Part shown: positions 1-64,000 of the stretch, in pieces
How the letters are laid out: each line of letters opens with the position of its first letter
Position numbering within the stretch: the first letter of the stretch is position 1
Source: Paramecium tetraurelia
Taxonomy: Eukaryota
NCBI GenBank assembly: GCA_000165425.1
Contig: CT867998.1
Location: 1 to 64,000 of the forward strand
DNA: 64,000 nucleotides
Direction: 5' to 3'
The notes under the pieces: model-generated
The model's input: the letters and a program-made list of their open reading frames with translations, nothing else
What the model was told of the DNA's origin: nothing
The model's database searches: none
Program-made: the position numbers and the translations under genes

Positions 1-50
1 CAACTCCCAACCACCAAAACCCAAACCCAAACGCCAAACCCAACGCCCCT
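1..50. repeat. Degenerate telomeric repeat (Paramecium-type C3A3/C4A2) at the window start
   Basis: caactcccaaccaccaaaacccaaacccaaacgccaaacccaacgcccc contains CCCAAA-like units, then switches abruptly to AT-rich coding DNA. Paramecium MAC telomeres are T3G3/T2G4 mixtures. Confidence 0.8.
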
Positions 51-1009
51 GAATCAGGGCTACTAATGCACTGCTTTGGGATTGCAAGCGGCTCATTGCC
101 ATTTTTATTTTTTAAATGGCTTCATTGAATTTTCCTTGGCTAATTAATGAAGCTCCTAAGAAACGATGATAAGTAATTATAAGTTACCTAGATTATTGTA
201 AGCACTTTCATTTTTTGGGTTGATTTATAGGGCTAATTCAAAGCAAATTATAGCTTCATCAAATTTATTTAGATTCTTTAATGTAAGGCCTTTGAAATTT
301 ATAGGTAATCCAAAATACCTTTCAAATGATAGACAGAGTCATGATTATATCCCATCGATATTGAATCGTTTAAGGCTGTTAATGCTTCTTGAAATTATCC
401 CTCGTTAAACTAATTATTCCCCTAAAAATTAATATACAAATATTGATACCTTTCTCAAAGTAACTTTTGGCTTTATTCAGATATTATTAAGTATTATAAT
501 CAGTTAAAGCATTGACTTCGTCATCTATTCTAATATAATCTTATTTAATATTTTCAAGAGCAGACACAATAGAATTGATTGATGTTATCAATTTACCTAA
601 ATAATGCAATAAAAATACTGTTTTCAGTCTCATCAACCTTAGAATGATACTTTCGAAAGAATTTGATATCACTTTTAAAATTTAGATACTCTCCTTTTGA
701 TAAAAATTCATTCATTTTTAATATTTTCTTTAGGTTATTCTACACTTTCTTTTGCATTTGATTAATAAAATTATTGAAGCTGCTCTCAAAATTTTGTAAT
801 TTTCCATAATATTCATTTTCTTTTTGGATATATTCCTAGATATGTTCTTTGATTTTCTGAAATGGAAGACATTCAAATTAATGTTATTTCTAGTTAGTAT
901 TGAAACATTTAAAACAAAATTGAGGAGTTTAGTGGCATCCAATATTAATACAAAATCCTAAAATAGCTTCCTCAAGATGATCTTCATATCTACAATGAAA
1001 CTCGCCCAT
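51..1009 (-). CDS. Cys/His zinc-finger + coiled-coil + TPR-repeat protein, 3' end truncated at the telomere
   Basis: ATG at 1009 gives MGEFHCRYEDHLEEAILGFCINIGCHQTPQFCFKC. Four short GT-AG introns follow. TPR-like helices: YHLKGLTLKNLNKFDEAIICFELALQINPKNESAYNNLGASLISQGKFNEAIQ. No TGA occurs before the telomeric tract. Confidence 0.8.
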
Positions 1010-3129
1010 AATGTTTTAAGTTTATACTTAATTAATAAAACATAAATTATCAAGTAGTAACTAAGGAAGATAATTTTATTCTATTCTGTAATAATTTAAT
1101 ATAAAAGCAATCCATAAAGAAGAAATCCTTCTATCTAAAACTTATTCTCATCTACATACAGGATAAAATTATAAAATTTTGGATTCGCAACTTTTTAAAC
1201 ACCTTTTATAATCATTCTCTTTTTGCCAAAGCTTTTAACTTATTCAATACTTACCTTAAGGCATGATTTAAATTAAACAATATTACTAAATATTAGTCCT
1301 GTATGTATTGAAATTCATTTGAGATATTGAATAAAAATGATTAATAAAATTGAAGTATTCTTTCACACCCTTTTGAAGGTAAATAATATAATTAGTAAAG
1401 CAGTAATGACTTAAGCCAGAATTGTATTACTTAAATATAAGATTCATTTTATTTTGATTTAAATCTAGTAATAATGATTTTGTTTTATTAAAAATACAAA
1501 TGCGATATATGTCTCATATTTATTAATCCAAATGATTAATATTTATTATTTAGATATGGAAAAAACAATAAAATGAATTATAGAAATTGTATAAATCTGA
1601 ATTTATTGAATTATTTGATTGAATAAAAAGAGATACAAACATAACATGGTTTTTGATAATAAATATTATTTAATAGTTGTGCTTATTCTATATAAGTAAA
1701 TTGGGTATTATAACTTTATTCTTATTCTATTATTTTTAAGGTTGTAAAAATAAAAATATATGAAAATCAGAAAAATTATTCTCATTTATTTCTTAATTTT
1801 GTTATACTAAAATTTGGAAGTTAAAAACATTCAGAAATTGAAATAGACATTATAATTATATTAATTAATAGTAATTTTAATTAAAGCTTGTTAAAAATAT
1901 TTATTAATATCAACCACATTAAAATTTTATTTTCATTATAAAGTAATTGGGATGCTTTAGTTCATTTTTAATTGATATTATATCTGTATTTTTACAAAAT
2001 CAATGAATTTATATTGAGTAAATAATAATAAAATATTATTAAGTGATAGTGTAATCAATTAAATATATATATAGATGTTGTTTTTATTCGACAAGTACAT
2101 ATTTTATCAGTTGAATATAACATGATTAATTGAATGTCGAAATCTAACCTTCAAATGCATCTCTCTTTTTAAAATTGAGAATAGTAATAAAGTAAATATT
2201 CTAATGTTCTTTAGCTTAATAAATGTTATTCTGTAAAACAATGTAAAATGATTAATTCTAAATAACATGGTTTATCGATCGAATCAACTAGAGGTTATTT
2301 ATTTCATTTAATCAAAATTTTATATATTAATGGCTATTCGATTTTATTTGGATAATATTTGTTAAGTCGTAAAATAATTATTATTCTTTACTGTGAAGTA
2401 TTCTTATTTTTTTTCAGCATTCGAAAATGTGATACTCATTTACTAATATCATCAAATACATATTGATAGATTTACAATTAATATAAAAAATGGAGTATTT
2501 TTAGATGTAAAAAATTTTGCTATCAGATAAATTTTTCTCTTAAGCTCAATTTAGAAAGAATAATAATTACATTGAAAGATAATTAGAATCTATAAATTAC
2601 TTATCAGAGATCATGTTTGACTGTGAAGTATTTTCCATTTCTAATTAGATGTTTGTATATTCTTGTCATAGCCTCTAGGTTTTGATTTAGAAATGGAATT
2701 TATGTTCTTTATCATAGCTACTCATATTGTTAATAAATCATCAAAGAAGGAGGTTATTCTGAATATACATTTCACAGCAATGAATAAGTTTATTTATAAA
2801 TATCCTTGTCTGCAAAACAATAATATAGAATATAATATCAATACATACAAATGTAAATTATAAGGATAATAGTTTAAATATAAAATAGGATTCATAATTG
2901 CGAGAAGTTTTCAAGTCGAGATTTTCTTATAGGTTTATTAGGGAATAGTTAGTAGAAATTAGAATTTTAGTGTTAATTATTAGTGAAATTATATTTCAAT
3001 CTATTGTATATTATTATAAAAACATAGGTTTCTCCCAAGTTATTTTGATTATTAAACAAGAACATTGTTCTTTAATTATTTGAATATAATAACTAGATAT
3101 TTTTGATGTATCTCGAAGCATCTCAATAT

Positions 3130-3963
3130 CATGTTCTTTCAAATCTAGGTGTGGATCTGAGCATTTGATATATAACTTGGAGAATAGGTGGAATTCTGAG
3201 GTTGTAATACTTCACAAATTAAAAGGGACAGAAGGCTTTGATATCATATGGAGTCACCCCAGAAAATAAGTAATTTATTCTCATATAGATATCAAACCAG
3301 AAAATATTATGATTCAAAAATATTACAACCTTAACTTATTTAAATCATTGATTTTGGATTATCCTAAGAATTATATAGCAATTCTAAAGATGCATTTATT
3401 GGCTCATTAAATTTTGCCAGCAGACAATCGCACAAGGGAGAACAACTAGGTTACAAAGATGATTTAGAAAGTCTCTTGTATGTTTTGGTTTACTTAAGAA
3501 ATTGTAAGTATTTTCTTTAGCCTTAGTAACTTTGCCTTGGTTCCAAAAACCATCTTGGGGATGTAGGGAAGTAGACATCTAAGTCATTGGCAGGATCAAG
3601 TCATTTCATTTTAACACCACCTCCTTAACTCAGAATTTCCCTTTATAGTTTTAGGAGATCACGTCTTACATAGGCTCATTAAAGAACAACATCTTGCCAG
3701 ATTATGGTTATCTCAAAAGCTTGTTTTTGGAAATGATAAGAAAACTCTAGTGCTCTGGGTTCTAAATACATTAAGGCTTCGAATCTTAGAATGAAATAGA
3801 AACTTCAATTATGATTGGAAATTCTAATGAGAACAATAAAGACTATAAGTATTGTGACTAAGAGGATATGATAAGTTTTGAAACAAAAAATTTTTAAATT
3901 TCTAAATTAATTGGTAAATATATTCCCAATGCAATTAAATTAATAAGTGACATTAAAGCTTGA
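3130..3963 (+). pseudogene. Casein kinase 1-family kinase, decayed (internal deletions and frameshifts)
   Basis: Motif remnants: GSEHLIY, EVVILHKLKGTEG, HIDIKPEN (D at 3288) and IIDFGLS (D at 3350, out of frame with DIKPEN). Then GSLNFAS..H.GEQLGYKDDLESLLY..LPW to TGA 3961-3963. Spacing between N-lobe motifs is far too short. Confidence 0.75.
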
Positions 3964-4165
3964 GATTATTATTATCCTATATTTCAGTTCATATAAGTGT
4001 AATTATAAATATATATTGGTTATTTTAACATATGAACAGAATGGGCATATTGAAGGATAATTTTTATGTTAAATTTACTATCCCTGAGTATATTGTTATT
4101 GAATAACAGTTGAAATTTATGATTAATTATGTTTTTAAGGAATTATCCTTTTAATTAAATATAAT

Positions 4166-7100
4166 TCAATTGGCACCATAATATTTAAATAATTATGATA
4201 ATGAACTTTTTTCAGTAAAAATTTGGGCATTTTCCATTTCGCACTTCATCGCTTACATAACATAGTATTTAGGTATTGTTTTCAATCTATATAGAGTCTT
4301 TGAATTCTAAAAAGATATAATTGTATTGATACATTATCGCTATCATTTTATAATCTTAAAGATGAATCAATAAAATTATAATAAAAGACATTTCCACCTT
4401 TTATTAATATGATGAAATCGTTGTAATTTGATGAGAAAGAAGCATTTAATATACCTACTGCATAATCTAGCATAAACACAATCTAATATTGATCATTCTT
4501 TTCTTATTTGTTAAGCAAATACATTTAATAATCTTACTCTTAAATTAATAAGTGAGTCCCATTTTCGGAAAAGAAGACATGAATAATGTTGTATGAGAAA
4601 AATATGTTTTGAACAACATAAGGGTCCTCTAAATTGTGAATATCTATTATTTTAACAACTCCTTATCTTTTTTCGAAGCCTTATTCTTGTTCTCCTCCTA
4701 CACCTCCACATGCCATCGTATTATTATTCAAATCAAATGAAACAGAAAAAATCTGAAAATTTAGAATTTTATTTTCATATTAAACTGTTTATTAATTTGT
4801 AGACAAGATAAATTATTTTTTGTCATTACAAAATGCAAAGAAAGTGTTATCAAATTTATAAGAAATCACTTGTGACCAATTATATTCTGCTTTAAGACTT
4901 CTAACTTCCGTCCGAAAATCGACATTATATATTTACTTTACTAAGATAGTATCTCTCCCTGAATATGCTAGGAACTCACCATCTGTACTAAAAGCGATAG
5001 CTAGTCCATAAGGAATTTGAAAATAGTCGAATAAGCTTAGTTACTGGCCATTAATTGAGAATAATACAAAGTGATTGATAAAACCTTTTTCTTCCCTCAC
5101 GGCTAAAAAAATTGGTAATTTAGGAGAGAATACCACATGATTAAAGGGATGATTGAATCCCATCTATATATAAATTGGGACAGTATCAGCATTTCGAATT
5201 ATTGGATCAAATTTAAGTTAGTTAGTCTCATTTACCTGATCATACTCAAGAGATACAATAGATGATGAATCTGGAGAAAAATTAAATGTCTACCAAAAAG
5301 TAAGCACAAAAGATTAGACTACAGTTTAATCATCCAATTTCCAAATTACTACCCTTGGAGTTATATTTATTATTGTATTTCTTTCTGCTTCTTCAAAACT
5401 TATGTTGTTTAATGGAAAATATGATGCTGCTATGTATTTCCCATTTGGTGAAAATGAAACTTATAGGCATTCCTAGTTTTTGCATTCATTAGCAACAAGT
5501 TAAGTTTTGGAGTAAATTTTAAATTCTATATTTTAATTGCCAATTTCCTATGTGAACTAAACCTTCTTCTCCAATAATGTGTCATAATTAGAATAAAACA
5601 TTTCCCATAATATTATTTGATCTCCTTCATTGGATGCTATAATTAATTGTCTATTAGGAATCCAAGTACAGATATGTTAATTATCTAATAAATTTGGATT
5701 ATATTTGATCCTTAAGGGAATGGCAATTTAACCTGACTATTTTATATACCAAACTTTAATAGAATCATCTTAGCTTCTTGATGCAAGTAATTATCCATTG
5801 TAAGAATATTCAATTGACAAAATCTATTGAGAATGATTCAGTTTTTTTAATATAACTCCTTTTTCTTGATCGTATAAATTAATACTCCTTGGTTCTCTAA
5901 TCCCAACATAAGCAATTTAATGAACTTCAGTAGAGATGGCAATACAGACTATGTCACCGAATTCTGAATCGATGACGATTTATTGATTGAAATTATTGTT
6001 TGCATGGATAATAGATGGCACTTTCCATGTCTTCATTAGTTCTCGATCGTCTGTTATAAGTGCTAATAATTCTTGTTTACTGGAAAAGAAAATATTCTGA
6101 AACGAATAGATATCACGAATTATTTATAAGCGTTGTAAATCGTAAATGTTGGAACAGTCCCACAAAATAATACCATGACAAGACTATTTTGTAACCATTA
6201 AATTACCTTTTGGGGAAAAGCAGAATTAAGTTTGTTCATTTAAAATGTTGATGCATTCATCGTTCGGGCAATCCCAAAATATTATTTTGGATTAAAGCTA
6301 TAAAATGATCAACTACCCATTATATGAGAATTCTGCTTTTAATACTTCATTATCAAAAATTTAATAATACTTATTTGGGTTTATATCATTCATATTATAC
6401 ATTTTGATGTTCTCTTTAATGTCATTCCATTAGGCAATAACATTCATTTCAGGATTAATATTATAACACTGGGTTTTTTAATAGCCTTTAAATATCCTAT
6501 TAATACAATTATCTTGAGTATTCCACAGCACTAAATCCTCTTGAAATTATATGCCAATCTCCAGTTTGGAGTTGAATGTTATGAACTACAAAATTTAAAA
6601 TCTGAAATTTATCCTTTAAGTTTCAATTAAATTCTGGCCTTACCAGTTATAAAAAATAACATCTTCCATATTAGCAATTGCAAAGGTTTTTCCACTCAAT
6701 GAAGCATTAAATAAATCAGCTTCAATTGATTATACCAGAGATTCTCTCGAACTTTATAATTCAAATAATCTTAAGTTCTTATTCCCTTTAAACAAGAAGT
6801 AACTATTATTTTCATTAAATGCTAAATTGTTTATTTAGAATATAGGTTATGGGGAATGTCTGATTAGATGTTCTATTCCAATGTACTTAGTTTAAAGTGA
6901 TTATCCGTCAGCCCTCCAACATCTTAACCATCCATCAGGGTCAACTATACCCAATATTTCTGCATCAGGAGAAAACTGCAACGCATTGACAGGAGTGAAA
7001 TCTATTGGTTTCTGATATAGGATGTTCTCCAAAGTTTTAAAATCCCTCAAAATGATCTCTTTTTAAGAACAAGTTGCTACATATTATGTTTATTTGCCGA

Positions 7101-10100
7101 AATGGATATTAGATATTGCTACAGATTGAAAATGATCCTCCTTATCTGGGTTTTACACTTAATTAATTAGTTCGTAAGTTCTACAATCCCATTTTTTCAA
7201 CACTAGAACACTCAGAGAAATCATATAGTTTCCATCGGGAGTAAAAACTACTTATTCTACTTTCTCATTTTGAAAAAGGTTTGCAGTTTCTGCTATTTAA
7301 ATTTTATACCACTTCACATTATTTAATTTAGCAAAGTCAAAGTTACATCTATTGATAATCACATTTCTAAAAACAGATCCACTTAAATTGCAATTAAAAA
7401 AACTGATTCCAGAAATATCTGTATCTGATAATTCAATTTTCTAAAGGTCCTCTCCCCCAAGATTGAAATTCAGGAAAGATATCAAATACATGCAATTTGA
7501 TGAAACCCGCATATATTTAGAATCTTAGGACATTTTTATGATTTTAATTAGTTTTTCCTTGATTTTCTCAGTTTTTCGAAGGTCATCCTTCAAAACATTT
7601 AAGGCCCCTGTAAAATTACTACCTGTCAGATTGATTTGATTTAAATCACTATTACATATTATATTTATTTATCTTTCATCGATTAGAAGCCTTTTCAAGA
7701 AGCGAGCGAAATAATATTCTTGTATAATTTTATATTTAAAGCTACAGATATTTCCTTATTTAATAACTAAATAAGGATTATAGTGCAGTTATTCACACTC
7801 GCTTTATTGTTCCTCTATTTCATCATCCTCTTGTATTAAACTCAATTTTGTTGCTATAAGGTTGTTTATTGTCATTTAGAATGCCAAATTTTCACATTTA
7901 GTGTCAATCTCCTAGAGTACTTGATGAAATTCATATGATTCTATCTCATCTTCAAGTTATTTAGCATACTTTATGTTTAATTCATCTACAAAGGTTGCAA
8001 TAATTTAATACATTGTCAAATTATTAGCCCTCAATGCATCAATCAAAAGAATTGAATCATTTTTGATAGCGAAAACATCCTTATCCATTTGAATTCCTCT
8101 ATTATCACCCTTTAGAATATTGAAATATTGATATTATTTAAAAAATTTTTATTATTCCAATATTTATAACGCTTTCGATAGGTTTTCGTCAATACCTTCA
8201 AATTCAGGATCCATTTTTATCTACATTAAAGATGGGATATTAAGAGATTACGTATAACGATAGCTTTGAAGTTATGTGGAAGAGTTTGAATATTTCTACT
8301 TCAACCTAGAATAGGATTTTATTAGTTATTCTTTAAAATATCTATCTTTGAATGCGGTTCGCAAAGTGGACAATTACAAAACAAAAATTTCTAACTATAA
8401 TGGTGTTTAAGTGAGATTTTCAAATTGATGATTCTTTATAATTTCCATATAATTCATTGTACTTCTTAGTTTAGATATATCTTAAACGATCTTTTAAAAA
8501 AAGTCATGTTATATATTTTCTATCATTTTACTCCTTATGATTGCTTATTATAAATCCAAGTAATTATCATTTGGATTCATTAGATATTTGAGTTCACGCT
8601 CTTGTTGCTTAATGAATTTCTAAATTTCTTATTCAAGGTCTATCCAGATATTTTCAAATCCTTCATCGTTTTAATGTTATTGGATAAAATGATTAAATAA
8701 TATCTTTTTGATGCTTATTTAGTGATTCAATTAAAAATATTGTTACCTTTAATCATCATTAAATGGCAATAATTAGATTTCAGTAATCAAATTTATGTGG
8801 TTATGATTATAGGAGAAATATAACTAGTAATTTTATAAGTCTTTAAGTTCAGATCTTGCTGAAGCAACGAATTTCACTGTTTTACCAATCAATTTGATAT
8901 TAATATCTAAATGTTGAAAATTAAGTTTAATTAAATTCTATTTTACTATGTCTATTTTTACTTCATCTATATCATCTAGTAAAAATAACACCTTTATTTA
9001 TTGGGAGTTGACTGCCTTTACAAAATCATTATAGTATTAATCATTTCTAAATATCTACTTTAATTTGCCAACAAATAATTTATTATTCTCTGAGTATGGG
9101 TCTGAAGATAAAGATATAAAAATTGGAATCCATCTCTATGATTGGTATTGTTCCCATAATTTATTTTATATAATTCTTAACTCTCGGCTTTTGCCAGATC
9201 CCTAAGAACCAAAAAGTAATAACACTTCACACCATCCTTAGGCATTCTAAAGAAACTCATTGACCTCATGATAACACTCGAATTCAAATTTTTTTAGGGA
9301 ATTTACATAAATTAACTCTTAAGAGATTTTCTCTTATTCATTATACTTTTTAATTTTGAATCTTTATTCAACATATATTGGATTTATTTAACATTAACAG
9401 GTATCAATATGCATCTTTCTGCTCAATTATTCTACTTTATAAAGTTAAATGCACTCTTAATAACCACTAGCCGGCTCAATTCTTTTCTCGACAATTTTGT
9501 TGTTTTTTTTTCTTTGCTGCTTTTGTTGATATTCCATCATTGAGACGAATTGCTATATTTCTTAATACAGCTTCAAAGCTTCATCTTCTTTTCTATCCAA
9601 AAATGTCATCAGTTCCTATGTATTTTTAAAATTATTTATCAAATCATTAAGATCAATCATGTGATTTTTAGTTTCCTCATCTAACTATCTTACTTCAGCT
9701 TATAATGATTGCACATCTTCAAGCAATTCTTTCAACACACTAACTAAAGTATTGCTAGTCAACTCTTTAATTGATTTCTTCCAGTCTGGCAGAGTATTTT
9801 TTTTGAATAATCTAGAACTAGAGTCTTTTTCAAGAATCTAACTGATCACAAACTGTTTTGGCATATATTCACATGCGATTTCAGTTTTAAGAATCACTTG
9901 TGAATTTCTTATAAAACTTTTATTCATTATACTTTCAATTTCAGATAAATAGCTCAATTTTTTATTGATAAAATTGAGATCATCATTATCTAATTTCTTG
10001 TTTTTAATTTTTGGTAATGTAAAATAGTTTAATTCTAATTTATTTAATTCATCAAATGTTATTTGTTCATTTATATCAGGAATTCTGTTCGCATTATTCA

Positions 10101-12177
10101 TTTCAATATTTCTATTTAATCCATCCAAATTTAAATCCTTAATTGATTTTGTCAGATCCTAAAAAGCTTGGTTAAGTATGAATTTTAATTACTCTTATTT
10201 AGGTTCCTGAATAACATCATATATATATCTATTCACCTTTTCTTTTAAAATAATTAATGATTAAATATTAACGTTAACATCTTCTATATTCATTTTTATT
10301 TCTTATTCTTAGAAATTGAGATTGTCCTTCAATATCTTCCAATATTGAGTTTTAGGAAGATCTAGCCTATCCATTCCTTTCCTATATTCATCTAAAATTT
10401 TTTTTTTGTTCAACTTTTGCTTGCTTCTGTTTTTCAAAATCAAGTCCCATTTGAAACAGTTTATTTATAATTTTTGTAAATCCTCTAATGAAATTAATTG
10501 GTCAGATCTCAGTGTAAGGCTTGTGTCGTTATTGATTTAACTTATTTCCTTTTAATTTAAAAAGCCATTGGAAAATCTTGAAATTACCATTGATATAGAT
10601 GATTTGATAGGAACTTGTATATTGATGACTTCTTTGCCTTAAGGTGGATTGCCGCCACTAGCCAATCTTTTTTGTCTTTATTTCTTGGAGAACTGAAAGT
10701 ATTAATTTTCTTTCTGTGTTCTGAGTATATCAATCAAAGAATAAATAATTTATGGAAACTTAATTTTTTCACAGGTCTTAATGTGGCCATTAGGATTTTT
10801 AATTTATTTTTCTATCTCAATTATCTATTCAAATATCCTTTAATTACTCTGGTGAATTTCCTTAATATATTCTTCAAAACATTTTTTCTCGAAATCCTGG
10901 GATTAATTGGTGTTTACTAATTTAAGTTTTTATACTTCCAAAGCAATAGATTAGTAGATTTCATTTGTTATGTAAACAAACTTAAAGTATTATTTTTTCA
11001 AACTGGTCAACAGCTATTAATTTGATTAATTTTTAAACTTCTAAATTAGTAAATTTATTTTGTTAATCACATATTTTAAGGATTAACTTTACTTTGATAA
11101 AAATTTGATTGCTTCATAATAGGGATCAATTATTAGGTTTTCTCTGTTCTTGTCCTTTACTTTAAGTTCTGTGTAGAATTTCAAATAGGATTCGATTAGA
11201 AATTTTGATAATTCCTAAAATTTATTATGAACCAACATAGAATTCTTATTACCTTAAATAGGTTGATATTGTGCTTAAGCGATTAGATCGAATATTATTT
11301 GGATCCAATATTTGGTCAGAAGTAAGGGGTATTCATGTGATAAATGCTAAGAAAAGGTGTATTCAAGAATCTTTATCGGAATTTGAAGTGTTGGTTGATT
11401 TGGGATCTAAACCTACAAGATTACGGCCCATTTTATGATTTAATAAAAGCAATGCAGTTCAAAATGATTGATCTCTTTCTCTTTCTCATTCTCATTTGAA
11501 TCAAAATTATAATTTAATAATTGTTGATTTTCTTGAAACAATATATGCACATCGAATGTTTTTCGACTATTGAATAAATCCTTCCGAGTCAATTAATGAG
11601 GAGATTCATCCTTTCGACAATTTTTATAGGCAATTTCAATAATTGATATTTCATAAATGAAAAGATTTTGTGCTTTTGCTGCTTTTTACAGGTTTTCAAT
11701 AGCAGTAGCATATTAATTACGATGTTAATGATTCAAAAAGGAATTTTTTAGTCTTATTTGAAATTAATATATGATGTAGAATAAATCAAGACAGAATTAA
11801 ATCATTTCATGAGCCTTAATAGTTTAATGTTTGATAAAGGCTTATAAGGATGTGAGACAATCCAATTGGATGTTATAAATATCATTCCCATTTTCCATTG
11901 TAATTAAATAGCACATATTTGTTCTAATATATAGTTGTTACAAATTTTTATTCTAACTGAATAATGTGCTCATAACTTCTATTGCTTCTTCCTAAAATTA
12001 AGGAGCCTCTTCAAATTTTTATGATAATAGCACTAATTTATTAGCATTTTCCTTCAAAGCAAAGATAATGTTGTCTTTATTCTAGGCCATTAGCCTTCTT
12101 TCCTTTTTTATTAATTTAGCGCAGCATGCACCTCCTCCTCTCAGATTCATTTGTATATAATCTTGCAAGAAGCCCAT
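4166..12177 (-). CDS. Giant NACHT NTPase + pentapeptide-repeat + WD40 protein (NWD/NLR-like STAND protein), ~2661 aa
   Basis: Starts MGFLQDYIQMNLRGGGACCAK. Walker A LLLFGSQGSGKS (~9187-9222), Walker B VLFLLDDIDE (~8962-8991), FVASAR, pentapeptide-like NLGGEDLQKIELSDTDISGISFFNCNLSGSVF (~7370-7465), then many degenerate WD40 units. One 26-nt intron (4332-4307) restores the frame to LFKYYGAN-TGA. Frame was consistent at all spot checks, but not every codon was checked. Confidence 0.88.
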
Positions 12178-12893
12178 TAAAATTTAATAATTATAATAAT
12201 CAGATGTAAGATTATCCAAATAATATTTGTAAAGAAATATTATTGTAATAAGTTGAGATCAAACAAAGTGTAAAGCCAAAGAATGCTCTCACAAGCAGAA
12301 TCAATGTATTAAATCAACAAAACTCAATCAAGTTATTCATCTTCTAACATATTAGAGAATAATTAAAAGATGTTATTAATAATAGAATTAAATTATAATC
12401 TTAGACTTAAACAATTCTTTAAATTCTATTGCTAAATGTTTAAATCAAATTTAGGTTTAACAATAAATTTGATTTATATTCTCTTTTCATTTTTGAGAAA
12501 TTTAATTATTGGTATTCTTTACAAATTAAAAAATAATAAATATAATAGATCATGCCCATAATATTAAATGAAACTTATTTATCTTTAATAATTCTATAGA
12601 TTTAATTGATAATATAATAAAGAATCTAATTAGTACTAAATTAAGAGGGTTTCATTCGAAAATGTTTGATTCAAAATTTGACAAAATACAAAAATATTCT
12701 TGATTATGTAATTAATTCTTTTTAATACATTTGAATGGAAGAATATTTAATTTTAATTCTCTATTATTAATCAATACCTTTATATATAGAAAAGAAAATT
12801 TAACAATAACATTAGTAATTATATAATACTATTAGTTTTATGTTAGTTAGAATATATATAATTATCATAAAATTTAATAGAAATATAATTATA

Positions 12894-14113
12894 ATGTTAA
12901 AATTTTGTTATTAATCACAAGAGGTTTATACTTTTGAAAATTATGATAACTTGATGAATTCTTTTAGTTTAGATGATTTTCAATCAGGAAAATTTGATTC
13001 GCCTAATAATATGATTACTTTCAATATAAATCACAGTAGATGTATAAGACTAAGTGATCTCCTATTTTACATTGTAATTATATATACCTTCATTTATTTA
13101 TAGTAAATAGACTTTGTTAGGATTAATTGCTTCATTTATTTCTATCTATATTAAAAAAGGTAGAATTAATAGAAAGCTAAGGACTTGAACATGAATATCT
13201 GGATATTAATAGAATTTGGCTGTATTTTAAAGAAGATAGTTAATATCCAGGTCTAATTTATTAAATATTACATTATTCAATTCATTTCACTGGATATTCA
13301 TGTTCATTAAAGTATGGGTTTGGAGTAAAATAAAAAGCATCTATTTAAATTCAAGAAATCATATGTTAAATCATTGATTCATGTTCAAATAGAATAAAGT
13401 AGTAAAAAAATAAAGATTAGAACAAATAAATATGCAAAGAGATATTATAACGAATTTAAGCTTTATGTAAAACAAACTCAAGTATTCCAGTAATCATCCT
13501 TTATCTTGAAAACACAATATGTTTTTATAAAGAAGATAAATATATTGAGAATAAGCTTGTTTAATTATTGAATCTTGATGATACAGATATTAAACCAGAA
13601 AGATAAAAAGTGATTGGTGAAGTTAATAATATCATAAAATAAATTATTGAAATTGGAAATACATATGGATAAGTTTGTGTTGAATTATTATTGTAAGATG
13701 CAATTACAAAAATAACTCAAAATTTGACAAATCTTTCATTCAATAGATAGAGTTATGAAATCAATGTTTAAATTAAATTCAAATAATTAAAAGATAAAGA
13801 ATAAGAACTACAAATATTAGTAGAACAATAAATTAAAAACTAGATAATATATTTTATTCAACAGTACGAAAAGGATTTTAAATTTGAAATAGATGAAGAA
13901 GAAATCATATAACTTCAATAATGTATCGTTAATTCTATACTTTAATCTCCACAAGTTAGACATTATTATAATACGTATTAGTATCAAAAGGACTCTGAAA
14001 TTAATAATTATATATTTTCAGCAATAACAAAAATTTAATAACAAATTCTAAAAGATGGAGTAGAATCAATATTCATATACAAAATATTATAATTGATTAA
14101 CGATTTGATATGA
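12894..14113 (+). pseudogene. Uncharacterised pseudokinase-like family member A1, frameshifted by a 10-nt deletion
   Basis: Near-identical reverse complement of 18711-19940, but lacks tcaatttggt just after the 30-nt intron (~13123). Length is 1220 vs 1230 nt, and the shifted frame reaches TGA at ~13569. Confidence 0.8.
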
Positions 14114-15180
14114 ATTCTAACAATTTAGCTATTTAAACTTATTATTATTTACTTGTTAAGAATTTTTATTTTATTTTTTAGATAAGATATGATATATTGT
14201 ACTAATCAAAATTAGTTTTAGATTTTACTAGAATTATGTTCAAGTGTTAAAATTTTATCAACATGACAACATGAAAGAGTATTAAGTTAAGAAAATAATT
14301 ATTTTAATATTTAAAACAAAATATCAACTTCTTCACATGCATCCTCATTAGAAATTTTCCAAAATATTTTGAAAATAGTTTATTTACAGGGTAGTTTCGA
14401 ATTTCTATTCTATTCTAGTTTTAATTAATTTAATAATTTTTATTAATTTTAAAGCATTAATACATTACAATATTTACATTTATGAAATAGAGTCTACTTA
14501 TAAGAAAGCCTTTTAATTGTACATTATCATTTAATCATTCAAATATCCTTATATATTATAGTGTAGAATGCAAATAGAAATGAATCATTATAATTTAGCA
14601 AGCACCTAACATTGGAACTACTTCTTAGTAGCTATTAATTTATAGTTTCTCTATATTTCCATTAATAAATTGAATTGATATAATACGCAAATCATTAATG
14701 GTAACAATTTAAGTAGTTTGAGAATAAATACAAAGTATTTTAAATAGTAAAATTTTGATAGTAATTTTGTTCTTTGTAAGCAGATATGTGGAATATAGGA
14801 AAAATGGATTGCTAAGTAGATTTTGAAAAATAATAATAGAAAAATTTCTATTGAAAAACAAAGAAGAGAATTAAATTTGATTAGCTTAACTGTAATCTAT
14901 AATTATTGATGTTTAGGATATATTCAAATAGGATATTCAATTAAAATAACTAAATGAAGAATTTAGATTGGTTTCCTAATTTTTGGACAGGAGAAAAAAG
15001 GAGTTAGAATTCTAGAATAGGAACAAATGTAATTTAATTATCCTTTCGCAGAAAGGCAATCATAATAAACATAGTGGCAACTAAATAGGAATACGATTAT
15101 TGCAATAGCAGAGGAGAAGAAACTGAATAAAATAGAAATGAATTTATATAATTTCAATAAATGTATACTTTAAATATTAA

Positions 15181-15942
15181 ATGAAAATATTGTCTAAAGG
15201 TTGTGAGATAGTGGCTGTTTAGAATGAGAAGGTGCACTCTATTAAGAGTGAGCACTATCTGGAAAATGAAGATGTCGAATTATACATATTTTAGGATGAA
15301 AGTGTAAAATCCATAGAGTATATTCATTACAAAGACATTCTCAAGAAAGGTATAAGTAATTATATTCTAGGCGTGAAGAAAATAAGTGGATTAGGAGGTT
15401 TAGAGATAGTTATAACGCAATGTCTTAATCCAAATCAATTAAATATGGAATAAAATGACCAAGAGTTCAATTGTCATGCTGTTAGAAAATGGTTAAACTT
15501 TAAATCATAGAATTAGTTACATTAATTCAATTAACTCTACAGAACTCTTAAAGATGTACTATGTTATATAATTGGTTAGCTCCAAAACGCACAAGCAACT
15601 ATCACTCAAGTCAAATAGAATGATACAATTGAAGCTTTCCAAAGTTGCGTGGATCTCTCAGTTCTTTCTAATAGGAATGACAGTTTGAAGGAATTGGAGT
15701 AGCAATATGTCAAGGGCCAAATGAAATGGGCATAAATCGATATGGAAAATGCAGAATTGGCCACGAGAATCAGATTATTACAAGTTGAATTGCAATAAAG
15801 AAAGTAGGAAATCAATAAACTGAAATACCAATATGAAAACAATGCCTATTAATTATTATAATCAAAACAACAATTGGGAGATGTAATAAATCAGGCTATA
15901 GAAATTGGAGATTCCTAAATTTTGGCAAAACTTGGATTATGA
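15181..15942 (+). CDS. Hypothetical coiled-coil protein
   Basis: Open frame MKILSKGCEIVAVQ...LAKLGL-TGA with two short GT-AG introns. The C-terminal half is heptad-like (ENAELATRIRLLQVELQQRKQEINKLK). Confidence 0.75.
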
Positions 15943-15969
15943 ATATATATATATATATTTATAATTAAA

Positions 15970-16834
15970 ATGCTAAATATTACTAAGGCATTAAAAGACA
16001 GTGTTTCAATTGCTTTTTAGAAAGCCTTTGCTCGTCATCATGATATCTAAATCCTATTTCAAAATTTAAAGTATTCAACCTCTTGTCCAGCCACATTCTC
16101 AGAGTATTATAAGTCCAATTATGTAAACTCACTTTCAAATCATGTTAGTAAAAAGAATGGAAAGAAACTCTGCTCCCAAAAGATGTGGCTCATGAAATTT
16201 TGGTTCACTTTTAATCTCCAACTTGGAATCAATTCAAATTGGTTTCAAATATTGAAGTCACTCAATTAGGAGATTTACAATTTCAAATCAATAAATAATA
16301 TTATGAGCATCTAATAAAATAGATTGATAGTACTCCTTGGCCCAATCTTACTCCTATTTACAAAACTACCAACATTTATGGTCCATTTATTAACTTGAAT
16401 GGTCCATTGAATAAAACAGAGTACTTTCTCCATATTATTTAGTTTGAGAGGACTTCATATTTAGAATAGATTGTATTGTATCTTGTCTAAATTAAGTGAA
16501 AATTGCAATAAATTTAATAAAATTACTAATTAAATAAGTAAGAATGATTATTTGATTCTTCCAGCCAAAGTAATTAGATTTTATGATTAGATTGTTTGCC
16601 AATCCATTCAATTCATATCATTGGGGATACAATTAAGTCTTGAATGAGTCACTTCATTTTGATTCCAAAGATCCCATAACTCCGCTTTATGGCATTGATG
16701 ATGTAGAACCATTGATTCCAAGTGTTGAATTACTTGCTCATTTTCCTTAAGTCTTAGTTGAGTGTTTAGAAACCAAGTCATTTAAACAATTATACTAATT
16801 TGAGTTAACGTATCCAAAATATTTATTAAAATGA
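15970..16834 (+). CDS. Short arginyl-tRNA-synthetase-like protein with no intact catalytic motifs
   Basis: LKDSVSIAFQKAF..PKDVAHEILVHF..VSNIEVTQLGDLQFQIN resembles the ArgRS N-terminal domain. NGPLNKTDLRGLHIQNRL sits at the HIGH-motif position and LLAHFPQVLVECLE is DALR-like. Two clear introns; one junction at ~16570-16670 is unresolved. Confidence 0.5.
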
Positions 16835-16956
16835 CAATTTAGTTATGAAATAAGATAGTTTTATATTTTTTTAAATTTCCACCCATTAAGATGCTAAGAT
16901 ATCATTTATTAATTATTATTTCAAAAAATTTTAAAATACTTTTTTAAAATTCCAAA

Positions 16957-17169
16957 ATGGGTTGTCATAGCACAAAATTAAAAAAGCATCCAACATTCAT
17001 TTAAAACAATCATGAACCTGAGAATGAATTTACAATCAGTTGGAGCAAGAAGAAACTCACAAAATCGAAAACTCATATCGAAACCAAATAGGAAAAACAG
17101 ACTTATCGTCTCGATAAAAATCCAATACTCCAAAGGAGATAACAACGGTAGACTCAATCTGTTGCATGA
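16957..17169 (+). CDS. Small (70 aa) protein with an N-terminal MGC acylation motif
   Basis: Intronless ORF MGCHSTKLKKHP...DKNPILQRRQQRQTQSVA-TGA. MGCxxSK-like start fits myristoylation/palmitoylation. Confidence 0.7.
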
Positions 17170-18710
17170 ATGTTTTGATTATATTATTCTTTTCTTTTTT
17201 AACTCCTTAAAATTTTACTGTTTCATTTTTATTCTTACTACTCCTCAAAATGACCATGCTTGTAACTCTCGCAATTATACTATGCTTCATAAAATTAATT
17301 CATTAATTGCACAATCACTCATCTGATTGATTGTTAATAAAATCTTATATAATTTTATGATCATTCTTTGCTTCCCTGCTGGTATATTTATATTTATAAT
17401 CAATATTCTTTTGCGAATTCCTTATTTTATATTAAAATATTTGATATTTTTGTTTCTCATCCAAATACCAACTTATTCAAAGAATCAGAATACAAGATTG
17501 ATAAATTTGAGATTCTCTACATTATTTTCTCTATTCTTATATAACTATATACTTGTACTTATTAAAACTCTTAAAATCTATAACCAATCAACAGAACAAA
17601 AGAATTACAATTGTTTCAATATAAATCAAATTTCCATCGTTTTAACAAGAAATGGTACTTGAATTACCATAACTTAATGGTTGTTTATACACTATATCAA
17701 AATTTAAAACAGTCGAAATTATATATTTAGAACCTTATCTAAAATCAAGGACAGAATTCATATCGCTGAACTATTCAAATATATAATATAGATTCTCAAT
17801 TAAAACTGAATAAAATTACTAGAAGTGTGTGAATCCATAAGTAATTTTGGCAGATTAAGGAATCCTTTTAAAAATGATATTTAGATGAAATGTTCCATAA
17901 AAATCCAAGCACTTTATCATCACTCAGCTTGGACCAATTAAAAGAAAATTGATTTTGGATTCCATTCAAGAACTCAATAAAACGTAGACTTAAGCCATTC
18001 ATCACTTTGAATTGCTAATCATTAGATCATTTAAATGAATGTGTAAATCATAATTAGAAAAAAATTTGAAGGAGATTAACTAGCCAATTATTATAAACAG
18101 ATCTTTCCTTTGGAATGATTCAATAGTCAAATATTTTTGGCTATTAAATTAAAGAAATATTACAAATAATTAAAAATTTTCGAGCAAATACTAATTTGCT
18201 TTACTATAATTATTAAAGGACGTATAAAAAATGATTATATATTTCATGTTATAATAAGGAGAACTTTAAATAGAATTAATATAAACTCAAATGAGCTTGC
18301 ATCTGAGCCTTTAGAATGATTTCAAAAAAATAGTAATTTTGAGTTTAATTTCTAAACTTAAAATTGTATAAAATTTTAAAGATATGTATTTTATATTGAA
18401 TTGCCTCATTTTGTATGAAATAATAAAGTATAAATTTCATTTGTCTAATATTAATTTTTTCTTATTGATTAAATCTTAATTAATGAACAAAGTTTCGTTC
18501 AAAATTCTAATATTAAAGAATCATTAATGTTCAAATGTCTAATCCATCCTTAATAGCTAAAGTTTTCTAGTATATAAAGATTCCACATCTTTAGGGCATT
18601 AACCTCTTTCAATAATATCAGAAGCATTTGATTTGTAAAATGCGCTTTATTTATATGATAAAAATAAAAATTGTTAACAAGTAAATAATAATATCCTAAA
18701 TCATTAAAAT

Positions 18711-19940
18711 TCATATCAAATCGTTAATCAATAACAATATTTTGTACATGAATATTGATTCTACTCCATCTTTTATAATTTGTTATTAAATTTTTCCTAT
18801 TGCTGAAAATATATAATTATTAATTTGAGAATCCTTTTGATACTAATACGTATTATAATAATGTCTAACTTGTGGAGATTAAAGTATAGATTTAACGATA
18901 TATTATTGAAGTTGTATGATTTCTTCTTCATCTATTTCAAATTTAAAATCCTTTTCGTACTGTTGAATAAAATATATTATCAAGTTTTTAGTTTATTGTT
19001 CTACTAATATTTATAGATCTTATTCTTAATCTTGTAATTATTTGAATTTATTCTAAGCATAGGTTTCATAACTCTATCTATTGAATGAAAAATTTGACAA
19101 ATTTTGAGTTATTTTTGTAATTGCATCTTACAATAATAATTCAACACAAACTTATCCATATGTATTTCCAATTTCAATAATTTATTTTATGATATTATTA
19201 ACTTCACCAATCACTTTTTATCTTTCTGGTTCAATATCTGTATCATCAAGATTCAATAATTAAACAAGCTTATTCTCAATATATTTATCTTCTTTATAAA
19301 AACATATTGTGTTTTCAAGATAAAGGATGATTACTGGAATACTTGAGTTTGTTTTACATAAAGCATAAATTTGTTCTAATATCTCTTCGCATATTTATTT
19401 GTTCTTATCTTTATTTTTTTACTACTTTATTCTATTTGAACATGAATTAATGATTTAACATATGATTTCTTGAATTTAAATAGATGCTTTTTATTTTACT
19501 CCAAACACATACTTTAATGGACATGAATATCCAGTGAAATGAATTGAATAATGTAATATTTAATATATTAGACCTGGATATTAACTTTCTTCTTTAAAAT
19601 ACAGCCAAATTCTATTAATATCCAGATATTCATGTTCAAGTCCTTAGCTTTCTATTAATTCTACCTTTTTTAATATAGATAGAATTAAATGAAGCAATTA
19701 ACCAAATTGAATCCTAACAAAGTCTATTTACTATAAATAAATGAAGGTATATATAATTACAATGTAAAATAGGAGATCACTTAATCTTATACATCTACTG
19801 TGATTTATATTGAAAGTAATCATATTATTAGGCGAATCAAATTTTCCTGATTGAAAATCATCTAAACTTAAAGAATTCATCAAGTTATCATAATTTTCAA
19901 AAGTATAAACCTCTTGTGATTAATAACAAAATTTTAACAT
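18711..19940 (-). CDS. Uncharacterised pseudokinase-like family member A2, intact (399 aa)
   Basis: MLKFCYQSQE..SRCIRLSDLLFYI, then a 30-nt intron, then ..GQLL..EHEYLDINRIWL..IHFTGYSCPL...LLINDLI-TGA. 1230-30 = 1200 nt in frame. Confidence 0.85.
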
Positions 19941-22125
19941 TATAATAATATCTCTATTAAATTTTATGATAATTATATATCTTCTATCTAATAAAAATAA
20001 ATAGAATTATGTAATTACTAATGTTATTGTTAAATTATCAATACTTTATATTTTCTCTATATAATTATTCTAGTTTTAAGTAAAATCTTGAGAATTAATC
20101 TTAATGTTATTCTTCCATTCTAAATTATCCTTATAGAAATAGTTTGATTTGATTATGTTAGATATATTAATCAAAAATACTCAAAATTTGCATAATCATT
20201 CGTTTGAATATGCAATATACAATTTTATTTGATTCTTTTCATGTATAATAAAGTGAATTAATTTTGTAAATGTATGATACATTATATTTGTTGTCTCCTC
20301 CAAAGTAGTATTTTAAAATTTCTTTTCATCCTTAATAATTCATCAAAATTATATAGGTTTGAACAGTATTTGATTAGACAAGAATTTATAAATATGATTT
20401 TGCCATTTTCTTTTTATTTATTTATAAAGATCTTCATTGTAAAATATTCAGAGAAGGCAATAAATTATATTTAGTAGATGCTTAAAGTTACAAAAATACC
20501 ATCTTCATAGCAGAAGCACACATTATTTGATTAAATGTGTACCAAAAATATAAATACAACTCTTCAATGTAGAATGAAAAAGGAGAAAATTTTATCATAT
20601 GCAACTCTGTCTTCAAAAGAGATAGGATTGCTAATTGGATCTAAATAATGCATTCTATGATTTATTTAGTTTTGAAGTGAATTCCTTTAAGTTCAAGTAT
20701 CTTTGGTAGATTTTATCTGTTTATGGTATTAAATCATCACTGGAATTAAGAAAATACTAATGAAACTTTAGAAATTTTGAAAAAATCTTAACTCTCATAT
20801 TTCCTTTTAGATATGAGATAAGAAGGGTGAAAAAATTGTAGATTGTAAATAATGATAACTATTTTTAAATGGGACAACCCTCACTTTGCAGTTATGATTA
20901 ATAGTTTCTATAATTATTTGATCCAGATATCTCTTAAGAATTATTATTTAGTGCAAATGGTGAATAAAATTCCATCATAATTGATGGTGTATCGGTAACT
21001 GGTAATAATTTGGTGTTAAAATTATTATCTCAATAGAGTAAAATAAGTTATTTGTAAAATTAGTTTAAGTGTCATTTCGAAAATTACCTCACCATTTTTA
21101 TCTGGATATTAAATATATCATCCATAATGCATTATTCAACCTGCAGTTTATTCAAACAATGATAAATCAAGAAAGTAATATACTAACTACTCCTAAGTCC
21201 TCCTTAATTTATTTATAATACGTTAATAATGTAGAATATAGAGAACGGCTATAGACTTTAGATTTTATTTATTTTTATATTTAAAGGGATGCGTTGCTCT
21301 TTTATCCATCAGAAAAATATATAATAACATCTTGTAATATCATTTTAGATGATGAAAAGTATTTCCCAAAACTAATACATTCTATATCTAAAAAGAAAAA
21401 GACATAGATATAATTAATTTAAGAAATTCTATTTAGGTATGATAATTTACAGAGTCCAAGGTTAACGGAGTAATTATAGTGTTTAGCTTTTGAATGGGTT
21501 ATTATTATTTTAGTTATAATATACAAAAGAGAAATGAGATTGAGTGTAAGAATTTTTTCAAGCCAAATCTTATAATTAACAAACAAAAATGTAAAAAAAT
21601 CAAATCTGGACTCCGAAAAGAGTTGGAGAATTTTTTTCTGGTATTATTATAGTCCTTTTTACACTTAGTAATTGCGCTATTTACAGATATTTAAGGTTAA
21701 CTATCCTTAGATCTCAATGTTATCCGAATTTTCGGAATGTTTAAAGAAAAGAAAACTATAAAACCTTTATATATCACATCTTAATTTTATTTGATTTATA
21801 TTTTGGAGGGATATAGAAACCATTAGTTTTTACTAGAAAAAAATCGTTCTTGTCTTCTTCTCAATTAGAGAGCAATAGTACCCAAATTATTTTCTGCTAT
21901 GTATTTGAATTTTATTATTTCTGTCAATAATTATATTAGATAAAGACCCAATAATAGATCTAACTAAATTTATTAAATATCTGTTTGACATTATTGGAAA
22001 ATTTTAAATACTGAGAGATTCATTTTGTTAACAAATTTCATTGCAAATATTAATTTAAAACCATGTATGTATAATTTAACATTTTAATAGAAATAACTTA
22101 ATATTAATTAAATAAAGAAAGGAAA

Positions 22126-23360
22126 ATGAATGGAATGGCATATAAAATTTTTCAATACTATTCTTATAAGGACTTAAAATCATTGTAAGATATTCTGAAA
22201 ATTGATTCGATTGGATTTGTAAATATTGATGAAGATGAATAAATTATTGAATATGAAATCGATCGATCCAAATGTTTAAGATTAAGCGATCTCATTTTAA
22301 TGATTGTATAATTTATTTATTAAGCCTTATTAGAACCAAGGGTTTTTTCAAATTTATTTAGGACAACTATTAGGCGTATTTCTTGATCTGTTAAGAAAAG
22401 TGATATCATTAAAAAATTAACACAACATTGATCATTAATATCTTGATGACAATAGAATTTGGTTGGTATTCTAAAATCCTAATAAATGTATAAATTTTGA
22501 TTACTAAAAAATTGAATACAAAATTGTATTTACAGGATATCAATGTTAACTATACGAGGAAAGTTCAGAAATAAAAATACCTGCAGAATAGAAAGTATAA
22601 AGGATTATTAAGGATATATTAATTAATTTCAAGAATAAAAATACTTTTATTAATTCTTCTGAAAAAGATAAAATCATTAAATTCATTTATGATCCAATCA
22701 TTTAAGAATGTGATAAAATGAATATTTAAAACACTCTAAATTTGATTCTAGAAATTTTTTATAAATTTAAGTTCAACAGTGAAGAATAGACTATTGCAAT
22801 AGATCAAACCAAAATTAAAATTGACAAAACAAATTTATATTTAGTACAAAATAGTTTTAAGGATTTCATTGAAAATTTAAAAGGAGAGAGTTCATTTATT
22901 TTAGAAACTTTCCTATTTTTTCAGTTAAAATCATTTACAAATATGCTTGATAGAAGGGGTAGTGAATTTTACAAAGTTGGTAAAAAGGAAAATTGAAAAA
23001 GGATTGTAGATGATGAAATAATTCTATGAGAAATATTAATGCTCCTTTGAGAAGAATATATAAAGTATTATTTAAACATAATTTGAAAATATTTTAAAGT
23101 AATAATTGGAAAATTATAAATTTGAGATTTCTGAAGAGGAAAAATTAGAATTAATTACAAGCATATCAAATAGAATTTTGAATATGAAATTGAATAAATA
23201 CTTTTATAATTCACCACATTATTTTATCAAAGCAGATACAAAATAAATTGTAGAATATCAAACTAATTTACTTTCTAAATTATCATAAAGTATAATTTAA
23301 GAAGAAGTAGAACTATAAATCGATTTTAAAAATTATGAACTAATGTAATAAATAATTTGA
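22126..23360 (+). pseudogene. Pseudokinase-like family member B1 with a +1 frameshift (real lesion or consensus error)
   Basis: Reverse complement of 24238-25471 with an extra A (ggaaaattga vs ggaaattga), giving a premature TGA at 22994-22996. Length is 1235 vs 1234 nt. Confidence 0.65.
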
Positions 23361-24237
23361 TATTTAAAATTTTTTTCACCTACCTTCATTTTGTAATCTT
23401 GAAGTATTTATTCTAATTTTTTGTTTTAAGTAATTTATTTTCGAATCTGTAACTCCAAAATTTTCTTAATTTATCATAATGTCACTTAAACAATACAAAA
23501 TTGGAAATTAAATTTGAATATAAATCAATAGAAAAGTTATTATATTGGGTTTAGATTTGATCTAGTTCTATTTAACTAAATAATTAATTATTGTAGAAAT
23601 CTAAATAAGTTAGTAATGCAACTTGTAAATCTATTCATTAATTGCAAATACCCTTAATATCCTTGAAAAATAATCAACCTAAATTATCATTGTAGCTACT
23701 GATATCGATTAATGAATATAGTCTCATAGGTTTCCTTGTTTAATGAGTGGGACTGTATTTGTAGTGCTTTTGTAAACCTTAGGTTGCATTTGTTAATTTG
23801 AATTAACCCTAGGTTCGTATTATTTAAAAGATAAATAACAATTTAATACAAGCAAAATACTTGATATAACCACCCACAAGATTTAAGATAATATTTGGTA
23901 TTTTAAGAGAGAAATAGATGTTATTCACAACTTGAATATTGATAGAGATTTTCTAATGAAGTACTAATTAAATTGAAAAATAACTTTAATAAACTATAAA
24001 CTTTAAAAAAATTATTACAGTGACAATTCCTTATAGTAAAATATTAATTAAGGGTATTCCTAATTAGCAGGCAGTAAATCGAAAGTGAAATTAATGAAAT
24101 TGTTCTCATTTGCACGAATAATTTAATTTTTGACATAGCATAAATAATTTGATTTGATAAAATGAATGTAAAAAAAATCTTATGAAAATTAAATCTTTAA
24201 TTGAAGAAATATAAAACATTGTAAAAATAAATAATTT

Positions 24238-25471
24238 TCAAATCAATTCATTAATCAACTATAATATTTTTAAATCAATTAATAGTTCCACTTCTTCTTT
24301 AATTATACTTTCTGATAATGTAGAAAATAAATTAATTTGATATTCTAAAATTTATTTTGTATCTGCTTTTATAAAATAATGTGGTGAATTATAAACGTAT
24401 TTATTCAATTTCATATTCAAAATTCTATTTGATATGCTTGTAATTAATTCTAATTTTTCCTCTTCAGAAATCTCAAATTTATAATTTTCCAATTATTACT
24501 TTAAAATATTTTCAAATTATGTTTAAATAATACTTTATATATTCTTCTCAAAGGAGCATTAATATTTCTCATAGAATTATTTCATCATCTACAATCCTTT
24601 TTCAATTTCCTTTTTACCAGCTTTAAGAAATCCACTAACCTTTCTATCAAGCATATTTGTAAATGATTTTAACTGAAAAAATAGGAAAGTTTCTAAAATA
24701 AATGAACTCTCTCCTTTTAAATTTTCAATGAAATCCTTAAAACTATTTTGTACGAAATATAAATTTGTTTTGTCAATTTTAATTTTGGCTTGATCTATTG
24801 CAATAGTCTATTCTTCACTGTTGAACTTAAATTTATTTAAAATCTCTAGAATTAAATTTAGAGTGTTTTAAATATTCATTTTATCACATTCTTAAATGAT
24901 TGGATCATAAATGAATTTAATGATTTTATCTTTTTCAGAAGAATTAATAAAAGTATTTTTATTCTTGAAATTAATTAATATATCCTTAATAATCCTTTAT
25001 ACTTTCTATTCTGCAGGTATTTTTATTTCTGAACTTTCCTCGTATAGTTAACATTGATATCCTGTAAATACAATTTTGTATTCAATTTTTTAGTAATCAA
25101 AATTTATACATTTATTTGAGTCTTGGAATACCAACCAAATTCTATTTTCATCAAGATATTAATGATCAATGCTATGTTAATTTTTTAATGATATCACTTT
25201 TCTTAACAGATCAAGAAATAAGCCTAATAGTTGTCCTAAATAAATTTCAAAAAACCCTTGGTTCTAATAAGGCTTAATAAATAAATTATACAATCATTAA
25301 AATGAGATCGCTTAATTTTAAACATTTGGATCGATCAATTTCATATTCAATAATTTATTCATCTTCATCAATATTTACAAATCCAATTGAATCAATTTTC
25401 AGAATATCTTACAATGATTTTAAGTCCTTATAAGAATAGTATTGAAAAGTTTTATATGCCATTCCATTCAT
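24238..25471 (-). CDS. Uncharacterised pseudokinase-like family member B2, intact (401 aa)
   Basis: Starts MNGMAYK. Contains SKCLKLSDLILMI, a 28-nt intron at the same position as in A2, then GQLL, DHQYLDENRIWL and IVFTGYQCQL, ending LQLINELI-TGA. Confidence 0.85.
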
Positions 25472-25596
25472 TTTCCTTTCTTTATTTAATTAATATTAAG
25501 TTATTTCTATTAAAAATAGTTTTCATTATAAATTACAATTAATTAAAATAAATTTCTAATATTTCTATTTATAATTTCATAGATGTAAATTATTTA

Positions 25597-28121
25597 TCAT
25601 TGGACTAGCAGAACAATGGCAAATATCAAAAAAGACCAGATGAGACTATTACTGCTTTCACATGACATTTATCCAATACTTCCACAATCTGGCTTATTAT
25701 ATGCTTTAGCTTCTTCAGGGGTTGGGCATGAAGAATTGGCATCCTTCTTTATGCATTCTAATGTTGTTGAACCAACAGCTTTGGCAGAAGAAACCTCAGC
25801 ACCATCAGTTGAAGTTGTAGTAGCATCTTCTAAAAATCTGAATCTACGGGTTGAATTTGGATCTTCAAGTTTACCATTGACTGAGAATTCAACATTATTA
25901 GCGAGGATATCAACATTTAGAGTATAAATAGTTTATCCAGGTTATTTTTGCTACGAAGTTGGCTTCAATTTTTTATTAACTCCATCTCCTGTTATAGTAA
26001 CATCAGCATCTCCAACTTTCCATTTCTCAAATCCGGATTATTTGACTCTTTAAACAACATAGAAATTTTAACCAGCATAAACTTATGGCTATTCAACAAG
26101 AGTTGAACAGGTTTAGTCACTACAAAATCCTACTTCAGTTTCTGCTCTAGAAACACAATTATCTTCAGTTGCACAAGCAGGAGTATCATCTTACGCTTCA
26201 GATGTGGCTTGGGCTGTTAAGACACTTCCATTTAAGTCAACTGCTACAAAGAATGTGAAGAAAAATTAAACTAATTTCTTCTCCTAGATTGTTAGTTTGA
26301 CTGAATAGTAACCAGTATAAACAATCTTATCGGATTATTCATCTTTGAATAACTTGTTATCAATATCTGCATTCAAGATTGTAAATTCCCAAATTCTTAA
26401 TTTTTTATCATCATCATAACTGCTTGTAACTGTTGAATCATCTAATGTTTCACTTAAGAAACTTGGTCTATATCTGTAAATTTATCTATCTATGCAGGCA
26501 TTGGCATTTCCGTCTGATTTAACAAGTGGTTTGTCTTTGTTATCAGGGAATGCCAATTAAACAACAACATCTTTATTATCATTGAAGTCAGCTTTCCCAT
26601 CGAATTTCATTGGAAGCATCCTCTTTCCACCCTCCTATTTGCTTTGAACTTTATCCAAGTTTTCACAGGTTTAAGCAATGCATCTGTCTTTGAACACTAT
26701 TTCGTTATCAGCACAAGTCACTTCAACTTCAACACATTGTTGTTACTATTCTGCATCTTGAGTCCATTATCCTTTTGATTAAGGAGGACCTTAAGGTTTT
26801 TATCCTTAGCCTTGTCCCTAACCTTAGCCTTGTCCTTGACCTTAGCCTTGTCCTTGACCTTGTCCTTAGCCTTGTCCTTGACCTTGTCCTTATCCTTGTC
26901 CCATTTATCCTTATCCTTGTCCCATTTATCCTTATCCTTAGCCCATTTATCCTTATCCTTGTCCCATTTATCCTTATCCTTAGCCCATTTATCCTTATCC
27001 TTGTCCCATTTATCCTTATCCTTAGCCCATTTATCCTTATCCTTGTCCCATTTATCCTTATCCTTAGCCCATTTATCCTTATCCTTGTCCCATTTATCCT
27101 TATCCTTAGCCCATTTATCCTTAACCCTATCCTGTTTATCCTTATCCAAATTGTCCTTGTCCTTATCCCATTTATCCTTATTATTAACCAGTTTATCCCA
27201 TTTATCCTTATTGTTAACCTGCTTATCCTATTTATCCTTATTATTGTCCAGGAGATTATCCTCCTTACTATTAAGAACCAGTTGGTTTTTAAATTCCCCC
27301 TTGTTATTAGGCGCCTCCTGGTTACTAAACTCCACCTTATTATTAAGGTCCCCCTGACTATTAAGTACTACCTTATTATGTGGTTCCACCTGGCTATTAA
27401 GTACTGCCTGCCTATTAAGTGCTTCCTGGCTATTATGCTCCTCCTGGATTTTAAAATCCACCCTATTGTTAGCCTCCTCCTGGTTATTAGGTTCCTCCAG
27501 GTTATTAAAATCCACCTTGTTATTAAGAACCTCCTGGTTATTAAGCTCCCCCTGGTTATTAAAATCCGCCTGGTTGTTAGGTTCCTCCAGGAAATTATCC
27601 TGCAGGTTATTATTAGTTTGTTTATTAAACTTATTAACCAGGAATCTGATTCCCAGGCAAAGTTTATTAACTAGGTTACTATTATTATCCTTATTACTGT
27701 TGTCCCTATTATTGTTGTCCTTATTATTATCCCTATTGTGCTTGTGTTGGTTAACATTTCTTCGCCTTCCCTCCAGTCTATGGACCACCTTATTGTCCAC
27801 CTTATTATCCACCTTATTATCCACCTTATTATCCGCCTTATTGTCCACCTTATTGCATACCTCCTTGTGGTATTCCACCTGATTGTTATCCTCCTGGCTA
27901 TTGACCACCTAAAAATATTATATATTATTAGTTACCAGCAGTATTTTATTATCCTTGTGAACCAGTCGGGGCACCTTATGTTGGGCCGGAGCTTCCAGAG
28001 ACAGCTAAAATGCAGTAGATTTAAAGATCTTACGTTATCCAGGCTAAGAGGCACCTTAAGATAGTTGGGTGAACACTGAAGAGATGATGCAAAAAAGAAG
28101 TAAAATTTTTACGATCCTCAT
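25597..28121 (-). CDS. Secreted, probably GPI-anchored protein with a long Gln/Gly/Pro repeat region and a Cys-containing C-terminal domain
   Basis: Signal-like MRIVKILLLFCIISSVFT and two short introns. Repeats QQGG, QQPGG, GQMGQGQ and GQ, then ~370 aa of globular sequence containing RRFRFLE. Hydrophobic end SSNSLIWSFLIFAIVLLVQ-TGA with no cytosolic tail. Confidence 0.85.
26888..27122 (-). repeat. Coding tandem repeat: 11 x 21 bp (GQMGQGQ) with 42-bp higher-order alternation
   Basis: ccattt recurs every 21 nt from 26901 to 27111. Units alternate ccttgtcccatttatccttat and ccttagcccatttatccttat. Confidence 0.92.
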
Positions 28122-30020
28122 TTAAAGTAAATAAATTATGTATTTTTTATTCCTAATTAATAGGTTATATACTTGTAAATATTCAATTTATTTATTGGAA
28201 TGTAATTATAAAAAATCTAATCCAAAGATACAATTGTTGTATTTTAATTAAAGGTAATAGCAGCTTTATGCCGTTATAGATACGAAGAATTAGTAATAAA
28301 AAGAATAGTCAAAAATAGAAAACAATATTTTATATGACTTTTCATTTCAGTTAGATGATGGACAATTATGACCCCATAAAAAAATTTCACTAGTAAAAAA
28401 TTTAATAGGCTTCAGTTAAAAGAGCTAAAAATTTGATATTGGGTTGAAGCCAAATGTATAATGTGAAGTAATTGTTTTCCTTTTAAAAAATAATTTTAAA
28501 TTATGCTAAATAAAATTGAGAAAAAAGTTGTGAGTAAAAAATAGATTTCATAACCCAGTCAGTATGTTAATTCAATTATTTCGTATCTAATAGAATTAAT
28601 TAGAAGATCAATGATAAAAATGAAAAGATTTTTGTTAGTCAACACATATCATAATCAATTGATTAAATGAGTTTTATATTTGATTTCAATGATATGTCAA
28701 TCACTTTTAGGAGAGTCATGTCTCTGACGTTTTTTTCATCAATATTTATAGCGTTTCATATTTGATTTCTATTCTTAATTGCTTGATTTTTAATTTTCTT
28801 ATTCTTATTTTTCGATTATTGTAGATACATAATCCGACTTAGTTCTGTAGTTGATGGCATAGAGTTATAGCATTTACTAATTTTAAATATTATTCCTTTT
28901 CCTCAAGTACATACATAAAAGAGTGGTCCTATTCAGATTTCTTTGGAGGTTATTTTCTTTCATTCTTGAAATTTTATCCTTAATTTTTCAAAAGTTAACT
29001 TAATCCCTTTTAAACTACGACACTATTAATAAAGATTCTAAATTAAATTTGAAAATACTTTCACAAATTAAATATATCAGCCCTTCTCAATTCCTGAATG
29101 ATTTTATTTGGGGCTATGCCTTCAGAAAAGTGTTGTTTAATTAATAATTTGTAAAATATAGAATTTTATTAAATCTCACGCCTTGTCTGCATAGTTTTTC
29201 AAGTGTAATTAAATAACATGACACCATTTGAACAATTTGGATCATTAGAAAATCAATTCGCCAAAACCCTTATACTAGTTTAATTATTAAAAAAGGTGGT
29301 CAACAAGAGATTCTTCAAAGTTAAATTAAGGACAAGAATTTAACACTCTTGATATCATTACATATTTTTAAAAAACTTAAAATTTGTATTGATACTACAT
29401 TCTAAAAGCAAATACAATTAAGTATTTCCAAGTTTTCCTGCGTATGGATAAGGTTCCTTGCTAAAGTAAATTAGCCTTTCTCATGTATTTCTCTTTTATA
29501 TTCAAACATGCCATAGACAAAAAATATGGCAAAACTTCCAATTAGAAATGACTGATAAATTCCTCATTGTATATTTCCATACAATCCTCGCCAAACTAAC
29601 AGGTATAGGGTAAAATCGAGTTACTCTAGCAGCTTGAAGCATCATTATTGGATCTGTTTGGGGATCTTTGAGAAAAGAAGAATGAGAATATTCTTTAAAA
29701 CTGAAAAATCTCTCTATGAAAGTTATTGTCTAATTTCTTAAGTTTTACCGTAATTACAAAAGCGATGAGTCATCTTTAATAAATAATACAAACTGTCATT
29801 ATTATAAAATGTAATAAATGAATAAAATTGTATATTTCCATTCTAGAATTCTTTATATTCTGGAGTATTACTATTCTGAGTCAAGAATAATAATAAAATT
29901 TACTTGTTTTTAATCAAGTTTTAATATTTTTTGTGATGTCATTTAATTTATGATAGGATATCTTTAGATAAGAATTGAATTAGGGCTCGATTAAATAATT
30001 AAAGTAAGAATAATAAATTC

Positions 30021-31400
30021 ATGAATAACGAGCTTTTGCAATTGTAATTGATTTTATTATCTTCTTCTGTGATCACTCTATTTTATATTTACGACCGAGA
30101 ATTGAATAAACAAAAGATTTCAATCCTGTTCTCTATTTGCAATATCAGCATCTTTATGATTGAGACCAGGATCATTGGAAATTCTTAGTGTAATTATAAT
30201 CTACAACAATTATTAGATTTTACAATAGCAGCAGCGTTCTTTCTGATATTTAAATATTATATCAAGAAGCAAGACGACAGCCACATCCCCCAGATAAATA
30301 TTTTGAATTCATAAGTTCAAAACAACACAGGAAAATAGGATCAAGAAATGGAACAATACCCTCAATAACTACCAGCCATTCAATCAATATATGAGTGTAA
30401 CTAGAACATCACACCCAAGCAGATTCCGAATTCTAATGAAATCAATATTGGACGCTAAGTTACTACCGAGAGGAGTAAATAACCTATTAAACAGGAGTCT
30501 CTAATGGGTTTCTTGGGGGACAAAAGATAGTCCTATGCCAAGAACAGCATAAGCGGATTTCCTTAGAGACAATAGACCAACCAGCTAAACCAAGGTAAGA
30601 ATATAAAAATCTATAAAGTGAACTTCAATGTGATTAAGTTTCAAGATGATTGTGGAGAGATCAAATTCGGTCTTCTCAAGACCTTGAAATCAATTAATTT
30701 TGATTAGCTAGGCAAGGAGATTGAAATCATTTATTAAAATGACAAAACCTTGACGAGATTATTATCGAATATTGAAAAAAAAAGTGGGCCTAGAATGCAG
30801 ATTCTTTATGAAAGTTAATAAGCACCAAATCCTGTCATTAATGAGAATTTAAGAGGTGGTATATAATTTGATTATAGTAATAATAATGACGCAATTTAAA
30901 TTGATGAATAAAAGAAGGTAACATGGAAGAAGATTTTTTAAGTATTAACCTGTTAGATGATTTTAACTTGTAATTTGCTAATTCTAGAATAATGGCAAAT
31001 AAGATAAACTGCATTATTTGCTTTCATTGGTTTAAGATATATATTTGTCTTCTCAAAATTAAAAATAAAGTAATTAGAATTCTCCTTTGAATTCAGGCAG
31101 ATTTTAATATGGAGTTCCCTAGTAGTTTTACCTTTGGTTACTTTATTTTTTTTAAACTTCATAAACCAGAATATCGCAACTTAAATAACTTCCGTTGCCC
31201 AGTTGATCTCAATCATGATTACACTGAAATATTGCAATTCATTATAAGAGTAATTAATATCATTATATTATTTAGACATTTGTATTCAGTATCTTTTTAC
31301 ATACTGTTGTTGGCCACAATTCTTTGTTTTATTTGAAGCGTTACCATTTTATGATATAATTATTTAAGTTTTATTAAAAATTTATTTTATTTTATAATTA
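30021..31400 (+). CDS. Membrane protein with a possible degenerate ubiquitin-like segment; may be decaying, boundaries uncertain
   Basis: Long TGA-free frame from ATG 30021 with N-terminal hydrophobic helices, then LKSINFDQLGKEIEIIYQNDKTL..ENLRGG, then further hydrophobic segments. The 3' end is not resolved. Confidence 0.4.
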
Positions 31401-32163
31401 AATCTCTTTAGATATTTATAATTTTATAAAATGAATTTGCAAATATTTTCTTCTATTTTGATCATGAAGAACCAAACTATTCAGTCTCAAAGTTAACCCT
31501 AGACTCTTAAAACAATCAAGCAAATATAGTATACCTTATTGTGCATTTTTATTCATAAATTAATTATGTTGAAAGTCAAAGATTAGATTTCAAGAAATAT
31601 TTAAAGGTTGATGTTAATTTAGAATATAGGGTATTATAAATAGCTTCTGGGCTTGCCTCCTATAGATAATTAAATTTCCAAATGGCCTTCTAAATAGGAG
31701 ATCTATAAAAAGTATCATGGTATACTTTCGAGAGAATTATTAAATATTATTGAATTGAAAAAGTAAGGTGCTTGTTTGCTTGTGAATTTGAGTTTAATTA
31801 TGTATAAGTTCCACAAAAACCTTAATTAAATCTGTCATTCTGAGTTGTGTGAAGATGCTAGGATGAAAAACATTTTCATTGTTAACTACACTAAGGAATT
31901 GTGCCTGAAGATATTTGATATACCCTAAATATGAATAAATATGTCAGGTAATAACTATTTATATAAGGATATTTAACCTTAAGCTCTCCTATAATAGACA
32001 TTCAGCATTTTAAATTGATTGAAACTTTGATTAAATATTTCCAAGTGGTCTTCAATCTAATTGGTGTGATGTAAAGTTAAGATTGACCTTGTTAATTAAC
32101 CTTATAATATTTTATGTTGAAAATCATTTTAATCAATTGTTTAAATTTGTATTTAAATCCAGA

Positions 32164-34004
32164 ATGTTTGATAAATCAAAGAAAATCCTAAATAGTTTGG
32201 GTAATTAAACCATAGACACTTGCGACATATATGGATAATTACCAAATTTTAGAGTGCTTGAAAAAGCGAGATATACTACTTTAGTTGGATGTTGTATGAC
32301 CTTCCTTATAGGGTCAGCTACCTTGATTTATTTAATAACTGAATTAATTACATTAATTGATCAAGCAGAGCCAAGTGTTGTGTAATCGGAGAAGCAAATA
32401 TTTAACTCAACAGTATTAGTTTTTGTTATAAAGTAATTTCCACTGTATAACGATAACTTTACATTAGCGATAACCATAGCAAATCAAAATTCGGAGCCAA
32501 TTGAAGGAAACTTGAAGTATTACAATATCACTGTGAATTAATGTGTGAGGATGAGAAATGTTAATTATAAAACAGGGAGTGTCAATGTTACATTGAAGTA
32601 TGAGTTGCTTAAAACTAGTTGTACAAGTCTTCCAATAGCACCATGTAAAAAGGAAGATTTCAATAATGAATTGCAACGCGACTTCTTTGAGAATACAAGA
32701 TTAGGCGTAGTTTAGTGTTTAGATCGAGAATATTTATAAAGAAACCCGCCAGTATATTTGCTTTCATTAGATTTTAGGTTTTACAGGGACAAATATCTGG
32801 ATCTTTGTACTAGTACTTGGTAATTCAATTAAGTGTTTGCAAAAATAGCACAGAATATTAAGGTTGTGCACCCAAAGAAGAAATATATAAAGTTTTATCA
32901 GCAGGTCATTATTCTGTATATGCCAGTGATTATTTGATGCAATTGAATAATCCAGGCCAACCTTATTCCCAATTAATTAATTTGGATATTAACAGCTTTT
33001 CAATCACCACCTCTAAAATGTTGTAGTGGACTTATAGAATAGTGGAAACTCACACAGATGATGGTTTGCTTCTCTCAACGGATAGGGTAGACTTAAATCT
33101 GGTTAAACAAGATAGGAGAGAATATTCAGAGTTGTACAATGACAATTATTTAGTGTATCATTATATTCAACTGGATTATAAGAAGATCATATATCGTAGG
33201 ACCTATATCAAATTACAGACTATATTAAGTAAAATCGGCGGTATTTGGTAATTCTTTGTGATACTAACCGCCATAATCTTGAATCCTTTGATCAACAATC
33301 TGATGACAATCTCAATTGCTAACGAGTTATATCGATTTCCAAAGACTCAAAATTCTAAACATTCACATCAAAAAATCAATTTAAACAATCAAACAAAGGA
33401 CGATCCTATCTTTGATGACCCATTATCTATGATAGGATAGGATCAGCTGCCTAAGAAAGAGGAGAGACTATCTAAAAATCTATATGAATCTTTCTTCATT
33501 TTACTTGGATGCAATAAAAAGAAAGGAGAAATGTTTACAAAAGTGAAACAGGAAATCTTGAGACAATTGGATATTGTCAAGATAATAGAGAAATTACATT
33601 AGATAGACATGCTTAGATTAGTACTCCTAAATGAAGAATAAAATAATTTATTTGATTTACTTCCTAAACCTCTACTGCAAATTGGATAAGAAAATCCTGA
33701 CAATTTAGCTGATGAATTCTTCTAAGAGATGGAATTACAAAAGAGTTTTAGAATGATTAAAAATAAAAAACTTCAGACTAAACTTAAAGATTATTACTCT
33801 TCATTCTCCTCCTTACAACAAGATAGACACAAAAGCATAATAGATGATAAATTATTGCATATGATCGACAAGAACATAGTGCAGTTTTTTGAGTAGATCC
33901 AAAGCTCCCAGTAGCGCAATCTTAATCTAAGTCCAGTTGATCCTCTATTCAGATCCAAGAACGAAGAGTCCATAATGGAACCTTAAATTCAAAAACCCAA
34001 GTGA
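32164..34004 (+). CDS. Ciliate-expanded two-TM membrane protein with a large ectodomain (DxxG...TM1...RxYxK..IGG-TM2)
   Basis: CDIYG..YTTLVGCCMTFLIG (TM1), Cys-containing loop, RRTYIKLQTILSKIGGIW (TM2), ANELYRF, then LDIVKIIEKLHQIDMLRLVLL..LFDLLPKP. Short introns present. Confidence 0.82.
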
Positions 34005-34639
34005 TATATTTAAATGTTATCTATTCAAATGACAATTAGGTCAACTAAACCTAAAGAAAATCTCTTTCTTTCTATACTTTAGTCGAACGATTGGCCCATC
34101 ATAACTTGAATCCAAATAATTTCACACCAACTTAATGCCCCTATTATTCCAAGGAATCCATAGGATATAGAGCTGAAATCTTACTCATATTGACGATTTT
34201 ACTTACAATGATCATTAATTTTTGGTTTTAATTAAAATTTAGAGCAGAATAATTTTTGAAATATTTTGAGAATTAAGTTTTTAGAGAATATTATTTTATT
34301 TTATTAATAATATCATGTATGATAAATAATTGTCTGAAATAAACTAAAATTGGAGGATTTCTAATAATATTATTAATTATTAATTGGAATCGTCAACATA
34401 CGCATTCAGAATGAATCCATTATTATTCTACCTATAATTTAATAATAATATATAAAAGATTGAAAAATTGACATAATATTATTACTATAATTATGTAAAA
34501 ATAATGCCGTATATGTAACAAGAAACATAAGTTAAACTTGAAAGGGATCTTATCATACCCTAAGCACTTGTTATTTGGAACGATACCTAATTATTTTCGG
34601 AGAGTGACTTAAAAATTGAATGAAAAATAAACTTAGCAG

Positions 34640-34780
34640 GTTAGCTTATCAGATACTCACATTTGCTACATAATAAACTAGGACATATGTGGCGAATGTT
34701 GGACATTCATGTATTAAGGATTTTAATGTCAAAAATGCAACACCTATAACTATCATTGCACATAAGAGATAAAAATATGT
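34640..34780 (+). pseudogene. Possible PP2C phosphatase remnant
   Basis: TYVANVGHS...PITIIAHK at ~34683-34766 resembles PP2C lyvANvGDSR...lt.dHk. The catalytic Asp is lost and there is no intact ORF around it. Confidence 0.3.
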
Positions 34781-35877
34781 TTCCTATGCAATGTTGTTTA
34801 TTGTTAGAACTGCTTTAGAAGAGTTGATTTATTTTCATAGAATGGACTATGCACGTTTTGCTAATTCCATTAGTCATAAAGTGCTAATTCAATGCGATAG
34901 TTGTTATCGTTGTTTTTTGCTTTTATGTTTCCTTGCCTAGCCTTCAAGTATCTAGTAAGCAAATTAGTTAAAACATTTGAAACTATTTAGTATACACAAT
35001 CTTAGAAAATAATTTGTGTGTCATCATTTGTGATCATGTTTCCTTTAATCTACTGCATATGTTTAATCGGATTCGCTATTATGCTAATTGCTAAGGTTAT
35101 TAAATCAATAATACTACTTTTGAAAAAAAATTATATATAGAAAAGAGTTGCGGAATGATATATGGTATATAAATTTATTATTAATTGTTTTGCTTGTGTA
35201 ATTAAATCTATCGCAATTATTATCATTATTATTTATTGATTGACGTATTAATGTATTATAAAATCTTTAATATTTGGATGCAAAAAAAAATTAAGTAGAT
35301 TAATTTTTGATTAATTGACAAATTGACAAAATTTATTTTTAATAATAACACCATATTTAATTATGTTTTAAGGATATAATTGTGGTTTATTATAACGTAT
35401 AGTTAGTCTCATTCATTTAGGATAAATTTAACTTTTGATAATAAATCTAACGACATTAATTTTATTCAAAAAAGAAGTGGATTTATTGATTATAGAATTA
35501 TATAGATGAAAGAGAAATTTCATTAATTTAAGGATCTGTATTAGATGAATTTTGAAATTAAATTAAATATACTCCATTTTAAATTGAAAATTTGAGTATT
35601 TCATTTAAAAAAGGAGAGAATGTCTAAAAAGTTATAATAGCTAAGCAATTGGATCTTGTTTGATATTGATATCCAGTTAAGCAAGTACGAATCTATACTA
35701 AAAATCATTTAATATATTATAAATTCAATTTCCTTATTTAAGGTTGGAGAGTTAAATTAATAATTTAGAGCTTTCTTCTTGCTTGAATGAATTTTATGAG
35801 ATGGCAATTGCTCATTATTTAATGTATTGAGTTTTTGAGAGATAATTATTATAATTTATTATTAAATATTTAATTTT

Positions 35878-36282
35878 ATGTCTGGCAAGGAAGACGAATA
35901 TGAGAAGTTGCTGTCTGAGTAAAATCTGAAGGATAGATTGGAGGCTCCATAAACGGAGACTGCGAGATAAAGGAAATGGCGAATAGTGAAAAGAAAGTTT
36001 GCAGAAGTTCAAGTGTATGCAAAGTAAGGTTTCATAATGGGATCACTGGTTGGAGGAGGGTTCGGATTAGTTACTGGATTGTGGGCAGCAGTTTAATACA
36101 AAAAATTATCGATGATTCCAATATCAGTAATAGTGAGTGGGGGAAGTTTTGGTTTTATCATGGCTTGTGGTAGTATGATTCGAAGTGACGGGCTTGTGGC
36201 TGGTGAATACTAGTAGCATTTCAGACTGAATGATTAGGAAGTGCCAATACAGTAGTTCTGGTTGAATAGAAGGTTTGAATGA
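35878..36282 (+). CDS. ROMO1: ROMO1/Mgr2-family mitochondrial inner-membrane protein (134 aa)
   Basis: KQGFIMGSLVGGGFGLVTG...SGGSFGFIMACGSMIR is the Romo1/Mgr2 signature. Intronless, 405 nt. Confidence 0.85.
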
Positions 36283-36556
36283 ATTATGATAAATTGTTTT
36301 ATTCAATTTGATCATTTGAAGACTGTTATTAATAATAAGGAATTATTATTTTCCAATTTCTCCGTGATGGTATATCTAATTTCTTGGCGATATTATTACA
36401 TTGACCTAAAATTTTGACAATAGGAGGTGGCAAACTAATTTACGGTTGCTTGGGAATAGGTAGTCGCAAAGAGAGGACAAGGACAAGATGTTGAGATTCT
36501 ATATAATTAAGAAAATTTCTATATTATTTTAAATGCAGTACAATGAATAGATCATG

Positions 36557-37183
36557 TCAGCAAAAGTTTCTGATGATTGATTTGATTCCTGTAAAGATCA
36601 GTTAGAGGATTGCGTAGGGGAATAGAAGAGGAAACAGCAAAATGAAGAGGAGGAGAGCAGTACAAAATCTATTCTTACAAAAATCATATTGGTGGATTGG
36701 GTCGAAGAATTTGGTCACCAAGTAATTGAAGGCTAGGTAGGGCAAAAGCAATCCAACAAATAGGATCATTACGATGTAGGCTATTCTGTAGTAGAGAAAT
36801 TCCTATTTCTAACAAGAGTAACAAATGCCTTTGGAGGTTGAAAAGAGGTCAAGTAGAGATCCACAGTATAAACAGAGATTGGATTGACAGAAATTGCAAT
36901 GCTTTATTGGTCCATTCTATACGAAGTTATAGACTTGGCATTTCTAACAAGTGAAACCTTATTGAATGAGTTGCCAACATAATTCGCAAATGTGTTTTTC
37001 GTTGTGAAACAGGATGAAGTGATCGATGAGTATGAGTTAGTGGTTGTGCAGTGTAATCAATTTCAACACTATTTGTTGGATATAAAAATTTTTGTATTGA
37101 GTCTTCAATTCTATAGGAAACAAGAATAGCGCCTATTTTAAGGTTCCAAGTGAGATTCCACATAAAGAACAGCAATGTTACAT
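36557..37183 (-). CDS. Cys-rich (IBR/RING-like CxxC) protein with two C-terminal TM helices (~208 aa)
   Basis: CSLC..ICELC..CQKC..HCNFCQSNLCLYC..ICYSC followed by two hydrophobic segments. 627 nt open frame. Confidence 0.7.
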
Positions 37184-37231
37184 GCTTAATATTATTAAAA
37201 ATATAATTGCTTAAATGTTTATGTGATTTAA

Positions 37232-39111
37232 TCACCTTTTTAATAGTCTTTTCTATAAAAGTTTCTCGTCCTTCGGTATTCTGCCAAACTTGTCTTGGAC
37301 CTACCAATCAAAAATCACTCCCGGGTTAGAGAGGAATTGCAAAGCGGCATCGTTGCCAACCGACACAGCCAAATGAGCAACAGTTCTGTTGTCCTCTGTT
37401 CTGTATTGGGTGAAATCTCTTTCACCAGCTTCGTAAAAGAGATTGAGCATCTCCTCCTTGCCATTCGCAACATCCTGCATCAAGAGTTGGGTTAACTCTT
37501 TAATTGGAGCAATCAATTTGCCTTGGAATCTCAAGAGCAACTAGATCATCTGCGTATTCTTGGCCATTACGGCTTCGTACATGGGACTATGTTTCCATCT
37601 ATCTACATTGTTAACAATCTATGAGCATTTCCTCAAAATGAGTTCAGCAATCTCCAACGATCCTTCCCTTGCAGCCACATGTAATATGCTTCTCTTGTCA
37701 TAGTCTTAAGCTTTATAATTGATTTCCTATTTTTAATATAGACCTTACAATCTTTGACAATTTCATCGAAGACAGTTTCCTCTTCTGAACACAAATCTGA
37801 CACAAGATATTTGGAAACACTAGATCTTTATTCAAATCTATCTTAGAGTGTTACTGTTTGATGGCTGATGACAAGGCCATCAAAAAGGGTTCAGTCTCAG
37901 CCGCACCGCCAGACTCGGTCAACTCCCCTCTGATATCCCTTTGGAATTCCTCCTCTATCTCATCAACGTCGTCAGTCTGGCCTAATAGATACCCCAGTTT
38001 GGTAAAGGCTGCTTATGATGTCATGTCTCCTCCGCTTATACTAAAGATGAATGAGATGAATATGATACACTCCCATGTTCTCAAATATGATGCCTGTCTC
38101 ATAGAGCATTTCGACTTAGGATGTATGACATTGGGAGATGTTGACTATGACTACTCCTCTTTTGGCTGCCTGAGCGATTTCATTACAAAACTTCTCCTCT
38201 GTTTACATATTGCCTGCTCCATATGTCTCTATCACGACTCCTTTCAACTTTTCGTTCTTGAATATCTCATTTAGAGTGACATGATTTAATAAGGGATTCA
38301 GACGTATCAAACTGATATTCGTGCAGAATTTCTTACTCACTTAGAGATTCTCTTCGTTGGGATTCTTTAGGATGATATCCCATTTAATGCTAATGTTCAC
38401 TCCGAAATATCCTAGAGGAGTGAATTTGGGAGAATCAAATGAATCCAAAGAGGAAGAATTCACTTTCTAAGCTCTATTCCCTCTCAACAATTTATCCTAA
38501 AAACATATTAATACTTCTGGGATGGTGAAATGTCCAGCTATGGTCAGGGCATTCAGAAAATTAGTAAACCCATCATTTCTCGGTTGTGATAAAGGAACTT
38601 GACTGCCTGTCAATATCACTGTTTTGGATAGGTTTTGGAACATGAAGGATAAGGCACTTGCAGTGTATGCCATTGTGTCTGTTCCATGCAGAATGATGAA
38701 GCTGTCATATTGTTTATAGGCTGTTTCGATCCTCTCTGCTATGGTTACCCAATCATCTGAATTCATGTTCGAAGAGTCAAGCAACTTCTCCAATTCCTCC
38801 ACTTTAAACCATATCCTTCGGTTAAAGGCGGTTATAGGAGTAATTAGAAAATCGTCAGTAGCCTTGAAGTAGGTGTAATCCATGTCACAAGAGAACGGGT
38901 TGTTTTAAAGGAAGTTTTTTAGAGCACCCGTTTTTGTGACATATCCTGTTTAAGATGGAAACATTGATATGGTTCCACCGGTATTCAAAATCAGCACCTT
39001 TCGAGGCTAGTCACTCAATTTCTCCTTGATGATATCATTATGGTTCTGCATATCAATCACCAAATGCGATTTTATTTTGGTCACATTTTGTGGATCGTCG
39101 TCGACATACAT
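37232..39111 (-). CDS. ASPG: Type I L-asparaginase / 60-kDa lysophospholipase with C-terminal ankyrin repeats
   Basis: LILNTGGTISM, HGTDTM, TGSQVP, RGNRA, ETYGAGN and GDMT motifs. Ankyrin-like LHVAAREG and RTVAHLAVS. Short introns. Confidence 0.93.
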
Positions 39112-39150
39112 TTTATAATAATTTATTAATATCGAGATAAACAAAAATAA

Positions 39151-41602
39151 TCATGAACTATATACTTCTATATCAATTAGGTCTTATTTGGATAGGACTT
39201 TAGTTAATTTGATTTCTTGATGTTGTCTCGCACTACTTGCCAGAGTGTTATGAGTTTTCTTAATATGACAACCATTCAAACTATTAGGAGATCGTTTTGT
39301 CAATTGATCCTTCTTAGATCCTTTAAGAGAAACGCAATCTATCTCGTCTTCTTCTTCTTCATTCTACGAATCTAATTGAGCCATACGATTTTTGTGAACT
39401 GGAGCATTGGTTCTCTTCCTTTTGTTCTTAGAATCTCTGGCTTATTTGGATAGTTTTTCTAGTTCAACAAGAGAATTGAAACTATACTGAATCGTAGTTT
39501 CTACCATCTTTAACAATCGTTGGTTCAATGAATTTTCTTAGTTTACTCTATTGTTGAATGAGTGTTCGTGATTCTCATGATTTTTGCCATGATGTTCCAT
39601 ATCTTCATTGTTCTCATGATGATCATGATGATCCTGATGGTAATTCTATTAGTGTTCAAGTTCTTCATTGTTCTCATGAACATCTAGAGCCAAACTTTCG
39701 TATGCTTTGTATAATGTCTTGAATTTTCTTTCTGTATTATAAATCTGTCTGCCTCCCAATAGACTCTTTGAACTGCTCTTGAATTTCAACATATCGTTCT
39801 TTTTGTTTGCCAAATCGTTATTTGATACTTTGTCTTTTTACACTTCCTTCAGATTTTCAGAGATACACACAACTGGTTTAGGCAAGTAATTAAATACTTT
39901 CCTTTGAGTCTTATTGAGAAAGATGTGTTTGAACTTCTCGATTTCCTATAGTTTGCTTATAACAACTAAGATGTCCATATCTGTCAAGATCATTTTCCTT
40001 GACTTTTCAAATATCTTAGCTTAATAATTGACTGTGCTATTCTTCTTGAATAAATCACACATTTATTTCACAATAAAAAGCACTCCAAAAGACAGTTTCT
40101 TTTTGCTCTCCAAAATCAACTTAATAAATTAATCCAAGAACTTCTCTTTATCCTTATCTAAATTGGGCTGGTGTTGATTCTCATGAGATTAATCAACTGA
40201 TTTCTCTGATTTTAAGTTGCCGTAATGAGCATCGCTGCTTATGACTTACACTTTGTTTGTATGCACACTTACATTGTCTGATTCATTAGGTTGAGTTGAG
40301 CTGATCGGAAACTTTAATGCAGTTGCAACCCTTGTCATATGAATTACTCTATGAGCACTATGTTTAAATTTTTGAACTACATCATCAACAGACTTCATAG
40401 AGTCTATTATCTTAGTAACCAGAGATTGAAAAGAGAAGACTAATTCTCCCTTTTTTTTCTCTGGCATATCAAATTAGTACAATGCATTAGCCATTTTAAT
40501 TTACAAACCAGTCTAATTGTAACGAAGTATAAAATAACCCAGTACAGTGGCTAAGAACTTAGTTATGCCACCAACATAGGAAATGAGTTCGTCTATGCGA
40601 TAGTATTGCTTGGAGTGATGTGTTTCGGATTGCGAAAGACGTAAGTAAAAGGATGCGACCTGAGTAAAATTGGAGGTATAAACTTATTGTTGTGCCAATT
40701 TATTTTCCACTATGGAAAACACTTGCTGGTTATTGATGTCCTGGATTCCTGGGACAACTGAATTATCGACTGTCATTGCCTGTTTCTCGAGGTAGATGTC
40801 TGTCTTGGTTTCGAGGCCATACTTGGCAGAAATGTAGAAGTCAGAGTAGATTTAGGAAATGTAATTTGATTCCAGGTTTAAATTCGGGATTCGGTTTAGC
40901 ATCAAAGTGTTGATTTTAAAACTATTATTCAAATAACCTAGGAGTTATAATTATTGAATTTCAGTGGTGGAATAGCAGGCACTAGTTTAACATAGTAGAG
41001 CAGTGATTCTACCATATTGGAATGTATTGGATTTGTAGGTGCCTTACAAAATCAGAGTGTAATTGAGTGGCAGACAATAATAGCCATTCAGTTGATTTTT
41101 GAGTATTTTCTATGATTATATTATAGGTGATATACATTGTAGATGGTGGATTCATTGAACTCCTGGAAGTGCTTGATTGTACACTGTTCAAGGGGTATTG
41201 AGTATTTTTCTGTTTTACTCAATGTACCATTATCGTTTATGTTTTACTCATATTCAGTGTACTTAAAGTCTATTAGTTGTTTGGTTCCGTTAATTATTGG
41301 ATCCTCTACCTGGAAGGCCATCATAAAATCGGTGTAGTCGATCATGGTTATCGGGGGGTCGATGTTCAGTACTCTATTTTATGAGATCTCAAGAGATTAG
41401 CAAATATGTGTACTGTGAATGATTCCTATTTGATTAGACTAATTGCTCCTTGAATAAAAATGATGGCCAAAACAACCACCATTATGATTGTGCAAAATCC
41501 ACCAAATGGCGATTGATGGGTTTCTTTTTTCCTGAAATTCAATTTCACTTCTGCTCCAAAGGTATCGCAATAAGAAACTTTCTAAATGAAATTTTATATC
41601 AT
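39151..41602 (-). CDS. Second ciliate-expanded two-TM membrane protein with a long, His-rich cytosolic tail
   Basis: [25 protein letters not shown] (TM1), [24 protein letters not shown] (TM2), [30 protein letters not shown], and tail [26 protein letters not shown]. Confidence 0.82.
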
Positions 41603-42480
41603 AAATTATTTTAATAAACATAGACAGCAAAAATATATTGTTAATAATCCCATAAATTGTTTATGAATAGAAATTTATTAATATAATGTTAAACATTTGT
41701 CAATACTAAATCTGATGATATTATGTCTCACGACATCAGAATTATTGTTGCTGATAAATTCACGACTCCACTGATTTGTTTAAACCTATATATTTTTTCT
41801 ATTTCTTTTTTATATTAATTAATTTTATTTACCTTACCCCTTCTTACGTCACTAAATTATCCGCTCTCCAATCCCGACTCAATCCCTCATCGTATTCCAA
41901 TATATTTAATTATAAATTAAACTATTCTAATTGAATAGCAGAGGAGAGGATAGAATAGAATAGAATAACTAAACCAAACAGTGGAGTTGGCACTAGTATA
42001 GTATTTCTTATCTAATCACTTAGTCTAACTAAAGTCTAATGATAATTTAAATAAATATAAAGAAAATAGAGAGTTTTTTATAGGGTAAGATATCTATATG
42101 AGTGTTTGAGTAGTCAGTGAATACAATAATTTTAAATAATCTAGTTTTCACTATTGTTGAATTCCATGAAATCATTTAATAGCAGCTAAATTTGGATAAC
42201 ATGCATTCTACATCATTTACAATAAATGGACCTCCTCCAATTCCATTTAGATATTACTATAATACTTCAAAACAAGACTCCCATAATATTCTAATTTTAT
42301 CATTCTCAAATGAGTTGAGTATGCAGTCATAATTCTCTTTAGTTTTTAAATTTAACTAGGGAGACTAAAGGGTCTCACAAGTTTTAGTTATTTTGATTTT
42401 TATCTATCAAACATTTTAATTTGATAATAAATTGTAACATTGATGTAAAAGTAAAAAAAAAAGTATTTTATAAATTAATT

Positions 42481-43319
42481 ATGTTTTAATCATATGTAAT
42501 TGATCGGAAATTTAAGACAGAGTCAAGCAAAGTCGTTCAAAATGTACGATTTACAAAGGTATTTCAAAGAGGAAATGAACATAAGAATTATTCTTTTGAA
42601 ATTCCCAATGATTATGACTAATTACCAAAAAAACTCAGGTGCCAATCTACTTATTCGAATCTGTGTGGTTGCAGATCACATAAATACCAATTCTTTCATG
42701 ACATCATTTCCGAATTTGCTGAACACAAAAAACAAAGATTGGCTAATGTTATCATACAAAATCTAAGTAATTACCCTTATAAAAAGGATTTACAGAAAAA
42801 TCCACACTACCATCCCAGGGTTCTGCACGCAACATATTCTCAAAGGGTGGACCAAGCCTAAATCATAATTACAGTCAATTTATGAAAAAAGTTAAAGATT
42901 TTAAAATTGCTGAACAGAACATCATTGCTCAAACTCCCAGGTATTCATTCACATTTGAAACAAGTTCAATACAAGAATGCATGCCTCTCACTAGACAACC
43001 CTCCTTCGAACAAGTTTTAGACGCAAAGTAAACCCTAACTCCGAGTTACTCCAGGAACCAAAGTCCCAAATTGCTGTTCAGTATCTTACTACCTAAAATT
43101 TCAGAACCTTAATAATTTATATTAAAATCGAAGTTCAAAACCAACAATGCCCTTGACAAAATACTGACTGAAGCCAGGAATCAAATCACGACTTCCCAGT
43201 CTCCCAGATCAGTGCAAGTGAGTCAACACAAAAAGATCAAGTCTCATCCTGCGAAGGTGTATACTGAACACAACCGACTCTTACAAAGAGTGATACTTAA
43301 AACTAAGCTGAACTAATGA
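42481..43319 (+). CDS. Hypothetical protein
   Basis: MFQSYVIDRKF... is open to TGA 43317-43319 after removing one 29-nt GT-AG intron. No family recognised. Confidence 0.7.
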
Positions 43320-43336
43320 TATTATTTATTGTAATT

Positions 43337-44077
43337 TCAATAGTGTTTATAGTATAAATTAGAAAATAAAGTATTCTCCTGTTTTCTGTAGACATTCGAC
43401 TTCGGTATAGTGTATTATTGTTCGTAATGGAAGTGCTGCTATTTGTTGGACTCCTTCAATCTCTGGAGTTTCATCTCGAAATCATCATCAAACTGCTTTT
43501 GCTTGTAATCTCTCTCCACTTGCTTGGGACTTGCAATTCTCCTATTGCAATTCGCTTCATTTATCACATCGTTGAACACCTGTCTCTCAAATGTGCCCAG
43601 TTGCCTCAAGAACCCATTATTGGGGAAGATGATTGACCTCCTCTATTCCACATACTCCAGAGCCTCTCTCGCTCCAATCAGGTCTTTTTTTATGAGGTAA
43701 GCCAAAACGATAACTGCGCTTCTTGATATCCCCATTTGGCAGTGCACCAAGACATTTGTTGATCTGCGAGAGGCTTCAATGAATCTGAATGATTCATCAA
43801 AGTGCTTGCTTATTTGGTAGTCATCCTCGTCGTCAGCCATGCATTGATGATAGAAGTTCAGCTTAATCTTGGTTGATGAGGGGATGCTCTGAGGACACAC
43901 AGTCAAAATGGCTTTGATTTAATATTAAGATAAAGTGTAAGGATCACCTAAATTCATTTATCAAATACTTGCAGCTTCCATGTTGCCTAAATACAACCCT
44001 CCAAGTACTTTTGAAGGTTCAATAATACAAGAGATGGGATCATCTCTTTTACTTGATTGCTTTTTGGGTGAACTCAT
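43337..44077 (-). CDS. Dual-specificity protein phosphatase
   Basis: GGLYLGN, VLVHCQMGISRSA (HCx5R), AYL and RSIIFPNNGFLRQL. One 21-nt intron. Confidence 0.93.
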
Positions 44078-44564
44078 TAAATAAATAAATTTTATTATTC
44101 AATAAAAATAAATAAAATAATCCATATTTATATTAATATCTTTAATATCCAATATTTTTAAATTTTAAATGAGATTATTATTATTACCATCCTTGACTCA
44201 GGTATATTCGATATCGCTCTTTTTCATTTTTAGGATTGAAGTAGTTGCTAAATACTAATGGAAATAATTGGAGTTATATAATTAAATTAGAATAGAATAT
44301 TTAATATGATGAAATTACTTTAAATTAAGAGGAATGAAAGTAATTCTCACACATTATGATAAATAAATGAATACATTTAAAATTAGTACAATTATTTGTT
44401 GTTCCTAAGATAATTTAAAGTAACTTAATGTAACTTAAACATTATTCACCAGTACATAGTGATTTAACTATATGTTTCTGGGATTGACAATAAATTCATT
44501 GGAATTTTGAAAAGCAATACTTATTATAATTTTTTTATCATTATTCTAAATAAAAAAGTTGGGA

Positions 44565-45354
44565 ATGGATCGTAATCTATTAATAATATTAGAGAAAAGA
44601 CGAGTTATAGTAGTTAATCGATGAACAGAATAAGGAGGAGTTTTCGGATGACTAGGATTTGGTGTCTCATATAGATATTGAGGATTTTGAATAGCGATTG
44701 CAAACGAGTCAGTCCTTTGTGAGGGAGAAGCCTCCGCAACACAGTCAGAGGGCTCAATCTGGAATGACTCAAATTGGGAAGCAGCAACCTCAGAGTTTGA
44801 AGGATCTGAATGAGAAGATGCAGTAAAATCTAGCCAAAAAGCAGGTGAATTAGCCCACCAGAGTTTAGGGGCAATAGAGGTCATAGCAGTAGTTTTCGCA
44901 AACTTAGCAGGTTCAGAAAAAACAGGAGTATGGAATCAATTCAAATAATCTAGTAAGAGGAAATCTGTGGAGCCGAGGGCGAACAATAATCCTCGTCAGG
45001 TGTTGGAGTAGGCGCAAAGGGACAATCAGGATTTGCTGTAGAAGTTGGGGACGATGAGGAGACAGCTGCAATCCTTGGAGGCGGAGAATGCGGAGTTGAA
45101 GTAGGAGATTTAGAGGAAGGGTAATTCGAGTGGGTTTTTGCCGAAGATTGAGTAGGCGGCGAACTCGGAGTTGAAATTGTTGAGGATGGAGAATGAGGAG
45201 TTGAAGAGGATCGTCTAGAAATAAAATGTACGAACAGTGAAACATTTTGTGTTAGGGTAGTGATTCGGGGAAGATGTTGTAGATGTACGGGTTGTAGGTG
45301 GTGAAATTGAAATGTCGGATCGAGGAGCTTACTTAGTAATTGGAGAAGTAGTGA
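44565..45354 (+). CDS. Coiled-coil protein with unusually G-ending codons
   Basis: ELQQLIDEQNKEEFSDD...RQLQSLEAENAELKQEI...LRMENEELKR to TGA 45352-45354. Three short introns; the first acceptor is uncertain. Confidence 0.72.
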
Positions 45355-45385
45355 TATCATTAATATATATATAAAAATAAATCAA

Positions 45386-46742
45386 ATGAGTATTTAAGCT
45401 GTGAATTACGAGGTGGAAGATATGGGTCGCTATTTCAAATCGTAAAAAAAATGAAATCATTCTTAGATCAAAGAAGAAGTACAAATGGACATTCATGTTG
45501 GAGGACAAGCAACACATGTTGGAATTAGAATTCTCATATCTCAGTGGGAAGAGAAGACTGGTGTTGGACGGCAGAGTACTACACGAAAGCATGTAAAATG
45601 TGATATCTATTATCAGGATGCTCACCTCCTCATTCCAGTATCCCTTTACTCTGGAAGGATTTGCTTTAAACGTGATTTAACAAGGGGATGCGTTTGAATT
45701 GAGAATCAATAATAAGGTCTTCTCTCATCTATACACTCAATGTAAGAATCTTGTTTCCCTCCCCTAGAAAAAACAAAGAGCGAGTTTGTGTACGATGAGA
45801 AAATCAATAATACCAATAAAACGGACAACAACTTCTATTCTGAGCCTCCCAATTTTAATACCCAATTTTCCAACAATAATAACTTTCAAAACAATTCACA
45901 GTATATTATAAATCATCATATTTCATTAGAAAAATTAATTTAAATATTAAATTTGAAAACCCCAAGGACACCAATCCCATCTAATAAAAGACAAGCGTGG
46001 TATAATAGACCAAGTATGGAATCTTAATTTATTCTAGAACATCCACCACCTTTGGGTAGCCAGGAGCATTTGAAGAATTTGAATAGTTCGGTCAGGTGTC
46101 CAAAACCTCCAATAATCCATTTGGAGATTCTTTCCAGGTTTCAGGATTTTCCTCAGGCCAAGCAGTTTAGTAACAATAAAAAAGTATCATTTATGTATCA
46201 TATAAAAACAGAGGTGGACTTATTAAATTTAGATGATGATGTGCCATAATAAAAGGCAGTCAATCCACCATAATAGGAGTTTCTATTTGAATAATAATAA
46301 TAATAATAATAATAGGAAAAAACTAATATACCTCAATAAACTAATTTATTTGATGCCTTTGGTAATGGGTGGAATTAACAACAATAATAACAATAACAAT
46401 AAATTCCATAACAATAATAAAACATGTTTTAATAACCAACTTAGGTTCCACAACCATTTGAGTATTTATCTCTATTCTATTTTTAGATCTTTTAATTAAA
46501 TGGGCTAAAATACATAAGGATTTTAAAATCAATAGTAATAGGGTGGATTCCAAAACTCTCATGCTTTTGGATAAGACTTTCCCTAAGCTCCCCAACAATA
46601 ATAAAATTTAAATATCTTAAATTTGTATGGCAATCAACCACCAGTTGTTGGAAATTTAGCCTATTCAGCATTTCCTTAAGTTCAATAATACAATTAACCA
46701 GTGCCCTAGTCATAGCCTACTCCATTTGATCTGTTCAAATGA
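45386..46742 (+). CDS. FAIM-like beta-domain protein with a Gln-rich, NPF-containing disordered tail
   Basis: KYKWTFMLEDKQHMLELEFSYLSGKRRLVLDG resembles FAIM1. The tail has AFEEF, NNPFGD, DLLNLDD and poly-Q, ending TPFDLFK-TGA. Several short introns. Confidence 0.65.
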
Positions 46743-46785
46743 GATAAATATTATTCATAATAAATATAAATATTCAAATTTAAAA

Positions 46786-47612
46786 ATGGAATTGTTAAAT
46801 TACGCTGCCACAGTAATCCAAAAAACCTTCAGAGGATTCCTAGCCAGACAAGCAGTGAAATAAATACGAAGGATAAACTACTTCTCCTCTTTTGGTATTG
46901 CAATCCTCTCAATTAGATCATCAAAATGAATATGGGTTTTGCATCCAACCCTAGAAATCGAAGAAATCCACTCGCAATACTCAATCACTCATCTAACCAA
47001 CCAAAAGAATGATCAGAAGTGCAGTCTACATTCAGAAATGCTATCGAGGGTACTTAAGTAGAAAATATGTTTGCAATTTTTACAGATTGAAATAGATCGT
47101 ATTATTTTTAGAAGGACACATCCATAATTTCCTGAGGAAAGTAAAATGATTCTGATATTAGAGAATTTAATAAAGGAAAATCCACATCAAACAATTGATG
47201 GCATAATGTTACAACTTTCAAACTCAATGCAAATCTATTGCAAAAGGTCGATACAACTACAGTAAGTACATGAATCAAAAGCAATTCGATGAAGTAAATG
47301 GTATAATATTTACATCTTTCTTGCATCTCATGATACCTAACTTTGAAAAGATGAATTCTGAATAGAAATCTCATTATGTAGATTAAATCTTAGGAGTTGT
47401 TCAATCGAATCCCCCAAGGAAAACCATGCCAACCTAGATCAGTTCTAAGACTCCCTTGAAGTAGAGACACATCATTTAGAAATGTCAGTGTTTTGTCTTC
47501 TGAAGTAATGACAAGTAATGGTAGTTGCACTTCAAGCCATAAATCCAAATCGAATTTGACAAATGAAGAATTCAAGTCAATATTATAAAGATAGAATAAA
47601 AAACCAAAATGA
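46786..47612 (+). CDS. IQ calmodulin-binding motif protein
   Basis: AATVIQKTFRGFLARQ at the N-terminus; the remainder is low-complexity to TGA 47610-47612. Confidence 0.75.
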
Positions 47613-48059
47613 CCTGATTTTTATTTAATTTTTTGCTGAACTTATAGAAAATAATTAATAATACTAATTGATTTATGAAGATATAAGTATTAATCTCTTT
47701 AAAGAAACAGAATATTGATAAATAATTATGGAATGTGTAGAATTATGAATTATGTATTATTGTTATTGTTATTATTCAATTTAACACAAATGAAGAATAT
47801 TTCATAATACTTAAACTTTGATTTCAAATCAATTGTCTTTAAATTATGTATTAATTAAAAGAGATTTACTCTATTATTTTGATGATATAATTTAATATAT
47901 ACATTGGATAATAGAGTAGATAATATTTTTATGTCTATTTTATTCTTCATATTCTTCTTAATAACTCAAGATAAAAGATTATATGTTGTCTAACAAATAA
48001 GAAATGATGAGGTTAATTAAATTGTGACAATGATTTTATATATAAAAAGTTCTTATAAT

Positions 48060-48603
<544 letters not shown>

Positions 48604-48824
48604 TTACTTAAGTTAATAATATAATCATAATAGATGGAATTGAAATTTAAATTAGTAAGTTTTCCTTGTCAGAAAAATTCATTAATCACTATTTTTAGAA
48701 CCTAATTTATAAATATTTATTATTGGAATCGTTTAAAATAATAGAATAATTATTCGTAAATTCATATAAATAATATTTTTATATTCTTGGTATATACTTT
48801 CTATAATAAAATTATTAAATAATA

Positions 48825-50774
48825 ATGTTTGAAGAACAAGTTGCTAATGAAATTCAAGAAGCAGACAAACAGCATGTCCGAGTCTCATTCCCACAACGAT
48901 CATGGCTGTCCATAATTTAGGACAAGATTGTGTAGTAAAGCCAAGTTATCAAAATTATTACTCATATTTTAGATGAGTCAGTCAGAAATGAACGAAAAAC
49001 ATGAGACTCGATTGGGTGTGACACCAAGTCTCTCCGATAGAGAAACTTTGTGCAGAAAATAAATTGGATAATCTGCCTGTTTTAGAGAGGATTTAGGAAA
49101 ATCCAGGATAAGTGATTTAGATACACCCACTACTCGATACAGGGTATTAATTGTTAGCTACTGCCATAGACTTAACCACATGAGGTTCATTTTAGGATTA
49201 GAGTGTTTATTAAGTATTTGTTCTTGAGGGTAGTATTTACTGTTATAGGTCCATTAATTTTGGGTTACAGTTTAATTAGGAGAGATTGGCTGAGTTTTAT
49301 GAGCAACTTCAGAATGATTGGTAATTGGGGCGAAGTTTGGTATAACTATTTCCGATGGATATCAAACTACATCCTAGTTTTTACGATCCTCTATGATACC
49401 ACTGATGAAGAAAAGAAAATCATGCATTACGAAATCGCATTCTTCATTATTGTGTACATCACTGAAAATGTGACATATGCTATTAAATTTGCTTTTTTCC
49501 ACCCCTCCAAATTGGTGTTGATAGAAAACTTCGATATTTGTGTAGTTGGTGACTCATGTGAGTAGAGCATCAACCCTTATCATTGGGCATAGTAACACCA
49601 ATCTACAATCAGCAAAGAATTGGAGCAATCCTTAAAGCGATCCCAAGTGGAAAATTCTATATTCCAATTGTACTTCATGGTTGCACCGAATTCAGAGAGA
49701 TTGAAAAGAATCTAAGTGCCAGAATAAGATTTAAAACATAAAATTTAGATTGAAGAAACAGCTGCCGATGGCTTTTTGATGGCTAATGAGATAATCAATG
49801 AATTCAATAAGAGAAACAGTTATAAAACTGCAATACAACTCGCAATCTTACTGGGAGTCATACGAGTAGGGTTGTACATCTTGATCATGGAACTCTGTGA
49901 AGAATCCGTTAAGAGCACTAGCGTCGTTGTCTAACTTTCTCTTTTTCAGTTCATGTACTTCAGCACGATCCTCACGTTGATGATCCTGACTTACAGAGAT
50001 CTAAGGAGAAAGGTTTTCTCAATGACACAACTATCGCATCTGATATCAGCAGAAAAAGTTGAAGTCTACCAGGAATCCAAGATCTTTCCAACCATCAATT
50101 TGTTATGCACTGTTTCCATATACTCCTGGGTTAATCTGAGGATGATCCTCCTTGATTATGGGTTGCAATACACAAGAAGACAAACATTCATATTGTCATT
50201 CATCATGATTATCAATACCATTTTGATGGGTGTGATGACTCTTCTCTTTTATTTGGAACTCGCCTCTATGAATACCATACTCCAACAGACTATGGACTTC
50301 GCAATTATTGCTACCTTCTCTATTGGCTTAGTCTTATAGGGAGCGAGGATTAATGCTCATTGGTCTATTCATAGGGGATTACTGAGAAAGAATCTCTTTC
50401 TTATTCAATAATTGGCCTATCAAATGTTCAGGCCTTTGGATTACAGCTTTAAAGCAGAAGACCCTGTGTTTCATGTATTTATTATTTCAATTAACTCTAG
50501 GCTCTATCAAGAATGCTGGATACTACCTATTCAGATGTCATTATTAGAGAAGACTCGCTGCTTAATTACTCAACTTTTTGCATCAGTTCGATTCAATATG
50601 TGGTATATCATTTATTTAATTCAGTTTGATAATTTGGGACATTAAGAAAAGTCTTAGCCCTACACTGTAATGGGTATAGCTATGACATATTAACTATTGT
50701 TATAAGTTTGTGTGAGTGCATTGGGATTGATTGCAACTTCAGGATTGAATTTCATACTGTAGGTTACTAAATGA
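48825..50774 (+). CDS. PHTF-like multi-pass membrane protein
   Basis: Several TM segments. YRDLRRKVFSMTQLSHLISA..PTINL..SWVNLRMILLDYG parallels the PHTF core, and the C-terminus is QPYTVMGIAMTYQLLLQVCVSALGLI. Confidence 0.7.
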
Positions 50775-51618
50775 TTACAATTATATTATAATAATCATAC
50801 TAAATAAATATCAAAGAGATTTTGACATATTACTCAAAGGTTACAAATTTATGCATTTCTCTATTTTTTGTTATTGTGTATTCATATCCTTAAATGTAGG
50901 CTATAAAATATGTTAGATGATAGCTACAGACATACTAATGAGGATTATTGTTTCGTATTAAGATGCTATAAAGCAAATTTATTAGTTCAAATTAATTTGA
51001 TATATTTCCTTTTTTGTTCCATTTTTACATGTAGTCTTCTATCATACTCTTATCTATGAGATGGTAAATACAGACATTTTTTATTAATTAAAGACCAAAT
51101 ATAATAAATAGAGTATCATTAAAATAGACTCCAAAGTAGTATAACCATAAGTTCACTAGGTGAAATTACAAATTCTATCTTTTCCACTTATATTAAGATT
51201 AAAAAATAACTATTTTTGAAACTAGTCTAGATTATATTTATTATTACACTTCTAATTGGTTACATTGTTTACATAAAGAATATAGAGAATGAAGGATTTT
51301 CAAATTCATTCCCTCCTACCATTCCTCAAATTTCTGAACATGTATATTTACAACCCTCGAAATTAAAATAGGAATGAAGTATTCCTTTCGAAGATTGAAT
51401 TCTAACAATTGTCATATTGGAATTTGTTGGAGAATAAAAAAGTATGAATAGAGGCTACTTATCGACAAGAATCTAGGTGTGGATGATAAGGAAGGAAGTG
51501 GAATTCTGAGTATTTTGGGAAGAATAAATAAAATTAATTAATTACACGTTAAAGAATTTCTAGAAGAATTCTCTTTGTATATAAATTGAGTATACACATC
51601 ATTTGGAATTAATTTATT

Positions 51619-53648
<2,030 letters not shown>

Positions 53649-53674
53649 TTTAATGTGTGCAATATTTTATTTTA

Positions 53675-54592
53675 ATGAAAGTTGTATTTCAGATTTGCAT
53701 AATTTCCTTACTATTGACTACCTGCGATGCATTCAATATTCATCAATATGCTGCCATGCTACCTGGTCTCAAACTACCTCCCAACACCAAAACCAGAGTA
53801 TTGGTCATTGACACCTTCGAAGACTTCTTATGGGCCAATGTCTATGTAGGGTACGATCAACAATATTTCAAATTAGACTTTTCTACTACTTTTCATACTT
53901 AGCAACTGGAGCTGCTCTGGAATTCACTAATCCCATACCAAAATCTGCCTTCAGACTAAAAAACATGAAACTTGAAATCAGTAGAGGTGTCTCAGCCTTA
54001 TTCTGGGTTCTGCTCTCTGCCACCATATTCATGTGGAAGGTTGAACCACTTACACCATATTATGGCTATTATGAAACACATGATTTCGGATTGAAGGAAT
54101 GGCTCATTGGACTCTTAGTGTATCTCTAACTTCTATTCATTAGATATTCCATTGGATTCGATTTCTACTTCTACGTCACCCATATCATCCTCCATCAACC
54201 ATTCTTTTGGAAATACATCCACAAGCAACACCACGAATTCATCGAACCTACAGCGTTTGCATAAGATGCAGTCCACCCAATCGAAGCCATCGTACAAGGC
54301 CCCTTAGGACATTTCTTCCCATGTCTCTTCTACCCAATCCCTCCAGTTTGGCATCAGTATCTCAAATTATTCTACAATTAGCTTTTTTGGCTTCTTGACT
54401 GCTGTCTATGCCCAAGCTGCTCACGATGGAAGATGGGATCCATTCGGACATATCAATCACCATTTCTATGTCACCTGCAACTATGGAATTTGGGGAGTTT
54501 GTGATAGAATATTTTAAACCAACCATTCCTCATCAAGATTCCCTGTTAGATACGTTCCAAGTTGGGAGAAAGACGCAAAGAAAGTCAAATGA
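53675..54592 (+). CDS. Fatty-acid hydroxylase / sterol desaturase superfamily protein (ERG3/C-5-desaturase-like)
   Basis: His boxes [22 protein letters not shown] and HINHH..NYG..DRIF. Three short introns. Confidence 0.88.
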
Positions 54593-55680
54593 TCACCTTA
54601 AATAATTCACGAATAAATCAACATTCAACAAATCCCATTCACATTAATAAAATTCTATTATTCTGATCTGTTATTCCTATTAATTCTTTAAGTGTCAACA
54701 ACCTCATTCAAAATATAGTAATTATCAAATGTTAAATTACCTATGGAAACGATTTAAGTGGCCAACTTGAATATTTGGAGGTGATCTAGAAGATTTTCAA
54801 AATCTCAACATTCTTATTTAAATTGAAGGTTTTTAACGAAAAATCATTTAATTTGATGATTTATTAGTTAATTCAAACATGTATAATTCTCAATTCTTAG
54901 ATTTAAAAACTCTTAGTAAAACTAATTTTCAAATTATCAGTGCACTTTCTGTATAACATGATTATATAAGCAAAACATTAGTGTAGAATAATTTAATAGT
55001 CTCTTATTACCTAAGTAACCTTTCATTTATTTTTTATTATGTCAAACATTTCATACAAATTATTTATAATTATAAACAGTCAGTTCCTATTTATATTCTA
55101 AAGTCTTATTTTTTCTTCAAATGATTGCGATCTTATCTATAATCTTAAATCTTTTGCTTATTTCAAAGTTTTTTTTTTATTAAAGTTATCTAAATAAAAC
55201 TATTATTATAACATATTTTGAGAAATATTGATGTGCCTCCTTATCAATTCAATTTTCATAAGCAGAACCTTTTGAAAACAACATTGTAAAAGTTCAAAAT
55301 AGAATTCCGCTTTTGAAAATAACCTCATGTTTTAATAATTTATCATTTTCATTGTCATGCCCCATCTAAGTTTATGCTTGGCTCATTGATAAATTATAAC
55401 TCTTCTTATAGGCATTTAGGATACTTAAATTTAATCTACTTCTACCTTTATTAGCATTTTTACTATAAATTGGAATTATACAAATTACTAGAATACAATA
55501 GTTTATAATAAATATTAATCAAATTTATATGCAATTAGATTCTTGTAAATTAAATTAAATTACATTTTATATGAAAAAGATATTAGGAACTTTCTGAAAC
55601 ACTAGATTCAATGAAAATTACTACTAGACAATTACTATTTTAGTATAAGAGATAAGTTAATATTAAATTAATTTTAATTA

Positions 55681-57524
55681 TCATTGTTATCCTTATTTAA
55701 CTAAATCATCGATAGATTTTATTGTTATTTATCTTTTTCTTATTGTTGATTATTCTACCTAATTGTTGCAGGCTTACTGATTTAGATAATTAACATTTTG
55801 ATAAGGCGATTTGGGATTTATCCTTTAAACTTCTTATATTTTTATGATAGATTATCCTCTAATTCTACTACTATTAACGTTGGTATTGTTATTTTGACTT
55901 GGCGGAGGCTTATTTACTTAAAAATACATTTATGGTGATCTCATTTAGTTATTCTTAGTAATTCAAAAAACATACTCACTCAAAATTCATTTTGACTCTA
56001 AAATCAACAATAATATTTAAGGAAAATAATCACTTTTTCTGTAGGGAAAACTTATTCACCTGCTGATATGATATTTTCAATTATAATATCAGTTTTACTA
56101 ATCTAATCTTAAATTAATTTAAAATCATTATCAAATGATTTAAAATACTCTCTTTCATAACCTATAAAAAAAGAAATATTCAACTTTTCCTTTATATTTC
56201 GGGTTAATTCATTAATCTTTTACTATATAGTTTTCTAGTTGTCTTATAGTAAATATAATTAATTGTGCATATTAGAATATTTGGAAATAACTTGTTAGTT
56301 TTGATTAAGTTAACTTTACAACTTATTAATTTATTCGTTATTAGAATTAAGTTCTAGTTTTAAATTATTGTACTCTTATTCAATTTTCTAATCAATTTAT
56401 GCAGAGAAAGTAAGTATTTCTCTAGACTCCTTTTAAAGGTCAATTGACATTTTTTAAGAAAAGCTTTTATATTAGAATTAGTATTCCTACTTGATTCCTT
56501 CTATAGTTTTGCTAAGCAAACTAACATTAATATTATTTTCGATGAATATAAAATTATTTAGCTTATTTAAATAATCTATTGATTGTTCCTTTATTTTTGA
56601 CATGTTGTTTTTAATCTTCTCATATTTATTCATTTTCTCCTTTAATTGCTACTAAATCAACTCATAATTTTTATTAAATTCCTTTTGCATAAATTGTTTG
56701 ATCTTTTCCTATTCCTAAGTTATTAATAAAGTCTTCTCATCTTAATCTTACTTGATAGCCTTATACTTCTTCGCAAAGCTCTTGAAATCATGTTCTTTAT
56801 GAGCATCTTTAAGGCATGTTTCACAATAAAAAGGGAAAGTCGAATTTTGAGTGAGACAATCCTTGTGTGTACAAAGATATTTCTATGGTTTAGAGTGAGC
56901 AACACATATTTTATACTAATTTGCAGCTTTTTCGTTTGCTTTTGGAATAGTAGTTTAAGGTAGATTGAAAAAGATATCAGATAAGTCAGATATAGAAAAT
57001 TTTAAGTCCTTTATAAAGTTGATCCTTGCTTCGATGTCTTTAATTTGAAGTTGTCTTTCGATCTCTTATTGCTAGCTTTCATTCTAATATTGAACTTCAT
57101 ATTATTCTGCTTTATTTAAACAATTATTTAATATTAAATCAAGATTTTATAGATTCAATACTGATTGTAACTCTTTGATTTTTATATTTAGTTTCTAATT
57201 TTCCTTCTCTATTAATCCATTTATTGATTTTTTCTATTAATCGTTCCATTTCAAATATATTACCTTTTGACTCTCTAGAAAATCTTAAAGTTTATTCTAT
57301 TCCTGAGTATTTTTCTATATAATCAATTCAATGAACCGAATTTGTTTATTACAGTTCATTTTTGCTATTGAGTGAACCTCCTCAATATTGTAAGGTGTAT
57401 GTTCTCTATGTTATTACCAATGACATTAGTAACAAAACATTTTATTACCTGTAATTTTTACACATTTTGGTAGCAAACAACTAAATTCTGCATTGCGTAT
57501 TTAGCAAATTTCACATCTATTCAT
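55681..57524 (-). CDS. Protein with two B-box-like zinc fingers and long coiled coils
   Basis: MNRCEIC..FSCLLPKC..FCYQCHWQQH and CVAH..YLCTHKDC..FYCETCLKDAHKEH, with Gln/Glu/Lys-rich helices. Intron positions and the 3' end are approximate. Confidence 0.65.
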
Positions 57525-58946
57525 TTATGATCAAATTTTATGAATATATTAATATATCATTTTATAGAATTATAAAAATACAAAACGAAAACTATTGTTT
57601 TTATTACACAATTTAAAAATATAGATTATTAGTATCATTAAGGAAAAGATGAGAGAATTAAGGTTATGTAAAATTGATTGATAAATATCTCAAATTAATA
57701 AAATAATAATCATTAATTTTGCAAAAATATGAATCTATCAAAGCTCAAATAAATAATATGAATCTTTAATCCTTCTACTAATTAGATTTACCTCTAAAGC
57801 ATATAAATATGTATTACAAAATTATTTTCAGACTTTATAATTTATTTAAAATGATTTGTAAATGAAAACAATACTATTAACTCAAAAATAAAAAATCATT
57901 TCTCATTATTTAATATGCAGATAAGCGTATATTGATTCCAATTTAATTGAGTTCCCAAATTGATAATATACATCCAAATTCATTCTAATAGATTGCAATA
58001 ACCATTATTTCATATATACTAAATAGATTTTGCAGTATAAAGTTTTTATTTTTAATGATTTATTTTTAAGGTGACAATTTTCAAAAAATAATTATAAAGG
58101 AATATTTTTCAGGGAAAATTTATGGTACAATATATAAAGAATATAAAGAACAGTTAAGTAATTATATATAAAATCTAATAATATTCTATAATTTTACAGA
58201 TAAAAAAGAAGTATTCTTTCTCAACAGTTATTTGTTATTTTAAAATCCGAATTGCTTCAAAAAATAAATTTGATGGTAATTTTATATTTTTATGCAAACT
58301 ATAAATTCAATATTCACATTAGGTTCTTAATTTTCTTTTTGGGAATCCAGTTTATAAAGACAACAAATAAATTTAAAAACTGGTTCCAAATAGTCCATTT
58401 ATGGGCCTAACTCTTTTCAGTAGTCTCTGCAGACAGAGACTAAGATTATTGGATTTGTGGTTGGTGCATAAAAAAGCTTCTTGGGAAGTTGTGTTACAAT
58501 TTGCCAACCTCTTACAAGAATTAATATAAATTTTAATATTAAAAATTTATGAAAGAAAAATAAATAAGAACTCAAATTTTAATGTTAAGTTGTGATATAT
58601 ATATAGAATAGCTTTGATATTGATATTGCTAAATTTCATTTCAAAATTTATCAGATAAACCTTAAGTGATGTTTGATAGTATTTTATATTTCTTTGAAGA
58701 TAATATAGAACTATTTAACATTTTAGTATTACTTGAGGTATTGTTAAAATGAAGAGAAAACATTTGAAATATTCTAATTCATTTCTTGAAATTCAATAAT
58801 GATGCTTCTATATATCATATTGTTTCTCTTACTTCTTTTTAATTTAGAACCCCTATAAATCTTTAAACTTAGAATTATTTCTTAAATAACCTTAAATTCA
58901 TATAATATTATGATTAGTAAAAAAATTGAAAGAAATAAATTAAAAT

Positions 58947-60116
58947 TCACACTAATTTAAGGGAAGTATGGATTGCTTAGAAGGCAGGACTTCTATCCAT
59001 TTTATTTTCATTTTATCTTTAAATGTTGTAATGAATCAATTACTAATCATTCGGCATTAACCTATTAGGTCTAATATTTAATGGGCCAAAAGATGTAACC
59101 ATGTCTTTTTCAGTTTCTTAATCCTCAGAATCTAATTGATAATCGATCATCATCATATGATAGGTATTTTCTATGTCATCCCTCTCTATCATTTAAGAAG
59201 GAGCTTCTTCATAGATTTCTTCTTGTTTAATTTCAAAGGGCGAGATATTATCATGGTCCTTTCTAGGAGTTTTACTCAAAGACGGAGGGATTTTTGGTTA
59301 TTTTGGTTATGTATACTGTTTTTTGGTTTCAACATTAGCACATATGCTGTCATTAGATTCTATTATATTTTTATGGTCTTGTAGATTTTTTTTAATTAAA
59401 CATGTTTTGAGTGGATGGACAGTCACGAGATGTGAAATGTTGATTGGTTCATTGAGAGTAACTTTTAAGACTTCAATGGGTGTTTTTTAGATGGATTCAG
59501 TTCTGTCAATGAACAATTATAGATTCTTATTATAGCTAGTCATAATTTCATTAAAAGGTTCATTTTGCATTTGTTTGAGAATTCCATCTAGATTGGATTC
59601 CACATCATTTTTCATGCTGATGGTCTCAGATTTTGAGATTTATAAGCAAGCTATGGAGTCATCATATAGTTTGGAAAGAGTTTTGAAGTTGGTGAATAAT
59701 TGCTGGAGCAATCGCATTTTTTCATCTTCTAAAATTTGGCTTATTTGGATGTGGAATTTTTCAAGGTTGTCTCTTTATTGATCGTAATATTTCTGAATGT
59801 CTTCTCGTTTGGCAATTAAGGCATTCATGAGTTTGTCGATTTAAGGTAATGAATTATTGACTGAGATAATAAATTTAAGGATTTGGTCTCTTCTATATTC
59901 ATCCTCTAATCCTGGGATTTCTTCGACCTTCCTTCCCTTTCCAACCATACTGACTGCACATTTGGAACACAATTACAATGAAAAGTCGTTTACAATACGA
60001 TATTTGGCTTTCTTATTTTAATGATTAATGCATGAATTCAGTTTATGATTTTAAAATGTGTTTTGATCATTTAATTTAATTTTAGAGGGAGTAAGTCTTT
60101 GTCTGGCAGTGGACAT
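58947..60116 (-). CDS. B-box-like (C..H..CxxC) coiled-coil protein, 389 aa
   Basis: Intronless frame MSTARQRL..CINHQNKKAKY..LCSKCA, then a helical region, ending LKLV-TGA. Confidence 0.78.
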
Positions 60117-60166
60117 AGGTTGAGAGGTAAATTTGAATTTTAAATTATTAAAGGAAGTAAAAATAT

Positions 60167-60400
60167 TCAATATTCATTAAATTTCTCATAGAGCACACGC
60201 TCATATTCCTTGCTAATGAGAGGGTCAGGACAGAATCGACTTTTGGTTTTGTCAGCTTTTTTGAGATTATACCTGTTATTAATTGTAGAGAATGGAGTAC
60301 CTGAATTTATAGGAATATGTAAGCATGGTTTAATTGGGTATGGGTTGGAACTCTGTGGATTCAATTTATTTTTCTAATTGTTATCGATGAATGACGGCAT
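60167..60400 (-). CDS. Small hypothetical protein (77 aa)
   Basis: ATG 60400 to TGA 60169-60167, filling the gap between two genes. Confidence 0.5.
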
Positions 60401-60486
60401 ATTTATCAATATTCATTGTAATTAAAAATATTGCTATTTAATATTGGACTTTAGAAAGAAATTGACAAAATAAAATTAAGTTCAAT

Positions 60487-61738
60487 ATGATACCATAAGT
60501 GCAAGAATCCGATTATCTTTACAGTACTCCAAAGTCATTCTCAACCAGAGCAATCCATACAGGATAACATGCTGAGCAAATTCACGGCAGTGTTAATGTT
60601 CCCATTCACTTGAGCACCACATATAAATAAAAGGCACCCGGTTAACCTTATTCTTCTTTCGATTACACAAGATGTGGTAATCCAACCAGAGCTGCATTGG
60701 AAGAGTGCATAGCAGATCTTGAACATAGCAACCATTGCATCACATTCTCATCTGGATGTGCAGCAATGTCTTGCATCATCAATCTCTGTAAACATGGTGA
60801 ATAAATCATCTGTTGTGATGATGTCTATGGTGGTACTCAAAGATATATGAGAAACTTCACTGTAAAGAATCATGGAATCGAAGTTTTGTTTGTAGACATC
60901 ACAGATCCTGAAAATGTGGCCAAGGCAGTCAATGAAAAGACCAAATTGATCTGGATTGAAACTCCAACTAATCCAACCCTCAAAATCGTAGACATCGCTG
61001 CAGTTTGCAAAATTGCCAAAGAAAACAAGATATTAACTGTGGTTGATAACACATTTGCTACTCCATATCTCTAGACTCCAAGAGACTTGGGAGCTGACAT
61101 CACTGTATTATTTTTAATCCTATAAACAGGTTAACTCTGGAACCAAATACATGGGTGGACACTCTGATGTCGTCTTTGGATCTTTGACTTGCAATGACAA
61201 GGAATTGTATGACAGATTGTTCTTCTCTGCCAAATCATAAGGAGGATGTCCAAGTGTTTTTGATTGCTATCTCATTATGAGAAGTTTGAAGACCCTAGAG
61301 TTGAGAGTCAGGTAGGCTACAAAGAATGCTTATATCTTTGCTAAGTATTTGGAAGGCAATCCCTTGGTTGAGAAAGTTATTTACCCTGGATTGCCCTCTC
61401 ATCCATAACACGAATTGGTCAAAAAACAATAAAGAGGAGGTGGAGCCATGATCAGCTTTTATGTTAAGGGAGGATTTGAAGAAACTAGTAAATTATTGAA
61501 GGCCTTAAAAATATTTACACTCGCTGAATCCTTAGGAGGAGTTGAAAGTATATTAATATCTTTAACCACTTATCTAGGTTTAATTGAAGTACCATCAGTC
61601 ATGACTCATGGATCAGTACCTGCTGATGTCAGAAACTAATTGGGAATTACAGACAATTTGGTTAGAGTGTCAATTGGTATTGAAAATATTGAAGATTTGA
61701 TAAATGATATGGAAGACGCACTTAAAGCATCACATTGA
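60487..61738 (+). CDS. CTH: Cystathionine gamma-lyase (Cys/Met metabolism PLP enzyme)
   Basis: TRAIH, YTRCGNPTR, DDVYGGT, ETPTNP, VDNTF, SGTKYMGGHSD (PLP Lys), LAESLGGVES and LVRVSIGIE. Two short introns. Confidence 0.93.
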
Positions 61739-63286
61739 ATATATATTAAGTAATGTCATATATACACAAGTATTAATTAGTCATTCTAGTATTCATAATT
61801 TTGCCCCATTTTTAATACTCTAACTAATTAATAATAACATTGTCTGTAATTAATACGAGTTGTTGTCTATTCAAATGGACATCAATATTACTTATTATTT
61901 TATTCAGATCCTTAATTGTCTTTCAAGTTCTCTTTCGATATCGGTGTTTCAAATTTGAAGCTCTCTCTGTCTTTCAACAATTTGATTATTATGCTATTAT
62001 TAAAATTCTTTATTAACATATATAACTTAAATATTTCTATATATATTTAAGATATGATTAATTTATAGTGTTATGCTATATTTCTCCAAATCCTTTACCT
62101 TGTAAATCTCTTGATATTAATTCATAAAAAACTCATTATAATTAAATTTTAAACACCAAATTTTAAATTCTATTGATATCAAAGTAAATAGTGAAGGAAA
62201 ATGTAAAATCAAATTTCTAGTAAATAATTAACCTTAGTTGAAGAATATTGAAACTGGTCTGAAAGTTCTTTGGGCTAATATTCTTTTCATAAAACTTAGA
62301 CACAATTTTCTATAATATAATTTAAATTAGAATTTATATTTTAATTTTTTAAATAATATGTTATTATTGATCTTTAATCTAATTCAGCATGCAAACTCTA
62401 ATTGTAAATAAAATACTTAGCAAATTTTCATGTATATTTATGTTTAAGAATTATGTTGGGATTGTGTTCAGCTTCTAACGAAAACTAATTCTATATAGAA
62501 AATAATTACACTGATGCGTAATTATGACACTAATATTAGCAACCTCATTAATTTTCAAATCCACTATAAACCTGTTTTTGATGGTGCACTAACACTGAAT
62601 TACAGTTGCATTACGTTAGCGATTCTAAAATTTGGTAGAGTTTTAATGTACAAAAAAAGAACAACTAATAATTAATTATATAAATACAATCAAAGTGCCT
62701 AGGTTCAGATAATTAATAATTTAAGATTATCACAGATTTAGTGTGTTATAGGAGATAAATAAAGGAGTGGAGATTTCAAATTATCTAATAATGATGATTA
62801 TGATATTATTGATGCTTATTTTCTTAATTAATTAGTTTACATGAATACTGGTAATTAAGATTATATATATATATATTTTAAATATAATTAATATATGGAT
62901 CAGAGTATGTTTGAGTAATTTGGGGGTGATGGGTCGATATCAGATTTGATAGATTAATTTTATTATAAGGTGTTATTCGATCAAAGTTTGAGAAGCATGT
63001 TTTTAAAAGCAGACATGACTAGAGTCAGATTGTAATAAAAGACCTTTTTCGCTTAAATGTTCGGTTGCATTCACACCAAATACACTGGAAAGTATTATTA
63101 CTAATGAATATACAGAGATCTAATAGAAGTGCATAAGAATTTGAGCATAACTGATCAATAATTTGATAGATTCTTACATCATCTTAAAAGTATTTTAGCC
63201 GACATGAATAAACCGTAAGAATTGATAGATTAAATATTGAAGAAGGTCGACAGCCATAGAAATTTTATTGTGTTTAAATGATATAT

Positions 63287-64000
63287 TCATTATTTTTTTC
63301 TTCTATTATCCAAGTCTTTAAAATTCTATTCTTCCAATTACAATTTGGCTCTATAAAAAGATAAAATAATTTATACTTTTGTGCATCCTCCATCTTTTGA
63401 CTCTTCATAAATATGAGATCATCTCTTTTGGTAGTATCAGATTCTAACACTTCTTAAGGCGAGATCCATGGCTTCTTTTCTTCGTCTATTTACCAAAGTT
63501 TCTCTTCTCCAAAGAGCAATCCTTCCAACCAGGATCCGATTCCTTATTAAAGAAGAGTTCTACAATAATAAATATATAGTATTACTCTGTTTTATTTCCA
63601 TTTTCATCAGTTTGCACTTCAAAAATGTCTACTTCTACAATGTCGAAGATTTTGGCTTATTCCTAAGACTTGAAGAAAGAAGTAATTTTGGACATCATCC
63701 CTTCAGCATTGTAATTGAATGTAATAACTGATTTCACACCAGGTCCTTCTATAACCATCTTGCCTTGCCAATTCAAAAGTCGATCTCCCATCACCAATCC
63801 AGTTATTTCCCTTAATTTTATATATTTAGAGTTCAATACATAGTTGGTCTCTATGCACACTTATACACAGCACCATTATTGAAGATTATGGTTTATCTAC
63901 CATTCTGCACTCCTGTTAATGAATTGACAGTCTTGTGCACTTAAATTTCTAATCTGTCATCTCCGTATATTTTATAATTATTTCCCTATATGTAATAAAA
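63287..64000 (-). CDS. Oxysterol-binding protein (ORD) C-terminal part; 5' end lies beyond the window
   Basis: EITGLVMGDRLLNWQG, GSWLEGL, LESDTTKRDDL and AQK..AKLQLEEQ..D..R match the ORD C-terminus. Short introns. Confidence 0.8.

Follow-up and report, generated by a model that had tools for sequence, protein, structure and literature searches.

Ubiquitin, NEDD8 and ISG15 share a C-terminal tail of the form LxLRGG, and ubiquitin-ribosomal protein fusions are made as precursors that are cut by deubiquitinases (DUBs). Other proteases are candidates for reading such a tail without the domain that normally precedes it, namely the CE-clan Ulp/adenain-like enzymes and the LXGG-specific papain-like proteases; adenain-type cut sites take the form (M/I/L)XGG-X, and those of papain-like proteases LXGG. 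Src-family kinases and G-alpha subunits carry a G-x-C-(C) sequence with basic residues, which serves as a myristate plus palmitate anchor, and tethering to membranes in this way is also seen in further signalling proteins with acylated N-termini and in some NLRs. For example, plant RPS5, NOD1/2 and NLRP3 are STAND/NLR switches that are held at membranes by lipid modification; to our knowledge, none of them has a ubiquitin-tail leader. In NLRP1 and CARD8, the N-terminal region baits pathogen proteases, and FIIND autoproteolysis together with N-degron degradation frees a CARD fragment. The locus described here, from Paramecium tetraurelia, encodes a NACHT-WD40 protein in which a ubiquitin-tail-like hexapeptide directly precedes a Gly-Ala-Cys-Cys sequence close to the N-terminus.

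Gene structure and domain layout

Within the window, that is the whole 64-kb stretch of DNA that was analysed, the coding sequence runs on the minus strand from 12177 to 4166, is read in the ciliate code (TAA and TAG encode Q) and contains one 26-nt intron. Under code 6 an ORF was found at 4282..12177. The annotated protein, XP_001426067.1 (P0003), is identical to this ORF up to residue 2615, after which the remaining tail is encoded at 4303..4166; the sequence at the point of divergence, in the intron region, is GTATCAATACAATTATATCTTTTTAG. The annotated Met1 is encoded by the ATG at 12177-12175, the first in-frame ATG downstream of the upstream TGA, and the frame comprises 2658 codons from stop to stop versus 2631 counted from this ATG. 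From the N-terminus, the protein consists of a helical-repeat domain, a NACHT domain, pentapeptide repeats and WD40 propellers:

4166..12177, minus strand: whole coding sequence of the NACHT-WD40 gene, GSPATT00029296001 / XP_001426067.1, 2661 aa, P. tetraurelia
4307..4332, minus strand: single intron of 26 nt, GTA...TAG, near the 3' end, at the divergence of ORF and annotated protein after codon 2615
11002..12132, minus strand: all-helical N-terminal domain, residues 16-392 as modelled (AF2 mean pLDDT 71.7, 14 helices)
8731..9225, minus strand: NACHT NTPase domain, residues 985-1149 (Pfam PF05729, 29.6 bits; cut-off 26.7)
9210-9187, minus strand: Walker A, GSQGSGKS, residue 990 (motif search)
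8988-8971, minus strand: Walker B, LFLLDD, residue 1064 (motif search)
7288..7449, minus strand: pentapeptide repeats, residues about 1577-1630 (PF00805, 27.3 bits; cut-off 20.2)
5599..7272, minus strand: WD40 beta-propeller region, residues about 1636-2193 (PF00400, 38.2 bits; cut-off 27)

Both sequence signatures of a NACHT/STAND NTPase (GxxxxGK[ST] and hhhhDD) are present, Walker A is kept in all four homologues described below, and the C-terminal repeat 'sensor' region of this protein type is found as pentapeptide repeats and WD40 propellers. An earlier note on this DNA had called the protein NLR-like, and that description holds, with a NACHT domain above the Pfam cut-off, Walker A and B intact and WD40 propellers downstream. 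Many further WD40/beta-propeller Pfam matches fall in the propeller region, and more propeller sequence probably lies beyond residue about 2193. The 19 Pfam families matched include neither FIIND/ZU5-UPA nor any other module for autoproteolytic release, and the rest of the protein contains no Pfam membrane or ubiquitin domain.

For residues 1-940, Pfam shows no family even at E values as high as 10, two chance rows aside. In the model, the N-terminal domain is an ARM/HEAT-like solenoid, without a named family. Foldseek against the PDB returned weak armadillo-repeat rows only (best E 4.5e-3, TM <0.3) and nothing at E <=0.001; several of these rows are complexes with Lys/Arg-rich peptides. A sequence search of the PDB with this domain gave 0 matches, and its Atlas leads were all below 0.9.

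All protein searches together yielded only four full-length homologues, from P. tetraurelia, P. octaurelia, P. pentaurelia and P. primaurelia. These form two deep lineages with 47% identity overall, and identity between two sibling species is 75%. Separate searches with residues 1-400 and with the NACHT region (residues 940-1400) each returned the same 3 clusters, and the latter found no paralogue. When residues 1-392 were searched exhaustively against representative proteins, 2 matches emerged, P0004 and a 79-aa fragment, P0006, which stops short of the N-terminus and is excluded from every count. No homologue was found by an alignment search among proteins of 738-2105 aa, and of 588 pattern matches on metagenome contigs 0 were confirmed. 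Among the matches listed for the Paramecium NACHT literature, none concerns these proteins by title.

Conservation of the N-terminal motif

Translated in the ciliate code, the reverse complement of 12177..12094 gives residues 1-28, MGFLQDYIQMNLRGGGACCAKLIKKERR, and XP_001426067.1 begins with the identical residues. The LRGG-GACC motif pointed out in the earlier note is indeed present on the minus strand, with LRGG at 12144-12133, Gly16 at 12132-12130 and Cys18-Cys19 at 12126-12121; the interval marked there, 12110-12177, covers residues 1-22, and the peptide quoted with it extends to about 12100. An intron joining Met1 to Gly16 was ruled out by eye, the stretch being without GTA...TAG. The proposed scissile bond lies after Gly15. 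Four elements can be distinguished:

12151..12177, minus strand: variable leader, residues 1-9, MGFLQDYIQ; length kept, Met1 the sole invariant residue; coil, pLDDT <50
12133..12150, minus strand: ubiquitin/NEDD8-tail-like hexapeptide, residues 10-15; MNLRGG in P. tetraurelia and P. octaurelia, LNLRGG in P. pentaurelia and P. primaurelia
12121..12132, minus strand: Gly16-Ala-Cys-Cys; the Gly a candidate for myristoylation, only if the leader is cut off, and the Cys candidates for S-acylation
12094..12117, minus strand: basic patch, residues 21-28, KLIKKERR; I23, K24, K25 and R28 invariant

The [LM]NLRGG block at residues 10-15 matches the LxLRGG tail of ubiquitin and NEDD8. From this protein's own composition, the probability of LRGG is 2.1e-6 per position; over the first 40 residues of a single protein, this amounts to about 8e-5. 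Paramecium has about 40,000 genes, and a few N-terminal LRGG sequences are therefore expected per proteome by chance, so that a single occurrence proves little. Six-frame translation of the window contains 3 LRGG sequences, of which this one alone lies near an ORF start.

On the evidence of the alignment, it is conservation in the four homologues that raises the motif above chance. LRGG occurs once per protein in all four, always at residue 12, and NLRGGG (residues 11-16) is invariant. This is the sole invariant run longer than three within the first 100 alignment columns, and it belongs to the 3.2% of 6-column windows that are fully invariant in the four-protein alignment. The leader, in contrast, varies: columns 1-10 include 1 invariant column and fall in the bottom 13% of 10-column windows by conservation, residues 2-10 are constant in length with 0 invariant residues, and residue 10 reads M/M/L/L across the four proteins. 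Downstream, Gly16 and Cys19 are invariant in 4/4, as are I23, K24, K25 and R28 (IKK..R), and Cys18 is found in 3/4. CC occurs once in the 2661-aa P. tetraurelia protein, at residues 18-19, but the pair is not invariant, because P. octaurelia has GAFC rather than GACC (C18 to F). As far as it could be run, the conservation check proposed in the earlier note thus came out in its favour, the motif being invariant in all four homologues found while the preceding leader varies; with only four sequences in two deep lineages, this amounts in effect to one deep comparison.

The same note had described the leader as lacking a ubiquitin fold, and we agree: only 11 residues precede LRGG, they match no Pfam family, and they are predicted as coil with pLDDT <50. 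In the AF2 model, residues 1-15 are coil before the first helix and pLDDT stays below 50 over residues 1-22, and the N-terminal module would therefore be an exposed tail.

If translation began at an internal Met (M10 in P. tetraurelia and P. octaurelia, M8 in P. pentaurelia and P. primaurelia), the N-terminus would read MNLRGGG... or MNLNLRGGGG..., and the leader would largely be 5' UTR or upstream DNA; this question is independent of lipid attachment. A Met does stand 0-2 residues ahead of NLRGGG in 4/4 homologues, and gene predictors pick the first in-frame ATG in a code in which TGA alone stops the frame. The ATG of M10 lies 27 nt downstream of ATG1, and in a Cap-Seq study of P. tetraurelia the 5' UTRs are 19 nt long at the median and 21.7 nt on average (PMC5485702). 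For M10, a transcription start just inside or next to ATG1 would thus be nothing unusual. However, the same study describes alternative start sites as extremely rare. Met1 is moreover invariant in position in 4/4: both deep lineages place it exactly 10 residues ahead of NLRGGG, an unlikely constancy if this ATG were not used, and Met or Leu at residue 10 could equally well be the hydrophobic P6 position of a ubiquitin-like tail. We regard an internal start as rather unlikely. The gene id is absent from one text supplement of PMC5485702. A contig from run X3 (for which 'RNA' is a guess) spans 11700-12175, its end falling on the G of ATG1, but the start of a transcript cannot be read from contigs. 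In three raw oligo-dT RNA-Seq runs, 0 reads fell on 11700-12700, and these runs are no test of the start site.

Proposed membrane anchoring, possible leader cleavage and other readings

We tentatively favor reading residues 10-28 as a membrane-targeting module, conserved at the N-terminus of a soluble STAND (NACHT-WD40) NTPase, with a likelihood that we would place somewhat short of even. The module would follow the pattern [LM]-N-L-R-G-G / G-[AG]-[CF]-C / ... I-K-K-x-x-R. In the step that we hold most likely, Cys19, plus Cys18 where present, would be S-acylated beside the invariant basic patch, and this would tether the helical solenoid, and thereby the NACHT switch, to the membrane. The ubiquitin-tail-like hexapeptide would be part of the same module, either as a retained recognition or linker element or as a cleavage site. 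Throughout, we infer lipid modification, membrane location and processing from the observed sequence and its conservation, the leader's lack of a fold and the domain layout. N-terminal anchors of this type bear an acyl group in thioester linkage on a Cys close to the N-terminus, with basic or hydrophobic residues nearby. S-acylation has no strict sequence consensus, so a fit to it is weak evidence. P. octaurelia has only one of the two Cys, which speaks against an S-acylation anchor. Such an anchor leaves unexplained that the best-conserved element is the exact ubiquitin-tail motif, not the cysteines. If the leader is uncut, the finding would come down to an orphan STAND protein, restricted to this lineage, with a plausible but ordinary N-terminal anchor made of acylation and a basic patch.

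Alternatively, there may be neither lipid nor cleavage, and the conserved tail could be a peptide ligand, for instance an autoinhibitory basic segment lying on the protein's own armadillo-like solenoid or a docking motif for another protein. In importin-alpha, the IBB is such a basic segment, which folds back on its own armadillo solenoid. The all-helical solenoid, the structural rows confined to armadillo repeats, several of them with Lys/Arg-rich peptides (weak, best E 4.5e-3), and the invariant IKK..R in the tail are consistent with a ligand. On the other hand, these fold matches are weak (TM <0.3), the tail has no confident position in the model (pLDDT <50), and the Cys residues and the exact LRGG are left unexplained, so that we consider a ligand distinctly improbable.

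Returning to the membrane-targeting module, the hexapeptide could contribute by being cut. A cysteine protease that reads only the ubiquitin/NEDD8-like tail would cleave after Gly15, the 15-residue leader would be lost, and Gly16 would be myristoylated post-translationally and Cys18/19 then palmitoylated, yielding a dual lipid anchor like that of Src and G-alpha, with proteolysis as the gate to its exposure. The cleavage step is one that we purely infer. Several features argue for it: [LM]NLRGG, which matches the LxLRGG tail of ubiquitin, NEDD8 and ISG15, is invariant or conservatively substituted in 4/4, and a variable leader of constant length is expected if selection acts on the cut site only. 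Against the N-myristoylation pattern PROSITE PS00008, the peptides after LRGG (GACCAK, GAFCSQ and, twice, GGCCGF) match in 4/4, and those after Met1 in 0/4. GFLQDY and GFQPDY have Phe at a disallowed position, and the P. pentaurelia and P. primaurelia proteins start MD, without Gly. Thus, Gly2 in the permitted context of a co-translational NMT substrate occurs in 0/4, and myristoylation would be possible only after cleavage. Of the Gly-plus-Cys acylation signal claimed in the earlier note, the residues after LRGG fit in 4/4, but the pattern is permissive and the protease step putative; the Cys pair is broken in P. octaurelia. It is well established that proteases can expose an internal Gly that is then myristoylated, as in BID (PMC4200515).

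The case against cleavage begins with the absence of a ubiquitin fold before LRGG. According to PMC7477763, LRGG tetrapeptides are 'very poorly' hydrolysed by DUBs, which need the ubiquitin body at an exosite, and a bare LRGG would be a very poor substrate of cellular DUBs. The analogy with Sde2 drawn in the earlier note fails, because Sde2 is recognised, and its processing directed, through its UBL domain in a two-site interaction that mimics ubiquitin (PMC13572447). Searches of the literature (Creative Commons PMC and bioRxiv) turned up no earlier case of a cellular LRGG leader that lacks a fold. In the same sources, LRGG with myristoylation gave matches unrelated by title, LRGGG itself gave unrelated matches only, post-translational myristoylation with deubiquitinase gave reviews only, and N-myristoylation or palmitoylation of Paramecium proteins gave none by title. 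Overall, we judge cleavage with exposure of a myristoylation site to be unlikely, and it is quite unlikely that the fold-less 15-residue leader is cut by a tail-only cysteine protease, whether the cell's own or bacterial/viral, with the lipid switch moving the STAND NTPase to the membrane. If the leader is cut, it would be the first cellular fold-less ubiquitin-tail processing signal known to us, and 'cryptic' myristoylation would be reached by a new path, one that does not involve apoptosis in animals, on a protist NLR-like protein. Paramecium permits microinjection, RNAi feeding and GFP tagging, making the question directly testable.

A ubiquitin-tail mimic could also be a decoy, in which the motif baits tail-only proteases of intracellular bacteria or viruses and the cut activates the NLR-like protein, for instance by membrane relocation or a new N-terminal degron. 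If true, this would be a tripwire reporting deubiquitinase or Ulp-like activity, in an organism whose innate immunity is almost unstudied. The motif is carried by a NACHT-WD40 STAND protein without a paralogue and with 75% identity between two sibling species, and viral papain-like proteases accept short LRGG-type peptides, MERS PLpro having been profiled on tetrapeptides (PMC7477763). Yet no link ties the gene to infection, the Pfam matches lack FIIND/ZU5-UPA and any other module that would release a fragment by autoproteolysis, and 'LRGG' and 'tripwire' are not joined in the literature (Creative Commons PMC and bioRxiv). We therefore hold a tripwire to be very improbable indeed.

Comparison with known systems

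Like ubiquitin/UBL fusion precursors, the protein has a di-glycine tail directly before a functional protein, here [LM]NLRGG in 4/4. In those precursors, Sde2 included, the DUB binds a full beta-grasp domain (PMC7477763 and PMC13572447), whereas here only 9 variable residues stand before the hexapeptide, and there is no fold. A beta-grasp fold was looked for here and not found, so the protein is not a ubiquitin/UBL fusion precursor. With Src-family kinases and G-alpha it shares G-x-C-(C) followed by basic residues, but those proteins start M-G and are myristoylated co-translationally, while the Gly is residue 16 here. RPS5, NOD1/2 and NLRP3 differ from this protein in their N-terminal domains and lineages. 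Tripwires of the NLRP1/CARD8 type need a FIIND and a releasable effector, and no FIIND is among the 19 families here.

Viral papain-like and adenain proteases cut after a short L-x-G-G without a ubiquitin body, a preference that L-R-G-G/G fits. Peptide assays of PLpro are given in PMC7477763. Their substrates, however, are viral polyproteins or host ubiquitin/ISG15, and none of these proteases is linked to Paramecium here. Finally, BID and further substrates of caspases (Thinon et al., 2014; PMC4200515) resemble the proposed arrangement in that NMT can act on an internal Gly only once a protease has removed what precedes it. In their case the cut is made at caspase sites in animal apoptosis, whereas here it would be made at a putative ubiquitin-tail site, 15 residues in, in a ciliate.

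Gene structure, domain make-up and relatives

The window is AT-rich (GC 0.21-0.38), and the feature, which sits on its minus strand, has to be translated with the ciliate code, with TAA and TAG read as Gln. Starting at 12177, the reverse complement reads MGFLQDYIQMNLRGGGACCAKLIKKERR... and opens an ORF of 2631 codons that runs to 4282 and contains 168 TAA/TAG codons as Gln; between the upstream TGA and the ATG at 12177 there is no earlier ATG in frame. The public match is P0003, a Paramecium tetraurelia protein (GSPATT00029296001 / XP_001426067.1, 2661 aa) identical to the ORF over residues 1-2615. A single 26-nt intron (GTA...TAG, 4332-4307, minus strand) is spliced out in P0003, whose coding end is at 4166. 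The peptide and its location in the earlier note on this DNA were right: 12110-12177 corresponds to residues 1-22, and the translation agrees.

Domains and motifs of the protein
NACHT: residues 985-1149 (Pfam, 29.6 bits, cut-off 26.7)
Walker A, GSQGSGKS: residue 990, intact
Walker B, LFLLDD: residue 1064, intact
Pentapeptide repeats: residues about 1577-1630 (Pfam)
WD40 propellers: residue 1636 onward (Pfam)

Residues 1-940 matched no Pfam family in a profile search and gave no match in a PDB sequence search. An AlphaFold2 model of residues 1-392, built from an input alignment of 3 sequences, is all-helical (14 helices; mean pLDDT 71.7, pTM 0.69), with coil at residues 1-15 and pLDDT <50 over residues 1-22. 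With this model, Foldseek returned only weak matches, to armadillo-repeat structures (best E 4.5e-3, TM <0.3), and an Atlas look-up gave leads of ARM/TPR/HEAT type, each <0.9. The protein is a STAND NTPase whose N-domain is a helical solenoid and, given its NACHT domain, intact Walker motifs, pentapeptide and WD40 repeats and helical N-domain, its earlier description as NLR-like is fair. The leader, that is, the residues preceding NLRGGG, was also correctly said to lack a ubiquitin fold, being coil in the model and lying within a region that matched no Pfam family.

Queries with residues 1-400 and with the NACHT region (940-1400) recovered the identical three clusters, P0003, P0004 (P. octaurelia) and P0005 (P. 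pentaurelia), the last including P0007 (P. primaurelia). An exhaustive HMMER search of residues 1-392 against 1.84 billion representatives yielded only P0004 and P0006, a 79-aa Logan-assembly fragment with 48% identity to N-domain residues 175-245 (E 4.6e-7). This fragment shows that a more distant homologue exists; it stops short of the N-terminus and is excluded from all homologue counts. An alignment search over proteins of 738-2105 aa turned up no further relative, and metagenome contigs gave none. By these searches the gene is a lineage-restricted singleton with no detectable paralogue.

Other features of the window
12837-14128 and 18696-19997: large inverted repeat that starts roughly 660 nt 5' of the NACHT gene; two pieces (288 + 1006 nt), 96-97% complementary, arms ~4.5 kb apart
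12735-13571 (plus) and 18711-19940 (minus): arm ORFs with a near-identical N-terminal stretch; no Pfam family matched
26718-28121 (minus): 467-codon ORF in the GC-richest stretch (GC 0.37), hydrophobic at its start and carrying long low-complexity repeats (DNKV..., followed by numerous DKDKW/AKDKDKW units), from which overlapping other-frame ORFs stem; no Pfam family matched
37972-39111 (minus): ordinary asparaginase (PF00710, E 3.6e-60)
51916-52854 (plus): ordinary Hsp70 fragment (PF00012, E 5.8e-133)

Conservation of the NLRGGG block

A full-length alignment of the four proteins comprises 2825 columns, 41% of them invariant. Identity is 75% between tetraurelia and octaurelia, 47% between tetraurelia and pentaurelia and 95% between pentaurelia and primaurelia; in effect, the four homologues amount to two deep lineages.

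N-termini of the homologues
P. tetraurelia: MGFLQDYIQMNLRGGGACCAKL
P. octaurelia: MGFQPDYMQMNLRGGGAFCSQF
P. pentaurelia: MDINPGHMNLNLRGGGGCCGFL
P. primaurelia: MDINPGHMNLNLRGGGGCCGFL (same as pentaurelia)

Invariant in all four are M1, N11-L-R-G-G-G16, C19, I23, K24, K25 and R28. The LRGG motif that the earlier note had observed is confirmed, and it is conserved. Within the first 100 columns, NLRGGG is the sole invariant stretch of more than 3 columns; over the whole protein, complete invariance is seen in 3.2% of 6-column windows, with 27 runs of at least 6. Leader columns 1-10 hold one invariant column, and just 13% of 10-column windows score so low. Thus, a leader that is unconstrained in sequence, yet fixed in length, abuts one of the protein's best-kept hexamers. 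Residue 10, previously overlooked, is M/M/L/L and extends the block to [LM]-N-L-R-G-G. This corresponds to L-x-L-R-G-G, the tail of ubiquitin, NEDD8 and ISG15; the fit is exact in two species, with Met replacing Leu in the other two.

From the composition of this protein, LRGG has a probability of 2.1e-6 per position, and with a Paramecium gene count of ~40,000, a few N-terminal occurrences per proteome would be expected by chance. Six-frame translation of the window contains three, one of them near an ORF start. The others are at residue 276 of a 637-codon ORF (30021-31934, plus), distant from its start, and at 45406 (plus), in an open stretch of 82 codons lacking a preceding Met; these two act as controls for chance occurrence. 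The case for the motif rests jointly on its conservation, on the adjoining Gly-x-Cys-Cys and on the basic patch, with support from two deep lineages only.

Proposed membrane anchoring, with and without cleavage

Both leading readings propose a membrane anchor made of a lipid and a basic patch, and differ in whether the leader is cleaved. In the model first proposed, the leader is cut after Gly15 and Gly16 is then myristoylated. Cleavage would account for a ubiquitin-tail motif being the best-conserved element, for the leader's freedom to vary, and for an NMT-type context that lies behind LRGG and is absent behind Met1. Using the PROSITE N-myristoylation pattern, coded as G-{EDRKHPFYW}-x(2)-[STAGCN]-{P}, the peptide starting at Gly16 matches in 4/4 proteins and the post-Met1 peptide in 0/4; because the pattern is permissive, a match is consistent with myristoylation and is not proof of it. 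Moreover, exposure of an internal Gly by a protease, followed by myristoylation, is an established mechanism (PMC4200515). Against cleavage, PMC7477763 states that LRGG tetrapeptides are hydrolysed 'very poorly' by DUBs, which require a ubiquitin surface at an exosite, and no published precedent for a fold-less LRGG leader was found among Creative Commons PMC papers and bioRxiv. The analogy with Sde2 fails on the fold: Sde2 is recognised via its UBL domain, by ubiquitin mimicry (PMC13572447), whereas the Paramecium leader has no such fold. The original interpretation is partly supported at the level of sequence, by the motif, its conservation and the NMT-type context; the cleavage step is putative and, on balance, unlikely. 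Its extension, in which the leader is a tripwire for pathogen proteases, is very improbable.

These arguments place above the cleavage model a candidate anchor formed by S-acylation and the basic patch, with no cleavage assumed, which we tentatively regard as the most likely reading. The CC pair occurs once in the 2661 residues of the tetraurelia protein, and octaurelia retains one Cys. A non-lipid role, in which the tail is a peptide ligand, seems rather improbable.

Translation might also initiate at an internal Met, which would bear on every reading. The ATG of M10 lies 27 nt 3' of the first ATG, the median Paramecium 5' UTR is 19 nt (PMC5485702), and a Met stands 0-2 residues ahead of NLRGGG in every homologue (4/4); together these make internal initiation possible. 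However, the position of Met1 is invariant in both lineages, and we consider internal initiation a minority prospect. A 550-nt contig of run X3 (tentatively RNA) covers 11700-12175 and ends at the G of the annotated ATG, a contig end that is not readable as a transcript end. Over 11600-12700, three runs from different studies contain 0.45-0.47 of sampled words, against 1.00 for complete matches.

As a proposed anchor, the N-terminus represents an unusual variant of a known N-terminal lipid-anchor logic, carried on an orphan ciliate STAND protein.
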